DNA from: a virus
Taxonomy: Duplodnaviria; Caudoviricetes
Length of the DNA: 61,385 nucleotides
IMG/VR virus record: IMGVR_UViG_3300040802_000030
Coordinates: 1-61,385 of that record
Strand: one strand, 5' to 3'
Part shown: piece after piece, positions 1 through 61,385 of the stretch
Layout of the letters: each line of letters begins with the position of its first letter
Numbering within the stretch: position 1 is the first letter of the stretch
Program-made: the position numbers and the translations under genes
Notes under the pieces: model-generated
What the model saw: only the letters and a program-made list of their open reading frames with translations
Databases searched by the model: none
What the model was told of the DNA's origin: nothing

Positions 1-78
1 AGGACATGTACAGTCCATAGCTTCATAAGAACCCTGTTCATAAAAACAAGTTAAACATGATATCAATAACTCACTCAT
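1..78 (-). CDS. Partial small Cys-rich protein, fifth member of the tandem paralogue family (runs off the window)
   Basis: Hand translation MSELLISCLTCFYEQGSYEAMDCTCP. ATGA overlap with the stop of 75..302, and the same MSELxIxCxTC start. Confidence 0.75.
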   Translation of the reverse strand, partial: MSELLISCLTCFYEQGSYEAMDCTCP

Positions 79-302
79 ATCTGAAAGTCCTTATCTGTTA
101 ATAGTATATTGTTCATTATAATTAAATTTTCTTTTGGTTTCCAATAAACATGTGTATACCAATTCCATTTTCTTTTATATTGTGGATATTTAGGATGAAC
201 ATAGTTGCCACCTGCAATACATAAACAAGTTGTTAAATGTGGACAACAATATCTCAATTCACCGTTAACACAGGTATCACACTCTATAATCAATTCACTC
301 AT
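75..302 (-). CDS. Small putative zinc-binding protein (CxTC..C..C..HPKYP family)
   Basis: IECDTC, HPKYP, WxPKE and C-terminal LLTDKDFQI, all shared with its neighbours. Confidence 0.8.
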   Translation of the reverse strand: MSELIIECDTCVNGELRYCCPHLTTCLCIAGGNYVHPKYPQYKRKWNWYTHVYWKPKENLIIMNNILLTDKDFQI

Positions 303-514
303 AATTCAAAATCCTCATCAGTTAATAACATTGTTGGTCTACATAAATTTTCTTTAGGTTCCCAATACTTGTATGCATAAATATTATATCTTCTTTCATA
401 AAACGGATATTTTGGGTGTATAAAATATTCACTTACACCATCTAAACATTTATATCCAATATTTAAATCACACTCATTTATTTTTATACAAGTATCACAC
501 TCTATTATTATCAT
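299..514 (-). CDS. Small putative zinc-binding protein (same family)
   Basis: IECDTC, HPKYP, WEPKE, LLTDEDFEL; ATGA-coupled. Confidence 0.8.
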   Translation of the reverse strand: MIIIECDTCIKINECDLNIGYKCLDGVSEYFIHPKYPFYERRYNIYAYKYWEPKENLCRPTMLLTDEDFEL

Positions 515-750
515 AATTCAAAGTCCTCATCAGACAATAACATATCTATTGGTTTTATTTCTTCTTTTGGTTCCCAATTCTCATATGTATAATAAGGTAT
601 CTTCTTTGTTAAAAGAGAATATTTCCAATGTTGTCTTGTAGAAGTATGTCTTAAACAAATGGATTGTATTTCACAGATACCTCTATATCTACAAGTTGAA
701 CATGATATCAATCCTATTTTACTTTTATAAACTGCATGAAAATTCATCAT
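511..750 (-). CDS. Small putative zinc-binding protein (same family)
   Basis: ISCSTC, HWKY, WEPKE, LLSDEDFEL. Confidence 0.8.
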   Translation of the reverse strand: MMNFHAVYKSKIGLISCSTCRYRGICEIQSICLRHTSTRQHWKYSLLTKKIPYYTYENWEPKEEIKPIDMLLSDEDFEL

Positions 751-1007
751 AACTCAAAATCCTCATCTGTTAAAAGAAGACTACTGGCATTTTTTAATAG
801 TTCATTTGGTATCCAGTGTAAATAAGAAAAACTGTTAAATTTCCTTTTAATATATGGATATTTTGGATGAGTAAACATATCGCCCAAGTCTGGTTTGGTC
901 AAACAATGTGGTTGAGTACGACATCCTCCATAATGTTTGCAAGTTTTACAAGTAATTAACAGTTCAATTTTTATTTTCTTTTCCTCTACTTTACTTACTC
1001 TTATCAT
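747..1007 (-). CDS. Small putative zinc-binding protein (same family)
   Basis: ITCKTC, HPKYP, LLTDEDFEL; AAGGA Shine-Dalgarno and an early promoter upstream. Confidence 0.8.
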   Translation of the reverse strand: MIRVSKVEEKKIKIELLITCKTCKHYGGCRTQPHCLTKPDLGDMFTHPKYPYIKRKFNSFSYLHWIPNELLKNASSLLLTDEDFEL

Positions 1008-1035
1008 AGAAAATCCTTATTTTTTTATTTTTCTC

Positions 1036-1064
1036 ATTATAACATTTTATTTTATGATTGTAAA
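1036..1064 (-). promoter_or_regulatory. T4-type early (sigma70) promoter
   Basis: TTTACA-N17-TATAAT on the minus strand, upstream of the paralogue operon. Confidence 0.75.
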
Positions 1065-1067
1065 TAA

Positions 1068-1075
1068 TATAAATA
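1068..1075 (+). promoter_or_regulatory. T4-type late promoter
   Basis: TATAAATA just upstream of the gp53 baseplate gene; gp55 is encoded in the window. Confidence 0.65.
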
Positions 1076-1098
1076 TACTTGAGATAACTATCTAAGGA

Positions 1099-1500
1099 GT
1101 GGGACAATATATGGCAGAATATACAAGTAAAGTAGATGAAAATTTTTACGAAGCAACCAATACAATATTAGCTGATACATCATATTTAAGATTGTTTAAT
1201 ATACTACTTGATATTGATAGAGAAACTAAATTTATGAATATCTTCAAATCAGTAACAGTAAATGAAGAAGCTCAAACAGATATTTTAGCGTTTGATACAT
1301 ATGAGGTCCCTGAAAGTTATTTTTGGGATAACATTTCATATGAAATGTATGGTACACCAAAATTATGGTGGGTTGTATCTTTATTTAATAACATAATAAA
1401 TCCATTTGAGGAATTAGAAGAAGGTTCTAACATAAAAGTATTAAAATCCGAACATATTAAAACTGTATTTGCTGATATGGAAAGGATATCTGAGTTATAA
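1099..1500 (+). CDS. gp53: Baseplate wedge protein, T4 gp53-like (LysM-like)
   Basis: WDNISYEMYGTPKLWWVVSLFNNIINPF motif; position at the head of the baseplate module. Confidence 0.8.
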   Translation: MGQYMAEYTSKVDENFYEATNTILADTSYLRLFNILLDIDRETKFMNIFKSVTVNEEAQTDILAFDTYEVPESYFWDNISYEMYGTPKLWWVVSLFNNIINPFEELEEGSNIKVLKSEHIKTVFADMERISEL

Positions 1501-1501
1501 A

Positions 1502-2800
1502 ATGACTACAAATACTAATGATACAGAAAGAAGTAATATAGCTACTAATGTTTTTACTGTTAAAATATTAGTAAATGGTAAGGTTATTAATTTTAATGCC
1601 GGTGACATCAAAGAGTGTTTTTTCATAGAAGATATTTTCACTCAATGTATTGTTGGTAAATTAACATTTATTGATAACTATGGTTTTCTTGAATATGGAC
1701 CATTTACAGGAAATGAATTACTATCAATAAAATATGGTAGATATAATACAAAAGAGTTAAACTTTCACATATGGAGGGTAGAAAAGGTTTTTCCTACCTT
1801 TAATGCCGAGAATACAATTACTACTGGTGTTACTATTGAGTTAATAGATACATCATATGATGCTATGAGTACTTATTATTATAGTAAATCATATGATAGT
1901 AAAATGAAACATACAGAAGTAGTTAAATCTATATTAAAAAATATGGTAGGATGGAGTGATGGTAGAATTGATATACTTGAATCATCTTCTGAACTTACTG
2001 AACCCTTTGTTATTCCCTACTGGACACCATCGGTTACTATAAGACATTTATTAAATAGAGCAAAGTATAATACTAATACTTATGGATATTTATGTTATAA
2101 TAACACAAAGAGTGGATTTTCTGTAAGTGTAAAACCATTATCATATCTTTTAAGCAATAGTAACATAATGGATAGTTTATCATATAAAATGTCAGATACA
2201 AAGGAACCAATAAAAAATAAGGTTTTGGATTGGTGGTTAGAGGGTATCAATCATAACTTAACAAAACCTCTTAGAAGGTCATTGGCATATAATAATGATA
2301 TATCAACAAAAACTACAACAAAAACAGTAATGAGATATGATGATTATATAAAATTTGAATCTATATTGGGTAATTATACATTATTTGATAAAACATATGG
2401 ATTATCAGATGAATTGGTATCAAATATTACTATGTATAGTGGAAGTGAAAAAGATGTGAAAAATAAACTACATAGTAATTTTTCAAAAATATATAATTTA
2501 TCTAACCTTTTAAATATAATAGTATATGGAAATGAAAGAAGATATGCTGGTCATCAAATTAATATTGAATGGCCTAGTACTAATAGAGAAACAGAACTTT
2601 TAAGTAGAATGTTTCAAGGTGTTTACTTAGTTAAATCAATAACACATAATTTTGTTCAACAACAAGATGCTATAGGATATACACAAAGAATGGTATTAAT
2701 AAGAAATGGTTATTTTAACCCATCTACAGATATATTATTAAAATCAATAATAAAAAATACTTCTGGTGGTAAGAAAACAACGGAGTTTAAGAATGAGTAA
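1502..2800 (+). CDS. Baseplate hub/tail protein (gp27-like)
   Basis: EDIF..G.L...D..G..E..P.TGNE N-terminus and G.YLVKSITH C-terminus, typical of hub proteins; lies between gp53 and gp5. Start moved to ATG 1502. Confidence 0.65.
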   Translation: MTTNTNDTERSNIATNVFTVKILVNGKVINFNAGDIKECFFIEDIFTQCIVGKLTFIDNYGFLEYGPFTGNELLSIKYGRYNTKELNFHIWRVEKVFPTFNAENTITTGVTIELIDTSYDAMSTYYYSKSYDSKMKHTEVVKSILKNMVGWSDGRIDILESSSELTEPFVIPYWTPSVTIRHLLNRAKYNTNTYGYLCYNNTKSGFSVSVKPLSYLLSNSNIMDSLSYKMSDTKEPIKNKVLDWWLEGINHNLTKPLRRSLAYNNDISTKTTTKTVMRYDDYIKFESILGNYTLFDKTYGLSDELVSNITMYSGSEKDVKNKLHSNFSKIYNLSNLLNIIVYGNERRYAGHQINIEWPSTNRETELLSRMFQGVYLVKSITHNFVQQQDAIGYTQRMVLIRNGYFNPSTDILLKSIIKNTSGGKKTTEFKNE

Positions 2801-3470
2801 TTTAGAAAATTATTTGAATGAAACAACTGCTGGTGTACCTGATTTATCTAAGCAAATACTGAATAGTTTATTAAAAAAGTTATGGGATTATTTAATTAAG
2901 AAAAATTTTGTTTTGAAATCTGATGATGAGTTAATATCAGTATTAAATAATTCTAATATTCATAGTAATTTGTTTGAATTTATAAAATCTAAGAAAAAAA
3001 CAAAATATAATCTTTCACGATTTGTTTATATGGGTATTTTTGATATGGTTGATGCTGAAAAAATTCAACTCTCTATACGAACAAATACTTATGATTTTTT
3101 TCGTAGATTTGCAAAACCAAATTCAGAAAAAGTATTTTTTAGTCTAAAAAATAATCAATTTGCTAGAGATGTTATGGCGGCTTTATCTCATGAAATAGTT
3201 CATTATCTTCAATTTATAAAATCTCGTGGTGAAATAGGATTTCCAGAAGAAGGTGACACTTATTCAAAATATATTTCTAATAAAGCAGAACTTGAAGCAT
3301 TTGCCTTACAAATATCGTTAGAACAAATTACTGGTAAAAAATCAAGTATGTATGAGGTTTATCTAGGACATAAAAATAAAAAAACAATTACTGATAAAAC
3401 TTGGAATAATTTATTGAAAAAAATAGAATATTTCAAAAAAGAAATAAAAAATTCAGATATTTTTGTTTAA
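2793..3470 (+). CDS. Putative zinc metallopeptidase (HExxH), possible internal head protein
   Basis: HEIVH plus downstream ELEAF; N-terminus MSNLENYLNE. Confidence 0.5.
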   Translation: MSNLENYLNETTAGVPDLSKQILNSLLKKLWDYLIKKNFVLKSDDELISVLNNSNIHSNLFEFIKSKKKTKYNLSRFVYMGIFDMVDAEKIQLSIRTNTYDFFRRFAKPNSEKVFFSLKNNQFARDVMAALSHEIVHYLQFIKSRGEIGFPEEGDTYSKYISNKAELEAFALQISLEQITGKKSSMYEVYLGHKNKKTITDKTWNNLLKKIEYFKKEIKNSDIFV

Positions 3471-3484
3471 TTAAGGAATTAAAG

Positions 3485-4120
3485 ATGAAATTAGAAAAAT
3501 ATTTAATAAATGAATTGAATGCTAAAGAAATTGAGTATGAAATTCATGAAGATGCTATGTTAAAAATTAAAAAAGACTGTAAGAAATATATAAGTCTTTT
3601 AGGAAATAAACATCCATTTTATAGAGGTGTTAGTTATTCTTTATATTCAAGTAATGCTTATTTAAGAGTAAAAACAAGAAAAGATAGACAATCTTTTATA
3701 GACTCAAGAAGGGTATTTGGACCTGTTATTGATAAATTATTTAAAGACAATAAAGTACCATTAAGAAGTGAATCTGTAAATGCAACATCTGATTTAAAAC
3801 ACGCAACATTTTTTTCTCAAAATGTTTATTATGTATTTCCAATTGGTAATTTTAGTTATGCTTACTGTACATCTAAAGATTTTAATCAATCATCTGGTAA
3901 TTTTAAAATATTAAATTTTATTAAATATGTGAATAATTTGGTTGATTGGATTGATTATGATGAGGCTTGGGGTTATTTTAAAGATGGTATTGTGACAAAT
4001 AAAAATATGAATATGGCACATGATAAAGGATATGAAATTTGGTTTGATTGTAAAGAATATTATTTAGTTTCAATTAAATCCAAGTTAGCCGGTTTTTGGA
4101 ATAAGGAAATGATTAAATGA
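3485..4120 (+). CDS. Hypothetical protein, possible ADP-ribosyltransferase fold, possible internal head protein
   Basis: FYRG ... SVNATS ... YEIW motif order; N-terminus MKLEKYLINE. Confidence 0.4.
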   Translation: MKLEKYLINELNAKEIEYEIHEDAMLKIKKDCKKYISLLGNKHPFYRGVSYSLYSSNAYLRVKTRKDRQSFIDSRRVFGPVIDKLFKDNKVPLRSESVNATSDLKHATFFSQNVYYVFPIGNFSYAYCTSKDFNQSSGNFKILNFIKYVNNLVDWIDYDEAWGYFKDGIVTNKNMNMAHDKGYEIWFDCKEYYLVSIKSKLAGFWNKEMIK

Positions 4121-5013
4121 ATAAAATTAATGATAAATTATTTGGATTTTATAGAGGTGTAGTAGAAGATAATGATGATCCTCTAAAAGTAGGTAGAGTA
4201 AGGGCAAGAATATGGGGATTACATACTGAAAAAATATTAGAAGGTGCAAAAGAAGGAATACCAACAGAACATTTGCCTTGGGTTGAACCATGTTTATCAA
4301 TAGTAGAAGGTTCTATTTCTGGTTTTGGTTTTTTTGGTGTACCATTAAAGGGTTCACATATCATGATTTTCTTTGAAAATGGTAATTATCAAAAACCTAT
4401 GTATTTTGCTTCCATTCCTGGTATACCAGCAAATAGACCTAATGTAAAAGAGGGTTTCAATGACCCTGATGGTGTATATCCAACACAAACAGGTGTAAGT
4501 GATTATCATTCAAGAGCACAAGCACACTATCCGAATAATACGATATTATCAGTACATGGTGGACATTATATTGAATTGGATTCAACTAATGGTGATAAGA
4601 AAATTAGAATACATCATAATAGTGGAACATCAATTGAAATGCAAAATGATGGTAGCGTTGATATAAATACAGAGAATAATCATGTTGAGAATGTTGAAAG
4701 TAATTATACTCAAGATGTTGGTGGTAACAAAACAGTTAATATTTCAGGAAATTGTAATATAACAGTTGGTGGTAATTGTAATTTAACTGTAACCGGTAAT
4801 ATTGTGGCTAGTTCTCCATCAACAACAATACAAGATGGAACAGTTGATTTAGCAAAGAATAAAGGAACCTTGTTATTGTTATGTGATGAGAGATTTATAA
4901 CTCGTTATAATCAACATACACATGATCACGGTGATCCTGCTGGAACAACAACAGTACCAAATCACCTGGCAAGTAATAACACTCATACCACAACATACAC
5001 TAAGGCATCTTAG
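4117..5013 (+). CDS. gp5: Baseplate central spike, gp5/gpV-like, without a lysozyme domain
   Basis: GVVEDNDDPLKVGRVRARIWGLH OB-fold, beta-helix repeats (VGGN/ISGN/VTGN) and a C-terminal HTHDH tip. Confidence 0.85.
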   Translation: MNKINDKLFGFYRGVVEDNDDPLKVGRVRARIWGLHTEKILEGAKEGIPTEHLPWVEPCLSIVEGSISGFGFFGVPLKGSHIMIFFENGNYQKPMYFASIPGIPANRPNVKEGFNDPDGVYPTQTGVSDYHSRAQAHYPNNTILSVHGGHYIELDSTNGDKKIRIHHNSGTSIEMQNDGSVDINTENNHVENVESNYTQDVGGNKTVNISGNCNITVGGNCNLTVTGNIVASSPSTTIQDGTVDLAKNKGTLLLLCDERFITRYNQHTHDHGDPAGTTTVPNHLASNNTHTTTYTKAS

Positions 5014-5032
5014 GGTATGTGTATGTGCGGGG

Positions 5033-5058
5033 CAAAAACCCCTTTTTTGGGGTTTTTG
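5033..5058 (+). terminator. Rho-independent terminator-like hairpin
   Basis: CAAAAACCCC-tttttt-GGGGTTTTTG perfect inverted repeat after gp5. Confidence 0.65.
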
Positions 5059-5088
5059 GGAGTATCGAAAAAATTACGATAATTTAAT

Positions 5089-5147
5089 TAATTATCTAAA
5101 ATTAAAAATTAATTATTCATAATTATCTAAAATTAAAAATTAATTAT
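5089..5147. repeat. 28-bp AT-rich direct repeat, two copies
   Basis: TAATTATCTAAAATTAAAAATTAATTAT at 5089-5116 and 5120-5147. Confidence 0.85.
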
Positions 5148-5171
5148 GAATAATTTCGGAGAAAATATTAA

Positions 5172-5564
5172 ATGGCTACAGTAATTAGAACTGCTATATA
5201 TTCAGACTTAGATATGGAATTAACTAAACAAACAGATGGTGATGTTAAAAGAGATACAGAAATAGAAGCAGTTATTCACTCTCTTGAAAATATTATATCA
5301 ACAACTCAAGGTTCCCGTAGAATGTTACCTGAGTTTGCTATTGATATTCATAATCTATTATTTGAACCACTTGATAAAAGAACCGCCGAAATGATAGGTA
5401 ATAGAATAGTATTGGCAATAGAAACATGGGAAACAAGAGTAGAAATAATAAAATTAAATATTGATGTTAATTATGACCAAAATTTATACAACATGACTTT
5501 GGAATTTATGTTGAAACCCTACGATGAAATAATATCAATAGACTTTGTTTTATTAGCACAATAA
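5172..5564 (+). CDS. gp25: Baseplate wedge protein gp25 (GPW/gp25 family)
   Basis: YSDLD..., SLENIISTTQGSRRMLPEF, LLFEPLD, WETRV. Confidence 0.9.
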   Translation: MATVIRTAIYSDLDMELTKQTDGDVKRDTEIEAVIHSLENIISTTQGSRRMLPEFAIDIHNLLFEPLDKRTAEMIGNRIVLAIETWETRVEIIKLNIDVNYDQNLYNMTLEFMLKPYDEIISIDFVLLAQ

Positions 5565-5565
5565 A

Positions 5566-5573
5566 TATAAATA
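5566..5573 (+). promoter_or_regulatory. T4-type late promoter
   Basis: TATAAATA in the gp25-gp6 intergenic gap. Confidence 0.6.
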
Positions 5574-5611
5574 TAAAAGAAATATAAAATATTACGGGGA
5601 GAAAAATAGTA

Positions 5612-7309
5612 ATGAGTACCCTTACACCTGATTATCTTTCAATAGACTATTCTAGTCTTATAACAAGATTAAAACAACAATTAAGAAATTCAGATACATT
5701 TGCAGATTATAACTTTGAAGGTGCTAATATCACAATTCTTTTAGAATTGTTGGCATATGTTACTGAATTAAATACTTATTTTACAAATAAAGTAGCAAAA
5801 AATGTTCATATAGAAACGGCAGATGTTTATGAAGCCGTAAATAGAGCCGCAAGACAAATGGGATATGAACCAAAAGGTGCTATTTCATCAACCACAACAC
5901 TTACTATAACTCTTACAGGTGCAATTCCTGGTAACACATATAGATTATATCCATTTTCACAATTTGAATGTCCAGACGAACAAGATGAAAATGGTGATAC
6001 AATAAAATTTTCAAATACAACTCTCTATACAGAGGTTGCATCTTCATCCACTGTTATATTTGAAGATGTAATGGTTAGACAAGGTATAGTAAAAGAATTA
6101 ACTGGATATACTGGTGATGATTTAATTGATAATGAATTATTTTTACCTTCTAATTACGCATATGATAATAATCTTACTGACGATTATCCATCATTAGAGG
6201 TTAGAATAAATGATGTGGCATGGACGAGAGTACCAGATTTTTGGGATGAACTATCTGCTTATTATACAAATGATGATGTTTATATGTTTGTATATGATAG
6301 ATATGGAAGAAGCAAAGTAGTATTTTCAACTTCAAGAAATGTACCAACAGATGATGATACAATAGATATAACTGTTTTAGAATCTTTAGGTGCCAATAGT
6401 AATGTTGGTGCTAACTCAATTACAGCATTTCAAACAAATCTTATTTATGATGAGGATGAAGGTGAATATATTGATTCAGAACAAATAATAGAAGTGGTAA
6501 ATGACACGGCATCATCTGGTGGTCAAGACGCAGAAGATATTGGAACAATAAAAGAAAATGCTAAAGCTTCATTACATACACAATATCGAAATGTTACTGC
6601 TGTTGATTATAAAGCCCACTTACAAGAAAGGTCGGATGTTGCAGTTGCAAAAGCGTGGGGAGAACAAGATGTAACACCGGCAGGTGATATTACTAATTAT
6701 AATTTAGTCTATATATGTTTATATCCTTCTTTATGGAGTACAGACAATATTAATTGGACATCAACAACATTTTCAACTACTTGGGGTTTGACTCAAGCAA
6801 TTGTTGTACCAACAACATATAATAGTGATTGGACAACGGAATTATCTCTTTATTTAGAACCAAGAAAAATGATTTCAGCATATGAAACATACACAGTACT
6901 TGACCTTGTTTATTTTTCATTTGATATTAGCGTAAGAGTAAAAAGAGGTTATGATTTTACTTTAGTACAAACTGATATAATAAATAAACTTCAAAGATAT
7001 TTTAGAGCAACAAATCAAGAGTTTTATACTATTATAAATTTTAATGATATTGTTGAATATTTATTAGATATATCTGAAGTTGGAACATCAGATAATTATG
7101 ATAATATAAAAGGTATTAGAAATTTAAATATTAGAGATATAGAAGTTAGTCATACGATGTATGAAAATAATGAAGTAGGTAATTATCCATATTATATAGA
7201 AGATTCAAGTACATATGATGGTGATAACCAGTTAAGAAGGATACAACTCGGTTTAAATCAATTTCCAGTATTAGCAGTTGATACTGTAAGAGTAACACAG
7301 GAAGATTAA
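5612..7309 (+). CDS. gp6: Baseplate wedge protein gp6
   Basis: F.DYNFEG.N...LLELLAY, A...GYEP, SGG.D.E, Q.R.VT..DY motifs. Confidence 0.9.
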   Translation: MSTLTPDYLSIDYSSLITRLKQQLRNSDTFADYNFEGANITILLELLAYVTELNTYFTNKVAKNVHIETADVYEAVNRAARQMGYEPKGAISSTTTLTITLTGAIPGNTYRLYPFSQFECPDEQDENGDTIKFSNTTLYTEVASSSTVIFEDVMVRQGIVKELTGYTGDDLIDNELFLPSNYAYDNNLTDDYPSLEVRINDVAWTRVPDFWDELSAYYTNDDVYMFVYDRYGRSKVVFSTSRNVPTDDDTIDITVLESLGANSNVGANSITAFQTNLIYDEDEGEYIDSEQIIEVVNDTASSGGQDAEDIGTIKENAKASLHTQYRNVTAVDYKAHLQERSDVAVAKAWGEQDVTPAGDITNYNLVYICLYPSLWSTDNINWTSTTFSTTWGLTQAIVVPTTYNSDWTTELSLYLEPRKMISAYETYTVLDLVYFSFDISVRVKRGYDFTLVQTDIINKLQRYFRATNQEFYTIINFNDIVEYLLDISEVGTSDNYDNIKGIRNLNIRDIEVSHTMYENNEVGNYPYYIEDSSTYDGDNQLRRIQLGLNQFPVLAVDTVRVTQED

Positions 7310-7310
7310 T

Positions 7311-10300
7311 ATGAAATTTACTGATCCAAATTATAACACTTTAAAAACATATTTTGATATTTTAAAGAACCCAAGAAGTAGTGATGCAAATTCTTATCTT
7401 ATGACTTGGCGAACACCTATTGTTGTTCGTGGTGGTGTTTATACACCATTATATCAATTGAAAGATAATGGAGATTTTGTTGGTTATAAGTTTATTATCG
7501 AAGAAGTTGATGGTGATAATTTTGTTTTTTCATATGGTGGAATGTTATCAACTCATTCAGAAGCAACGGAATTAGAAGTTGGTAAAGAAATGTATTTTAG
7601 AAAGGACGCATTCTTTAGAGATTGGTTAAATGTTAATTCAGATACATATGCCAATTTTGTAAATGCAAATAAAACATTCATATATTTTGGTAAAATATAT
7701 GAATTATCTAACAGTGCTAGTAGATATTTTATTAAATTCGAAGGTTTAAAGAATTGGATTATGGAGTGTTTACCACAACATAATCGAACAGAAAAACTAA
7801 CAGAACTTTTAAATGTTTCATTTGACCAAGTATATCACGAACCATACAATATGTTAAAGAATGTGTTTTCATTTTTTGATCCAAAAGAAGTTCAATTAAA
7901 ACATTTATATTATCTTGCAGATAAATTTGGTGTATCAATAGATGTTGATTTATTATCTGAAATAGTTCTAAGAGAGTGGGTTGATTCTTTAATTAATCTT
8001 TTAAAGAGAAAAGGTACTTATACATCTTATTACATTATTTTTAAATTATTATTCTCAAATACAAGAAATAAACTTAATATTTATGAGAGATGGTTGGAAT
8101 TATGTCATCAAGATATTTTTGGTGACACAACTTCTGAAGGTTATTTTGAAGACCATCATATATTAGAACACTATGGTATTCATCCTTCTGGTGGTTCTGG
8201 TGATTTATGGTATGCATCATATGACCCAGATAATTATCCTGCACCCACAATAATACCACCTTGGCAAAATTCTACATATACTTGTGGTAGTGATTATCTT
8301 AGTCTTGGATCAGGTTCCTTTACCGTTTTTGATGATAGTGGTAGATTGGCTTCACAAGATGATAATAGTATTATAGTTCATGGACTTGTACCAGATGAGG
8401 ACACATTTTATGCCTCAAGATCATGGTTTTCTCGTTCAGTTGCACATGGTGGATTTAGATATTGTTTTAGATTTTATGTATCATCAACAACAACTCTTGG
8501 TGGTTCGGTTTTTATTTGGACCATAGCAAATACTGGTAGTAATATGTGGCAAAATCTTGATGATCCAGTAGGTCTTTATTTAAATGTATCTTTAGCAAAT
8601 AATTTGAGAGTTGGATTAAGAGTTGGTGAAACAACACAATATCTTGTTGATGGACAAACAGGAGAAGCAGATAAAGTTATTGAATTTGATACTTGGTATT
8701 ATGTGACAGTAAATTCATATTCAAATCTTGATTTTGGTGTAGATGAAGAAACCTATGTAAAAGCAGAAGTTTTTACAAGTAATAATAGATTACCAAGTGA
8801 GAAAGTGGCAACTGGTACACTTGATTATGATGGTTTAAGTAGAGATTATTTACTTATGGTTACTCATACTAGAGATGCTGCTTTTATATCCTGGTATTTT
8901 CATGTTGCATATTTACAATATCTAAATGAAAGTAATGTTTGTTCAAAGAAAGAATTGACTTGTTCAACTCCATTGGATTTATCGGAATTTATAGGAGTTG
9001 ATACTGGTAATAACATTATAAGTCAATCATCTGATATGATTGAGGTAGAAGATTTTGATCCAGATACAGATACCATGTATCTATACAAATCTCTCACCAC
9101 TCTTGGTAGAATTTATGGTGGATTTAAACATTGTTTCACATTTTTTATTCCATCATCGAATACAGGTAGTGGTAAAATTTATATTTGGTTACAATCAAAT
9201 GAGACAGAAGAAGTATTTGATACTATGACTACTGGATATGGATTTTATATTGATAATTTTCTTTCATTAAGATGTGGTTTAAGTAGTCCATCAATATCAA
9301 AAAGTATTGGTACTATAAAAGAAAATGTATATTATTATGTCTCAATATATACAGAGGATATGGATGAAAATTATATAGCTGTTGATATATATGATTCACC
9401 TGAAAGAAAATCTGAAAATTTAATTCTTAGTGGAAACATAGCACATGATGGTGCAACCAGAAATTATTTATATGTATTGAATCAAGGTCCATTATTTAGT
9501 GGTAGTCATGATATAATAATTTCTGACTATTATACTAATTTCACTGCAACAGAATCAGTAGCGGCTAGTGGTAATTTATTTTTATCGCCACATTATAAAG
9601 TTGAAATTGATTTATCAACTGAACCAATGGAAGAAGGTTCTATCATAAGTGAGAATTATTCAAAAGAATTAATTAGATATTGGGAATATATGAAACCGGT
9701 ATCTAAGTTCGTTGATTATCATTATGTTTTGGCACCACTTGCTATAATTGATGATTTTAATGAATATAGAGAATTGTATGAAAATTCAATTGTTGGATAT
9801 TGTGATACAAAATTTACAGGGTCATTCTTTGTTTCTGGTGGAACAGCTCCACCGTCTATTGATTATGGTGAATCAACATATGTATATAGACAAGGAACAA
9901 GTAAATCAGAATGGAAAATAGTACATAATTTAGGAACTTCAGACGTATTAATACAAGTATATAATGAATTTAATGAAATTATATATATGGATACTGTTCA
10001 AGTTTTAAATACAAATACAGTTATATTGACATTTGATACAGCAGTTAGAGGTTCTGCATTTGTAGCTGGATTAAAAAGTTGGAATGTTCTTCATAATCAA
10101 ACATCTGAGACTGATCCGTGGACGATAAATCATAATATGGGAACAGATGAAGGCGCCTTAAATTATGTATTTGATATATATAATTTATCGAGAACTGAAT
10201 ATTTGGTACCAGATAGTATTGAGAGAACCAGCACTGACCAAATAGTTGTAACTTGGTCAACAACTGGTAAATCAATAGTAAAATCAGGTAGAATGCCTAT

Positions 10301-10844
10301 TAGAGATGAAGATTATATACATACACAAGCGGTTGCATCAACTACATGGACAATAAATCATAATCTAAATGCTGCTGGTTTTATTGTAGAGGTTTGGGAT
10401 AGTGATGATAAATACATATTTCCTAAAACAATAAAACATACAAATTCAAATACAACAACTATATACTTTTCTGAAGCAGTTGCCGGTACAGCAGTTCTTG
10501 TATATTTCCAAAGAGAATTTGAGAATGAAGAAATTGTTAATACAATTTTAGGTTCGGGTGCTTACTGGATGATTGGTGATGAGGATAGTGATACATTTAG
10601 ACCTGAAGTATCAAATTATTTAAATTCACCAACAACAAGTGGTGCTATTTTAGATGAAAATGTTATAGAGTATAGTGATAAATATATAATAAACTTTACT
10701 ATTCCAACAGGAGAGGAATATTCAATAAAAGAAATTGGTATATTTAATGGTGAGGGTAATATTATGTTCTATACAAGATGTTCCGAAGTATTTAAACCAG
10801 AAAATGTACAATTAGATTTACATTATAGAATAGATAAACAATAA
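7311..10844 (+). CDS. Large baseplate wedge/structural protein (gp7-like) with inserted repeat domains
   Basis: Follows gp6; tail-P2-I-like segment (LYYLADKFG...LLKRKGT); two duplicated beta-sandwich domains; WxIxHNL repeats; C-terminal IKEIGIFN. Confidence 0.6.
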   Translation: MKFTDPNYNTLKTYFDILKNPRSSDANSYLMTWRTPIVVRGGVYTPLYQLKDNGDFVGYKFIIEEVDGDNFVFSYGGMLSTHSEATELEVGKEMYFRKDAFFRDWLNVNSDTYANFVNANKTFIYFGKIYELSNSASRYFIKFEGLKNWIMECLPQHNRTEKLTELLNVSFDQVYHEPYNMLKNVFSFFDPKEVQLKHLYYLADKFGVSIDVDLLSEIVLREWVDSLINLLKRKGTYTSYYIIFKLLFSNTRNKLNIYERWLELCHQDIFGDTTSEGYFEDHHILEHYGIHPSGGSGDLWYASYDPDNYPAPTIIPPWQNSTYTCGSDYLSLGSGSFTVFDDSGRLASQDDNSIIVHGLVPDEDTFYASRSWFSRSVAHGGFRYCFRFYVSSTTTLGGSVFIWTIANTGSNMWQNLDDPVGLYLNVSLANNLRVGLRVGETTQYLVDGQTGEADKVIEFDTWYYVTVNSYSNLDFGVDEETYVKAEVFTSNNRLPSEKVATGTLDYDGLSRDYLLMVTHTRDAAFISWYFHVAYLQYLNESNVCSKKELTCSTPLDLSEFIGVDTGNNIISQSSDMIEVEDFDPDTDTMYLYKSLTTLGRIYGGFKHCFTFFIPSSNTGSGKIYIWLQSNETEEVFDTMTTGYGFYIDNFLSLRCGLSSPSISKSIGTIKENVYYYVSIYTEDMDENYIAVDIYDSPERKSENLILSGNIAHDGATRNYLYVLNQGPLFSGSHDIIISDYYTNFTATESVAASGNLFLSPHYKVEIDLSTEPMEEGSIISENYSKELIRYWEYMKPVSKFVDYHYVLAPLAIIDDFNEYRELYENSIVGYCDTKFTGSFFVSGGTAPPSIDYGESTYVYRQGTSKSEWKIVHNLGTSDVLIQVYNEFNEIIYMDTVQVLNTNTVILTFDTAVRGSAFVAGLKSWNVLHNQTSETDPWTINHNMGTDEGALNYVFDIYNLSRTEYLVPDSIERTSTDQIVVTWSTTGKSIVKSGRMPIRDEDYIHTQAVASTTWTINHNLNAAGFIVEVWDSDDKYIFPKTIKHTNSNTTTIYFSEAVAGTAVLVYFQREFENEEIVNTILGSGAYWMIGDEDSDTFRPEVSNYLNSPTTSGAILDENVIEYSDKYIINFTIPTGEEYSIKEIGIFNGEGNIMFYTRCSEVFKPENVQLDLHYRIDKQ

Positions 10845-10855
10845 AGGAAAAATAA

Positions 10856-11641
10856 ATGAGTAGATATCAATACTGGCAATATATTGTTGACGAAGAAGGA
10901 AGACCACTTGAAGGTGTTAATATAAGATTTTATCTAAGTGATAGTCCAAATACCGAAGCAGATATATTTCTTAGTCCTACATTAGGATCACCAACAAAAA
11001 GTTCAATAGCAGACATTGAATCAAATGCAGATGGTTATTTTGAGTTTTGGGTTGGTGATGAATATGAAACAGTTGGTGGTTATGTTTCAACACAAAGGTT
11101 TAGAATAACCTGGGAGAGAGCTGGTATTTTAATGGGTTATATTGATAATATTGATATATTTCCACCAGTATTTCAAGTAGATGAAACAGATGAAGAATCG
11201 CTAACATCAGACCAAAGAAATAAACTTATAAGTAACGCATTGGCATTTAAATGGGATCACCATGTAAATTCAACTTATGAGGAACAACCACATAACCTAC
11301 TACCAGTTGACTGGACAGATGATGACCCAACATTCAATAAACTTGTAAATAACACAATGTTGAATTACTTATTCTCCGTTCTTTCTTCAGCCGGTACAAC
11401 CTCTATTGGTGTATCGGGTGCTGCCGCTCGTTATTTTACAGTAACATCATGGACGGCATATGGTGGTTATTATTATGTTGATTTACTACACGCTCTTGGT
11501 AATCAATATCCAATAGTTCAGATTATGACTCAATCAACTGGTGACAAGATGTTACCACAAAGAGTTGTTGCGTTAAATAAAGATACAACAAGAATATGGG
11601 TGACTACACCTTTTAATGCTGAAATAACAATAATAGGATAA
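10856..11641 (+). CDS. Virion structural protein (fibre adaptor-like)
   Basis: N-terminal domain paralogous to the next gene (GYFEFxVGDxYE); HxLGxxYP domain. Confidence 0.5.
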   Translation: MSRYQYWQYIVDEEGRPLEGVNIRFYLSDSPNTEADIFLSPTLGSPTKSSIADIESNADGYFEFWVGDEYETVGGYVSTQRFRITWERAGILMGYIDNIDIFPPVFQVDETDEESLTSDQRNKLISNALAFKWDHHVNSTYEEQPHNLLPVDWTDDDPTFNKLVNNTMLNYLFSVLSSAGTTSIGVSGAAARYFTVTSWTAYGGYYYVDLLHALGNQYPIVQIMTQSTGDKMLPQRVVALNKDTTRIWVTTPFNAEITIIG

Positions 11642-11649
11642 CAATAATT

Positions 11650-14600
11650 ATGTCAAGAAAAAAGTTTTGGGGTTATGTAAAAAATGAATTAGGTAGAGTA
11701 ATACCGGATGCCAATATAAGATTGTATCTCAACGGTACAGATAATTATGCAACTATATACTCAACACCTGTTTCTGCAAGTAGTGATGAGATTGACCAAG
11801 ATACATTTTCAGCAAATTCATCTGGTTATTTTGAATTTTATGTTGGTGATATGTATGAATTTGGTGATAAAATAGGTTATCAACCCGACCAACTTTTTGA
11901 TTTAAGATGGGAATCACCTGATGGTGAAAAATACGGTAATATTGATAATTTACAGATATTTTATCAATTATTTTTATGCGACCCAACAGACGAATTTGAT
12001 ACAGTAAAAAATAAACTTGTAAGTAATGAAGATGCTTATAAATGGTCAACTCATGTTGAGGAAACTTGGTTTCATAGAGTTCATCAACTTGATTCTCTTG
12101 ATATCAATGATTATTCAAGTGCTACATTTAACAAACTTGTAAGTAATAAATTAATGAAAGATTTATATGATTATATACCAACATTTCTAATTAGTGGTGG
12201 TGGTGTAAACTACATTGAAACTATTGGTTCTGGTGGTATGACATTTTTGGTAGATGCTGGATCATGGTCTTCTGAAAGTGGTTATTATGTTTATACAGTT
12301 AATCATAATTATGGTATTCCTAATTTATATCCTCAAATAGAAATATGGAATATTGTTGGAACTGGATATGCATGGGGAAAACCAGAAATTATTTATCCGG
12401 TAAGAATAGACTATGTTGATGATAATAACTTAAAAGTATATGTAACTACTCCACTTGATAGAGCTATTTTTATCGCAGGTGAGAGAATAACAAATGATGA
12501 TTTTGAGGTTGAAGCACCTGAAGTAATGGTATTTAGTCTTCAAACTGTTACACCTAGTGGTGTTGATGGTATTGTACTTGAACTTTGGGAGAGATTATTT
12601 CCTTTAAGTGATAGCGTTGATCAAGTCACAAAAGATTTGAATCCAATGGATTGTAAATCGTTTGCTTATAATAATGAGATATATGTTAAATCTAATAATA
12701 CAAAAGTAAACTTTGATACCTTAGCCGATGCTGGTAAATATATTCATAAGTATAATCCTTCAACATATACTTGGTCAACAGTAACAACTGCTGGACCTGA
12801 AAGATATTTAAGTTCTTTTGAACAAATTAATGGTAAAATATATATTCATGGTGGTTATGAAAGTGGGTTTGTTCCAGAAAATGAAACGTGGTCTTATAAT
12901 ATTTCTGCTGATACATGGACACTTTTGTCAACTGCAGGACCGGCTTATCTATTTTCTTCATATACAAATAATGGTAGTGATAAATTATATATGTACTCTG
13001 GTATAGATAATACTTATACTACTAATGAAGATTTATGGGAATACAATGTCAATACAAATACTTGGACTTTATTGGCATCAACATCACCTTTGACATATAA
13101 TGATACTCTAAGGTCATTATATTATAGTGATACAGATAAAATTTATTATATAAGTTCAAATGAAATGTATACTTTTAATTTATCTGGTAATAATTGGTCA
13201 GCTTCATTACCATTTCCTTTTACCTCCAGTGTTTATTATCATGAAATAACTTCAATAGAGGGTGCAATTTATGTAAATGGTGGTTACAACACAAATACTT
13301 TATGGAATTTTGAAACATATTCTTATGATATTGACTTAAATGTGTGGACACAACTTACAGATTTACCATATGGTTTACAAGGTCATTTTGTAGAAAATGT
13401 TGGTGGTATTATATATTCTGGTGGAGCATCATCACTAAAAAATTATGTATTAGAATATGACCCAGAAGGTGATACATTTGAGATTTCAAATGTAGAAATA
13501 GGTGATAATTATATACCACAAAGAATTTCGTATATTAATTTTGAATATAATGATTTATTATATTTATTAAGTGGTTTACAAACAAGAGACTTGGATGATC
13601 AATGGATTTATAACCCATATACAAATACATCAACTATGTTGGCATCAAGTAGTGATATAAAAAGATTATGGAATCCTTCTATTTCTGTTTTAAATAATAA
13701 AGCTTATGTTTTTGGTGGATATAATACAGATACTTCTTCATATTCATATAAATTATTTTCTTATGATGTATTAACAGAAACTTGGGACGAACTTGCTAAT
13801 TTACCAACATCTGCAGGTAGACGAGCACCAACCTCTGTAATATATAATAACAAATTATATGTACATGGTGGTAGTACAGGATCATCAACATATACAAACG
13901 AAACTTGGTCATATGATATTTCAGGTAATACTTGGACTCTTGTATCAACCGCAGGACCAACTGCTAATTATATGTGTTCTGTATTATATGATGGTAAAAT
14001 GTATGCACATGGTGGTAGAACAACAGGAGGTGGTTATTTAAATAATCTATGGTCATATGATGTTTCGGGTAGTACTTGGACTCTTGTATCAAGCGCAGGA
14101 CCAACCAATGCGGTGTCAAGAATGATATTGAATGGTGATGATATCTTTATTGTTGGTGGTCTTCAAAATAATAGTTTTTGGCAATATGATATATCAGGTG
14201 ATTCATGGATACAATTAAATTCAGTTTTTGATGAAGACCTTGAAGATTTGTCTTATTGGAATATTTCTTCAATATTAAGTAATGGTTCTATATATCTTTA
14301 TGGTGGTCAACTCAATAGTGTATATCTTGATAATATTATTAAAAATAAAATAGAAGAACCTGCAACAATAACAGAAGTTCCTTCGGTTTTTGTAAAAGAT
14401 GATGAGGCATATCCTGTATCACACTTTTTCTCTTTTAATCATGATAATGAAATGTATATCTATGGTGGTAAAGCAGAAGAATATGTAGGAGGTATTGCTT
14501 ATTCATTACGAGATACTGGATATGTTTCAAAATATGATTATATCAATAAAACTTGGTCTATTATATCAACTGATGGACCATCTCGTTTTGATTTTGTTGC

Positions 14601-16128
14601 AGGTTATTATAATGGTAAACTTTATGTTCACGGTGGTAGAGACACAAGCAATAATTATTACTCAGATACTTGGTCATATAATATATCTGCCGATACTTGG
14701 ACACAAGTTGTAACGGGTGGTTTATCAATTAATAGATCGGTATATGCTTCTAATGATGAAAAACTTTATTCATATGGTGGTTTTTTAACAACGACAAGTA
14801 CGCATGCTTTGTATGAATTTGATATGAGTTCAAATACTTGGTCAACAATATTAACCGCTGGAGATGTTACATTTCCTGATTGGATGGTATATCATGATGA
14901 TAATCTTTATGTACATAGTAATTCTTCATCATCTTTCCAATTATATGACATTTCAGGTGATAGTTGGTCAGGAGAATTAACTTATCATAGTGATACAATT
15001 TATTATTCAAAAGCTGTTGTTTATGATGATAAAATTTATATGACAGGTGGTGCCATACTAACAACTACATTGTTTTCTAATTTAATTCTTTCAATATATG
15101 ATATTACAGGTGATAGTTGGAGTTACAGTAGTGAATATTTATTAACAGAATCGGTTAATTCTAATTTAATAGAATATAATGATAAACTTTATACTTATAG
15201 TGGTGGTGATGGTAATTATTTAAGCCCAACATATATGCAGGTTTATGATGTTGCTGGTGATAGTTGGTCATTTGATAATGTTGAAAAAACAAAAGCATTT
15301 TTAAAATTTTCGGGTACCGGAAATATTTGTGAATTAATTAATAATGAGGCCTTTGTTTTTTATAACGATTCATATAATAACATATGGGAAGAAGCTAAAT
15401 TTAATATTGATACAAATACATCAACATTAATAACATCTGCATCAAGTATACCTAGAGGTTTATATAAAGCAACAACAGTGGTGGGTGATAAAATTTATAT
15501 GTTTGGTGGTTCAGATTCATCATATGATGATATATTATATGAATATGATACAACAACATATTCATTGTCGGTGGTAAGTACATATACTGGTCACGGTAAA
15601 TATAGTTCTATAATGGAAACATATGATAATAAATTATATATTCACGGTGGTTTTGATGTTGCAAAATCTCAATATACTTATGATACCATAGAATATGATA
15701 TTACAGGTGATACTTGGACAGTTGTATCGTCAGCCAATGGTGGTAGCACAGGTGCCTTCATGTCATCTACTGTAAGTGGAAGTAATATATATACATATGG
15801 TGGACAAACAAATACTACTGAATTATGGAAATTTGATATAAATACAAGTACTTGGTCATTATTATCATCAACTGGTGGACCTGCTGCATTTTTTGGTCAT
15901 TCAATATACATATATAACAACATATTATATGTATTTGGTGGTGTATCAACAAATAAAAATATTTGGACATACAATTTATCAACAGATACTTGGGCAATGC
16001 TAGATGATGTTTTTGATAAAACATTATTAGTATCTGGTTCTGTTATAAGAAATAATATAGTATTTTTCTTTAATGGTAGATATGGTGTTGTTAATAATGA
16101 TAAAGTATTGAGATATAAAATAACATGA
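11650..16128 (+). CDS. Kelch-repeat multi-propeller virion protein (putative receptor-binding)
   Basis: Many KLYxHGG..W.YD..xxTW Kelch blades after an N-terminal attachment domain. Confidence 0.8.
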   Translation: MSRKKFWGYVKNELGRVIPDANIRLYLNGTDNYATIYSTPVSASSDEIDQDTFSANSSGYFEFYVGDMYEFGDKIGYQPDQLFDLRWESPDGEKYGNIDNLQIFYQLFLCDPTDEFDTVKNKLVSNEDAYKWSTHVEETWFHRVHQLDSLDINDYSSATFNKLVSNKLMKDLYDYIPTFLISGGGVNYIETIGSGGMTFLVDAGSWSSESGYYVYTVNHNYGIPNLYPQIEIWNIVGTGYAWGKPEIIYPVRIDYVDDNNLKVYVTTPLDRAIFIAGERITNDDFEVEAPEVMVFSLQTVTPSGVDGIVLELWERLFPLSDSVDQVTKDLNPMDCKSFAYNNEIYVKSNNTKVNFDTLADAGKYIHKYNPSTYTWSTVTTAGPERYLSSFEQINGKIYIHGGYESGFVPENETWSYNISADTWTLLSTAGPAYLFSSYTNNGSDKLYMYSGIDNTYTTNEDLWEYNVNTNTWTLLASTSPLTYNDTLRSLYYSDTDKIYYISSNEMYTFNLSGNNWSASLPFPFTSSVYYHEITSIEGAIYVNGGYNTNTLWNFETYSYDIDLNVWTQLTDLPYGLQGHFVENVGGIIYSGGASSLKNYVLEYDPEGDTFEISNVEIGDNYIPQRISYINFEYNDLLYLLSGLQTRDLDDQWIYNPYTNTSTMLASSSDIKRLWNPSISVLNNKAYVFGGYNTDTSSYSYKLFSYDVLTETWDELANLPTSAGRRAPTSVIYNNKLYVHGGSTGSSTYTNETWSYDISGNTWTLVSTAGPTANYMCSVLYDGKMYAHGGRTTGGGYLNNLWSYDVSGSTWTLVSSAGPTNAVSRMILNGDDIFIVGGLQNNSFWQYDISGDSWIQLNSVFDEDLEDLSYWNISSILSNGSIYLYGGQLNSVYLDNIIKNKIEEPATITEVPSVFVKDDEAYPVSHFFSFNHDNEMYIYGGKAEEYVGGIAYSLRDTGYVSKYDYINKTWSIISTDGPSRFDFVAGYYNGKLYVHGGRDTSNNYYSDTWSYNISADTWTQVVTGGLSINRSVYASNDEKLYSYGGFLTTTSTHALYEFDMSSNTWSTILTAGDVTFPDWMVYHDDNLYVHSNSSSSFQLYDISGDSWSGELTYHSDTIYYSKAVVYDDKIYMTGGAILTTTLFSNLILSIYDITGDSWSYSSEYLLTESVNSNLIEYNDKLYTYSGGDGNYLSPTYMQVYDVAGDSWSFDNVEKTKAFLKFSGTGNICELINNEAFVFYNDSYNNIWEEAKFNIDTNTSTLITSASSIPRGLYKATTVVGDKIYMFGGSDSSYDDILYEYDTTTYSLSVVSTYTGHGKYSSIMETYDNKLYIHGGFDVAKSQYTYDTIEYDITGDTWTVVSSANGGSTGAFMSSTVSGSNIYTYGGQTNTTELWKFDINTSTWSLLSSTGGPAAFFGHSIYIYNNILYVFGGVSTNKNIWTYNLSTDTWAMLDDVFDKTLLVSGSVIRNNIVFFFNGRYGVVNNDKVLRYKIT

Positions 16129-16466
16129 GATTAAAAGAATATTTAAACGATATTGATAAAGTAAGAAACATAAAAATCGGCCTTGTGAAAAACGAGGCCG
16201 AATACCATTCTTTTATTCAAAGTTTGAAAAAAAAATATGATTTAAAACGAGATATTATAAAGGAAATTGATGAATTTAATCAAGAGTTCAAAAAAATTTA
16301 TAAAGGTAAATTTAAATTTGATTTTTGTATTCAAGAAGATATAAATATTGATAGTCTTAAAATAAAAAATTTAAGAATAAAAGAGAAATTAAAGTTAAAG
16401 TGGTTTCAATTAAATCACGATTTAAGTAAAATAAAAACCGAGTTAGAAGATAAACTTAGTGTCTGA
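16125..16466 (+). CDS. Hypothetical protein
   Basis: ATGA-coupled ORF; N-terminus MRLKEYLND. Confidence 0.55.
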   Translation: MRLKEYLNDIDKVRNIKIGLVKNEAEYHSFIQSLKKKYDLKRDIIKEIDEFNQEFKKIYKGKFKFDFCIQEDINIDSLKIKNLRIKEKLKLKWFQLNHDLSKIKTELEDKLSV

Positions 16467-16544
16467 CAAGCGTTCCTCACGGATTGGTGATTTTATCTAA
16501 AAATCATACAGGCTAAGTTCTTATTTAAAAATCAAGGTGAATTA

Positions 16545-17093
16545 ATGAAAATTTATGGTAAAACAGAAATGCGTGGTCCTTTTTGGACTCAAAGAGTAAA
16601 TACATCAGCAGATGTCTCATGGTCAAGTTCACGATTAGGTAGATTAGTATATGCTAAAGCAACGGATACATTATGGTTCTGTGGCTTGACTGCTTGGATT
16701 GAGGTTGCCGGTTCAACTAGTTTAATAAATACCAATCAAACAATGGTTTTTTTTAATTACCCATTACCTACAAACTGGACTTTAAAAACGGATATTATAA
16801 ATGATAGAATGATAATACTTGAACCCACTACTCCGGGAGCAGCTGGAACTTATGGTGGTACATGGATTATATCAGGTATGAATAATACAACATCAACACA
16901 TAATCACTATGCTCCTGGTGGTGTTAGTCAATCATCATCATCAACAAGAATTGGTAAATCAGATAGAAATGATTATCAATCACAACCTGACCATAGACAT
17001 TATCTTTCATATGATGGTACGCATACACACACATTTGACGGTGGTTGGAGAACACCGTTAGTTTTCGGTATCGTTGGTGTTTATAGTGGATAA
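16545..17093 (+). CDS. Short tail-fibre-like protein, paralogue 1
   Basis: Three HxH motifs, PxxW collar-like segment, HTHTFDGGWR. Confidence 0.65.
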   Translation: MKIYGKTEMRGPFWTQRVNTSADVSWSSSRLGRLVYAKATDTLWFCGLTAWIEVAGSTSLINTNQTMVFFNYPLPTNWTLKTDIINDRMIILEPTTPGAAGTYGGTWIISGMNNTTSTHNHYAPGGVSQSSSSTRIGKSDRNDYQSQPDHRHYLSYDGTHTHTFDGGWRTPLVFGIVGVYSG

Positions 17094-17104
17094 TAGGAGA
17101 AGTT

Positions 17105-17629
17105 ATGAAATTTCATGAAATTGATATAAAAGGTTATTTTAAATTACCTATAGAGGCTAATATTAGTTCAGTAACACATTTAGGATCAGCAGATGAGGGA
17201 AGAATATTTTATTCATCGGGTCAAGATACAATATATTATGGTACAAATACGACTTTTGTAAGAATACCAGGAAAATATGATATTTATGAAAACGGTGATG
17301 TTGTTTTAATGGGTACATATCCATTTCCAAATTATTGGACTTTAATAAATTATGGGTCAAGAGGTATTAGAATAGTAAGTACTGGTTCATCTGCCGGTGC
17401 AGTTGGTGGTACATGGACAATAACAGGATGTGATACACAAGGTGCACATACACACACAACAGGTACGGCTACTCAATTAGATTCAATTGGTAAAGATGAT
17501 AGTTATGCAGATACGTCACCAAGTACTCATACACATACAATGGAATATGACGGTTTACATACACATGCATTTGATGGAAATTGGAGACCAGCTTGGGTTA
17601 AATTCGTTGCTGCGAGGTATGATAGGTAA
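17105..17629 (+). CDS. Short tail-fibre-like protein, paralogue 2
   Basis: DEGRIFY, three HTH motifs, FDGNWRP. Confidence 0.65.
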   Translation: MKFHEIDIKGYFKLPIEANISSVTHLGSADEGRIFYSSGQDTIYYGTNTTFVRIPGKYDIYENGDVVLMGTYPFPNYWTLINYGSRGIRIVSTGSSAGAVGGTWTITGCDTQGAHTHTTGTATQLDSIGKDDSYADTSPSTHTHTMEYDGLHTHAFDGNWRPAWVKFVAARYDR

Positions 17630-18165
17630 TGAAATTTTATGGAATAGATATTCAAAATAAATTTTTTGTTCAAATTGTTTCAACAGTTGTTGGTTTAGCA
17701 CATGCTGGTGCAACAGATGAAGGTAGAATAGTATATAATTTAACAGATGATCACTTATACACCGCATCACAGAGTACTTGGAATAAAATTGTAATTTCCA
17801 CTGATATATATTCAAATGGAACAAAACAGTTATTTTTAAATTACCCATTACCAGCCAATTGGACAATTGATGCCGCTCATAATGATAGAATGTTGGTATT
17901 ATCACAAAATGGTTCATTTGCAAATGGTATATATGGTTCATGGACAATTACTGGTATAAGTACTACTGGTAATCATAATCATGGTGGTTATACTGGTTTA
18001 CCATATGGTAGAACAATTTACGCTGGTAAATCTGATAGAGAGGGTTATGGTGGTGAAGACAATCACCTACATAGCATGTCAACAGCTGGAAATCACCAAC
18101 ATACGTTTGATGGTGCCTGGAGACCAGCATATGTAAATGGAATAAAAGCAACATATAGTGCTTAA
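17629..18165 (+). CDS. Short tail-fibre-like protein, paralogue 3
   Basis: DEGRIVY, HNH/HLH/HQH, FDGAWRP. Confidence 0.65.
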   Translation: MKFYGIDIQNKFFVQIVSTVVGLAHAGATDEGRIVYNLTDDHLYTASQSTWNKIVISTDIYSNGTKQLFLNYPLPANWTIDAAHNDRMLVLSQNGSFANGIYGSWTITGISTTGNHNHGGYTGLPYGRTIYAGKSDREGYGGEDNHLHSMSTAGNHQHTFDGAWRPAYVNGIKATYSA

Positions 18166-18176
18166 AAGGAGAAATT

Positions 18177-18620
18177 ATGGCTGAATTAGATGAAAAATTA
18201 ATGCATTATAGAAATATAAGAAATATAATGCAAAAATATAAAAGAATTGCTATATATGCTTTACCCGGAGAAGGTAAATCTCATATAATGGCAGAATTAA
18301 AAAAGAAATTTGAACCAGAGTGGAATTTTTATCATTTTGGTCGTGGTATTACAAAAGAACCATACATTATTGAATTACCAGATACTTTTCTCCCAGAGAA
18401 TGTTTTAAATGATTTACCAGTTATTGATATTATTTATTGTCTTCAATATTCAAGAGAATATAAAGAAAGAATAACTGGTATAAGTTTTGGAGATGTTTAT
18501 AGACCTTTTATGGACTATATAAGAGAAATGAAATATGCAAGAGCCGGTAGTCTTAATCTATCGGGTAGAAGATTTAAAAGTATAACAGAATTAGAAAATG
18601 TGATAAGGAGTGTTATGTAA
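18177..18620 (+). CDS. Small P-loop NTPase/kinase-like protein
   Basis: Walker A-like ALPGEGKS. Confidence 0.45.
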   Translation: MAELDEKLMHYRNIRNIMQKYKRIAIYALPGEGKSHIMAELKKKFEPEWNFYHFGRGITKEPYIIELPDTFLPENVLNDLPVIDIIYCLQYSREYKERITGISFGDVYRPFMDYIREMKYARAGSLNLSGRRFKSITELENVIRSVM

Positions 18621-18970
18621 TGAGATTTAAGAAAGCTTTCAAATGTTCAAGATGTCCAGAAAATAATGGTGAAAATGGATGTCCAATGTGGTGGGAAATG
18701 ATTTTAAAAAATAGTGACACAGATGAAACAAAAATTACTAAAGCTTGTGGATTTACACAACTTCCACAAATGCTCGCTTTAATATCAACGGATACAATGC
18801 ACTCAGTTGCAGCATCTTATGATATGAGAAACAAAGTTATAAAAAATGTTGGTAAAGTAATTTTTGCAATTAATGAAAAAATGAATTTGGAATTTAAAGA
18901 AGAAGAAATTGAAGAAATGTCGTCAATCGAAGATAATGATAAAAAAATGATTGAAGATAGGGGAGAGTAA
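18620..18970 (+). CDS. Hypothetical Cys-containing protein, possibly fibre-associated
   Basis: CSRCP..CPMWW..CG; lies between fibre genes. Confidence 0.55.
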   Translation: MRFKKAFKCSRCPENNGENGCPMWWEMILKNSDTDETKITKACGFTQLPQMLALISTDTMHSVAASYDMRNKVIKNVGKVIFAINEKMNLEFKEEEIEEMSSIEDNDKKMIEDRGE

Positions 18971-18974
18971 CTAA

Positions 18975-19658
18975 ATGGAATTTCAAGAAATTGATACAAC
19001 TGGAAAAATATGGGTTCAAAGATTAGCTTCTATACCTACATGGACAACTGCTGATAAAGGTAGAATTATATATAATACAGCAAACGGTTATTACTATTTT
19101 GGTGGTGCTAGTTCGTGGGTTATAATGACAACCGGTGTAAATACAACATATTTAAGTAGAACAACTACAGATTCACACGCCGGAACAATTTATCCAACGG
19201 TAGACGCCGCGGTTAATTTAGGTGGTGGTGTAAACAGATACGCCAATATTTATGCGGTAAATTTTCATGGTATTGCAACATCAGCAAAATACGCTGACGT
19301 TGCTGAAAAATATATTTTAAAGACTGATTATCCAATAGGAACCGTTTTAAAAATCAATAATAATGAAAATTTTGAAATGAGACAGGTTAGTAATATAGAT
19401 GATTTGGTAAGTGGTGTTGTTTCTAAAAATCCTGGTTTTATTCTAAACTCTGAATTAGAAGGTGGTACATCGGTTGCATTAGTTGGTAAAACGCCTGTAA
19501 GAGTTATTGGACCTGTTACAAAGGGTGATATGATCGGACCTTATGATGATGGTTGTGGAATAAAGACAGAAGACAGAACCAATATGTTTGCTATTGCATT
19601 AGAATCATTCTTTGGAGAAGGTGTTGAAGAATTAGTAATGTGTTTGTTAAAATTATAA
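18975..19658 (+). CDS. Tail fibre protein with a C-terminal intramolecular chaperone/autocleavage (peptidase G2-like) domain
   Basis: N-terminus related to the fibre paralogues (DKGRIIY); YADVAEKY...GVVS.NPG..N...VALVGK.PV...GPV.KGD. Confidence 0.7.
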   Translation: MEFQEIDTTGKIWVQRLASIPTWTTADKGRIIYNTANGYYYFGGASSWVIMTTGVNTTYLSRTTTDSHAGTIYPTVDAAVNLGGGVNRYANIYAVNFHGIATSAKYADVAEKYILKTDYPIGTVLKINNNENFEMRQVSNIDDLVSGVVSKNPGFILNSELEGGTSVALVGKTPVRVIGPVTKGDMIGPYDDGCGIKTEDRTNMFAIALESFFGEGVEELVMCLLKL

Positions 19659-19659
19659 G

Positions 19660-19688
19660 TTTACATTATTGACTATTTAACTTATAAT
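19660..19688 (+). promoter_or_regulatory. T4-type early promoter
   Basis: GTTTACA-N17-TATAAT before the first radical SAM gene. Confidence 0.75.
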
Positions 19689-19702
19689 ATAAAATATGTG
19701 AG

Positions 19703-20824
19703 GTGATAAAAATGTCTTTTCAGTTTCAATTAGTTGTAACAGAGAAATGTAATCTAAATTGCTCATATTGTTATATGAAAAAAAATTCAATCAATATGAG
19801 TAATGAAACATTTGATAAACATTATAAAGCATTGCCAATATTAATGAGTAAATATAATCAATCTGATTATGTAACATCATTTTTTGGTGGTGAACCATTA
19901 TTAAATTTTGAATTAATAAAATACGCAGTTAATATATTAAAAAATGACCCAAAATGTAAGGGAATGACAGTTGTTACAAATGGTCTTCCTCTTGGTCCTG
20001 ATAAGAAGAACTTTTTAAATGAAAATGGTGTTAATATATCAATATCATTTGATGGGTTATGGAATGATGTAAATCGTAAACTTATAAATGGTGGAGATTC
20101 TGTAAAATATTACATAAACAATAAAAACTTTTTAAGATTAAAAAGTTGTAAGGTAATGGTAGGTCCGAAAAGAGGAACTGTATCTATGGTTGATAACTAT
20201 AGATGGTTCATGAATGAGTTTGATATATTAAGTCCTGATTATACTTTAGTAAGGGACGATATATGGTCTGATGAAGATGTTGAGTTGTTTTCTAAAGAAT
20301 TAACTGAATTAACTGATGAAAATATTAAAGTTCTATTATCCGGTAAAGAATCTATAATCGGATGGTATGAACTTTATTTTTTGGATACATACATATATAA
20401 AAAGTATGGAAAGAGAAAATTTGGTTGTTTTGCTGGAAATCACGGTTTATCATTTATGCCAGATGGTTTTGTATATCCTTGTGCGAGATTTGGTAGTAAA
20501 AAGGAATATTTAGTATATGACTCAATTTTAAATCATTTTTATGAACCAGATAGATTGGAAATTATAAGTGATAAGATATCCAATCCTCAAGAATATAAAG
20601 AGTGCAAAGAGTGTTCATTATATAACATTTGTAATGCTGGTTGTTTATATTCCCAATTGGATTATAGTAAAAAAGTTGATGGTGAAATAAGATGTAGACC
20701 AATACCAAATGTATGTAAATTATTGAAATTATTATATTCAGAAACATTAAGATTGGTCAATACTGTTGGTGAAACAAAAGCATTTAAAAAAGTTGTTGAA
20801 AAATCTATAAAAAGGATAGGATAA
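19703..20824 (+). CDS. Radical SAM/SPASM-domain enzyme
   Basis: CNLNCSYC, FGGEP, SFDG; SPASM cysteines CFAG..YPC..CKEC..CNAGC..C. Confidence 0.9.
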   Translation: MIKMSFQFQLVVTEKCNLNCSYCYMKKNSINMSNETFDKHYKALPILMSKYNQSDYVTSFFGGEPLLNFELIKYAVNILKNDPKCKGMTVVTNGLPLGPDKKNFLNENGVNISISFDGLWNDVNRKLINGGDSVKYYINNKNFLRLKSCKVMVGPKRGTVSMVDNYRWFMNEFDILSPDYTLVRDDIWSDEDVELFSKELTELTDENIKVLLSGKESIIGWYELYFLDTYIYKKYGKRKFGCFAGNHGLSFMPDGFVYPCARFGSKKEYLVYDSILNHFYEPDRLEIISDKISNPQEYKECKECSLYNICNAGCLYSQLDYSKKVDGEIRCRPIPNVCKLLKLLYSETLRLVNTVGETKAFKKVVEKSIKRIG

Positions 20825-20826
20825 AA

Positions 20827-21207
20827 ATGGATAGAGAAACAAAAGTGTTCTTATGTGTGAAAAGTTTATTTAATATATCAAATGACTTAAAAGATGATTT
20901 TGAGGATTATTCAAATATATTATTATTTATTGCAGATAATATAGCAAGAAAAATGGAAAAAGAAATGGAAAATACAAAACCATCAATTCATAAAGATGGT
21001 AATATACATAATTTAGGTGAGGGTGTGAAATCTCTTAATGAATATATGGATAACACACCAAAAATGGAAAAAGAAAAAAGTTTAGATTTTCCAATTCAAA
21101 CACCAGAAGAAAGAATGATTGAAGAACAAGTTGATAATACTATAAAAGAAGTAAGAAAAGAATTAAGTAATTCAATAAAAGAAGAAACGAGTAATGTCGG
21201 ATGCTGA
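20827..21207 (+). CDS. Hypothetical protein
   Basis: Tightly packed ORF between two radical SAM genes. Confidence 0.6.
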   Translation: MDRETKVFLCVKSLFNISNDLKDDFEDYSNILLFIADNIARKMEKEMENTKPSIHKDGNIHNLGEGVKSLNEYMDNTPKMEKEKSLDFPIQTPEERMIEEQVDNTIKEVRKELSNSIKEETSNVGC

Positions 21208-22379
21208 AAAGAAAAGTAAGATATTTTCATATTGATTTGAATACAACAAGATCATGTAATATGGCTTGTAAATATTGTTTCGAACCAAAAGAATTAATAC
21301 CTATAGGTAATAAACTTGACTTTGATTTTACTAAATCTTTTGTATATTGGGTAATGGATTTTGTTAAATCATCATTTTTTATTGATAATTATGATATTTT
21401 AAGTATTGATTTTTGGGGTGGTGAACCAACATTATGTTCATATGAAATTAAATCAATTATTGATTACTTCGAGAATTATGAGAATATAAAATTTTATATT
21501 TACAGCAATGGATATGATATATCAGATATTAAAGAGACTTTAATAAAATATAGAAATAAAGTGGTATTAGATAACTCACCTAAATTATTATTACAAGTTT
21601 CATATGATGGTGAAAAATTACAAGATAAGTATAGAGTCAATAAAAAAGGTGAGGGTACAAGCAAAAGAGTAAAATCAAATATAGAGTGGTTAAATGATAA
21701 AGAAATACCATTTGTAATAAAATCGGTTATTTCACCAGTTGATTTTGACTTAATGATTGATTCGTATGATGAAATAAAAGAGTTAATTTATAACAATAAT
21801 GTAAATACTGGTTATTTTCCTACAATTGAATATTATAATTCTGAAAGATTTACGGAAGAAGAAATACAGGACCATTTGAGTAAATTAAGATATTCAATGA
21901 CTATAATAACAGCAAAAGAAATAATAAGTATTTTGGATAAAAATGAGAGATTATTTTTTACTTGGTTAAAGGGTAATATAGCATTATGTAATGCCGGTCA
22001 AAACTATATATCAATTGATTATGATGGAAATATATATTCCTGTCATGGTTGTTTTTATTCAAATAAAAAAGATCATTATTTTACTAATATGTTAAGTAAT
22101 AGTAATTCAATAGATTGGATTAAAATAATTTGTAATAAAAATAAACTAAATAATAACTATATACCTCCTAAATGTGAAGAATGTGACACATTAATTTGTC
22201 TAAGATGTAATGTTGTAAAATATGAAAACAGTAAAAAAGAAAATTATTTTGATAAATGGAGAGACTATTCAAATCAACCAACATTATGTAGATATTATAG
22301 AGAGGCAAGCAAATTTATAAAAATTTTTAGAAATAAATTGGGGAGAGATAAATTAAATGGCGTGTACAGGTCATGTTAA
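21201..22379 (+). CDS. Radical SAM/SPASM-domain enzyme
   Basis: CNMACKYC, WGGEP, SYDG; CNAG..YSCH..CEEC...CLRC..C. Confidence 0.9.
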   Translation: MLKRKVRYFHIDLNTTRSCNMACKYCFEPKELIPIGNKLDFDFTKSFVYWVMDFVKSSFFIDNYDILSIDFWGGEPTLCSYEIKSIIDYFENYENIKFYIYSNGYDISDIKETLIKYRNKVVLDNSPKLLLQVSYDGEKLQDKYRVNKKGEGTSKRVKSNIEWLNDKEIPFVIKSVISPVDFDLMIDSYDEIKELIYNNNVNTGYFPTIEYYNSERFTEEEIQDHLSKLRYSMTIITAKEIISILDKNERLFFTWLKGNIALCNAGQNYISIDYDGNIYSCHGCFYSNKKDHYFTNMLSNSNSIDWIKIICNKNKLNNNYIPPKCEECDTLICLRCNVVKYENSKKENYFDKWRDYSNQPTLCRYYREASKFIKIFRNKLGRDKLNGVYRSC

Positions 22380-22848
22380 TAGTTGTTTAACACATCCGGG
22401 ATATATAGGACCACGAACAGCAACAGTTTGGACTGATCCAACATTAAATACTAGTATAACAATAAAAGCAACTCATTTTAATCAATTAAGAACAGCAATC
22501 ATAAATGAATTAGCAGTTAGAGGTTTGGGAACTAGTGGTATGTATGGTGCGCAAAGTTCTGGTACTATTATATATTCAGTTTTATATAAAGGTTTAAGAA
22601 GTAATATGGAAAGAATTGATGCGGCTCAATGGGCCGCCTATAGTGCTGTAGAAAAAGCAAAAATGAATGATACAGCTCTAGCAATTGGTTCATTAATAGA
22701 AGATACAACAACTGCTGCATTTAGAACATACACAAACTATATGGAAAGTTTATGTGTGTGTAATTGTAATTACGCCTGTACTTGTGATTGTAATTATTGT
22801 ACTTGTAATTGTGCAAATGAATGTAGTTGTCAAACATATTATTATTAA
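22357..22848 (+). CDS. Protein with an 11-Cys C-terminal tail; candidate radical SAM substrate and virion protein
   Basis: C-terminus CVCNCNYACTCDCNYCTCNCANECSCQTYYY; strong GGGGAG Shine-Dalgarno. Confidence 0.7.
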   Translation: MACTGHVNSCLTHPGYIGPRTATVWTDPTLNTSITIKATHFNQLRTAIINELAVRGLGTSGMYGAQSSGTIIYSVLYKGLRSNMERIDAAQWAAYSAVEKAKMNDTALAIGSLIEDTTTAAFRTYTNYMESLCVCNCNYACTCDCNYCTCNCANECSCQTYYY

Positions 22849-22860
22849 AAGGAGAAAGAT

Positions 22861-23466
22861 GTGGGTAAATTAGCAAAAAGTTACTTTATCATTTTCGATA
22901 AAGGTGATATGTGGCAAGTAACAGGAACAGTAAATATTCCAGAAGGTTATGAAGTATCGGAAAACCATGATGGTGTTCTTGATATGTCTGATTTTAATGT
23001 TAGAGAGGTTTTTCTTTACGCTAAGGAAAAAATAGAAAATAATAATGTTTATATTCCAAAAAACTATCAAGGTAGATTAGTAAAAGATGATCTTATTATA
23101 GTGCCTCATGATAAATTGGAAGTAAAAAGAGCTAGAACTATAAGTAAAGGTAAAGAAATTTTGATGCAAAAGGTTTCTTTATTTGAGATATTTGCTTCAG
23201 TTGAATTTATTATACTAAATAATTATTTATTAGAAAAGGGTTATGTTATTACTGATAGTAATAGACAAGATAAATACCTTGAAATAATAGAAACAGGTGA
23301 TATAGAGTTAATAGAAAAATTAGAAAGATTTCTAAAATGTCGTGATGATATAATGATAAATTATACATTTCATTCAATATTTCGTGAATTTAGATTAAAT
23401 CTTGAAAAAGCAGAGAGTGAAGAAGAAATAGATAAAATTTGGAAAGAATTTGTTATAATATTTTAA
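22861..23466 (+). CDS. Hypothetical protein
   Basis: AAGGAG Shine-Dalgarno, GTG start, predicted helical. Confidence 0.65.
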   Translation: MGKLAKSYFIIFDKGDMWQVTGTVNIPEGYEVSENHDGVLDMSDFNVREVFLYAKEKIENNNVYIPKNYQGRLVKDDLIIVPHDKLEVKRARTISKGKEILMQKVSLFEIFASVEFIILNNYLLEKGYVITDSNRQDKYLEIIETGDIELIEKLERFLKCRDDIMINYTFHSIFREFRLNLEKAESEEEIDKIWKEFVIIF

Positions 23467-23467
23467 T

Positions 23468-24310
23468 ATGTTAAGAAAAAAATACTTGTTTATACCAAAA
23501 AAATTTGGTAAATTGAAAAGGGGTGCTTGGATGGCCTCTTTAGATTTGAAGGAAACTTTTGATGAGTTTATCGACATAAGAGAAAGTAGAAGTATAAGAA
23601 GAATTTCAGATGTAGTTAATGATTATGAAAAATTAATATTCATTACACAAGTACCTCATTTATATCACTTAAATATAAGTTTTATTGCGTTAAGAAATAT
23701 CAATCATTTGATTTATCTAAGGGGGGAGTATGTATCTCCCCTTTATAATTCTTGTAATAATGGATTTCATTATTACAGAGAACATAATCAAATAAAACAT
23801 TATATTCCATTCATACCTAACCTACCAAAATATGAAAATAAGAATTATAGAGTTGGTTTCTATTATAGACCCTGGCTAAATCCAGATTCTTGTAAATGGT
23901 TTATAGATAATTATGTAGATAATGACATACCTATAATGACTATGGGTAGTGTACCCATAAGATTACTTCAAAGAAAGAATTGGAAACATACATTCGATAG
24001 AAATGAATTTTTTAGTAACATAACAGATTATATTTACGTCAAATCAAAAAAATTTAATGACCCATTTCCTACTTCTTTATGTGAAGCTGTTCAAACGGGT
24101 AAGAATATTAAAATAATTGATATAGGATATAGACCTTTTAAAGATGGTATTAATGATATTGAAGATTGTATTAATTATGATGATAGTTTATTAAACTTTT
24201 CTAATTGGATAAAGTGGTATGGGAATATTTTGAATAATGGATTCAATAATGTAATGGATAGGAATAAATATAATAATTTTTCTAATTGGATATTAAATGA
24301 AGTAATTTAA
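23468..24310 (+). CDS. GT-B-like glycosyltransferase paralogue
   Basis: YIY...DPFPTSLCEAVQTGK, a D/E-x7-E nucleotide-sugar motif. Confidence 0.5.
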   Translation: MLRKKYLFIPKKFGKLKRGAWMASLDLKETFDEFIDIRESRSIRRISDVVNDYEKLIFITQVPHLYHLNISFIALRNINHLIYLRGEYVSPLYNSCNNGFHYYREHNQIKHYIPFIPNLPKYENKNYRVGFYYRPWLNPDSCKWFIDNYVDNDIPIMTMGSVPIRLLQRKNWKHTFDRNEFFSNITDYIYVKSKKFNDPFPTSLCEAVQTGKNIKIIDIGYRPFKDGINDIEDCINYDDSLLNFSNWIKWYGNILNNGFNNVMDRNKYNNFSNWILNEVI

Positions 24311-24352
24311 TATCTCTCCCCTATATCTCTCTTTCTCCCCAACAACTAGTTT

Positions 24353-24380
24353 ATTATAACACATTTTGGGAGAATGTAAA
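24353..24380 (-). promoter_or_regulatory. Early-type promoter in antisense orientation
   Basis: GTTTACA-N16-TATAAT on the minus strand between two plus-strand genes. Confidence 0.55.
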
Positions 24381-24388
24381 CATAAAAA

Positions 24389-25273
24389 ATGAAAAAAATT
24401 TTTATTTTATCAGACCATAGATATTTGAGTGGGTCACTAATAAATCTACTGGATTTTCAACAATATTTAAAAGATATTGAAAAATACAACGTAACATTTA
24501 TATGTGAAGATAAGCTCATAAATCATAATCTAATTAAACTAACTAATAGAAAATACACATTCGATAGACTTGATAAAATAAAAGATGTGATTATAATAAA
24601 AGGTTGTTTGATAACAGATTTTAAATCCCTATGTTCAACTTACCTTAATAATAAAAGAATATTAGCAGATAAATGTATTGTGGTTGATAACATTGAATTA
24701 ACATTTTATTTGAATAAAAGAAGTGACACACATTTATATTATGATATTGACCTATATAATTGTTTAAATTATCATAAAGTGAAAAATTTCATATTTTTAA
24801 TGCCAAAATTTAATAAAGATATTTGGGATAATATATATAGTGATGTAAAATCAGAAGTCTTTTATAAGAAGATAAATTTAAATTTATTGAATCATATGAA
24901 TATTAGTAATAACGGTAAACTATTTTTCAGGTCACATAATTTTTATCTTGATGATGATATGGTAAATTTTACTAACATATCAACAATAATAAAGAATAAA
25001 TATTCCAATTCAGTTGAGTTGAATCTGTTAAATTATAAAGATATATTCAATTATAAAGGTTATATTTACTGTAAAAAACCAGAGACATATTATTTTGAAC
25101 AATTTGGTAGACTGATATTTGAGTATATATTGTTAGGAAAAGAGATACATTGGTTTGATAATCCTTATGAATATGATGATGGTTTAAAAGAATATTTAAA
25201 TTACTATAGTGAGGATAAAAATCAAATTGAATATCTTATGAATAAAAAATATGAAGAAAAGCCATGGGAGTAA
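24389..25273 (+). CDS. GT-B-like glycosyltransferase paralogue
   Basis: SGSLINL N-terminal motif; YIY...EQFGRLIFEYILLGK. Confidence 0.5.
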   Translation: MKKIFILSDHRYLSGSLINLLDFQQYLKDIEKYNVTFICEDKLINHNLIKLTNRKYTFDRLDKIKDVIIIKGCLITDFKSLCSTYLNNKRILADKCIVVDNIELTFYLNKRSDTHLYYDIDLYNCLNYHKVKNFIFLMPKFNKDIWDNIYSDVKSEVFYKKINLNLLNHMNISNNGKLFFRSHNFYLDDDMVNFTNISTIIKNKYSNSVELNLLNYKDIFNYKGYIYCKKPETYYFEQFGRLIFEYILLGKEIHWFDNPYEYDDGLKEYLNYYSEDKNQIEYLMNKKYEEKPWE

Positions 25274-25276
25274 AAT

Positions 25277-25669
25277 ATGATATTAGAAACTGTAATTATT
25301 GAACCATTTGTTTATTATGATACAAAAGAACAAATGAAAAATGCATATTTTTCTCTTATTGGAAAAGAGAGATTAGAAGATTGGAAAAGAATTGAAAAAG
25401 AACAAATGAAAAATGATGAGTTATTAAAAAGAGTTCATCATTTCTCATTAAATGAGTTTGAAAAATATGTTGTTATATATTATTCAATGTGGAAAAATGA
25501 GAGAAGTAGAGTAAAAAATTTACAATATTTAGATCGCATTAATCAAATTATTGAAAGAGATTCATGGTATATTAATGAATATAAAGTTAAACTCATAACA
25601 AATTATAAAATGTGGATGAAAAAATACTACATAGAACATGTTATGGAAAACAATAAAAAGATAATATAA
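25277..25669 (+). CDS. Hypothetical protein
   Basis: Operonic ORF. Confidence 0.55.
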   Translation: MILETVIIEPFVYYDTKEQMKNAYFSLIGKERLEDWKRIEKEQMKNDELLKRVHHFSLNEFEKYVVIYYSMWKNERSRVKNLQYLDRINQIIERDSWYINEYKVKLITNYKMWMKKYYIEHVMENNKKII

Positions 25670-25671
25670 TG

Positions 25672-25700
25672 TTTACAATATTGTAATAATTTGGTATAAT
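25672..25700 (+). promoter_or_regulatory. T4-type early promoter
   Basis: GTTTACA-N17-TATAAT upstream of gp55. Confidence 0.8.
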
Positions 25701-25726
25701 AACATAAAAATTTCAAAGGAGTAATA

Positions 25727-26155
25727 ATGGCAAAACCTTATTATGTAAAAAATTCAGAACTCTTACCTCATATTCATGTATATAGAGAGACAGGAGTTGT
25801 ATCAGAAGAACTTGGTGGATTTATCTATAAGATAGCATACAATTATGCAAATAAAGGAAGTTTTTACGGTTATACTTGGAAAGAAGATATGGTATCAGAA
25901 GCAGTATTGACTTGTATTAAGTATATGCATAATTTTGACCCAATGGCCCAGAAAAGACCAAATCCATTCGCATATTTCACAACAGTTATTCATAATGCCT
26001 TTTTGAACTATATAAGAAAGCAGAAAAAACATAGTAAAATTAAAGACATATGTTGGAAAAATTGTTATCTACTAGATAAAGAAGAAATATATCATACAAA
26101 AGCTATTGACTATAGAGTAATGAAAAGGACAGATGATGCGGACGAGTCGTGTTAA
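25727..26155 (+). CDS. gp55: Late transcription sigma factor, T4 gp55-like
   Basis: YVxN, F.GY.WKEDM.SEA...C.KY.HNFDP..NPFAYFT...NAF..I.K.KK. Confidence 0.9.
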   Translation: MAKPYYVKNSELLPHIHVYRETGVVSEELGGFIYKIAYNYANKGSFYGYTWKEDMVSEAVLTCIKYMHNFDPMAQKRPNPFAYFTTVIHNAFLNYIRKQKKHSKIKDICWKNCYLLDKEEIYHTKAIDYRVMKRTDDADESC

Positions 26156-26942
26156 TGTTTTATATTTAACTACCAAATGTAATATGTCATGTGACTATTG
26201 TTATGAAAAAGCGAGTAGAGACAATCTACCAGAACAAATTGATGTATCAAAAGAAGATATTAATAAATTTTTAAAAGAAATATCAGAAAGAGAGAAAAAT
26301 CAAATATCCACCATCGTCTTAATGGGAGGTGAGGTATTTCTCAAACCTAATTTATTAAAATATGTATTTGATAAAATGAGTAATATGAATCATAAGTGGG
26401 GATCATCAATTACTACAAATGCAACATTATTTAATAATGGTGAGTTAATAAACGACTTATATTTTAATAAGAGTAAAAATGTAAGTTTAACTATTGAAAT
26501 AAGTTATGATTGTAGCGGTCATGATAGAAGAACATTTAGAAATGGTCGTTTCACAAAAAAAGTAGTTGAAAATTCACTTGATTTACTTGTAAAAAGTAAC
26601 ATACCCTTTAAAATTAGTTATACACTACATAAAGATAACTATAATAATTTTGTACATGATATGATTTACATATGTGAACGATGGGGTAGTCATCTTTTAA
26701 ATATAAAAGTATCACCATTTTTTAGTGAATTAAATGAATATTTTGGTGAAAATTCATTGGAGAAAATTGGTATTCTGGCCAATGCTATAGGAAAAAGATA
26801 TAAGATATATATTTGTGATTTCAATTGTAGTGTGTGTAAAAAATGTGATAGGTCAAATTTTATTGGTAATTCTTATTTATCACCTAATAAGAGTATAATA
26901 TATGAAGAAAGTGAAACACAAAAATTATTTGATAAGTGGTAA
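26133..26942 (+). CDS. Radical SAM enzyme
   Basis: CNMSCDYC, MGGE, TTN, ISYD; C-terminal CxxxCxxCxxC. Confidence 0.85.
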   Translation: MMRTSRVNVLYLTTKCNMSCDYCYEKASRDNLPEQIDVSKEDINKFLKEISEREKNQISTIVLMGGEVFLKPNLLKYVFDKMSNMNHKWGSSITTNATLFNNGELINDLYFNKSKNVSLTIEISYDCSGHDRRTFRNGRFTKKVVENSLDLLVKSNIPFKISYTLHKDNYNNFVHDMIYICERWGSHLLNIKVSPFFSELNEYFGENSLEKIGILANAIGKRYKIYICDFNCSVCKKCDRSNFIGNSYLSPNKSIIYEESETQKLFDKW

Positions 26943-28015
26943 AAATGATAAAAGTAGAAACAAAATCAAAGGTTATTGGACGTCCACAATATTCTAAAAA
27001 CATAGTAAAATCAAAACCACAATTAGTTGCTTTTGGTGATATTGATATGTTTAATAGTGGTAATGTGAAATTATTATGGACACCCACAGAGGTTTGTAAT
27101 TTTAATTGTTCTTATTGTGGTTATAAAAGAATAAAAAATCCACACCATTCAACAAATGGTGATATAAAAAGATCAATTAAATTTATGGAAAGAATACAAG
27201 ATGTAAAAATCATAAAGAAATTATTTATCATTGCTGCTGAACCAACATTGGTAAAAAATTTAGACTTGATAATAGGTACTATAAAACCTTTATTGATAAA
27301 TTGTGATATTATAACATTATATTCTAATATGAGCGCAAGTATAGACTTGTATAGAAAAATAATGGATTTGTTTATTGATGGTAGTATGATGTTTTCATTG
27401 TTTCCATCATTTCATAAAAAAGACATAGATGTAGATGTTTTTATGGGTAAATTATGGACTCTCAAAGAAGAATATAGTAATTACAGTAACATATCTCTTG
27501 ACAGTATTAGTTTTATGGTTGAAGATGAAACTTATCATGAAAGAGCAAAAGAGGTTTATGAGAAATATCCCGGTCTTAGATTTCACCTATTTCCTATAAG
27601 AGAAAAGGGTGATATAATTAAGATAGAACAACAATTTTATCAAGAACCATATAAAACAAAGAATAATATAGTAAAAATTTATAAAGATGGTAGTGAATAT
27701 TTCTATACTAAATTTTTGAATAATGAATTACCATTAGTACCTGAATTTAAAAATTTTATATGTCAATCATGGGATAATTTGTTATATCTTGATGCAAAAG
27801 GATATTTAAGATATTGTACTTTAACAAATCCTCAATGGGATATGAATATAAAAGACTTAGAAGAAACTATTCAAAAATTGAGAAATAAAAAAAGACAAGT
27901 TTGTAATGTATCTCAATGTTTTTGTGATTGGGATGTTCCAAAATATAAGATATCTGAATACAATAAGATAAAGTCATGGACAAAAAAAGACATATTACAA
28001 CTGAAAATGTTGTAA
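26936..28015 (+). CDS. Radical SAM enzyme (Twitch/SPASM-like C-terminus)
   Basis: CNFNCSYC, AAEP in place of GGEP; C...C...CNVSQCFC. Confidence 0.8.
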   Translation: MVKMIKVETKSKVIGRPQYSKNIVKSKPQLVAFGDIDMFNSGNVKLLWTPTEVCNFNCSYCGYKRIKNPHHSTNGDIKRSIKFMERIQDVKIIKKLFIIAAEPTLVKNLDLIIGTIKPLLINCDIITLYSNMSASIDLYRKIMDLFIDGSMMFSLFPSFHKKDIDVDVFMGKLWTLKEEYSNYSNISLDSISFMVEDETYHERAKEVYEKYPGLRFHLFPIREKGDIIKIEQQFYQEPYKTKNNIVKIYKDGSEYFYTKFLNNELPLVPEFKNFICQSWDNLLYLDAKGYLRYCTLTNPQWDMNIKDLEETIQKLRNKKRQVCNVSQCFCDWDVPKYKISEYNKIKSWTKKDILQLKML

Positions 28016-28800
28016 TATTTTACAATTGGTTTAATGGTATAAATGGTGCGTTGATAGATGCTTTTGAATATTATATATCAATATTAGAAAAAGTACCTGT
28101 TAAATTTCTATTGATAAATCGTATAGATAGAAAACTTGATAATATATTACACATGTTTGAAAATAGATATGATTTAGATGATCTGAAATGGAAAGAAAAT
28201 ATAATAACAACAACACTTCCTAAACTCATTCATCTTAATTTTAAGAACTCTTTAGTTGTTGACTACTCAACCATCAACAAGACAAAGGGTCTTTTAAGGT
28301 CAGAAAAGATAATTGTAATATCTGACTTTCATACAGATAAAAAAGAGTTTATGTATGATAAAGAAAAACAGAATGTTATATACTATGGTGAAATGCCATT
28401 TGTTTATAATGATGTTCCATATAGAATGAAATTTTTATTTGATAGATTCAAAGAGTTGAGATATGTGAAAGATAGAATATATATCAATAGTCCATTCAAT
28501 AAAGATATTAGTTTTGTAAATAAATTGAATCTGGATAAAGAAGTTATATTTAAGTCAACATCACATTTAGATAATTTATTTGAACAGTTTAATACCTATA
28601 TATACTATCACGCAAATAAATGGTTTGACCCACATCCAAGACTGTTTCACGAATGTTATTTTTATGGTAAGAACATTCAATATATCAATGATTACGGTGT
28701 GTTAGATGGTGGTTATTATAGATATGTTGATTTGAAAAAAACGGGTTTAAATAATAGATATTTGAATGAAAATGATGAAATAGTGAAAGAGTTTCTATGA
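27976..28800 (+). CDS. GT-B-like glycosyltransferase paralogue
   Basis: NGALIDAFEY; YIY...DPHPRLFHECYFYGK. Confidence 0.5.
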   Translation: MDKKRHITTENVVIFYNWFNGINGALIDAFEYYISILEKVPVKFLLINRIDRKLDNILHMFENRYDLDDLKWKENIITTTLPKLIHLNFKNSLVVDYSTINKTKGLLRSEKIIVISDFHTDKKEFMYDKEKQNVIYYGEMPFVYNDVPYRMKFLFDRFKELRYVKDRIYINSPFNKDISFVNKLNLDKEVIFKSTSHLDNLFEQFNTYIYYHANKWFDPHPRLFHECYFYGKNIQYINDYGVLDGGYYRYVDLKKTGLNNRYLNENDEIVKEFL

Positions 28801-29357
28801 AAAAAATATTAATGATACATGATGTTAATGAAGATATACTAAAACTACCGCTGGACCAATACATCTTAACTTTTGATGATGGTTTATATAGTCAATTTTA
28901 TTATTGGCCTCTTATAAGGGAGATTAATACAGAGAAAATCTTTTTTATAACTTGTTCATATGTATCTGATTATAGTATGGAAAGACCTGTTTTTAATGGT
29001 AAATATTATAGATTTATGGATTGTATCAATGCTAGACAAGATTTTGAAAAGTCTGGTGATAGGTCACAATATATGTCTTTATGTGAGATATATAAGATAT
29101 ACTCAGAGGGTGGAATCATAGGTGGTCATAGTTATTTTCATAAGAAATATGAAAAGGGTATCATATTGGATTTATTAGAATTTAAGTATGATACCGAAAG
29201 AATGATAAAATGGTTTGATGAGTTATTAAAGATAAAACCCACTCATTATTGCTTCCCATTTAATAAAGAGAAATTATTAATGAGAGAAATATTAAGAAGA
29301 TATGGTTTCACCAATTTCTATGGCAATGAAAGAGTACCAGTGGAGGCTCTATTATGA
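28797..29357 (+). CDS. Polysaccharide deacetylase (NodB/CE4 family)
   Basis: LTFDDG, GHSYFH, FPF motifs. Confidence 0.8.
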   Translation: MKKILMIHDVNEDILKLPLDQYILTFDDGLYSQFYYWPLIREINTEKIFFITCSYVSDYSMERPVFNGKYYRFMDCINARQDFEKSGDRSQYMSLCEIYKIYSEGGIIGGHSYFHKKYEKGIILDLLEFKYDTERMIKWFDELLKIKPTHYCFPFNKEKLLMREILRRYGFTNFYGNERVPVEALL

Positions 29358-30172
29358 ATTATCTAACATTATTTTTAACTGAACAATGCAATAGAAAATG
29401 TGAATATTGTGACATAAGTAAAATTGAAAACAAGAAAAAACCTAATAAACCTACCGTCAGAAAATTCATACCACTAATAAAAAAATCTTCTTGGTCAAAT
29501 ATAGTATTAACGGGTGGGGAGGTTTCTTTAATTGACCCATTACTATTAGATTTCATAATGACTGAGTTAAAAGATAAGATACTCAAAATCAACACAAATG
29601 GTTTGTGGTTTAAATTTGGTCATTTCAAAAAATATTATGAAATAACCGACTACATTCAATATCATCCCATATCTGAAATAAATGAACATTTTGAACCTAT
29701 AATTGATAAAAAAATAACTTATTACTTTCCAATACACAAGAAGAATATTGATTATCTTGATGATTTTTTGAATAGAAATAGAAATTTAGTAATAAGATTA
29801 GCACCTTATGATATGAAATATTTGAATAATAAGTATTTGTTAAGTGTTGGTGATTTTACTGAAATAAGTAGAATCATAGGAAAATATGGTAACATAACAA
29901 CCGATACAAAGAAAATGTTTGATTTTCTTTCAAGAAATAATGATTTAACTTTGTTAAAGAAAATGTGTTTCTATCCATCAATAGATTTTGTTAATTGTAG
30001 GATTAACAAATGTATAAAAAGTCATTCACTATCTACTTGGATACCACTAACTGAAGAAAATTTTAACAATATGGAACAGTTAAAATATATTAAAGATAGT
30101 ATGTGTGATTATTGTCATATGTTTGTAAGAGATTTTGAAACAATAATAAGGAAATTAGTATGTTCGGATTAG
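29354..30172 (+). CDS. Radical SAM enzyme
   Basis: CNRKCEYC, LTGGE, NTNG; C-terminal cysteines. Confidence 0.85.
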   Translation: MNYLTLFLTEQCNRKCEYCDISKIENKKKPNKPTVRKFIPLIKKSSWSNIVLTGGEVSLIDPLLLDFIMTELKDKILKINTNGLWFKFGHFKKYYEITDYIQYHPISEINEHFEPIIDKKITYYFPIHKKNIDYLDDFLNRNRNLVIRLAPYDMKYLNNKYLLSVGDFTEISRIIGKYGNITTDTKKMFDFLSRNNDLTLLKKMCFYPSIDFVNCRINKCIKSHSLSTWIPLTEENFNNMEQLKYIKDSMCDYCHMFVRDFETIIRKLVCSD

Positions 30173-31053
30173 AGAATAAGTTATCTGCTGTTAGATTTTC
30201 ATTGTTTATAACCGAGTTGTGTAATTTAAAATGTGAGTATTGTGATATACCACTACAAAAAGAACATTTTGATTGTAATGCAAAACTATTATTAAAATAT
30301 CTACCAATTATTGATACATATGATTTTGATTGTTATACTCTTACTGGTGGTGAACCAGGACTTTCATCCTGTATTCCAGAAGTATTTGACATTGTAACAA
30401 AACCTGTAAAAGTCAATACTAACGGAGTGTTCTTTGAAAGAGGATTTTTCGAAAAATATTATGATAAAATTCAAGAGGTTGGATACCATCTTTTGAAGCA
30501 TCCTGGCGAAGTCGTTCCAGATTCGTCGTTATTGAGAGATAAAAAAATAGTGTTATACATACCCTTCGATAATTATAATTGGTTTTTGATACCTAAAATG
30601 GTTGAAGATAATCCTGATATAATGTTCAATTTTATACCTTATATTAGAAAGATAGAAGGTGATAGTCACGATAAAACAGTATCACTTGACAATATGAGAA
30701 AGTTATACAAATCAATATATCACTTCAAAAATACTCAATCAAAAAGTTTATCAATATTAATGAATAAATTAAATCAATCCAATTTAGAATCCCATAGAAA
30801 ATTTTGTATGAACTCAAATACTCGTTATTTGTTTGACTTCACAAGAGGAAAAATATATAGGTGTGCTAAAAGCCGTATACATAATAAAAGTGTAGAAATG
30901 AATGATGAGAATATTGATAAAATTAAGACATTTACATTATTCGAGAATGATGATATTATGGACGAGGCTTGTAAAGATTGTTACTATTTTACATTCTTTT
31001 TAAGATATGCAATGAGAAATAGTATATTAAAGAATAAGAGGAATTATAGTTGA
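30160..31053 (+). CDS. Radical SAM enzyme (paralogue of the preceding gene)
   Basis: CNLKCEYCDI, LTGGEP, NTNG; C..RC..CKDC. Confidence 0.85.
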   Translation: MFGLENKLSAVRFSLFITELCNLKCEYCDIPLQKEHFDCNAKLLLKYLPIIDTYDFDCYTLTGGEPGLSSCIPEVFDIVTKPVKVNTNGVFFERGFFEKYYDKIQEVGYHLLKHPGEVVPDSSLLRDKKIVLYIPFDNYNWFLIPKMVEDNPDIMFNFIPYIRKIEGDSHDKTVSLDNMRKLYKSIYHFKNTQSKSLSILMNKLNQSNLESHRKFCMNSNTRYLFDFTRGKIYRCAKSRIHNKSVEMNDENIDKIKTFTLFENDDIMDEACKDCYYFTFFLRYAMRNSILKNKRNYS

Positions 31054-32039
31054 ATATAATTTTCAGTGGTTCATTTCATAATTATGTTTATGATGATACT
31101 CTATTTGTATCATGGAACTTGATAGAAGATTGTAATTTTAACTGTTACTATTGTGGAACCAAACAAGGTAGAAGTTATGGTAAGGATAACTATAAGAAAT
31201 TATTGAATGAAGAATTGATATCAAATGTAATAGATTTAATATCTTCAAAAATAAATTATGAAAAAATTGATTTTACTATATCAGGTGGTGAACCAAGTAT
31301 AATAGAAGAACATCTTTTTGAATTTTTACTAAATGAGATAAAAGATAAATTAAGTTCTTTCAAAACAACCATTAGATATATGACTAATTTATCTAATGAA
31401 ATTTCATATTATAAAAAGTTATGGAATATACTTGATAACTCAAGAATATTATTTTCACCAACAATACATTATCAAAGTAATATTGATAAATTTGAAAGTA
31501 AAATAAAGAAATTGTCATATGAACCAATTATAATTGATATAAGAGTTCCTATTATAGCAAAAAGTATTAGAATGTCTATACATAGATATGAGAAATTAAA
31601 GAAAATGATAAGTGAAAATATTTTTGTTATTCCAAAGTATATTATGGAATTTGAAAATAAGATAAACAAAAATACTTATGATTGGATAGTTAGAGAGAAT
31701 GAAGATATAGTTTATAAACAACCACTTGATTTATCTTTTGATACATTAATACTTGATGATAATGATAATGTTATTTGGAAAAAACAAAATAGAGATATAT
31801 TCAGTAATTATTATAAAAAAGGAATAAAATGGATATGTTATTTAAAATCTAATATCTTTATTGATTATAAAGGTTTATCTTGGAAGTGTATAAATGACTC
31901 AAATGCTGGTAATATAATAGATAATGATATAGTAGTTTGTGAGTATCCAGTATGTTCTTGTGGTCATCAAATACCAAAGATAAATTTGAAGTATAAGAAA
32001 AGAGTTGAAAAGATAAAGGAAAGTTTTAATGAAAGTTGA
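31050..32039 (+). CDS. Radical SAM enzyme (Twitch-like)
   Basis: CNFNCYYC, SGGEP; CEYPVCSC. Confidence 0.85.
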   Translation: MNIIFSGSFHNYVYDDTLFVSWNLIEDCNFNCYYCGTKQGRSYGKDNYKKLLNEELISNVIDLISSKINYEKIDFTISGGEPSIIEEHLFEFLLNEIKDKLSSFKTTIRYMTNLSNEISYYKKLWNILDNSRILFSPTIHYQSNIDKFESKIKKLSYEPIIIDIRVPIIAKSIRMSIHRYEKLKKMISENIFVIPKYIMEFENKINKNTYDWIVRENEDIVYKQPLDLSFDTLILDDNDNVIWKKQNRDIFSNYYKKGIKWICYLKSNIFIDYKGLSWKCINDSNAGNIIDNDIVVCEYPVCSCGHQIPKINLKYKKRVEKIKESFNES

Positions 32040-32889
32040 TATACTACATCATGTAAGTAAATTTCATCCGTTAAATGGTAATATATTTTATCATTTTGAA
32101 AATTTTATCTTTCTTCTTCAAAGAGGTATTGATGTTAGATTGGTATTCACACCTGATTATGATATTAGTGAAATTTTACCAGTAATGGAAGATAGATACA
32201 ATTTAGATAACATTGATTATAAAAGTAGAATATATACAGATGGTATAGTAAAAGCACCTAATCTAATAACAAATACAAAAGTACTATTAGATTTATGTGG
32301 TAATATAAGGTCAGAGAATATACATTTGGTAAATACCTGGGCATCTATCTTTTATAAAGATGAAATAAAGTTATATAAGAAAAGAAACATAAGAAACATT
32401 ATTGAATATAATGAATGTCCTGAGATTGGTAGAGTAAATTACATAAGACCAATATATTTTGACTTGTTAAGAAAACCTAAACAAGTAGAAAAAGCAACAT
32501 TTTTACATTTATCAGGTGTGAGACATATTGATACCAGAGAGTATATAAAATATGTATTTCCCATAGTAGGAAAAGAAAAGGTTATAATATCATATCCCAA
32601 GTCTCAAGAAGAAGAATTTTATTTCTTAGGTTTATCTAACATTGAATCTTATGTGGGACATGTGCCAAATTTATTTGAGAAATTTGATGCTTATTTTTAT
32701 ATACTACTGAGAGGTAGAGATTATAGTCCAAGAATGTTAGTTGAATCTGCTTATATGGGTAAGAAGATAATTTACATTAACAAAATGGATAATGAGTCAA
32801 GTAAAAGTAGATATAAAGATTGTTTAGAGGGTAATTTTAAAAAGTATGAAATGAATGAAAATGATATATTGTTAAGGAATTTTCTATGA
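32029..32889 (+). CDS. GT-B-like glycosyltransferase paralogue
   Basis: NGNIFYHFE; NLFEKFD.YFY...DYSPRMLVESAYMGK. Confidence 0.5.
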   Translation: MKVDILHHVSKFHPLNGNIFYHFENFIFLLQRGIDVRLVFTPDYDISEILPVMEDRYNLDNIDYKSRIYTDGIVKAPNLITNTKVLLDLCGNIRSENIHLVNTWASIFYKDEIKLYKKRNIRNIIEYNECPEIGRVNYIRPIYFDLLRKPKQVEKATFLHLSGVRHIDTREYIKYVFPIVGKEKVIISYPKSQEEEFYFLGLSNIESYVGHVPNLFEKFDAYFYILLRGRDYSPRMLVESAYMGKKIIYINKMDNESSKSRYKDCLEGNFKKYEMNENDILLRNFL

Positions 32890-33803
32890 TTAAAAATGTA
32901 ATAGGAGAAGATGTAAATCCCTATATAATATGGGAAATAATAACAAAATGTAATTTTAGATGTGGATATTGTTCATTTGAACAAAAAGATGGGTATAGTT
33001 ATTTAGATAGTATAAAGAGAGGTATTAATACAATAACATCATCGGTTGAATCACCAATAATTGATTTTACTGGTGGTGAACCATCATTACACCCAAGTTT
33101 TTGTAATATTTTAAAATACGCGACAGAAAAGAGTAATTCAGATGTTTATGTAACTACAAATGCAACACTAGATTTAAAAGTTCTAAGTGATATATTAAAA
33201 TCAATACCATATATCAATAGACAAAAATTAGGTTTCTATCTAACATATCATCATAAACAAACAAAATTGTATCAATATACAAAATATGCTGAAATATTAA
33301 ATGATTATGGTGTTAGAGTTTTTGTAAAATTTCTTTGTGATCCAAATGATTTTGATGGTATAAAAGATGTTTATGAAAAATACATATCAGACATAAAATA
33401 TGATAAATTCTTTATGAAATATAGATGGGATCACCATAAAGAAAAAGTTTATAGTGATGAGTATTATAAGTGGATACTTGATAATTCAAAGTCAAATGAT
33501 ATATATTTTAATGTTGAATTTGAGGATGGAACACATAAGAAATATTACTATGATACGTTAGTATATGATGATTTAAATAACTTCAAGGGAATGTATTGTA
33601 ATTGTATTAAATTACTATATATTGATGTAATAGGTAGAATTTATCCAAGTTGTTTAAAACATTCATTAAAATCACCTATTGGTAATCTTTACTCTTTGAA
33701 AAATTTGAATAAGATTTATGAAAATAAAGATAAGAAAATCAAATGTATAAAAGAGGAATGTACTGAAATTATTAATAATCCAAATAAGTGGAGTGTTAAA
33801 TGA
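32886..33803 (+). CDS. Radical SAM enzyme (Twitch-like)
   Basis: CNFRCGYC, TGGEP, TTN; CNC..YPSC..CIKEEC. Confidence 0.85.
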   Translation: MIKNVIGEDVNPYIIWEIITKCNFRCGYCSFEQKDGYSYLDSIKRGINTITSSVESPIIDFTGGEPSLHPSFCNILKYATEKSNSDVYVTTNATLDLKVLSDILKSIPYINRQKLGFYLTYHHKQTKLYQYTKYAEILNDYGVRVFVKFLCDPNDFDGIKDVYEKYISDIKYDKFFMKYRWDHHKEKVYSDEYYKWILDNSKSNDIYFNVEFEDGTHKKYYYDTLVYDDLNNFKGMYCNCIKLLYIDVIGRIYPSCLKHSLKSPIGNLYSLKNLNKIYENKDKKIKCIKEECTEIINNPNKWSVK

Positions 33804-35101
33804 AATCAATATTTGTGGTAATGAGGTCAGAAGGTGATCCAGAAAATCCTTTAACGGCATTTTCTATAGCAAAAGCTATAATGAGAGATATTGACTTGGC
33901 AATGTTAAACTTTCCACGAGTTGAAGTAAAAGATGATTTTTTTATGAATAGGACTACATATACGGTGCCTTATGTATATGGTAAAACTATTGATGATGTT
34001 GTGGATATACAAGCAATTCAGCAATTATTTACTAATTTTGATAATATGGAAAAACTTACATATAAGTTAAACATACCAAAATTCAGAGATAATTTCATAA
34101 ATCGTCTTTATAAAGAAGCAGAAAGAATATCTCAATACGATATAGCATTTTTTTCTGTTTTCAGATTTCATTTACTATATCATTTACTATTAGCTGCAAT
34201 GATAAAAGATATTAATAAAAACATCAAAATTGTATTTGGTGGACCTCAAATAATACTATCAAAATTAACAAGAAATTTGTTACAAAAATGTACTTTTGTT
34301 GATACCACATTGATTGGTAATGTTGAGGATTGTTTACCGAGTTATTTAAAATTTTACCCAAATTTACCTAAAGTGATGATGGTAAAAAATAGTAATAATA
34401 TCAACAATATAATACCAGTTTACTATCCATTTACTAAGATTTTTGATAATACGGTCAATTTGTTTTCTAGTAGAAATTGTTCTATGTTATGTTCTTATTG
34501 TCCAAATGGGTCAAATATATTAAAATATCAAAAAGTGAAATTAGATATATTTAGTAGGTGGTTAGATATATATTCATCAAATAAGATATATCTAACTGAC
34601 CCTTTTATTAATTTAATAAGTAAGAGATTTCTTAAAATATTAGATATATTAAAAGAAACAAATTTTAAGGGTAAATATATTATGTGGACTGACCCTAAGA
34701 AATTAACATTTGAACAGGTTGATAAAATATGTGATTTAAAACCAAGAAAAATATGGTTAGCATATGATATAGTTGATGAAAAATTTTCAATAAAACATAA
34801 TAGGTTTGTTAATAAAATTACAGATGAAAAAATAAAAACTTTGACTGATAGTGGTATTAATACACTTGTTCCTTTTATTATTGGATTACCGGGTGAAACT
34901 AAGGATATTTTTAATAAAACATTGAAAAAAATTGAAATGTTAAAATTAACTTGTAATGGAAATTTATCAATTATTCTATGTTCTTATTTACATAATGTTG
35001 GTTCACCATTATTTCATAGTGACCCAAATTATTTAAATGGTGTACCGGAAGATGAAATGAAAAAAAGATTATCAATGGCATACAATATTATTGATAATTG
35101 A
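33800..35101 (+). CDS. Cobalamin-binding (class B-like) radical SAM enzyme
   Basis: N-terminal B12-binding-like KIVFGGPQ, SRNCSMLCSYC, FIIGLPGET, GSPL. Confidence 0.75.
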   Translation: MKSIFVVMRSEGDPENPLTAFSIAKAIMRDIDLAMLNFPRVEVKDDFFMNRTTYTVPYVYGKTIDDVVDIQAIQQLFTNFDNMEKLTYKLNIPKFRDNFINRLYKEAERISQYDIAFFSVFRFHLLYHLLLAAMIKDINKNIKIVFGGPQIILSKLTRNLLQKCTFVDTTLIGNVEDCLPSYLKFYPNLPKVMMVKNSNNINNIIPVYYPFTKIFDNTVNLFSSRNCSMLCSYCPNGSNILKYQKVKLDIFSRWLDIYSSNKIYLTDPFINLISKRFLKILDILKETNFKGKYIMWTDPKKLTFEQVDKICDLKPRKIWLAYDIVDEKFSIKHNRFVNKITDEKIKTLTDSGINTLVPFIIGLPGETKDIFNKTLKKIEMLKLTCNGNLSIILCSYLHNVGSPLFHSDPNYLNGVPEDEMKKRLSMAYNIIDN

Positions 35102-35103
35102 TG

Positions 35104-35132
35104 TTTACAAGTGTAGTTTTTTAGTGTATAAT
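35104..35132 (+). promoter_or_regulatory. T4-type early promoter
   Basis: GTTTACA-N17-TATAAT with extended TG, upstream of gp47. Confidence 0.8.
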
Positions 35133-35173
35133 AAGTTATTGTTTAGTGAAATATTTAAAGGTAATTTGTTGAA

Positions 35174-36148
35174 ATGACTAAAAAATTATTTGTTACAGAT
35201 ACACATCTTGGTTTGTCTAAGTCTTCAGATTTATGGCACAACATTACATTAAACTTATTTAATGATATTAGAGACTATTGTATTAGAAATGATATTAATA
35301 CTATAATTCATCTTGGTGATTTTTTTCACGATAGGAAGTCGTTGAATACAAAAACACAAGAAATAGCCCACCTGATTGCTAAAATGTTCGAAGGTAGAAA
35401 ATTATATATCATAATTGGAAATCACGATACATTTTACAAAAATCAACTATATCCCACAACTTTAGAGTTTCTTAAAAGCTATTCTTGGATTACTATTGTT
35501 GATGAAGTAATTCATGTAGATGAACTAACTTTATGTCCGTGGGGAAAAATACCACAATATCAAGGTTCATATTGTTGTGGTCATTTTGAGTTATCTGGAT
35601 TTCATATGAATAATTCATATGTATGTGAACATGGTACTGATCCAAACACTCTAAAAGAGTTTGAGCATGTTTATTCAGGACATTTTCATACACCCTCAAC
35701 AAAAGGAAATATAACTTATTTAGGTTCAGCATTTCCACAATCATTTCACGATGTTGGTTCACCAAGGGGTTACTATGAATTTGAAGATGGTAATTTAAAA
35801 TTTATTGAATTTACTGGTTCTCCAAAGTTTATTAAATGTAATACAATAAACTATAAGGATTTTGATTTAAAAAACAATATTGTAAAAGTAACATTCATAG
35901 AAGATTATGGTAATGTTGAGAATCAAAGAATAATAGATGAGATAAACTCTATGGAACCATTAAAACTTGATGTTAATTTTGAAAAAATAGTATCTGAAGA
36001 CAATACAAAGTTAGAATTGGAAGTATCTGATTTACCAAATCATAGAGATTTGATATCAAAATTTATTGATGATGTTAGTAAGTTACCTAAGAATATTGAT
36101 AAAAAGTTATTAAAATCATTTGTTTACAAATTAATGGAGGATTTATAA
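35174..36148 (+). CDS. gp47: Recombination endonuclease subunit gp47 (Mre11/SbcD-like)
   Basis: DTHLG, GDFFH, GNHD, GHFH metallophosphoesterase motifs. Confidence 0.9.
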   Translation: MTKKLFVTDTHLGLSKSSDLWHNITLNLFNDIRDYCIRNDINTIIHLGDFFHDRKSLNTKTQEIAHLIAKMFEGRKLYIIIGNHDTFYKNQLYPTTLEFLKSYSWITIVDEVIHVDELTLCPWGKIPQYQGSYCCGHFELSGFHMNNSYVCEHGTDPNTLKEFEHVYSGHFHTPSTKGNITYLGSAFPQSFHDVGSPRGYYEFEDGNLKFIEFTGSPKFIKCNTINYKDFDLKNNIVKVTFIEDYGNVENQRIIDEINSMEPLKLDVNFEKIVSEDNTKLELEVSDLPNHRDLISKFIDDVSKLPKNIDKKLLKSFVYKLMEDL

Positions 36149-36152
36149 AATA

Positions 36153-36446
36153 ATGAGTGGTTTACCGGAAATGACAGGTGGTGTAGATTTAGAAGAATTA
36201 AAAGAAGGTTATGTTGATATATGGATAAAAAGGGATGATTTTTGTTCATATAGGGGTGAATGTAAAATTGATATGGTATCATCAAACGGACAATGTTTGT
36301 ATTGTATTTATAGAATAGGTCTAAGAATACCACAAATGATTGATGCGGCAATAGAACAAAAGAGAAAAAAGAAAGAAGAAGAAGAAAGAAAAATAAAAGA
36401 AGAAATAGAAAAATGGATTAAAAAGAAAGAGGAAATAAATGAGTAA
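36153..36446 (+). CDS. Hypothetical protein
   Basis: Operonic ORF with four cysteines and a charged tail. Confidence 0.55.
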   Translation: MSGLPEMTGGVDLEELKEGYVDIWIKRDDFCSYRGECKIDMVSSNGQCLYCIYRIGLRIPQMIDAAIEQKRKKKEEEERKIKEEIEKWIKKKEEINE

Positions 36447-36822
36447 TTTTGATGGTCCTTCTGCAAGAAAAGTAGTTTTTCTCAAAAGTTTTTTTGAAGA
36501 TGATTTCCCAGAAAGAGGAATGATAGCTTGGTTCATTAGATATGAGTGGCAAGAGAAAGAAGGTTGTTATAAACTATTTTTCAATTTTAAAGATTTTGAA
36601 AAAGAAAATGAAAAGTATTTTACTGAGTCGTATTTTCCAAATACTTACACTAAAAAATTGATAGATTATGAGGGTCATGAGGATAAACCATACTGGACGG
36701 CAATAGAAGCGGGTTATTATAATCCAAGATATAGTGTTTATTTTTCATTACCAAGTGACAAAAGGGATGATGAAGAATTAAATAAGGAATTATTGAATTA
36801 TCTAAAAATAATAATGTTTTAA
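36439..36822 (+). CDS. Hypothetical protein
   Basis: Operonic ORF with a Shine-Dalgarno site. Confidence 0.6.
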   Translation: MSNFDGPSARKVVFLKSFFEDDFPERGMIAWFIRYEWQEKEGCYKLFFNFKDFEKENEKYFTESYFPNTYTKKLIDYEGHEDKPYWTAIEAGYYNPRYSVYFSLPSDKRDDEELNKELLNYLKIIMF

Positions 36823-36840
36823 AACAGAAAGGAATTAAAA

Positions 36841-37314
36841 ATGGGTAGATTTGTTGATGCTGATGAAGATGTAATTGATGTTGTGAGTTCTGTAAAAGAA
36901 GAAACTTTTCCTGAATTAGCACAAGCTAATATAAAAATCATCATGGATCAAAAGAAAAGAACATCAGGCGGTAAATATGTTCTTGGTCGTATGAAAAAAA
37001 CAAATGAACTTGAGAGACATTTAAGTGTTAATGAGGCAGGAACACAAGATGGTTTTGATTATATTATGTATCTTGATGAAATGGCGTGGAATATCGCGAC
37101 ACCAGAGGAAAGAAAAAAGTTGGTTAGACATGAGTTGAGACATTGTGAACTTGATAATGACTCAAATACTAATCCATATAAAGTAAAGGGACATGATATT
37201 GAGGATTTTGAAGCGGAAATTCGATTAAATGCCGATGATCCAGGTTGGGCGAATAGATTGGGAGAAAGAGTTCAACTTGAATATGAAGCAGAGGCAGAAA
37301 GGCGGAGAAGATGA
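36841..37314 (+). CDS. Putative phage metallopeptidase
   Basis: LVRHELRHC and GHDIEDF motifs. Confidence 0.7.
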   Translation: MGRFVDADEDVIDVVSSVKEETFPELAQANIKIIMDQKKRTSGGKYVLGRMKKTNELERHLSVNEAGTQDGFDYIMYLDEMAWNIATPEERKKLVRHELRHCELDNDSNTNPYKVKGHDIEDFEAEIRLNADDPGWANRLGERVQLEYEAEAERRRR

Positions 37315-37445
37315 TGGAATTTTTATTGGGATGTGTTTTTACATTTTTAAAATGTTCGTTGGGTGGTGTTTTATTACTAATTGCGTGGGGTATTTTTGTA
37401 ATAATAATGAGTATGTGCTTTTCTCTTATTCAAAAAATCTTTTAA
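37311..37445 (+). CDS. Small hydrophobic membrane protein (44 aa, absent from the ORF track)
   Basis: MMEFLLGCVFTFLKCSLGGVLLLIAWGIFVIIMSMCFSLIQKIF; ATGA overlap with the upstream stop; GGAG Shine-Dalgarno. Confidence 0.55.
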   Translation: MMEFLLGCVFTFLKCSLGGVLLLIAWGIFVIIMSMCFSLIQKIF

Positions 37446-37458
37446 GGAATTTTAAAAT

Positions 37459-39669
37459 ATGTTGAGTTTAGAATATGTTAAGTTCAAAAATTTTTTATCA
37501 TTTGGTAGTAAAATGCAAGAAGTACCATTTAATGATGGTATTAATATTGTATTGGGATATGATAAAGATAATGATAAATCAAATGGTGCGGGAAAAAGTT
37601 CTTTTCTTGAAACAATTCCATTTGCTCTTTATGGTCAAATACATAAAGATGTAAAACAAGAAGACATAATAAATTGGAAAAATAGAAAATCCTGTCTTGT
37701 TGAATTATCCTTTTCTAAAGGTGAAAAAAGATATATCGTAAAAAGAGGAATAAAACCCAAAATATTTGATATTTATGAAGATGGTATTTTAATTGATAAA
37801 CCAGCACATTCTCGTGATTATCAAGCAATATTGGAAAATATTGTGGGTCTTAATTTTCAAACTTTTATGTCACTTGTTCACACAAATATTAACTCATCAA
37901 CACCTGTATTAGCGATGAGTAAACCGGATAAAAGAAAATTCATAGAAAAGATATTTGGACTTGAATTGTATAGTTTATTAAATGACTTAGCAAATTCTAA
38001 ACTTAAAACAATAAACGATACTGTAAGAGAAAGTGAAATAAAAATAGAGTCAAATAATTCTCGTATTAATGATATAACATCAACTATTTCAACATTAAAA
38101 CTTAAAATAAATCAAGAAAGTAATACAGATAAATTACTAAAAGAGAAAAGAGTAATACTAAATGAACTACTTGAAAAGACAAAGGGTAGTAAAGAAGAAT
38201 TACTTGACTTAAAAGATGATATTTTAAATTTAGAAACAAAATCAGCAAGATTGAATTTAATAATTGAAAGAATTAGTAATAAAAATATCAATAATGTAAA
38301 GTATAAATTACTAAACCCAATATCTACAAAATTATCTGAATTACTAACTCTAAAAAAGAAGTATGATGACTCTATATTTCTTATTAAAGAATTGGATAAA
38401 TTAAGAAAAGAACATACTTCATTAAAAGTTTTGGAAGGTATAATGGATGAAAAAAATGAGTCAATTTCATCTTATGATGAAAAGAGGTTTAAGATAAAAA
38501 ATGAAAAAATACAAATTGATAGTGAAATTCAATCTCTTAGTAAGGAAATAAAAAGTATTGAATCTCAAGTAAATTCTTTACAAAAAGATTCTATTTGTCC
38601 TACATGTGGTCAAAAGATAAAAGATATACCAGTAGAACAAGTAGAACTGTTAAAGTACTCAATAGAAGAAAAAAGAAATGAGTTAATTAATAAAGAAAAA
38701 CCTAGTAAAGAATTAGAGATTGAATTGGTGGAAATTGAAAAAATCCTTGAAAAACTTAAAAAAGAAAGGTCAGATACAAAAAAGATATATGATAAAATGG
38801 CCTCAATAGAAAGAGAAGTTTCAAGTATTATTGAAGTTAAAAAAGAAGAATTGGATGATTTGATTAAAAAATCAGATAAATACAAATCAGTAATTGAGAG
38901 TCTTTTAAAAGAGAAGGAAAGACTATTAAAAGAGAAATCTCATACTGATAATGGTATATCTTTTTCTTTAGAGAGACAAAGAGATATTGAATATCAATTT
39001 AGAAAAATAGAAGAAGTTAATAATGAGATAGGTTTACTTAAAGAAAGAGAAAAGTTAGAAGAAAAGAATAGAAAAGAAATACAAGAACTTCTTGATAATC
39101 AAAAAAAGACGTTAGATATAGTAAATTATGAAACAAGGAGTTTAAAAAATAACATTCAAAGTAAACAAAAAATGGTTGACTATCTTGACACAATAAAGTG
39201 GATGTGTAAGGATGAAAATATTAAAAAGTTTGCTATATCATATAAAATGCCATATCTTAATAGTAGAGTAAATCATTACTTATCAGAGGTTGGTTATGGT
39301 TTTTATGCTGTTATTGATAAATGGTTAGATACTATAATAAAAGCTCCTGGTATTCCAAATGGCAGTTATGGTTCACTATCAGGTGGTGAGGCGAGAGGAA
39401 TTGATCTGGCATTACAATTTGCAATTCATGATATCGCACGTTTACAATCGGGTGTATGGCCTGATACAATAGTTATGGATGAAGTGTTAGATAGTAGTAT
39501 TGATAGTAAAGGTATTGAAAAAATAATGGGTATAATAAAAGCAAAACAAATAGAACAAAACAACAAAATTTTTATCATATCACATAGAGAAGAAATGGAT
39601 CAATTTGAACCCGATAATATATATTTTGTTGAAAAATCAGATGGTTATTCAAAGGTGACTATAAAATGA
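37459..39669 (+). CDS. gp46: Recombination ATPase gp46 (Rad50/SbcC-like)
   Basis: NGAGKS Walker A, coiled coil with CPTC zinc hook, LSGGE signature, MDE Walker B, ISH. Confidence 0.92.
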   Translation: MLSLEYVKFKNFLSFGSKMQEVPFNDGINIVLGYDKDNDKSNGAGKSSFLETIPFALYGQIHKDVKQEDIINWKNRKSCLVELSFSKGEKRYIVKRGIKPKIFDIYEDGILIDKPAHSRDYQAILENIVGLNFQTFMSLVHTNINSSTPVLAMSKPDKRKFIEKIFGLELYSLLNDLANSKLKTINDTVRESEIKIESNNSRINDITSTISTLKLKINQESNTDKLLKEKRVILNELLEKTKGSKEELLDLKDDILNLETKSARLNLIIERISNKNINNVKYKLLNPISTKLSELLTLKKKYDDSIFLIKELDKLRKEHTSLKVLEGIMDEKNESISSYDEKRFKIKNEKIQIDSEIQSLSKEIKSIESQVNSLQKDSICPTCGQKIKDIPVEQVELLKYSIEEKRNELINKEKPSKELEIELVEIEKILEKLKKERSDTKKIYDKMASIEREVSSIIEVKKEELDDLIKKSDKYKSVIESLLKEKERLLKEKSHTDNGISFSLERQRDIEYQFRKIEEVNNEIGLLKEREKLEEKNRKEIQELLDNQKKTLDIVNYETRSLKNNIQSKQKMVDYLDTIKWMCKDENIKKFAISYKMPYLNSRVNHYLSEVGYGFYAVIDKWLDTIIKAPGIPNGSYGSLSGGEARGIDLALQFAIHDIARLQSGVWPDTIVMDEVLDSSIDSKGIEKIMGIIKAKQIEQNNKIFIISHREEMDQFEPDNIYFVEKSDGYSKVTIK

Positions 39670-40157
39670 AACATATACCAGCAATATTTGTAATGATGTT
39701 ATTAATAGCATCATTTGTATATTTCAATGTAAGAGAAGAAAGAAGAATAATAAAAGAAAGAGCAAGAATTGAACAAATACAAAAGAAAGAATCTAATTTA
39801 GAAAAAGTAAATCGAATTGAAGAAGAACAAAGTAAAATACCAGAGGTATTTGAAACGGCCAGTAATGAGGAGATTGTGTTATTTGAGGAAAATTGTAGTC
39901 CAGTAATAGAAGTAAAAAATGAATACAGATTTAAATCTGCTATTGGTTTTACTATGTCAATAACAAATGATTGTAACTATGTCTTGCCAGGTGGTTATTT
40001 AACAGTAAAGTTAATGGATAAAAATAATTTTATTGTTGCGGAAAAAATGGTAAAACATAATGATATAAATCCATTTACTTCACAAATATTTGAAGTAGTA
40101 TTTAAAAATATAGGTGAATTAGGTGCAATTTCTTATGGGTTAAGATATGATAGGTAA
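39666..40157 (+). CDS. Membrane-anchored hypothetical protein
   Basis: N-terminal hydrophobic helix, then a beta-rich domain. Confidence 0.55.
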   Translation: MKHIPAIFVMMLLIASFVYFNVREERRIIKERARIEQIQKKESNLEKVNRIEEEQSKIPEVFETASNEEIVLFEENCSPVIEVKNEYRFKSAIGFTMSITNDCNYVLPGGYLTVKLMDKNNFIVAEKMVKHNDINPFTSQIFEVVFKNIGELGAISYGLRYDR

Positions 40158-40557
40158 AATACTGTGTAAATTAAATTTTCATGATTGGAAAGAAGACCGT
40201 TATTTTGATGATGATTGGGGTGGAGTAACACGGTCTTTTTATTGTACTAGATGTTCTCTAATAAGACAGGATACATATAGTAATACCTATTATATGAATC
40301 GTTATTATAGAGAGTGGTTTAGTTATAAATATCCAACTCTTGACATTCAATATGATTCTGTATTATCTGTATCAAAAGAACTTATTAGAATGGATAAACC
40401 AAAAAATGCATTATTGAAATGGTTTATGGCTGATGATAATGAATTGGGATATTATAATTCTATAGTAAAAATAACAAATCCAAAACATTTAAAATTGAGT
40501 AGTAAAGAGTTAAAAGAAATTTATGGTGGTGGGAATTGGTTAAATGAGAATAAGTGA
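40147..40557 (+). CDS. Hypothetical protein (N-terminal C..H..CxxC)
   Basis: Overlapping operonic ORF. Confidence 0.55.
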   Translation: MIGKILCKLNFHDWKEDRYFDDDWGGVTRSFYCTRCSLIRQDTYSNTYYMNRYYREWFSYKYPTLDIQYDSVLSVSKELIRMDKPKNALLKWFMADDNELGYYNSIVKITNPKHLKLSSKELKEIYGGGNWLNENK

Positions 40558-40906
40558 TTGGGCAATAGACCATCCTAATAAACAAATAGCAGTAATTATA
40601 AAAGATGGTAGAATAATTAATAATTATTTTATTGAATTTAATAGAGCTTTTCTTGAAAAACATATAACTATAAAATCGGAATGTCTTTGGAGTAAATTTA
40701 CTATAAGATTACCAAATAATACATATATTCGTGCTATAAAAGAAAAAGCGGCAGATACCTTCTTTAGAGGGAGAAGGTTTTCTGCCATTTTTTATGAAAG
40801 AGATGTTGATAATGACGTTTTGGCTCTTGCTATATGTTCGTTAGATACAAATTCAACTGTTGATTATAATGAAGTTCTATTTAAAGAATTTATCCCATAT
40901 GCTTGA
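40544..40906 (+). CDS. Hypothetical protein
   Basis: Overlapping operonic ORF. Confidence 0.55.
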   Translation: MRISDWAIDHPNKQIAVIIKDGRIINNYFIEFNRAFLEKHITIKSECLWSKFTIRLPNNTYIRAIKEKAADTFFRGRRFSAIFYERDVDNDVLALAICSLDTNSTVDYNEVLFKEFIPYA

Positions 40907-40908
40907 TG

Positions 40909-40936
40909 TTTACATTTTTATTTTTTATGATATAAT
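40909..40936 (+). promoter_or_regulatory. T4-type early promoter
   Basis: GTTTACA-N16-TATAAT upstream of the uvsX operon. Confidence 0.65.
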
Positions 40937-40947
40937 TGGGTATAATT

Positions 40948-41118
40948 ATGTTTGAAGATATTTTAAAAGAGAAAAAAGAAGGTAGTGAAAAATTTATTAT
41001 TTGTACCGTAACCAATAAAATAAGATATATAGAAAAAGGTGAAAGATGTTCACATTGGTCAAAAGAAGGTTGTGGTAAATATTATGTACAAGGTAATTTT
41101 AATTGTAAGAATGATTAA
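40948..41118 (+). CDS. Small Cys-containing hypothetical protein
   Basis: Start moved to ATG 40948 (MFEDILKE). Confidence 0.45.
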   Translation: MFEDILKEKKEGSEKFIICTVTNKIRYIEKGERCSHWSKEGCGKYYVQGNFNCKND

Positions 41119-41127
41119 GGAGATTAT

Positions 41128-42231
41128 ATGAATTTTGATGAATTAAAAAAGAGTATTGAAAAAAATGTGAAAGGAGTTCATTGTTCTGTATTATCAGAAT
41201 CAGATATAGCAACAAATAGATTTTGGGTAAAAACTCCTGCGTTAGACCTAAATAGAATATTATCGGGTAGTTTATTTAAAGGAATACAAAGTAGAAACTT
41301 AGTTGGAATTGTTGGACCTGAACACACTATGAAATCATCATTTATGATTTTATGTATGGCGGAAGCACAAAAGCAAAACAAAAAACCAATCATTATAGAT
41401 ACAGAGGGTGGTATAAATAGCGATTTTTGTACAAGATGGGGATTAAATTCCGATAACATTTTCTATATCTACACGCCTTGGATTCATGAAGTAAAATCAA
41501 TAATAGCACAAATCAAAGATACTGGTGATACTGATATGATAATTGGTTTAGATTCTGTTGGTGGTTTAGATAGATATAAATCATTTGAGGATGCACAAAA
41601 AGGTGATCCAAAAGCAGATCAAGGATTATTACAAAAAGAAATTAGAGGAATGTTGAAACTTTTACTTAATGTATGTGTAGGTCAAAATAGTATTGGAATC
41701 TGTACTGGACATGTGTATGGTATGCCAAGTTCAGTTCCTATGCCAGATCAGATTGGTGGTGGTAAAGCAATGAAATTATTTCCTTCTGTATTAATCGCAT
41801 TGAAAAAGAAACAATTAGAAGAAGGTGGTAAAATTATTGGTAATGAAATTATAGCAACAACAATAAAAAATAGAATGTATCCACCATTTCAAACAGCAAC
41901 AGTTCATTTAAATTATACTGATGGTGTAAAACCATATGCAGGACTTCTTGAATTGGCTGAAAAAATTGACCTTGTAGAAAAGGCCGGTTCATGGTATAAA
42001 ATAAAAGAAACTGGTGAAAGTCTTGGTCAAGGTGCAATTAAGGCAATGGATGCATTTATTGAACATCCTGAATTTTTAGAAAAAATTGATCTTTTTCTAA
42101 AAGATACGGGATATTCAACTGTATCAGAAGAAGTAAAACAAGCAGAGGAATTACTTCAAAAGGAAATATCAGGTGATGTAGTTGAAGACAATGAAGGAAG
42201 AATAACTATAAAAAAGACAAAAAAGAAATAA
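41128..42231 (+). CDS. uvsX: UvsX/RecA-like recombinase
   Basis: LNRILSGS...G, GPEHTMKS, IDTE, DSVG, GGG, KNR..PF, GSWY. Confidence 0.92.
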   Translation: MNFDELKKSIEKNVKGVHCSVLSESDIATNRFWVKTPALDLNRILSGSLFKGIQSRNLVGIVGPEHTMKSSFMILCMAEAQKQNKKPIIIDTEGGINSDFCTRWGLNSDNIFYIYTPWIHEVKSIIAQIKDTGDTDMIIGLDSVGGLDRYKSFEDAQKGDPKADQGLLQKEIRGMLKLLLNVCVGQNSIGICTGHVYGMPSSVPMPDQIGGGKAMKLFPSVLIALKKKQLEEGGKIIGNEIIATTIKNRMYPPFQTATVHLNYTDGVKPYAGLLELAEKIDLVEKAGSWYKIKETGESLGQGAIKAMDAFIEHPEFLEKIDLFLKDTGYSTVSEEVKQAEELLQKEISGDVVEDNEGRITIKKTKKK

Positions 42232-42250
42232 TAGGAGAGTAGTAAAAGTA

Positions 42251-43246
42251 ATGACAAAAAAGATTATTATAACAGGTGGTTGTGGTTTTATAGGGCATCA
42301 TGTAGTAGAACATTTTTTAAAAAATACAGATTGGAATATTGATATATTAGATAGAATGACTTATGCTTCAAGTGGTTTGGATAGAATAAGAGATATTGAT
42401 ATTTTTGATGCTGATTCTAAAAGAACAAAATTTTATGCAGTTGATTTAACAAGAGAATTATCAGAAGGTATATTAAAAGAATGTGGTGATGTTGAATATA
42501 TTCTTCATATGGCGGCAGAAACACATGTTGATAATTCTATTACCGATCCAATGAGTTTTGTATATGCAAATGTTGTTGGTACTGGTAATATTTTGGAATT
42601 TGCTAGAAAGTGTAAAAATTTGAAATCATTTATATATTTTTCAACTGATGAAGTTTTTGGTCCAGCACCAGAGGGTATTTTATATAGAGAATGGGATAGG
42701 TATAATTGTACCAATCCATATTCCGCAACAAAAGCTGGCGCTGAACAATTAACACTATCATATATGAATACATTCAATCTACCAGGATTTATTATAAGAT
42801 GTATGAATGTATTTGGTGAAAGACAACATCCAGAAAAATTTATTCCAATGATTATAAGAAAAGTAAGAGATAATAAAGTTGTTACAATTCATTCAAATTC
42901 TGAAAAAACGAAATCAGGTTCAAGATTTTATATTCATGCAAGAAATGTAGCATCCGCTGTTCATTTTTTAATGGGTAAGTATGAGCAAAGACAGTTTTAC
43001 AATATTGTAGGTGAAAGAGAATTATCAAATTTAGAATTGGCTCAAAAAATAGCAAGTTTAATGGGTAAAGCATTGAAATATGAAATGGTTGATTTTCATA
43101 GTTCAAGACCGGGACACGACCTAAGATATTCATTGGATGGTACAAAAATGGAAATGATGGGTTGGAAAGTCCCTGTTACTATTGACCAATCATTGCAAAA
43201 AGTAGTAGAATGGACGTTAAAAAATGAGAAGTGGTTGTATATTTAG
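42251..43246 (+). CDS. rmlB: dTDP-glucose 4,6-dehydratase-like extended SDR
   Basis: TGGCGFIG, AAETHVDNS, STDEVFG, YSATK, QHPEKFIP, RPGHDLRY. Confidence 0.85.
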   Translation: MTKKIIITGGCGFIGHHVVEHFLKNTDWNIDILDRMTYASSGLDRIRDIDIFDADSKRTKFYAVDLTRELSEGILKECGDVEYILHMAAETHVDNSITDPMSFVYANVVGTGNILEFARKCKNLKSFIYFSTDEVFGPAPEGILYREWDRYNCTNPYSATKAGAEQLTLSYMNTFNLPGFIIRCMNVFGERQHPEKFIPMIIRKVRDNKVVTIHSNSEKTKSGSRFYIHARNVASAVHFLMGKYEQRQFYNIVGERELSNLELAQKIASLMGKALKYEMVDFHSSRPGHDLRYSLDGTKMEMMGWKVPVTIDQSLQKVVEWTLKNEKWLYI

Positions 43247-43260
43247 GAGGGGTATGTTTA

Positions 43261-43608
43261 ATGGAAAATAATTGTGTTAGTAGGTGTGAATTTCAAGAAT
43301 TTAATGGATCAAAATTTTATTGTAATTTATATGAAATTTTGTTAAATTCTAACATAAATAGTGATAATGATTGTATAAATGTTTTTAAGTGTGAAAAATG
43401 TGTAAATGAGGGTATTATAGGTTCATCATCTAAAGAAGAATTTATCAGAAAAATGAAACAACATCTTGGCTGGTTGATGGATTCATTTTATTCACTAAAA
43501 GATGATATGGAAGAAGAAGTAACTCATTTATATAGAATATTAAAGGAGTTAGAAGAAGATGAAGATGTCATTTTTTCAGAAACTTCCAGTGATAGAAAAC
43601 GAAAGTGA
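43261..43608 (+). CDS. Hypothetical Cys-rich protein
   Basis: AGGAGG Shine-Dalgarno; several cysteines. Confidence 0.55.
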   Translation: MENNCVSRCEFQEFNGSKFYCNLYEILLNSNINSDNDCINVFKCEKCVNEGIIGSSSKEEFIRKMKQHLGWLMDSFYSLKDDMEEEVTHLYRILKELEEDEDVIFSETSSDRKRK

Positions 43609-43774
43609 TGTTTTTAAATTGAAAAAATATGACCGTTTTTTATTTGGAAATACAATGATAGAACAGTTACAATCAAAAGAAGTAGGACAACAAATAACAT
43701 TTTATGAAGTTATTTCAGTTGAAGGAAAGAAAATAGAGTATAAACCAATATATGATATAATTGATAGTGAATAA
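43559..43774 (+). CDS. Hypothetical protein
   Basis: Operonic ORF. Confidence 0.55.
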   Translation: MKMSFFQKLPVIENESDVFKLKKYDRFLFGNTMIEQLQSKEVGQQITFYEVISVEGKKIEYKPIYDIIDSE

Positions 43775-43786
43775 GGAGAGGATTTA

Positions 43787-44056
43787 ATGGCAATGGTAGA
43801 TAAAGCAATTTTTATTTGGAGATTTGATTATGAGTTGGCTGATGATAGAAATACATCATGGTCTGCTCATATAGCAGGTTATAATGAAGAACAATGTAGA
43901 GATTATTTACATAAAATAGTTGGTGCTGGGGCTAGGATAATTACTATTAGTCAAGTATGTAGATTAGATGCAATAACTGATGAATTTAGAAAACTTATTG
44001 TAAGTGCCGCATCACCAATTAAGAAAGGACCCGGTAGACCACCAAAAAGAAAATGA
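43787..44056 (+). CDS. Hypothetical protein with a C-terminal AT-hook-like motif
   Basis: Ends KKGPGRPPKRK; AAGGAG Shine-Dalgarno. Confidence 0.6.
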   Translation: MAMVDKAIFIWRFDYELADDRNTSWSAHIAGYNEEQCRDYLHKIVGAGARIITISQVCRLDAITDEFRKLIVSAASPIKKGPGRPPKRK

Positions 44057-44907
44057 TAGGAATACATAATATAGATATATATTTAGAAAGAAAATTATTA
44101 AAAGAATTTTCTATATTAAAGTATGATGATCAGACTATTGATTTTTCTGATGTTGATGGTCTGATCATTGATTGGGTTGATAAAAATAATAAACTATTCA
44201 TTAAACAAGCGGCAATAATAGAACATTATGTAAGAAAAAACATACCAATAGTAATCTTTGATAGATATATGTCAATAACAGGAAAAGAGTTTTCTTGGTT
44301 GAAAAAATTTAATGTTCACTTTTTTGAACCAGCAATAAAAAATAGATGTGAATTTGAATATTTACCTCAGTGGATGCCTATTGGTGATAATGAAAAAATT
44401 CCAACAAATAAAAATTTTCATGAGTATGATTTAGGTTATGTTGGTATATTTTCAGATATAGTATTATATTTTGAAAAATATTACAGAAAGTATGCAAATA
44501 ATTATGTAGACCGAAAAGTAATTTTTCATACAAATGATTCTAATATTGAAATTAAAAATACAGACTCAATAAAGTTAGAAAGAAGTAAAATAGAGTATAA
44601 TTTCAATAATATAATTTTAATAGATAACCTTGAGAATATAAGAATTGGGTACATGAGAGAGGATTTATATTATTTAATGAACGATAATATACTACCCCTA
44701 CTACCAAGAGAAAATAAATATTTTCATGGATTATTTAAGGATTTGAGTGTTTCTTTTTTGAGAGATATTGAATATTTTATTAGAGCATTTAAAGAACCTG
44801 GAATAAGAAGGGCAACTATTGATGGTATTTTTGAAGATATTATAAAATATTATCCTGAGTTTACAATAGACTATGCTTATGATAAAATGATTAGTAAGTT
44901 AAAATAA
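44053..44907 (+). CDS. Hypothetical protein, possibly a divergent glycosyltransferase
   Basis: EYDLGYVG motif resembling GT-B C-terminal domains; glycan-cluster context. Confidence 0.4.
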   Translation: MIGIHNIDIYLERKLLKEFSILKYDDQTIDFSDVDGLIIDWVDKNNKLFIKQAAIIEHYVRKNIPIVIFDRYMSITGKEFSWLKKFNVHFFEPAIKNRCEFEYLPQWMPIGDNEKIPTNKNFHEYDLGYVGIFSDIVLYFEKYYRKYANNYVDRKVIFHTNDSNIEIKNTDSIKLERSKIEYNFNNIILIDNLENIRIGYMREDLYYLMNDNILPLLPRENKYFHGLFKDLSVSFLRDIEYFIRAFKEPGIRRATIDGIFEDIIKYYPEFTIDYAYDKMISKLK

Positions 44908-44928
44908 AATGTGAAAGGAATTTGTAAA

Positions 44929-45216
44929 ATGAAAATGGATATAACTGTTTCTAAAAAAATGACTATAAATACTGGTAATTATTCAAGTATTCAACCAAGT
45001 GTTTCTATTACTCTTAAAGATGTTGATGCTAAAGATTATAATGAAAAATTATACAATTTAACTGTTTTAGTGGATTCTGCTTTTACTAATAATTTAATAG
45101 AACATTCTGAATATATGCAAATGATAAAGGATTATGGTTTAAATAAGACATTAGATTCTATAAATAAAGAAGAAATGTTACAAGAAGTGGAAAATGCTAT
45201 AGAAAATTTAATGTAG
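44929..45216 (+). CDS. Hypothetical phage protein
   Basis: TINTGNYSSI motif; operonic. Confidence 0.55.
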   Translation: MKMDITVSKKMTINTGNYSSIQPSVSITLKDVDAKDYNEKLYNLTVLVDSAFTNNLIEHSEYMQMIKDYGLNKTLDSINKEEMLQEVENAIENLM

Positions 45217-45225
45217 GAGATATGA

Positions 45226-45489
45226 ATGGGAGTTTTTGATGATATCTTAGGAAGTGATAAACCAGAAGAAGAAGTTGAATTAGAGTTGGAACTAGAGTTG
45301 GAACTAGAGTTGGAAGATGGTACTGGTGATTTTGATTATGACCTAAAAAAATTATTAGATAAGGTTTTCGATGATATAATAGAAGAAAATAAAACATCAA
45401 AACCAAAAAATAAGTGGTATCCCAAGAAAGTTATGAAAGAATATTATGAAAACAGAACTAAGAATTATAAAAAAGGTAAAAGAACCTAA
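45226..45489 (+). CDS. Acidic hypothetical protein
   Basis: Starts MGVFDDILG; contains an ELELEL repeat. Confidence 0.55.
   Translation: MGVFDDILGSDKPEEEVELELELELELELEDGTGDFDYDLKKLLDKVFDDIIEENKTSKPKNKWYPKKVMKEYYENRTKNYKKGKRT
45277..45315 (+). repeat. 12-bp tandem repeat (about 3.25 copies) encoding (EL)n
   Basis: GAA(C/T)TAGAGTTG repeated three times, then GAA. Confidence 0.85.
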
Positions 45490-46126
45490 ATTGTTGGTAG
45501 TAACACCGTTACTACCAACACATAATATATCAAAAGATACAAAAAATTCGATAAAGAGAAATGATATTGAATTTGATTGGATAGCCGGTATTGGTGAAAA
45601 TAACATACCAACAAATTTGGAAAATGTGTTAAAACAATACAAATATGATAATGGAAAAAAGACACCTAAGTATTATATTATGATTGATAATGATATAGTA
45701 TTAGGTAGATATATGCTGGACAGAATGTTCAAAAAAATAGAAAAATCTGAATCAAATGAAGCATATGTATATGCGAGTTTTAAATTTAAAGGTCATATTA
45801 ATGCTGAATTTCCAGCAGTACCTTTTAATATAAAGAAACTATTATATGCTAACTATATTTCATCAAATTCAATGTTTAAATTAGATATAACAGAAAATGT
45901 TGGATTGGTTACAGATGATCAATATAAAAGATTATTAGACTGGGCTTTTCTATTAAAATTATTAGGGAATGGATATATAGGTCTTAATTGTCCGGAGGCA
46001 TCATTTGTTGCAATGTCATCGGAGAAAGATATTTCTGCTGGTAGTAGAGAAGATTATTCAATAAAAAGCAAAAGGGTGTATAATGATTTTATACACCCTT
46101 TTGTTGAAGGTTATAAGAGTAGATGA
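45446..46126 (+). CDS. GT-A (GT2-like) glycosyltransferase
   Basis: VVTP, YYIMIDND (DxD), NYISSNSM, LLDW. Confidence 0.65.
   Translation: MKTELRIIKKVKEPKLLVVTPLLPTHNISKDTKNSIKRNDIEFDWIAGIGENNIPTNLENVLKQYKYDNGKKTPKYYIMIDNDIVLGRYMLDRMFKKIEKSESNEAYVYASFKFKGHINAEFPAVPFNIKKLLYANYISSNSMFKLDITENVGLVTDDQYKRLLDWAFLLKLLGNGYIGLNCPEASFVAMSSEKDISAGSREDYSIKSKRVYNDFIHPFVEGYKSR
46069..46103. terminator. Bidirectional terminator-like hairpin at the convergence point
   Basis: 15-bp perfect inverted repeat CAAAAGGGTGTATAA-tgatt-TTATACACCCTTTTG, where plus and minus operons meet. Confidence 0.65.
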
Positions 46127-46480
46127 TTAAAAGTTGAATACAGAATGATGGAGAACTACGGTTTCTTCATCATCATCATCAAAATCTTCTTCTTCATCAC
46201 CGTCGTAACCATCGTCGTCGTCATCAAAATCCTCAAAATCATCATCATCTTCTTCGTCACGGCCGGGATCAGGAGTACTATCCCATGCTTGTGTTGGATT
46301 AGAATCTTTCAATTTCCATGCTTTTCCATTATCCTTAGCATTCCAAATATTAGTAGCCTTCTCAACTTCTGAAATACCACCATTTTTTGGCGCATCAACC
46401 AATTCAAATTCTTCAATTTCAGAGATAGGTTCATCAAAAACACTATCAACTTCACCCAAAATATCATCAAAAATTCCCAT
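46127..46480 (-). CDS. Highly acidic hypothetical protein
   Basis: Starts MGIFDDILG; long Asp/Glu tract. Confidence 0.6.
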   Translation of the reverse strand: MGIFDDILGEVDSVFDEPISEIEEFELVDAPKNGGISEVEKATNIWNAKDNGKAWKLKDSNPTQAWDSTPDPGRDEEDDDDFEDFDDDDDGYDGDEEEDFDDDDEETVVLHHSVFNF

Positions 46481-47280
46481 TATAAGTATTCCTTTCTTAT
46501 TTGTTCTTCGAGTTTTAGTTTAGATGAAAACGCTATAAATTTTTTAGCATTTTCTGTGTCTGCCACATTCCTTGATGTACCTATTATACTACTTCTCGGA
46601 TGAAATGTAAACTTATGGTCAAATATTTTTGCGAGTTGAAGGACTGACGTTGCAACACCAGTACCAATATCTATAGGTTCATATAGATTTCCCCATAACA
46701 TAGAATGATATATAGCTTTACAAATATCATTTACATGAATAAAATCTCTTTCTTGAGTACCATCACCATTTACCACCATTTCTTTATTTTCTTTCTTAGC
46801 TTTCACAAAACGAGAAATAACAGTATTTTTGGTTTCTAAATAATCAATACCACCATAAATATTAGTAAACCTCAAAACCCTTATATTTGTTTGATTTCTT
46901 TTGTTTATTTCTTCTGCCTCACACTCCGCCATATACTTTGTCAAAGCATAATAATTGGCTTTTGGTGTTTTTGCTGCTTGTGAGGATGCAAATATTACAG
47001 GAATATTTTCCCCTTCGGCTGCTCTAAAAATATTTATTGTTGTTGATACATTGTCCAAATACGCTTGTTTTAAATCATCAGAGCATGCACTTATACCAGA
47101 TAATGCTGCTAAGTGAATAATGTATTCAATTTTATTATATTTCAAAAACTTATGATGTATACTTGATGCTTCAAATCCATTTTTTCTATCAATACCCATA
47201 ACATTAAAATCACATCTTTTTAATATAGGTATTAGATTCTTACCAATATATCCCTCGCTACCTGTTACTATTATATTCAT
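46480..47280 (-). CDS. NAD-dependent sugar epimerase/dehydratase (GalE-like)
   Basis: TGSEGYIG, HLAA, ASS, YALTK, NGDGTQERDFIHV. Confidence 0.85.
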   Translation of the reverse strand: MNIIVTGSEGYIGKNLIPILKRCDFNVMGIDRKNGFEASSIHHKFLKYNKIEYIIHLAALSGISACSDDLKQAYLDNVSTTINIFRAAEGENIPVIFASSQAAKTPKANYYALTKYMAECEAEEINKRNQTNIRVLRFTNIYGGIDYLETKNTVISRFVKAKKENKEMVVNGDGTQERDFIHVNDICKAIYHSMLWGNLYEPIDIGTGVATSVLQLAKIFDHKFTFHPRSSIIGTSRNVADTENAKKFIAFSSKLKLEEQIRKEYL

Positions 47281-47290
47281 ATAATTTCCT

Positions 47291-47896
47291 TCATTTAGTT
47301 AAAATATACATATTTAAATATTCATCATCCTCATCTGGAGTTATATTAATCAACTCACAATACATAATATCTCTTAATTTATTTTCAAAAGAATTTATTG
47401 ATAACATTTTATCACGATGTTTGGGTGATCTACCACATTCAAGAATTATCTTATCACTTGTTAATTTTAAAGTTTTAACTACTCCCAAAAGATATTCAGA
47501 GAATTGAAAAGGATATGGTAACTGCATCAATATTGTAACATCGCTTTTTGGTTTGTTTTTTGTAAAATTTTCAACTTTATCAACATAAAAATCTATATTT
47601 TTCAAACCATTATGTTTTACTAAAAAACGAGATAAAATTATAGCTTTTTTATCATCATCAATTCCAATGTATTTCTTATCATTTTGAAATTTTTTTCTAA
47701 ATTTTATTAAATAATAACCAACATTACAACCCAAATCAATAATGGTATCATCCTTTTCTACATATCTCTCCATTTTTGAAAATTTTTTTTCTACTTTCTC
47801 AAGCATATTTCTGTGGTCGATAATACATTTATCATCTATAATCACTGGTTCATATAGATTGGTCATATGAGATAAAGTTTTAATAATATTTTTCAT
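47291..47896 (-). CDS. Class I SAM-dependent methyltransferase
   Basis: IDLGCNVGY motif I, GIDDD. Confidence 0.75.
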   Translation of the reverse strand: MKNIIKTLSHMTNLYEPVIIDDKCIIDHRNMLEKVEKKFSKMERYVEKDDTIIDLGCNVGYYLIKFRKKFQNDKKYIGIDDDKKAIILSRFLVKHNGLKNIDFYVDKVENFTKNKPKSDVTILMQLPYPFQFSEYLLGVVKTLKLTSDKIILECGRSPKHRDKMLSINSFENKLRDIMYCELINITPDEDDEYLNMYILTK

Positions 47897-48174
47897 TAAT
47901 AATTTTGCACTTTATATCCATTTTTTCTACAACCATTCTTAAAACCCTCATCATAACCATTTTTATAAGCGTCTTCTATCATTTCCTCTACTCTATTTTC
48001 ATTTATAGTTTCTTTTGTTCCTTCTCTAAATCCCTTTACGTTACCCTGATCATAACCCAAATCAAAACAATATTCTATAATATCTAATAAGACATTTTTT
48101 GAAAGAGAATACCTATCTTTTTTCTCAAAAAGTTTTTTTAGTTCATCAATATTTTTACCATCTAGAAGAAACAT
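47896..48174 (-). CDS. Hypothetical protein (GYxxG repeats)
   Basis: GYDQG..GFREG, GYDEGF; downstream of a promoter. Confidence 0.55.
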   Translation of the reverse strand: MFLLDGKNIDELKKLFEKKDRYSLSKNVLLDIIEYCFDLGYDQGNVKGFREGTKETINENRVEEMIEDAYKNGYDEGFKNGCRKNGYKVQNY

Positions 48175-48203
48175 TTTAATACCTCTTTACTTATTCATAA
48201 CAT

Positions 48204-48232
48204 ATTATACTATATTTTTAGAAGAATGTAAA
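48204..48232 (-). promoter_or_regulatory. T4-type early promoter
   Basis: TTTACA-N17-TATAAT on the minus strand. Confidence 0.7.
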
Positions 48233-48242
48233 TGGTGTATTT

Positions 48243-48776
48243 TTATTTCTCTAAAATAGTAAGTCCGTTATTATTTTCATAATGTTCTTTTATTTTCCAT
48301 TCTGTTGATGATACAAATTCATTTACAGCTTGTAATAAACCCGGTTTATTACCGTCTTCTCCCTTTTCACCAAATGTTACAGTATCATGTAATATAATAT
48401 ATTTTCTAACTTTATTTGAATGGAGTTTTAATTCTCTTTTTAATTGACTATATGAATGATATGTATCAATAAACAACAAATCTGTTAATTGTATATTTGT
48501 TTGTAATACATTACAAACAATAAAATTAAAATTCACACCGGCTTCTTTAGCAAATTTTTTATATTCTTCTAATGGAAAATTTTTATGTTTTTTTAAATCA
48601 TATGAAATAAGAGAATGGGGTCTACCAGCTATAAAACCTGTGGTTGACCTTGCAGTTCTAACACCCATTTCTGTAACAAAATCCACTTCACTAGCATATT
48701 TTTTTAATGTTTTTAAATGTTCATTTATATCTGATTTCTTGTTACAAAATTCCTCATATAATATATCAATATTCAT
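48243..48776 (-). CDS. Class I SAM-dependent methyltransferase (Methyltransf_24-like)
   Basis: EMGVR..ST, DLLFIDTYH, IILHDT, NNGLTIL. Confidence 0.75.
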   Translation of the reverse strand: MNIDILYEEFCNKKSDINEHLKTLKKYASEVDFVTEMGVRTARSTTGFIAGRPHSLISYDLKKHKNFPLEEYKKFAKEAGVNFNFIVCNVLQTNIQLTDLLFIDTYHSYSQLKRELKLHSNKVRKYIILHDTVTFGEKGEDGNKPGLLQAVNEFVSSTEWKIKEHYENNNGLTILEK

Positions 48777-49299
48777 TTTTTATTCCCCAAAATTGTAAAT
48801 CTTTATTTTCAATTTTTATGCTATACTCTTTCCAACTCATTTGTTCAATAATGGGAGTTACATCTTTTATTTCTAAATTTTTATAATAATTTGACCATGA
48901 TTCATTCATTTTAGATGTTGCTGATTGACTTGGACTTGTTTTTAATGTACCATGTTCTTTCCATCCATTTGCTACTGAAAAAAACATCAAACCATTTGGT
49001 TTCAATAAATTATACATTGATTTTATTGTCAATTCATAATACATATCGTGTTCTAAGGCGTTAGTAGATATTATTGTATCATATTCAAAATCTGGTTTAT
49101 ATTCATGTGCTATAGAAACTATATCAACATTTTTTCCTTCTATTAAATCCAATCCATGATAAATACAATCTTCAAAAAGATATCTATTATTACCATTAAT
49201 ATCAAGTGACCCTATATCAAGAACTTTCTTGTTCTTAAAATATTCGGGAAATTTTCTTTTCATATCATTACACCATTTTTGTTGTACTGGATGGGCCAT
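48766..49299 (-). CDS. Class I SAM-dependent methyltransferase
   Basis: VLDIGSLDING, GLDL..GKNVD, LEHD, LLKPNG. Confidence 0.8.
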   Translation of the reverse strand: MAHPVQQKWCNDMKRKFPEYFKNKKVLDIGSLDINGNNRYLFEDCIYHGLDLIEGKNVDIVSIAHEYKPDFEYDTIISTNALEHDMYYELTIKSMYNLLKPNGLMFFSVANGWKEHGTLKTSPSQSATSKMNESWSNYYKNLEIKDVTPIIEQMSWKEYSIKIENKDLQFWGIKNEY

Positions 49300-49826
49300 T
49301 AACTATTCTCCAAAAATTTATTTATATCCTTACCATATTTTTTTATATATTGTTTTATTTTTTCATCAGACCAATTCCACCATTTTATTTCTAAAAGCTT
49401 TTCTATAATCTTATCATCAAATCTTTTTTTAATTTCTCTTATTGGATTTCCTATTGCAATTGAATAAGGTGAAATTGATTTACTAACAACAGCATTTGTT
49501 CCTATTACTGCTCCATCACCTATTGTAACACCTGATAATATTGTTACTCCTCTCCCTATCCACACATCATTTCCTATTATAACATCACCTTTTGTTAATG
49601 CCACATTATCAACATCCATATTCCATGCTTGTTTAAATGGATATGTACTTACAATTTTATAATTATGTTCTCCACCTAAAAAAATATTTACATCACCAGA
49701 AATAGAGCAAAATTTACCTATTTCTAGTTTACCAAATACACTCCATTCGATGATACATGGCTGACCGTATGTCCAATTACCTATTTTATATTTTTTGTAT
49801 TGTTCAGATTTATTAGTGAATTTCAT
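49299..49826 (-). CDS. CatB/Vat-related hexapeptide-repeat O-acetyltransferase
   Basis: IGKFCSI, EH, STYPF, IGNDVWIG, GNP, WW.W. Confidence 0.85.
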   Translation of the reverse strand: MKFTNKSEQYKKYKIGNWTYGQPCIIEWSVFGKLEIGKFCSISGDVNIFLGGEHNYKIVSTYPFKQAWNMDVDNVALTKGDVIIGNDVWIGRGVTILSGVTIGDGAVIGTNAVVSKSISPYSIAIGNPIREIKKRFDDKIIEKLLEIKWWNWSDEKIKQYIKKYGKDINKFLENS

Positions 49827-50619
49827 TCAAAGCTCTTTCAAGATAAATAGTAAAATTGTGATTTTTCTTTATATCTTCATATACTGAAATTTCAAACTCT
49901 TTTCTTGCCTTGTCATTATTTAACCAATATTCACAATCTTGTGGAAATTTATCAAATAAGATAAAATGTTTTCCAGGTTCATAAGGATAATAATCAATAT
50001 GATTATCCATCATAAGAAATTTTTTCTTAGATATTATCAATAACATATGTAATGGAGGAAGTACCCATTTATTATAACCTTTTATCATAAGATTAATTTT
50101 TGAATCAATAATATATTTATCTCTTTTTATACCAAAACAACCCTCTCTAAAATAGGTAATAAGATGTTTATTTTGATTTATCCATTTATTTCTATATGTA
50201 GGATTTCCTGAACCAAAAAGAAAAAAATTATTTTGGTTATGAGAAATAGATAAATCAGTCTCAAATGACTTAGACCAACCAAGGGGGCATAATATTGATT
50301 TTTTTGGATAATTTCTATGAACATGATTAAATATATCAAAAATATGGTCAAATTGTGACCTTATTTTTATAGCTTTTTCTTCATTTCTCCATTGCTCCAT
50401 ACAGAAAAATATATTTAATGAACTTTTAGATAGAGGTAAAATTTCAGCTTTACCCATTATAATTATTGTTATTTCATTAGGTATATATGGTGAGGGTTTT
50501 TTTCCAAAAACTATATGATCTACTTGATGTCCTAATTCTTCTAATGAATGTTTTAATGCGTTAGTAGTTTCTATAAAGGTACCTTTCATACCACTTACAC
50601 AAATATTAAATTTTGACAT
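49813..50619 (-). CDS. Putative glycosyltransferase (GT-B-like)
   Basis: LEELGH, LFGS...R, RD..I..SKINL, PGKHF pattern. Confidence 0.55.
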   Translation of the reverse strand: MSKFNICVSGMKGTFIETTNALKHSLEELGHQVDHIVFGKKPSPYIPNEITIIIMGKAEILPLSKSSLNIFFCMEQWRNEEKAIKIRSQFDHIFDIFNHVHRNYPKKSILCPLGWSKSFETDLSISHNQNNFFLFGSGNPTYRNKWINQNKHLITYFREGCFGIKRDKYIIDSKINLMIKGYNKWVLPPLHMLLIISKKKFLMMDNHIDYYPYEPGKHFILFDKFPQDCEYWLNNDKARKEFEISVYEDIKKNHNFTIYLERALNEIH

Positions 50620-51322
50620 TTTTTTTCACATATCCATATTTTTCTAATGCCCAATCAGCGATTCTTTTTAATAATGAATTTTCATACTCTTTTACTATTG
50701 TATCTTCTGTTACATTTTTCTCACCAAAAGAATTAAAAAAGGCATGATATGAATAAGCATTTGGTATTGGACTATCTCTAAGAATATAAGGTATCTTTTC
50801 TCTTTTGTGTGGACTAACAGGATAAAATTCCTTCGGATTATATGTACTTTTTAATCCACGTTTTTTACAGCAGTCTGAAAAAACTCTAACATTTCCCCAT
50901 GTTTTTTTGGCTCTAGTTATAGCACAATCTAATACTGGATGATTAGGTGGTACTCTTAAAACACCAACTGATGATATTAATTGTTCTGATTCAGATACTA
51001 AACACCACTTTTCATCTGGCCAGTGTTTTAAAGCTATTGCATCACAATCAGCAGTATATTCTCCAGTTTTTTTCATAAATTCATATTGAAAAATAGTAGA
51101 AATGGTTCTAAAATTCCAACCTGTTGCCAATTTTTCAGCTACATTAAGATATTTATTAGAATCTTCAAATACTACTGGCATATCATCAACCCAAAACTTA
51201 TTTTTAGGTTTTTTGTCATGTGTCCACATAATTACATTATGACCAACTTTTAAGTGTGATGCTATTGTTACCCTATTTATAAACTGCCAACTCGGGCCAC
51301 TCCAAAAAAAATTTACATTCAT
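50606..51322 (-). CDS. Glycosyltransferase, DxD (GT32-like)
   Basis: FFWSG, SHL..GH, G.Y.ADCD, FYP, YSYH. Confidence 0.65.
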   Translation of the reverse strand: MNVNFFWSGPSWQFINRVTIASHLKVGHNVIMWTHDKKPKNKFWVDDMPVVFEDSNKYLNVAEKLATGWNFRTISTIFQYEFMKKTGEYTADCDAIALKHWPDEKWCLVSESEQLISSVGVLRVPPNHPVLDCAITRAKKTWGNVRVFSDCCKKRGLKSTYNPKEFYPVSPHKREKIPYILRDSPIPNAYSYHAFFNSFGEKNVTEDTIVKEYENSLLKRIADWALEKYGYVKKNVKI

Positions 51323-52260
51323 TTTATATACTCTAAAAACTCCTTTGCTCTTATTTTTGCCGTATGTTTACTATGAATTAAATCGTAACCATTTCTTGAT
51401 ATTTCATCTACTCCATTTTTTAAATAATATTCAACCTTTTCTATTACATCTTTTTCATTTTTTATTTGCACCATATTTGTATCAGGAATGAATCCCAAAT
51501 TTTTAAGTTCATTATTGTAATCAGAAAAAAGACAAGAATTTGACCCTGGTATTTCAAAAAATTTCAATACCGGATATTGTAAGGAACTTAAACATGAAAA
51601 GGTGATTTTTGCAGAATTAATTAATTTTGCATAATCAATACCTACAGGCCATTTTTCAGATTTTTTATCAAATGTTTCTCCAGGTCTACCAATTTTTTTA
51701 AAATATTCTTTATCTTTGAGAGTTTGTGTGATCATCCATCTTACAGGATATATTTTTTCATGAACTCTACCTATCATTAGAGTCTCAATTTCTTTTTTCA
51801 ATTTATAATCATAAAATACATTATCATCTATACTATGAGGCAACCATAAAATTTTAGACCTACCTAAATGGGAATGTCTTTTTAAAAATCCATTTCTATA
51901 TCTACAAAAAAATATAGAAAAACCACATTCTTGTAACTTTCTTGAATATATTGGATTTGGTCCGTGTTGATCTTCAAATAATGCCATTTTTATAGGACCT
52001 TTTACTTTTTCCCATTCCTCGTTCATAAAAGCAAATGGTGCATCAACCATTATATGACTATAATTTTTAAGTTTTTTAGGGTCAATAAGCTTTTCATCTT
52101 GAAATCCACCTAAACATAGATTTTGATATGTACCAGCAACAACATGAAGTTTTCTCATTATAACATCAACATCTGCTATTTTTGAAACCTCAACTCTTAA
52201 TGGATCGAAAATAGAAGCAATTCTATTACTTCTATCAATTGTTACCCATAATATTCTCAT
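51319..52260 (-). CDS. Glycosyltransferase (CgeB/Glyco_trans_1_2-like)
   Basis: WLPHSID, YP.R, DYAKLINSAKI, KFFEIPG, GYDLI...HT..R. Confidence 0.75.
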   Translation of the reverse strand: MRILWVTIDRSNRIASIFDPLRVEVSKIADVDVIMRKLHVVAGTYQNLCLGGFQDEKLIDPKKLKNYSHIMVDAPFAFMNEEWEKVKGPIKMALFEDQHGPNPIYSRKLQECGFSIFFCRYRNGFLKRHSHLGRSKILWLPHSIDDNVFYDYKLKKEIETLMIGRVHEKIYPVRWMITQTLKDKEYFKKIGRPGETFDKKSEKWPVGIDYAKLINSAKITFSCLSSLQYPVLKFFEIPGSNSCLFSDYNNELKNLGFIPDTNMVQIKNEKDVIEKVEYYLKNGVDEISRNGYDLIHSKHTAKIRAKEFLEYIK

Positions 52261-53093
52261 ATCATTCTATTCCATTTTCCATAAAATCTTTTTCTACTTT
52301 CTTCAGCCCATATTTTGTTATATCTATTTTCTCTATATTTTGGAGTATTACCTCTTGAATCATTAAGAGCTTTAAATCCTGGTATACATAACATTCCTAT
52401 TTTCCAACCAGCTTTTCTTATTTGCATACAGAAATCCAAATCACCCCATCCAACAAAATAACCTGGGTCAAGGTCACAAGTATCAAAAATTTCTCTTTTC
52501 ATAACCATCGTACCAGAACCAACTGCATCACCAAAATCAAAAGGAGGTGTTGGTTGTCTTGGAATCATTCTATTACCAATTGCATCCCAAAAATTTAAAT
52601 TAGGGGAGCACCAAAATGTAACAGCACCAATATCTGAATTGTCTTTAAGAATTGATATTTGTGATTCAATAGAACCAGGAGGAAAAAACATATCATCATC
52701 TGTTGTCATTATATAAGGTGTATTATACTCTAATGCTTTATGAACCATTTCATGTCTTGGTTGTCCTGAACCTCTATTTTCTTCGTTATAAAAAATACTT
52801 GTTTCTTGAAAATTTTTCTTTGCAGTCTTTTTGATTAATTTTCTATCACTATTACCTAAAAGTTCTGATCCTTGAACTCTTAATGATAAATTAGACTTAA
52901 TAAATCTGGAATCACCCCAATGATTCATCATTTCTAATAACTTATTTGTTCTATAAAGAGACAACATCGCAACACTTAATATTGTTTCTTTTTCATTCAT
53001 TACCTCTTTTAAAGAATAAAAATTAGGTAATTTTTTATTATCAAATTTATTCCAAACAATATTCAAATTTTCAATAATTTGGTCTTTCAACAC
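52257..53093 (-). CDS. GT2-family glycosyltransferase
   Basis: TTDDD, YFVGWGDLDFC..RKAGW. Confidence 0.75.
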   Translation of the reverse strand: MLKDQIIENLNIVWNKFDNKKLPNFYSLKEVMNEKETILSVAMLSLYRTNKLLEMMNHWGDSRFIKSNLSLRVQGSELLGNSDRKLIKKTAKKNFQETSIFYNEENRGSGQPRHEMVHKALEYNTPYIMTTDDDMFFPPGSIESQISILKDNSDIGAVTFWCSPNLNFWDAIGNRMIPRQPTPPFDFGDAVGSGTMVMKREIFDTCDLDPGYFVGWGDLDFCMQIRKAGWKIGMLCIPGFKALNDSRGNTPKYRENRYNKIWAEESRKRFYGKWNRMI

Positions 53094-54348
53094 TTTTTAA
53101 TATTTCCTCTCTTTTATCTAATACTTGTCTTTTTCTACCATATGTCCATTCAGTATTTGTGACATTTTTACTATAAAAATCTGGGTAATAAGCATCTTTT
53201 CTTCCCCAATTATCACCAATTTCATCTAATACAATTTTCCATTTTTTATTATCCCATCCAAAAATATCCCAAATAAATAGTAACTTTTTTTGATTTCTTG
53301 GTGTGCTTTTTGTATGCCAAAGATGAAATATCTTTGATTTTATATTAGAAAATCTATAACCATACATTTCCAATTTTGCCCAAAAAGCATTATCTTCACC
53401 ACCCCAAGTATCTATAAAATCTTCTGGAATACCCTTTAATTCAAAAAATATTTTTCTTGGACATATTGTTATACCACCTGCTGCGGTATTAATAGATGGT
53501 GTTTTAATTGATTCCTGTCTTAAATCACCCATTTTATTTATAAGTATTTTTTGAGTTGATTCTTCATCAAAACAAATAATTTTTTTCCAACCAACTTTCG
53601 GAGTATTAATATATTTAACTTCATTCCACCATTCTTTTGTAACTATTATATCACAATCCATAATTATCAAACTTTTACCAGTTGATAATTTTTTAGCCGC
53701 TCTATTTATAGCCCATCCACGATGAAATGGTTTATTATATTCTTCATATAAGTATTTTATATCATCATCCATATATAAATTTCTTTCAGGACCAATTTCA
53801 AAAATGCATATTTCTATATTAAAATCGGGGTCATTAAATCTTAATGATTCAATACATTTTTCTAATAAAAAATATCTTTCATCTGAATGCATATATGGTA
53901 TAATGATGGAAATTGTTTCTTTTTTTCCTATAATATCTACATTTTCATCATCATTTTCATCATCATTTTCTATAAATTGATAAATTTTATGATTTTCTTT
54001 TTCAATAAATTTTTGATATTCATCATCATTACTACATATAGAATTTGCTTTAATAATTAACTTATTTTTATCCATATTATCAAATTCCTGAAATTCCTCT
54101 ATAACACCATTATTTAATGAATATATATTTGTTTCTTTTTTATATTTTTTTAATAATATATCATATATTTTTTTTACTCTTGATTCTCTCCAACATGACA
54201 TTCCAGGTATAATCATTTCTTCTTCATCTTTTTCTTGTTTTTTTGTTATTATATTAGGACCACCCGTTATAATGGTTAGTCTTTCATTTCTTGGTTTACC
54301 AATTACCTTTGCATTTGATCTTATTCTTGGGTCAATTTGTTTAATCAT
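53071..54348 (-). CDS. GT2/GT7-like glycosyltransferase
   Basis: SIIIPY, F.RGWAIN, MDCD, WGGED, HLWH. Confidence 0.75.
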   Translation of the reverse strand: MIKQIDPRIRSNAKVIGKPRNERLTIITGGPNIITKKQEKDEEEMIIPGMSCWRESRVKKIYDILLKKYKKETNIYSLNNGVIEEFQEFDNMDKNKLIIKANSICSNDDEYQKFIEKENHKIYQFIENDDENDDENVDIIGKKETISIIIPYMHSDERYFLLEKCIESLRFNDPDFNIEICIFEIGPERNLYMDDDIKYLYEEYNKPFHRGWAINRAAKKLSTGKSLIIMDCDIIVTKEWWNEVKYINTPKVGWKKIICFDEESTQKILINKMGDLRQESIKTPSINTAAGGITICPRKIFFELKGIPEDFIDTWGGEDNAFWAKLEMYGYRFSNIKSKIFHLWHTKSTPRNQKKLLFIWDIFGWDNKKWKIVLDEIGDNWGRKDAYYPDFYSKNVTNTEWTYGRKRQVLDKREEILKSVERPNY

Positions 54349-54354
54349 TTTTAT

Positions 54355-54401
54355 AAAAAAATAGTGGATTGATTGAAAATTATACTAATCAATCCACTAT
54401 T
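54355..54401 (-). terminator. Rho-independent terminator after sqdB
   Basis: 15-bp stem AATAGTGGATTGATT/AATCAATCCACTATT followed by a U-run on the minus strand. Confidence 0.65.
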
Positions 54402-54403
54402 AT

Positions 54404-55570
54404 TTATCTCCAAGTTATTTTTGGTATTACTACATTTCTAAGTGGATATAATTCACTATTTGCAATAGGAATTAACTTTGATAAAAGATATCTTATTTCC
54501 TCATCAACTGTTCTTGTTGGTCTAAAACCTAATGATAAAAGTTTATCAACATATGGTGTATACTCAAAACCATGTGTTGCTTCTGCTCTTGGTGTGGGTA
54601 TACTTTCTACTTTTACAGTTAAACCAAATTTCTTACCATTATTAACTACAGCACCAGCCAATGATACAATATTCCAAATATCATCTAATTGATTCCAAGT
54701 TCTATAAACACCCTCTTTTGGTGGATTTTCTATCGCTAACATAAGACATTGAATTGAATCAGTTATTGAAAGATAGCCTCTTGATTGCATACCATCACCA
54801 TATACTGTTAATGGTTCTCCCAATACTGCTTGAACAACAAAACGATTTAATACAGTTCCAAAACATTCATCCGAATCCAATCTTGTATTTGTTTGATACT
54901 TTTCAAGTTCGGGTGTCCAGTTTCCATAAACAACACCTTGCATGATATCAGTTGCCCTTAAACCCCACCATCTACAAGCACAATCCATATAATATGTTGC
55001 GGCTACTTTACTCGCATGATAAAAGCTTCCTGGTCTACGAGGAAATATAACATTTCTCGCAACTCTATTATTTAATTGAAGGTCAAATGTTCCCTCTGGT
55101 ATATCTGTACCCATTGCTGGGTCATACTCACCCATTGAACCAATTTGAATTAAATGAATTTTTGGGTTAAACTCTTTAATAAAATACAGCATATTAAGAG
55201 TTCCAATCAAATTATTAGTGGTTGTTTCTTCAGCATCTTTTCTTGATTTTAGAGAAAATGGTGCGGAGGGTTGTTGTGCCAAATTTACAATAATATCAGG
55301 TACATTATCTGATAATAATTCACATAAAGCATCATAATTTTCATGTAAAGAATGTCTATATGATGTAAAATCACCTATCTTTTTTAATATTTTAACTCTT
55401 TTTTCAGGGTCATCAATCTCTACAGCAGAAAAAGAACCCATTAACTCAACATTTTTTCTTCTTGAGTAATCATCAATACCTATAACTTTATAACCTCTTG
55501 TTAACAATCTCAAAGTTAGGGCGTATCCTAAATAACCGTCCCAACCACAAACTAATACCGTTTTTTTCAT
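54404..55570 (-). CDS. sqdB: UDP-sulfoquinovose synthase-like SDR (SqdB/SQD1/Agl3 family)
   Basis: DGYLG, QPSAPFS, GSMGEY, PGSFYHASK, WGLRATD..QG.VYG, FGTVLNRF..QA..G.PLTVYG.G.Q.RG. Confidence 0.85.
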   Translation of the reverse strand: MKKTVLVCGWDGYLGYALTLRLLTRGYKVIGIDDYSRRKNVELMGSFSAVEIDDPEKRVKILKKIGDFTSYRHSLHENYDALCELLSDNVPDIIVNLAQQPSAPFSLKSRKDAEETTTNNLIGTLNMLYFIKEFNPKIHLIQIGSMGEYDPAMGTDIPEGTFDLQLNNRVARNVIFPRRPGSFYHASKVAATYYMDCACRWWGLRATDIMQGVVYGNWTPELEKYQTNTRLDSDECFGTVLNRFVVQAVLGEPLTVYGDGMQSRGYLSITDSIQCLMLAIENPPKEGVYRTWNQLDDIWNIVSLAGAVVNNGKKFGLTVKVESIPTPRAEATHGFEYTPYVDKLLSLGFRPTRTVDEEIRYLLSKLIPIANSELYPLRNVVIPKITWR

Positions 55571-55594
55571 AATTTATCTTATTTCTCCTACAGT

Positions 55595-56452
55595 TTATTT
55601 AAAAAAACTATTATTCTTCATAATACCTAATTTTGATTCAGCTATTTCTATATAAGATGGATTTATTTCAAATCCTATCCAATTTCTTTTTAATCTCATT
55701 GCAGCTAAACCTGTTGTTCCTGAGCCAAAAAATGGATCAATTACTAAATCACCCTCATCTGTAAGTGCATTTATAAAAAATGCTGGCAATTCAACATGAT
55801 ATGGTGCTGGGTGTTTTTCACCACATGGTTTAGGAAAATTAAAAATATTATTTGGTATTTTACCAATAGGATTTAATTTTCTTGTTACAGTTTTTCTTTT
55901 TGTTATTACACCATCATCATTGACCGTTGTTGCACCTGAATATGTAATTTCACCACCCTTTTTATCAGCTGATTCTAATGTGGAATCAGCATAAGGAATG
56001 CGAACATTATCCATTCTAAATTTTATTTTTGATGGGTCTTTACAGAAATGAAATATATATTCAGTGCTTGAATTAAATCTTTTATCATTACCACTAGGTA
56101 ATGGATTATCCTTTACCCAATAATATCTATCATAAAATGACAATCTTGTTTGTTTAGGTTCAAGTTGTGATTTTGATACCAAATGATAAATATATGGATG
56201 TCTTACCTTATCAATACAAAAATCATTTATATTTAATATGAATGACCCTGATGATTTCAACACTCTATGAATTTCACGAAAATAAGGTAAGAACCATTCT
56301 ACATAATTATCTGGATGATAAATATTTACTTTCTTTCCATAAAATTTTGCTTTTTCATAAGGTGGGGATGTAACTACTAAATCTACATAATTGTTGGGTA
56401 ATTCTTTCATAGATTGAAGCGAATCACCCAACACTATTTTATTAACTTCCAC
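55595..56452 (-). CDS. Site-specific DNA methyltransferase (N4-C/N6-A, beta class)
   Basis: TSPPY, then HPA.., DPFFGSGTTG. Confidence 0.88.
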   Translation of the reverse strand: MEVNKIVLGDSLQSMKELPNNYVDLVVTSPPYEKAKFYGKKVNIYHPDNYVEWFLPYFREIHRVLKSSGSFILNINDFCIDKVRHPYIYHLVSKSQLEPKQTRLSFYDRYYWVKDNPLPSGNDKRFNSSTEYIFHFCKDPSKIKFRMDNVRIPYADSTLESADKKGGEITYSGATTVNDDGVITKRKTVTRKLNPIGKIPNNIFNFPKPCGEKHPAPYHVELPAFFINALTDEGDLVIDPFFGSGTTGLAAMRLKRNWIGFEINPSYIEIAESKLGIMKNNSFFK

Positions 56453-56470
56453 TTATTTTCTCCTTACAGA

Positions 56471-58015
56471 TTATTTTTCACCGGCCAACACTTGTTTTAA
56501 ACCTTTTTCTATTGGATATGGTCCTTTTATACCAGTTCCTTCAAAAATAAAACTTATTCTTGATGAACTATTTGTACCTGTTCTAAGATTATAATACTTT
56601 TTACCATCATTGTAAACACCCTCTAACATCAATATACTGATTGTATAAAAATCTGCTTGAGGTTTTATTTTAACACCAAGAATTTCAACTTTGGGTTTTG
56701 ACTTATTATCTTTTAGAAATGTATCAATAGTTCCCAAATAGGCATAAGAATGTCCACTTCCGTAATTACCATAAACTTTCCATAAAGGCAGTTTAGTACC
56801 ACCAAATAACATTTCAGCAATCAATCTATTTACTGTTTCTGCTACACTTTTTTCATTATTAACCATATCTACTAATGTTCTGACAGTTAAATAATTACTT
56901 ATAAGAGTAAAAACAGCGGTTGATGGTTTACTCTTAAATTTTTTCAATGGTTTTAATGTCTCACTTATTAATGCTATAGTCTCATTTGTACCGACTGAAT
57001 TTTCAAGTTTTTTAACTTGTTTGTTTACAGCAGTTATTGCCATTGATGGATTTTGTGAAATTGTATCAATTACAGCTTGTGTTGGTGCTGTTATTGACCC
57101 CTCATTCAATTCTTTACTCATTCTAATACTTTCAGATTCACTAGCACCAATTTCAACAAAAAAGTCTCTTACATACTCTTGTGGAGGAGTTTTACTTGTA
57201 AATATCTTTAACCATTTACTATTAAAACTTTTCATTGCTGACTTAATAGCTGCTGTTACTTTATTCCAAATATCAATTGCCATATTTTTAATTCTATCCC
57301 AAATACCTTCACTAATAAATCCGGTATCTAATAGTCTTATGGCACATGTATCATTTTCTTCAGTTAATGTCTTTACTGCAACATCTACATCATCACCAAA
57401 TTCAAGATTTCTCTTTAAGAAATTAGTGATTTTTCCAAGTTGAGCACCCTTTTCTGATTTCTTTAAAGATACTTGAATAATTTTAACACCACCAGCTAAA
57501 GTAATGTATTCAAGTTTACTATCTGGTTCAACTTTACCTTTTTTCAATGCTTCTAGAGTCGCATCCGCTGAAACTGTTGATATAATACAATCGGCAGTAT
57601 TTGCCTTTGCACCTGGAATTTCACCTAGAACTTGTTTTTCAATTTTATAATATGTATCTATTTGATTATGAATAAAATTTGGTTTATTACCAACAATTCT
57701 TCTTCCAATTTTTTGCATAAACTCATTCATACCAGATACTAACGCAAAAAGGTCAACAATTTCTTCTACCTGATGTTTCTTTAAACTTTTTATCTGTTCT
57801 TTACCACCTGGATTCCAATCATATGATTTATTAAGATATGATTTTAATAATTCAAGTGCCTTCATGTAATCAATTTCTTTAATATTTTTCGCGTTTGCTA
57901 ATATTTCATTTGCTTTTTTAGCATCTGAATCACTACAAACAATACCTATCATAGAAGCGGTTTCTAAAAAGTCTGTTCTTTTATCTTCATTTAAAATGTG
58001 TTCTTCAAATCTCAT
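56471..58015 (-). CDS. Hypothetical protein, possible PD-(D/E)xK-like nuclease and internal head protein
   Basis: TADCIIS...QVSLKK; N-terminus MRFEEHILNE. Confidence 0.4.
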   Translation of the reverse strand: MRFEEHILNEDKRTDFLETASMIGIVCSDSDAKKANEILANAKNIKEIDYMKALELLKSYLNKSYDWNPGGKEQIKSLKKHQVEEIVDLFALVSGMNEFMQKIGRRIVGNKPNFIHNQIDTYYKIEKQVLGEIPGAKANTADCIISTVSADATLEALKKGKVEPDSKLEYITLAGGVKIIQVSLKKSEKGAQLGKITNFLKRNLEFGDDVDVAVKTLTEENDTCAIRLLDTGFISEGIWDRIKNMAIDIWNKVTAAIKSAMKSFNSKWLKIFTSKTPPQEYVRDFFVEIGASESESIRMSKELNEGSITAPTQAVIDTISQNPSMAITAVNKQVKKLENSVGTNETIALISETLKPLKKFKSKPSTAVFTLISNYLTVRTLVDMVNNEKSVAETVNRLIAEMLFGGTKLPLWKVYGNYGSGHSYAYLGTIDTFLKDNKSKPKVEILGVKIKPQADFYTISILMLEGVYNDGKKYYNLRTGTNSSSRISFIFEGTGIKGPYPIEKGLKQVLAGEK

Positions 58016-58027
58016 TTTAGCTCCTAA

Positions 58028-58585
58028 TTACTTTTCTATATTAAATATTCTTTTTAAAGCTTGTACATAATTTTGTATCTTATTACCCACATCAGTAGAT
58101 ATAGTTTTACTTACAACTGATAAATGTCCAATAGCCTTTTTAACTCTTGTTATTACATCTTCTGTATCTTTTTTAATGTTCGCACCGACATGCCAACCAG
58201 TTAAAGCATCTATCATATGAATTGGACCAGTAATAAAATGCATAGTTAAAGTATCTAATTTTAAAAGAAAATCAATAAATTGTTCTTTCGTTATTTCTTT
58301 ATTAGCAATTTCCTTTACTCTCTCTTTTGCTGTTTTATCACCTGTCATAGCTTTCATCGCATACCAAATTAACTGGGCAATATTCTTACCACCTTTTGCC
58401 AATACTTGTATAATACCAGCATCGGACGCATGAGTATGTAAACCCAATTTACCCAATAGACCATTTATCTTACCTATGACATTTCCTTCTGCTTCGTTTA
58501 TGACATTAAAATCTTCATAAAATACAGACATTTCGATTAGTTTAACAATTAAATCTTCATCTTTCAAGTAATTATCAAATCTCAT
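58028..58585 (-). CDS. Hypothetical protein, possible internal head protein
   Basis: N-terminus MRFDNYLKDE, internal INE. Confidence 0.5.
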   Translation of the reverse strand: MRFDNYLKDEDLIVKLIEMSVFYEDFNVINEAEGNVIGKINGLLGKLGLHTHASDAGIIQVLAKGGKNIAQLIWYAMKAMTGDKTAKERVKEIANKEITKEQFIDFLLKLDTLTMHFITGPIHMIDALTGWHVGANIKKDTEDVITRVKKAIGHLSVVSKTISTDVGNKIQNYVQALKRIFNIEK

Positions 58586-58824
58586 TTTTCTACTTCCTGT
58601 CGTGTTTTTTTACATTCTTCCAAGAATGTTTTATTCCACAAATCCTCACCATTGGATAAACAAGTTTTACAAATATAGATATCAAGATAGCCGTTATCAA
58701 GTTTCACATAAACTTCTGATGGTTTATTACAAACATCGCATTTATAATCGGTTAGATATAACTCGTTACCTTTATCATCTTTTTCAAAAGTTCTAAAATT
58801 TTTCATTGTACTCATTATATACAT
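58582..58824 (-). CDS. Small zinc-finger protein
   Basis: CDVC...CKTC. Confidence 0.6.
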   Translation of the reverse strand: MYIMSTMKNFRTFEKDDKGNELYLTDYKCDVCNKPSEVYVKLDNGYLDIYICKTCLSNGEDLWNKTFLEECKKTRQEVEK

Positions 58825-58845
58825 AACAAATTCTCCTTTAACATT

Positions 58846-59109
58846 TTATTCACCATCTAATGCTGGTATTCGTGGTTTCTTACCTTCCGATTTCATCTTA
58901 TTGTAATCGTCCCAATACCTTGTTCTATTACCATCCCAATCAACAATATCAGTTTTAGGATTATATTTCAATTTAAAATTTCTTGTGTTTGCACATCGAA
59001 ACATTAATATATTACAATGTGGACAACGAGGATTCTCGTCGTCCACTTTCATATATACATCAATTTCTTCGTGTCCACATTTCTTACAATACACATCATA
59101 TATAGGCAT
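58846..59109 (-). CDS. FmdB-family zinc-ribbon protein
   Basis: MPIYDVYCKKCG...CPHC. Confidence 0.75.
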   Translation of the reverse strand: MPIYDVYCKKCGHEEIDVYMKVDDENPRCPHCNILMFRCANTRNFKLKYNPKTDIVDWDGNRTRYWDDYNKMKSEGKKPRIPALDGE

Positions 59110-59162
59110 CTTATTTCCTCAACAACAATTCATTATTTTTTCCCACCACTTTCTTAACCAGT

Positions 59163-59483
59163 TTAGGAAATTATTAATTCCCCCACCATCTCCGGTGGAA
59201 CGAAATCTAAAGGGACGTTCGATGCAACCCTCATATCAGATTCATTTCCAATGTCATCAATAGCTGCAACACCAACATTAAAAACACCATCAACATTTTG
59301 CATTCCCGCAAGTGCTGCAACATTTACTGTAACATAACCATCCACAATATCATTACCAATATCAAATGATTGTGAATCATATGTTACTTGATTTGGTGCT
59401 TCCTCAATATATAGTTTATTTGTAACTACATCTGGTGAAGGTGAAGGGGTAAATCTAATTGTTTTTTCCATTATTTTAGCCAT
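59163..59483 (-). CDS. Fibronectin type III-like small protein
   Basis: SPSPDV..KLY, V.AIDD.GNES motif. Confidence 0.6.
   Translation of the reverse strand: MAKIMEKTIRFTPSPSPDVVTNKLYIEEAPNQVTYDSQSFDIGNDIVDGYVTVNVAALAGMQNVDGVFNVGVAAIDDIGNESDMRVASNVPLDFVPPEMVGELIIS
59165..59214 (-). promoter_or_regulatory. Putative -1 programmed ribosomal frameshift signal
   Basis: In-frame C_CCT_TTA heptamer (59208-59214), 7-nt spacer, then a hairpin or H-type pseudoknot. Confidence 0.55.
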
Positions 59484-59982
59484 TTATTGTCTCTCCTATT
59501 ATCTCTATTTTTTTACTAATATCAATTGGACCCGTACCAGCGATCCATGCAAAAACCCACCAACCTCTAGGTACATCATTAACAACACCACTAGTTATAG
59601 ATGTTACCGTTTCACTCACTAATTGAACTGGTTGACCATTTTCATCAACAGTATCTCTTTTCATGTGAGCTTGTATAATCCAATGACCTGTTTTGGGGCA
59701 TCGAAATGGTGTCGTTGTTTCTTGTGTTTCTATTACAAATGTTGCCATTTTTCTTTCATAATTATACAAATTTATTACACAAAAATCCGTTTCTGGATTA
59801 TAATTTTCAGCTGGATTATTCCATCCTAATGTTAATATATCAGCAGTTGTTGTATAATATGTATAATAGTCATATTCATTTGTAGCTGCATTTACCATAT
59901 ATACAAAGAACGGATTAACCATTAAAATTAATGCCATCAAAAACATCACTATACAGTTATTTATCTTTTTTACTATATCCAT
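59476..59982 (-). CDS. Secreted or membrane-anchored protein with an Fn3-like domain
   Basis: N-terminal hydrophobic signal ending VNA; LTLGW motif. Confidence 0.55.
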   Translation of the reverse strand: MDIVKKINNCIVMFLMALILMVNPFFVYMVNAATNEYDYYTYYTTTADILTLGWNNPAENYNPETDFCVINLYNYERKMATFVIETQETTTPFRCPKTGHWIIQAHMKRDTVDENGQPVQLVSETVTSITSGVVNDVPRGWWVFAWIAGTGPIDISKKIEIIGETING

Positions 59983-60145
59983 TATTATAATTAAAACCCC
60001 TTATTTCAAAATTTGACACAGATATGATTTTCTTTACATTACCACCACATTGATCACATAATAAATTTGAAGAATCCTCATTTACTGACATCAATTTTGT
60101 TATTATTTTCCCACAACTTTTACATTTAAACTCATACAAAGGCAT
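59957..60145 (-). CDS. FmdB-family zinc-ribbon protein
   Basis: MPLYEFKCKSCG...CDQCGG..KKIIS..F..RG. Confidence 0.8.
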   Translation of the reverse strand: MPLYEFKCKSCGKIITKLMSVNEDSSNLLCDQCGGNVKKIISVSNFEIRGFNYNNGYSKKDK

Positions 60146-60164
60146 TTCAACTTTTCTCCATTTC

Positions 60165-60668
60165 TTATAATATAATTTTTTTCAATTCACTTATTGTATT
60201 TTTTGTTGTCTTATGTAAAATACCAATACCACCGACATATTCCCACTCTTTTATACTTTTATCTCTATCATCTATCAATATTTTACCAACACCTGAATAC
60301 TTTTGTTTTTGTGACCTAAAAGTTATTATAGAACTTGAAACATATTCCCATCCAAGATTTTTTGCTATCCACTCTCTTTTACCATCCATTGCTTCATTTT
60401 TTCCTATTTGTGGAATGGCAGATAATATTATAGGATTATATTTCTTTATGTAATTCCATAACTCTTTACCATCACTTTCCCAATCCATTGTTGACCAAAA
60501 CTTATTAGCACCAAATTCAACTAACATCTGCCACGCTAATTGTTTGTTTTTCCTATAAACATCCATCCAATATTTATGAATTTTATTTGCTTGTTTTATA
60601 AAATCACATAAAACACCATCCAAATCACAATATATCTTATGATGAACTAAATATTTCTCAAGTATCAT
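60165..60668 (-). CDS. HAD-superfamily 5'(3')-deoxyribonucleotidase-like protein
   Basis: DLDGVLCDF, ILSA, K..W, ILIDDR, W...GG.GILH. Confidence 0.8.
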   Translation of the reverse strand: MILEKYLVHHKIYCDLDGVLCDFIKQANKIHKYWMDVYRKNKQLAWQMLVEFGANKFWSTMDWESDGKELWNYIKKYNPIILSAIPQIGKNEAMDGKREWIAKNLGWEYVSSSIITFRSQKQKYSGVGKILIDDRDKSIKEWEYVGGIGILHKTTKNTISELKKIIL

Positions 60669-61161
60669 TTCTCAGCTTTCTTTTAATATATTTTATTTTT
60701 TCTTCTGTTATTGTTTCATTTTTTCTTGAAAAATAAACATAAACTTTTCCATCTTGTTCAAATGATTTTCTATTTAAATAGTTTGTAAAAATATCTTCAT
60801 ATTCCAACATTGATAACATTAAAGAATATATTTTACTCAATTTTTTATCAGACGAAAATGTAAAATTAACAGGTTTTTCTAATTTTAAAAATTGATAAAG
60901 TGCGGTAATAACTTTATTAAACAAAGGTATCATTGACTTATTATTTTTTAGTTCTTTTGGTAATTTTATATATTGTTCACCTTTTGAACCTTCTAAATAC
61001 CAATATATATTATAAAGGTCAAACATTTTTACCACTTGAAAAATATATTTTCTTTCTTCATGAAATATATGCCATTCTGTATTTGAAATCTTTTTAACAT
61101 CTTTATCAATCTTATTTAATTTTATACCTTCAACTATTTCTAAAAACTCATTTAATTTCAT
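60658..61161 (-). CDS. Hypothetical protein, possible internal head protein
   Basis: N-terminus MKLNEFLEIVE. Confidence 0.5.
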   Translation of the reverse strand: MKLNEFLEIVEGIKLNKIDKDVKKISNTEWHIFHEERKYIFQVVKMFDLYNIYWYLEGSKGEQYIKLPKELKNNKSMIPLFNKVITALYQFLKLEKPVNFTFSSDKKLSKIYSLMLSMLEYEDIFTNYLNRKSFEQDGKVYVYFSRKNETITEEKIKYIKRKLRNDT

Positions 61162-61385
61162 TTATTCAGTTTTCTTTTAATAGATTCAATTGCTTGTAAC
61201 ATTCTTTTTTTACCAACTGGATTTGCCGAATGTATACTTATTTTTGGAACAATATCAAATTCACCATAAAATACTTTTTGCTCCAACCATTTAACAAACT
61301 CATATCCTGTATATGTACCTTCACCCAAATCATGGTCAAGACTTAATTCAATAATATCTTTATAGTTCTTTTTATAAAAAGATAT
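61158..61385 (-). CDS. Partial cyclic-phosphate-processing receiver-like (cREC) domain protein
   Basis: Hand translation ...SLDHDLGEGTYTGYEFVKWL...IHSANPVGKKRM...; the start lies outside the window. Confidence 0.7.
   Translation of the reverse strand: MSFYKKNYKDIIELSLDHDLGEGTYTGYEFVKWLEQKVFYGEFDIVPKISIHSANPVGKKRMLQAIESIKRKLNK

Follow-up and report, generated by a model that had tools for sequence, protein, structure and literature searches.

Two radical SAM/SPASM enzymes beside a cysteine-ladder, fibre-type protein: a phage that probably cross-links a portion of its own virion

What would a phage do with two peptide-modifying enzymes encoded beside a protein that ends in a dense run of cysteines? 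The question is raised by positions 19703..23466 of the window analysed here, the 61,385 nucleotides of IMG/VR record IMGVR_UViG_3300040802_000030 (Table 1). The original prediction was a RiPP-like modification of a virion protein, a claim borne out in part by the conserved enzyme linkage and the fibre-type context of the repeat described below. The best explanation, to which we give a probability of about 0.55 as a whole, is that the region belongs to the late operon of a large, uncultured T4-like phage, kin to the Campylobacter Eucampyvirinae, and forms a cassette by which a small fibre-type virion protein is made and post-translationally modified: PapB/CteB-like enzymes without an RRE would install thioether cross-links in its Cys ladder. 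Because two enzymes of the peptide-cross-linking radical SAM type are encoded beside a fibre-type Cys-ladder protein, the phage probably uses chemical cross-links to staple a portion of its own virion. No account of a phage doing so by means of radical SAM enzymes was found in a literature search.

Table 1. Features of the cassette and its flanks (window coordinates)
Feature	Position	Strand	Support
Fibre-type protein adjoining the cassette on its 5' side	18975..19658	+	PHROG 19602
Enzyme A, radical SAM/SPASM, 373 aa	19703..20824	+	PF04055, TIGR04085
Small acidic protein between the enzymes, 126 aa	20827..21207	+	phmmer homologues, same position
Enzyme B, radical SAM/SPASM, 392 aa	21201..22379	+	PF04055, invariant SPASM Cys
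Repeat protein, N-terminal part	22357..22752	+	alignment A1, AF2 model
Repeat protein, Cys ladder and stop codon (presumed substrate region)	22753..22848	+	family heptad statistics
Conserved downstream partner, 201 aa	22861..23466	+	phmmer homologues, PHROG 25260
280-aa and 294-aa genes after the cassette (membership in system uncertain)	23468..25273	+	phmmer homologues in some relatives

The repeat protein (22357..22848, plus strand, 163 aa) ends in CVCNCNYACTCDCNYCTCNCANECSCQTYYY, and its last 31 residues (nucleotides 22753..22845) contain 11 Cys, as had been noticed at the outset. Cysteine accounts for 1.4% of residues in window ORFs of at least 100 aa, and this is the only credible window ORF with at least six Cys in 30 residues; thus, the tail exceeds chance. 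Two other ORFs of that density, of 68 to 75 aa, were judged spurious. The noted overlap with the second SPASM gene amounts to 23 nt, with a Shine-Dalgarno sequence (GGGGAGAG) about 9 nt upstream of the repeat gene, and both neighbouring enzymes carry PF04055 together with SPASM Cys. The ladder reads CVCNCNY-ACTCDCNY-CTCNCAN-ECSCQTYYY, three to four degenerate copies of a family heptad, C-T-C-[N/D/Q]-C-N-[Y/H/F], and the protein stops 3 residues past the last unit, without an S74 part. Relatives have 2 to 28 heptads per protein; 523 cluster representatives match the repeat-family profile, and the tail motif is kept in all 38 first-round homologues. Among 1422 units from 240 distinct proteins, each heptad Cys is present in at least 99.5%, position 2 is T in 74%, position 4 is N (55%), D (33%) or Q (6.5%), together 95%, and position 7 is Y (91%), H (6%) or F (3%). 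The anchor used to collect these units required N at position 6; in a set of 532 units, that position is N in 91%. The constancy of the Cys and of positions 4 and 6 gives the repeat a substrate-like grammar.

The N-terminal part opens with a conserved MACTGHxNxCxxHPGY start, in which C-x2-H occurs twice (alignment A1), followed by a helical bundle that holds WTDPTL...IKATHFNQLRTAI. The AF2 model has five helices at pLDDT of about 90 over residues 20-135, and pLDDT below 50 in the Cys ladder. No significant fold match to the N-domain was obtained with Foldseek (pdb, BFVD) or with VIA-align, whose best Z of 7.6 falls in a range common for helical models. The view that this part is not a short leader is thus supported by the folded domain, which matched no known structural-protein fold. 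As a lead, a domain resembling it occurs in the Atlas at the termini of phage Ig/fn3 proteins (TM 0.54-0.66).

Enzyme A matches PF04055 (2.3e-12) and the SPASM model TIGR04085 (39.5 bits, above the cut-off of 27), and enzyme B matches PF04055 (1.4e-8) and, below that cut-off, TIGR04085 (22.1 bits). Cys 16, 20, 23, 242, 260, 301, 304, 310, 314 and 338 of enzyme A are unchanged in each of 15 orthologues, and C19, C23, C26, C263, C281, C325, C328, C333, C336 and C363 of enzyme B in 16 of 16; all seven SPASM Cys of each enzyme are thereby invariant. The window encodes nine PF04055 proteins, and only these two have a SPASM match at E <1e-6. The PapB ranthipeptide maturase family (NF047865) is the top NCBIfam match for enzyme A (5.7e-43, 147 bits), enzyme B (2.4e-21, 76 bits) and the 8/8 accompanying radical SAM proteins tested, but both enzymes fall far below its cut-off of 340 bits, so that the family match does not reveal their chemistry. 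The next matches come largely from other radical SAM maturases that modify peptides or proteins: nif11 (second-best, 57 bits behind PapB), SCIFF, QhpD and CcpM for enzyme A, and DynA and anSME among those for enzyme B. The CX3CX2C motif starts at residues 16-19 in the two enzymes; its start at residue 16 in enzyme A leaves no N-terminal RRE-sized domain.

The nearest solved chain by sequence is 5wgg for both enzymes (1.3e-17 for A, 6.7e-7 for B), which we take to be CteB (CteB/SCIFF: 5wgg, 5why; TIGR03974). CteB is a thioether-forming SPASM enzyme that acts on a Cys-rich peptide. The phage matches begin at its chain residue 99-101 and so lack its N-terminal part, presumably the RRE; the match to TIGR03974 reaches 87 bits against a cut-off of 425, and SCIFF, at about 45 aa, is a peptide, unlike the phage fibre-type protein. 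In the QhpD/QhpC system, a SPASM enzyme cross-links Cys to Asp/Glu in a protein subunit and not in a released peptide. The QhpD model (TIGR03906) matches enzyme A at 79 bits, far below its cut-off of 453, and its target is a redox-enzyme subunit, neither a repeat array nor a virion protein.

The association of enzymes and repeat was surveyed in 34 loci, representing 25 distinct groups. A radical SAM gene is present in the locus in 21 of the 25 groups, and in 12 it lies directly upstream of the repeat gene (gap of at most 22 nt, or overlap), as in the window; enzyme B is the partner that most constantly adjoins the repeat protein. The linkage persists where gene order has changed (L017-19, L030, CP220), and also despite a different N-terminal architecture: in L037, a Gly_rich_2 protein with the same repeat is preceded by B-like, A-like and third radical SAM genes and followed by the 201-aa partner. 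No radical SAM gene was found in the 8-kb locus of L035. Routine occurrence of homologues without SPASM neighbours, named beforehand as the adverse outcome of such a survey, was not observed; one exception is lineage L038, where a 17-unit protein among large structural genes has no radical SAM gene within 8 kb on either side and no SPASM match in the 43.8-kb fragment (23% complete). These observations support, at the level of gene content and order, the repeat protein and enzymes A and B as a conserved unit. As these phages have many radical SAM genes and all linked loci may stem from one broad phage lineage, the synteny may be partly inherited rather than selected.

The cultured Campylobacter phages of the genus Firehammervirus (CP220 group) encode a long-form repeat protein, gp140 in CP220 (534-832 aa in this type), together with orthologues of both enzymes. 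The gene for gp140 is absent from the CP220 gel bands listed in the accessible part of PMC2853527. CP220 gp023 is the orthologue of enzyme A (35% identity, 8e-72) and gp136 that of enzyme B; these are the 2 SPASM-positive genes (E <1e-6) among the 11 radical SAM genes of the genome (99% complete). A distance of about 31 kb separates the gene of enzyme A from that of gp140, which shows that the genes need not be adjacent. In a set of 50,697 phage records, 15 contain the long-form repeat protein, 15 an orthologue of enzyme A (E <=1e-59) and 15 an orthologue of enzyme B (E <=1e-30); for all three, these records belong to the same 11 Firehammervirus phages, which are close kin and thus count as about one observation.

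Several features place the repeat among fibre proteins. In 6 of 6 relatives tested, the Cys array ends at position 1 of the Peptidase_S74 profile (PF13884, endosialidase type) and the S74 domain begins right after the last heptad (5 above cut-off), so that the array occupies the place of the trimeric stalk. The S74 chaperone folds such a stalk and then cuts itself off, and the stalks of S74/T4-type fibres typically consist of short repeats whose inward residues alternate. A 12-aa S74 stub is present in 70 of the 240 family proteins, other relatives continue into a Hint-like domain, some fuse the repeat to a Gly-rich domain (Gly_rich_2), and a collagen-repeat fibre gene lies directly upstream in L015, L021 and L030. 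The S74 domains, Gly_rich_2 fusions and collagen-fibre neighbours support the repeat as a marker of fibre-type proteins. A literature search found no S74 fibre that carries a Cys ladder or has radical SAM enzymes dedicated to it.

The window is similar in context: genes for the baseplate hub and wedge, together with two large 'virion structural' genes, are annotated at 4117..16128, and the gene directly upstream of the cassette matches a 'tail fiber protein' family (2.4e-19). The cassette had been placed just after tail-fibre genes, which is borne out in part, by that gene and the baseplate genes; three 180-aa genes at 16545..18165 gave no family match in a PHROG search. Three HxHxH-rich, fibre-like paralogues lie just upstream of the cassette. 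The C-terminal part of the upstream fibre-type protein resembles, on a weak Pfam match to Peptidase_G2 IMC (0.0024, below cut-off), an autoproteolytic chaperone domain of tail fibres. Its homologues adjoin enzyme A upstream in L001-L006, L010, L020, L029 and L032, and in relatives this module forms the C-terminus of larger fibre proteins, some with collagen repeats, such as a 669-aa protein in L030.

In the preferred reading, the 163-aa protein would combine a folded helical N-domain with a flexible C-terminal ladder of C-T-C-[N/D]-C-N-Y heptads. Enzymes A and B, having no RRE-sized N-terminal domain, would recognise it through the folded N-domain or the MACTGH..C..H start, and each would link the sulfur of Cys to nearby side-chain or backbone carbons by means of 5'-deoxyadenosyl radicals. 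The likeliest acceptors would be the near-invariant Asn/Asp/Gln residues three positions downstream of the first and second heptad Cys, giving two nested C-x-x-[N/D/Q] motifs per heptad, and the resulting run of small thioether rings would stiffen the tail into a rod that resists proteases and redox changes. In some relatives, the ladder immediately precedes the self-cleaving S74 fibre chaperone; by that analogy, the ladder of the window's protein probably forms the distal, exposed tip of a trimeric fibre or whisker. Against a thioether reading, each heptad has three Cys for two obvious acceptors, and the window has two enzymes. PapB cross-linking is, in the accessible part of PMC12373016, so far limited to acidic acceptors, and test peptides with C-terminal Asn/Gln were not processed. 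Position 6 of the phage repeat is Asn, as is half of position 4, which speaks against PapB-like chemistry. NxxcB reportedly offers a basis for an Asn acceptor.

A precedent for such a system is CrpA/CrpC of Methanococcus voltae (Dieter et al. 2026, PMC13692751), described in the accessible text as a SPASM enzyme and a full-size protein with a folded N-domain and C-terminal Cys-rich repeats containing C-X-X-Q/D. There, C-X-X-Q/D is read as a thioether motif in CrpA/B, ranthionine links are shown on the protein by a 2-Da loss per lost thiol, and domain-domain recognition is proposed. By the same account, the Crp system is archaeal and cellular with a repeat unit of 17 residues, and CrpC has an N-terminal RRE (residues 1-92), whereas the phage system is viral and fibre-linked, has units of 7-8 residues, and its enzymes start CX3CX2C at residues 16-19. 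The word 'phage' has 0 occurrences in PMC13692751. TIGR04463 scores 33-46 bits (cut-off 525) on 4 of 8 related enzymes and is not among the best 25 matches listed for A and B. PapB/PapA (freyrasin) is the best-scoring family for all ten enzymes tested, although scores of 54-147 bits against the cut-off show that they are not members. The PapA substrate, as given in the accessible part of PMC12373016, likewise consists of tandem short Cys repeats, each closing into a small ring in which the acceptor follows the Cys on its C-terminal side; PapB, however, uses a carboxylate acceptor and docks the leader on its RRE, whereas largely Asn acceptors are proposed for the phage enzymes, which have no RRE-sized domain, and their presumed substrate is a fibre-type protein of 150-800 aa.

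Two main rivals have to be weighed. The ladder could be the metal-binding core of a trimeric fibre, with the SPASM enzymes acting elsewhere or linked to it by shared ancestry only, which we consider unlikely. T4 fibre proteins gp37 and gp12 have His-x-His metal sites, of which such a core would be the thiolate counterpart. The alternating C-x-C-x-C pattern, which a metal-thiolate site would equally show, suits a beta-strand with all Cys on one face; the repeat is placed where S74 chaperones fold trimeric stalks, the HxHxH-rich paralogues are encoded in the same phage, these phages are rich in radical SAM genes anyway, and L038 and L035 have none near the repeat. A metal core, however, leaves unexplained the translational coupling of the repeat gene with enzyme B, and it is SPASM-type enzymes, not other radical SAM genes, that accompany the repeat across gene orders and architectures; moreover, the near-invariant Asn at position 6 and the N/D/Q at position 4 are not thiolate-site ligands.

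Somewhat less likely again, the protein would be the substrate of a SPASM chemistry other than thioether formation, such as conversion of Cys to formylglycine (anSME type), Tyr C-C/C-O cross-links (cyclophane/DynA type) or epimerisation. The anSME model is among the next-best, near full length, for enzyme B and its CP220 orthologue (52.5 and 60 bits), and the DynA model and those of cyclophane-forming YhhB, GrrM and XyeB match as well, although all scores lie far below every family cut-off and so assign no chemistry. The tail of the repeat protein lacks the anSME target motif, C/S-x-P/A-x-R. The Tyr/His/Phe at position 7 is conserved as strongly as Cys, but a chemistry that leaves Cys unreacted hardly accounts for three invariant Cys in every unit, and thioether-forming PapB tops all ten enzymes, enzyme A by the margin given above.

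Very unlikely is a true RiPP, in which the 130-aa N-part is a large leader and the modified Cys core is cleaved off as a bacteriocin-like or signalling peptide aiding phage or host: an N-terminal recognition part and a C-terminal Cys core beside maturases match the RiPP layout, large leaders exist (nitrile-hydratase-like, Nif11-like) and a nif11-type model ranks second for enzyme A, but no protease or exporter family was detected among the module genes tested (Pfam, NCBIfam, PHROG), arrays reach 28 units, the repeat is fused to or precedes fibre domains (S74, Gly_rich_2, the gp140 type) inside baseplate and fibre gene blocks, and the N-domain is a confidently folded bundle in the AF2 model. 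The lack of a protease or exporter also leaves the suggested 'toxic tip' unsupported.

The small proteins around enzyme B had been proposed as accessory factors, in keeping with which they travel with the module in 5 and 12 of the 25 groups. The acidic protein has no Pfam, NCBIfam or PHROG match; its phmmer homologues occupy the same position in L001/2, L004, L005, L010 and L029 (E 1e-21 to 2e-4), and many of the relatives have, in its place or beside it, a third radical SAM gene of shorter length (270-410 aa, PapB best match, no full SPASM match). Homologues of the 201-aa partner, a possible helper, chaperone or docking partner, lie just 3' of the repeat gene; its PHROG match (5.8e-9) is to a family of unknown function, and its AF2 model (pLDDT 86), a small beta N-part and a helical bundle, gave no clear fold match in a structure search. 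Of the two genes that follow, neither of which has a Pfam match, the 294-aa one has phmmer homologues after the cassette in L002, L006, L010 and L032 and the 280-aa one in L001-L003 and L009. The Atlas structure neighbours of the latter are GT-B glycosyltransferases (TM 0.6-0.67), a lead that it may be glycosyltransferase-like.

The 163-aa Cys-tailed protein of the window is encoded directly behind two radical SAM/SPASM genes, those of enzymes A (373 aa) and B (392 aa). The best-supported reading of these sequences, to which we give a probability of roughly 0.55, is enzymatic thioether stapling of the C-terminal Cys ladder in a fibre-type protein. The original observation of 11 cysteines within a 31-residue tail was borne out, at exactly the coordinates given. 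The Cys content of the window's ORFs averages 1.4%, and no other credible ORF contains a comparable patch. The completeness of the record is estimated at 26% and its G+C content is about 27%; a tail-fibre gene of Campylobacter phage CP220 is a weak DNA match. Promoter and terminator scans of the window stayed at chance level (84 sites against 86 expected), and the T4-type late motif TATAAATA occurs 15 times against 27.8 expected. Upstream of the block, the HxHxH paralogues (for example, HTHTFDG) share an N-terminal module with the 227-aa fibre-like protein; they belong to no PHROG family and are kept upstream of the cassette in three related loci (L001, L010 and L029).

Features of the window around the Cys-tailed gene
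Feature	Position (nt)	Remark
Baseplate proteins (hub and wedge) and a pair of large 'virion structural' proteins	4117..16128	
Three paralogues, 175-180 aa	16545..18165	HxHxH-rich
Two small genes		between the HxHxH paralogues and the 227-aa protein
227-aa protein	18975..19658	C-terminal part hits a PHROG family of tail-fibre proteins (2.4e-19)
Radical SAM/SPASM enzyme A	19703..20824	first gene of the tightly packed block
Acidic 126-aa protein	20827..21207	between enzymes A and B
Radical SAM/SPASM enzyme B	21201..22379	
163-aa Cys-tailed protein	22357..22848	23-nt overlap with B; strong Shine-Dalgarno
C-terminal Cys ladder	22753..22845	part of the 163-aa protein
201-aa protein	22861..23466	last gene of the tightly packed block
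280- and 294-aa proteins	23468..25273	
142-aa protein	25727..26155	
Seven radical SAM genes in a row	26133..35101	269-433 aa

A first search with the Cys-tailed protein returned 38 metagenomic homologues, all built on one plan: a MACTGHxNxCxxHPGY start, a helical domain with WTDPxL...H(F/H)NELRxAI, and a C-terminal array. When 1.84 billion cluster representatives were searched with a profile, 523 matched at E <= 0.001, 71 of them at E <= 1e-30; thus, the family is widespread in uncultured large phages. The array is made of the unit C-T-C-[N/D/Q]-C-N-[Y/H/F], and 1422 units were collected from 240 distinct proteins. Each Cys is conserved in at least 99.5% of these units, position 4 is N in 55%, D in 33% and Q in 6.5%, and position 7 is Y in 91%; position 6 was pre-set to N by the anchor in this count and is N in 91% of the 532 units of another count. 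Successive units abut directly or are separated by one spacer residue, mostly Ala or Ser, and arrays range from 2 to 28 units; in the short array of the window, Tandem Repeats Finder detected only a weak 6-bp periodicity. Each unit thus holds two nested C-x-x-[N/D/Q] motifs, and because the junction N-Y-(A)-C also yields N-x-(x)-C, the motif does not fix the direction of any link.

AF2 predicts a confident helical bundle for residues 20-135 (pLDDT ~90) and leaves the Cys tail unmodelled. Foldseek returned no match to this domain at E <= 0.001 in PDB or BFVD, and the best VIA-align score, Z 7.6 to a designed helical filament, is within the common range for helical models; an Atlas lead points to similar domains located terminally in phage Ig/fn3 proteins. 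Across Pfam-A and NCBIfam, including models of known Cys-repeat targets (CXXX-repeat TIGR04114/04117, SCIFF TIGR03973, Cys-every-fifth and others), the 163-aa protein matches no family. Its sole family match is PHROG 26958 (2.7e-6), a function-unknown family the size of CP220 gp140 (534 positions). A tblastn search of the phage collection gave no matches, and the CP220 connection came solely through the repeat pattern and PHROG 26958. At the N-terminus of some relatives (within the set P0020, P0024, P0028, P0031, P0027, P0029, P0032 and P0036), the C-x2-H motif of the family is expanded to about seven copies at most, and others of the same set begin with CSCH/CTCH...GGSNW repeats; such N-termini could be another site of modification or of metal binding. 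Two loci on jumbo-phage contigs of about 200 kb carry a tandem pair of repeat-protein genes after the enzymes (L003:7413-8561 and L005:7893-9037).

Both enzymes score above the radical SAM cut-off of PF04055 (47.8 bits for A and 35.5 for B; cut-off 29.5) and contain a CX3CX2C motif, CNLNCSYC from residue 16 in A and CNMACKYC from residue 19 in B. For the SPASM model TIGR04085 (cut-off 27), two scans gave 39.5 and 43.7 bits for enzyme A and 22.1 and 26.6 bits, slightly below the cut-off, for enzyme B. The three cluster-motif cysteines and seven SPASM cysteines are invariant in all 15 A orthologues and all 16 B orthologues, the seven of enzyme B being residues 263, 281, 325, 328, 333, 336 and 363. 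By these sequence signatures, A and B belong to the SPASM subgroup, with two predicted auxiliary 4Fe-4S clusters. The seven radical SAM genes further downstream all contain CX3CX2C and all lack the SPASM signature; thus, the two SPASM enzymes are specifically those adjoining the Cys-tailed gene.

NF047865, the PapB ranthipeptide maturase, is the top-scoring NCBIfam model for both enzymes and for all eight accompanying radical SAM proteins of relatives. It is an equivalog that requires a whole-protein score of at least 340 bits and is defined by its product, a Cys-to-Asp/Glu side-chain thioether in a leader-bearing peptide. The scores are 147.4 bits for A, 76.3 for B and 54-77 for the eight companions, so far below this cut-off that A, B and the tested companions are not members of the PapB family, although it is their best match. 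The SCIFF maturase model TIGR03974 gives 86.8 bits for A and 41 for B against a cut-off of 425, with matches beginning at profile position 101, and the CrpC-type model TIGR04463 (cut-off 525) gives just 33-46 bits, on four of the eight related enzymes scanned. Only 15-18 residues precede CX3CX2C in A and B, which leaves no room for an N-terminal RRE; RRE-bearing maturase models align from profile position ~100. Thus, neither enzyme has the combination of above-threshold score and N-terminal RRE that marks SCIFF- or CrpC-type maturases, and neither passes the cut-off of any maturase family tested. The nearest solved chain for both is 5wgg, which we take to be the SCIFF maturase CteB. A control-free co-fold of the enzyme B and repeat-protein alignments with three 4Fe-4S clusters and SAM scored 0.02, which counts neither for nor against an interaction. 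The island of seven radical SAM genes resembles the radical SAM clusters recorded for CP220 in the accessible text of PMC2853527.

Linkage between enzymes and repeat protein was assessed in 34 repeat-protein loci, comprising 26 from IMG/VR, six from species genomes scanned with a degenerate DNA pattern and two found through longer relatives. The scan had produced seven candidates, of which L033 was dropped as an out-of-frame chance match; the six retained are on contigs that carry the same set of phage genes. After near-identical loci were collapsed, 25 groups remained. A radical SAM gene is present within the locus in 21 of these groups, and in 12 a B-type enzyme gene directly upstream overlaps the repeat gene or ends at most 22 nt from it. 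Typically, A comes first and is followed by the 126-aa gene, a third and shorter radical SAM gene, or both; after these come B, the repeat gene and the 201-aa gene. This order differs in L017-L019; L030 has its SPASM genes 3.2 kb downstream of the repeat gene; and in L037 the same C-terminal repeat is part of a Gly_rich_2 protein, which is preceded by B-like, A-like and third enzymes and followed by the 201-aa partner. The link between enzyme and repeat thus survives rearrangement.

Four of the 25 groups show no enzyme in the locus (L015/16, L021/22, L035 and L038). The contigs of L015/16 and L021/22 stop 0-1.6 kb past the repeat gene, and because L016 (all four genes compared) and L015 (in its remaining genes) are collinear with L030, their enzymes would lie past the contig break. 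L035 shows no radical SAM gene in an 8-kb locus that reaches only 2 kb past the repeat gene. L038 lacks an enzyme over 8 kb on each side, and its 43.8-kb fragment contains no SPASM match; it is the single real exception so far.

Cultured relatives are found in the CP220 group of Campylobacter phages. CP220 gp140 (534 aa) contains six perfect 21-bp repeats encoding CTCDCNY, with more C-x-C-[N/D]-x-[N/D] motifs downstream. Timms et al. (2010; PMC2853527) recorded this as the only intragenic repeat in CP220 and, in the accessible text, did not connect it to the 11 radical SAM genes that they reported. Two of the 11 are of the SPASM type. The B orthologue, gp136, is encoded 2.2 kb downstream of gp140, whereas about 31 kb separate gp140 from the gene of the A orthologue, gp023 (35% identity, 8e-72). 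In a collection of 50,697 phage records, gp140-like genes, strong A orthologues and strong B orthologues each occur in 15 records, which represent the same 11 Firehammervirus phages; other genera in the collection gave no gp140 match and no A or B match at the orthologue level. Because gp140 is more than 92% identical among these phages, their co-occurrence amounts to about one independent observation. The gp140 gene is not among the gel bands listed for CP220 in the accessible text (PMC2853527), and the main text on the 38 particle proteins of IBB_35 does not mention the gp140-type gene (gene 3-9 by our count; protein AEF56812.1). Some public labels are misleading: the gp140 homologue is a 'putative N-acetylneuraminate pyruvate lyase' in CP21 (HE815464.1 74991..76592) and WX1, and in CP20 (MK408758.1) the B homologue is a 'transcriptional regulatory protein' and the A homologue an 'arylsulfatase regulator'.

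Relatives with longer C-termini put the array in a fibre context. In 19 family proteins, the array is followed by SDxRLKxNI... and about 60 further residues; all six tested proteins of this kind match Peptidase_S74 (PF13884) from profile position 1, five of them above the 22-bit cut-off. In endosialidases and tail fibres, S74 domains direct the folding of the trimeric stalk that immediately precedes them and then cleave themselves off. Given this role and its position directly before S74, the ladder is probably, by analogy, the distal end of a trimeric fibre. A stub alone (at most 20 residues, covering the first ~12 of the domain) is present in 70 of the 240 family proteins, and 66 end within 12 residues of the last unit, as does the window's protein, which lacks the S74 domain with its S-D-x-R-L-K start and terminates in ...CSCQTYYY. 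In L038 an S74 domain is encoded by the gene that follows the repeat gene, and in L015, L021 and L030 the repeat gene is directly 3' of a collagen-repeat fibre gene.

These collagen-repeat proteins are giant (L015:1907-7930, L021:3244-7851 and L030:867-2876; 669-2007 aa; PF01391 down to 2e-105), and the C-terminal module of the window's 227-aa protein also ends those of L030 and L016. A Hint-like domain follows the array in P0067 (Hint_2, 5.7e-6, below the cut-off) and, by motif alone, in P0044, P0048, P0050 and P0053. This Hint/intein-like part (CFLAGTPV...) comes directly after the Cys array and is also present by motif in P0062, P0075, P0080 and P0083. It is another type of self-processing domain, occupying the junction where other relatives carry S74. 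The 201-aa partner had no Foldseek match; its VIA-align hits (Z 8-9) are three-helix bundles that cover the C-terminal part only, the N-terminal part being barely sampled.

Thioether formation by radical SAM/SPASM enzymes has been described for small secreted peptides, and only in 2026 was it demonstrated on a protein, in one archaeal case. That case, CrpA/CrpC, is the closest experimental precedent: a SPASM enzyme adds ranthionine links to a Cys-repeat protein with C-X-X-Q/D motifs (PMC13692751). Dedicated RRE-less SPASM enzymes would convert the genetically expandable C-T-C-[N/D]-C-N-Y ladder, which would form the tip of a trimeric fibre, into a rod held by covalent staples, whose stability would come from enzyme-made thioether rings, not from folding or metal ions. 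The chemistry class and the protein-substrate precedent are already known; the repeat grammar, the RRE-less enzymes and the proposed viral fibre target would be new. Literature searches found no paper that connects phage radical SAM/SPASM genes with a Cys-repeat virion protein, and nothing relevant was found for motif strings such as CTCNCNY.

Thioether stapling has evidence against it: both enzymes fail every curated maturase cut-off tested, L038 has a repeat protein without a nearby enzyme, and Asn dominates the ladder, whereas PapB requires carboxylate acceptors according to the accessible text of PMC12373016. The L038 arrangement would suit a metal-thiolate ladder to which the SPASM enzymes are unrelated; such a ladder would leave unexplained why they stay linked to the gene through rearrangement, and we consider it unlikely. 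Different radical chemistry on the same substrate appears somewhat less likely again. A released RiPP, as the Cys-rich tail beside SPASM genes might suggest, is improbable: the tested genes of 18177..25273 include no protease or transporter family, and the 163-aa protein has a predicted folded domain of 115 residues, in a family of 150-850 aa proteins with fibre domains. We also considered whether the ladder might scaffold Fe-S clusters or donate sulfur for the numerous radical SAM enzymes of the phage, and set this aside because it fits poorly with a repeat that is fused to S74, Gly-rich and large gp140-type proteins.

If thioether stapling holds for phage fibre proteins, radical SAM thioether chemistry would have a clear structural purpose and virion biology a new post-translational modification; it would also help to account for a puzzle in the 2010 CP220 genome paper, namely the unusual number of radical SAM genes and the presence of an intragenic 21-bp repeat. 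The broader proposition, that tailed phages apply RiPP-type radical chemistry to their own particles, with a stapled fibre-tip rod as a new kind of fibre segment and the first such enzymatic cross-link in any virion, is tentative, its odds being a little short of even. Variation in repeat number from 2 to 28 could tune fibre length or stiffness and hence host recognition. Because CP220-group phages are in culture, the stapling idea is directly testable at the bench, and enzymes that lack an RRE and act on a grammar of seven residues may be of interest for peptide-stapling biocatalysis.

Downstream of the block, the 280-aa protein, and perhaps also the 294-aa protein, resembles GT-B glycosyltransferases among Atlas structure neighbours (TM 0.6-0.67, a lead only), with no Pfam match for either; the target of such an enzyme could be a fibre protein or DNA. 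The 142-aa protein that follows resembles, by eye, a T4 gp55-type late sigma factor.
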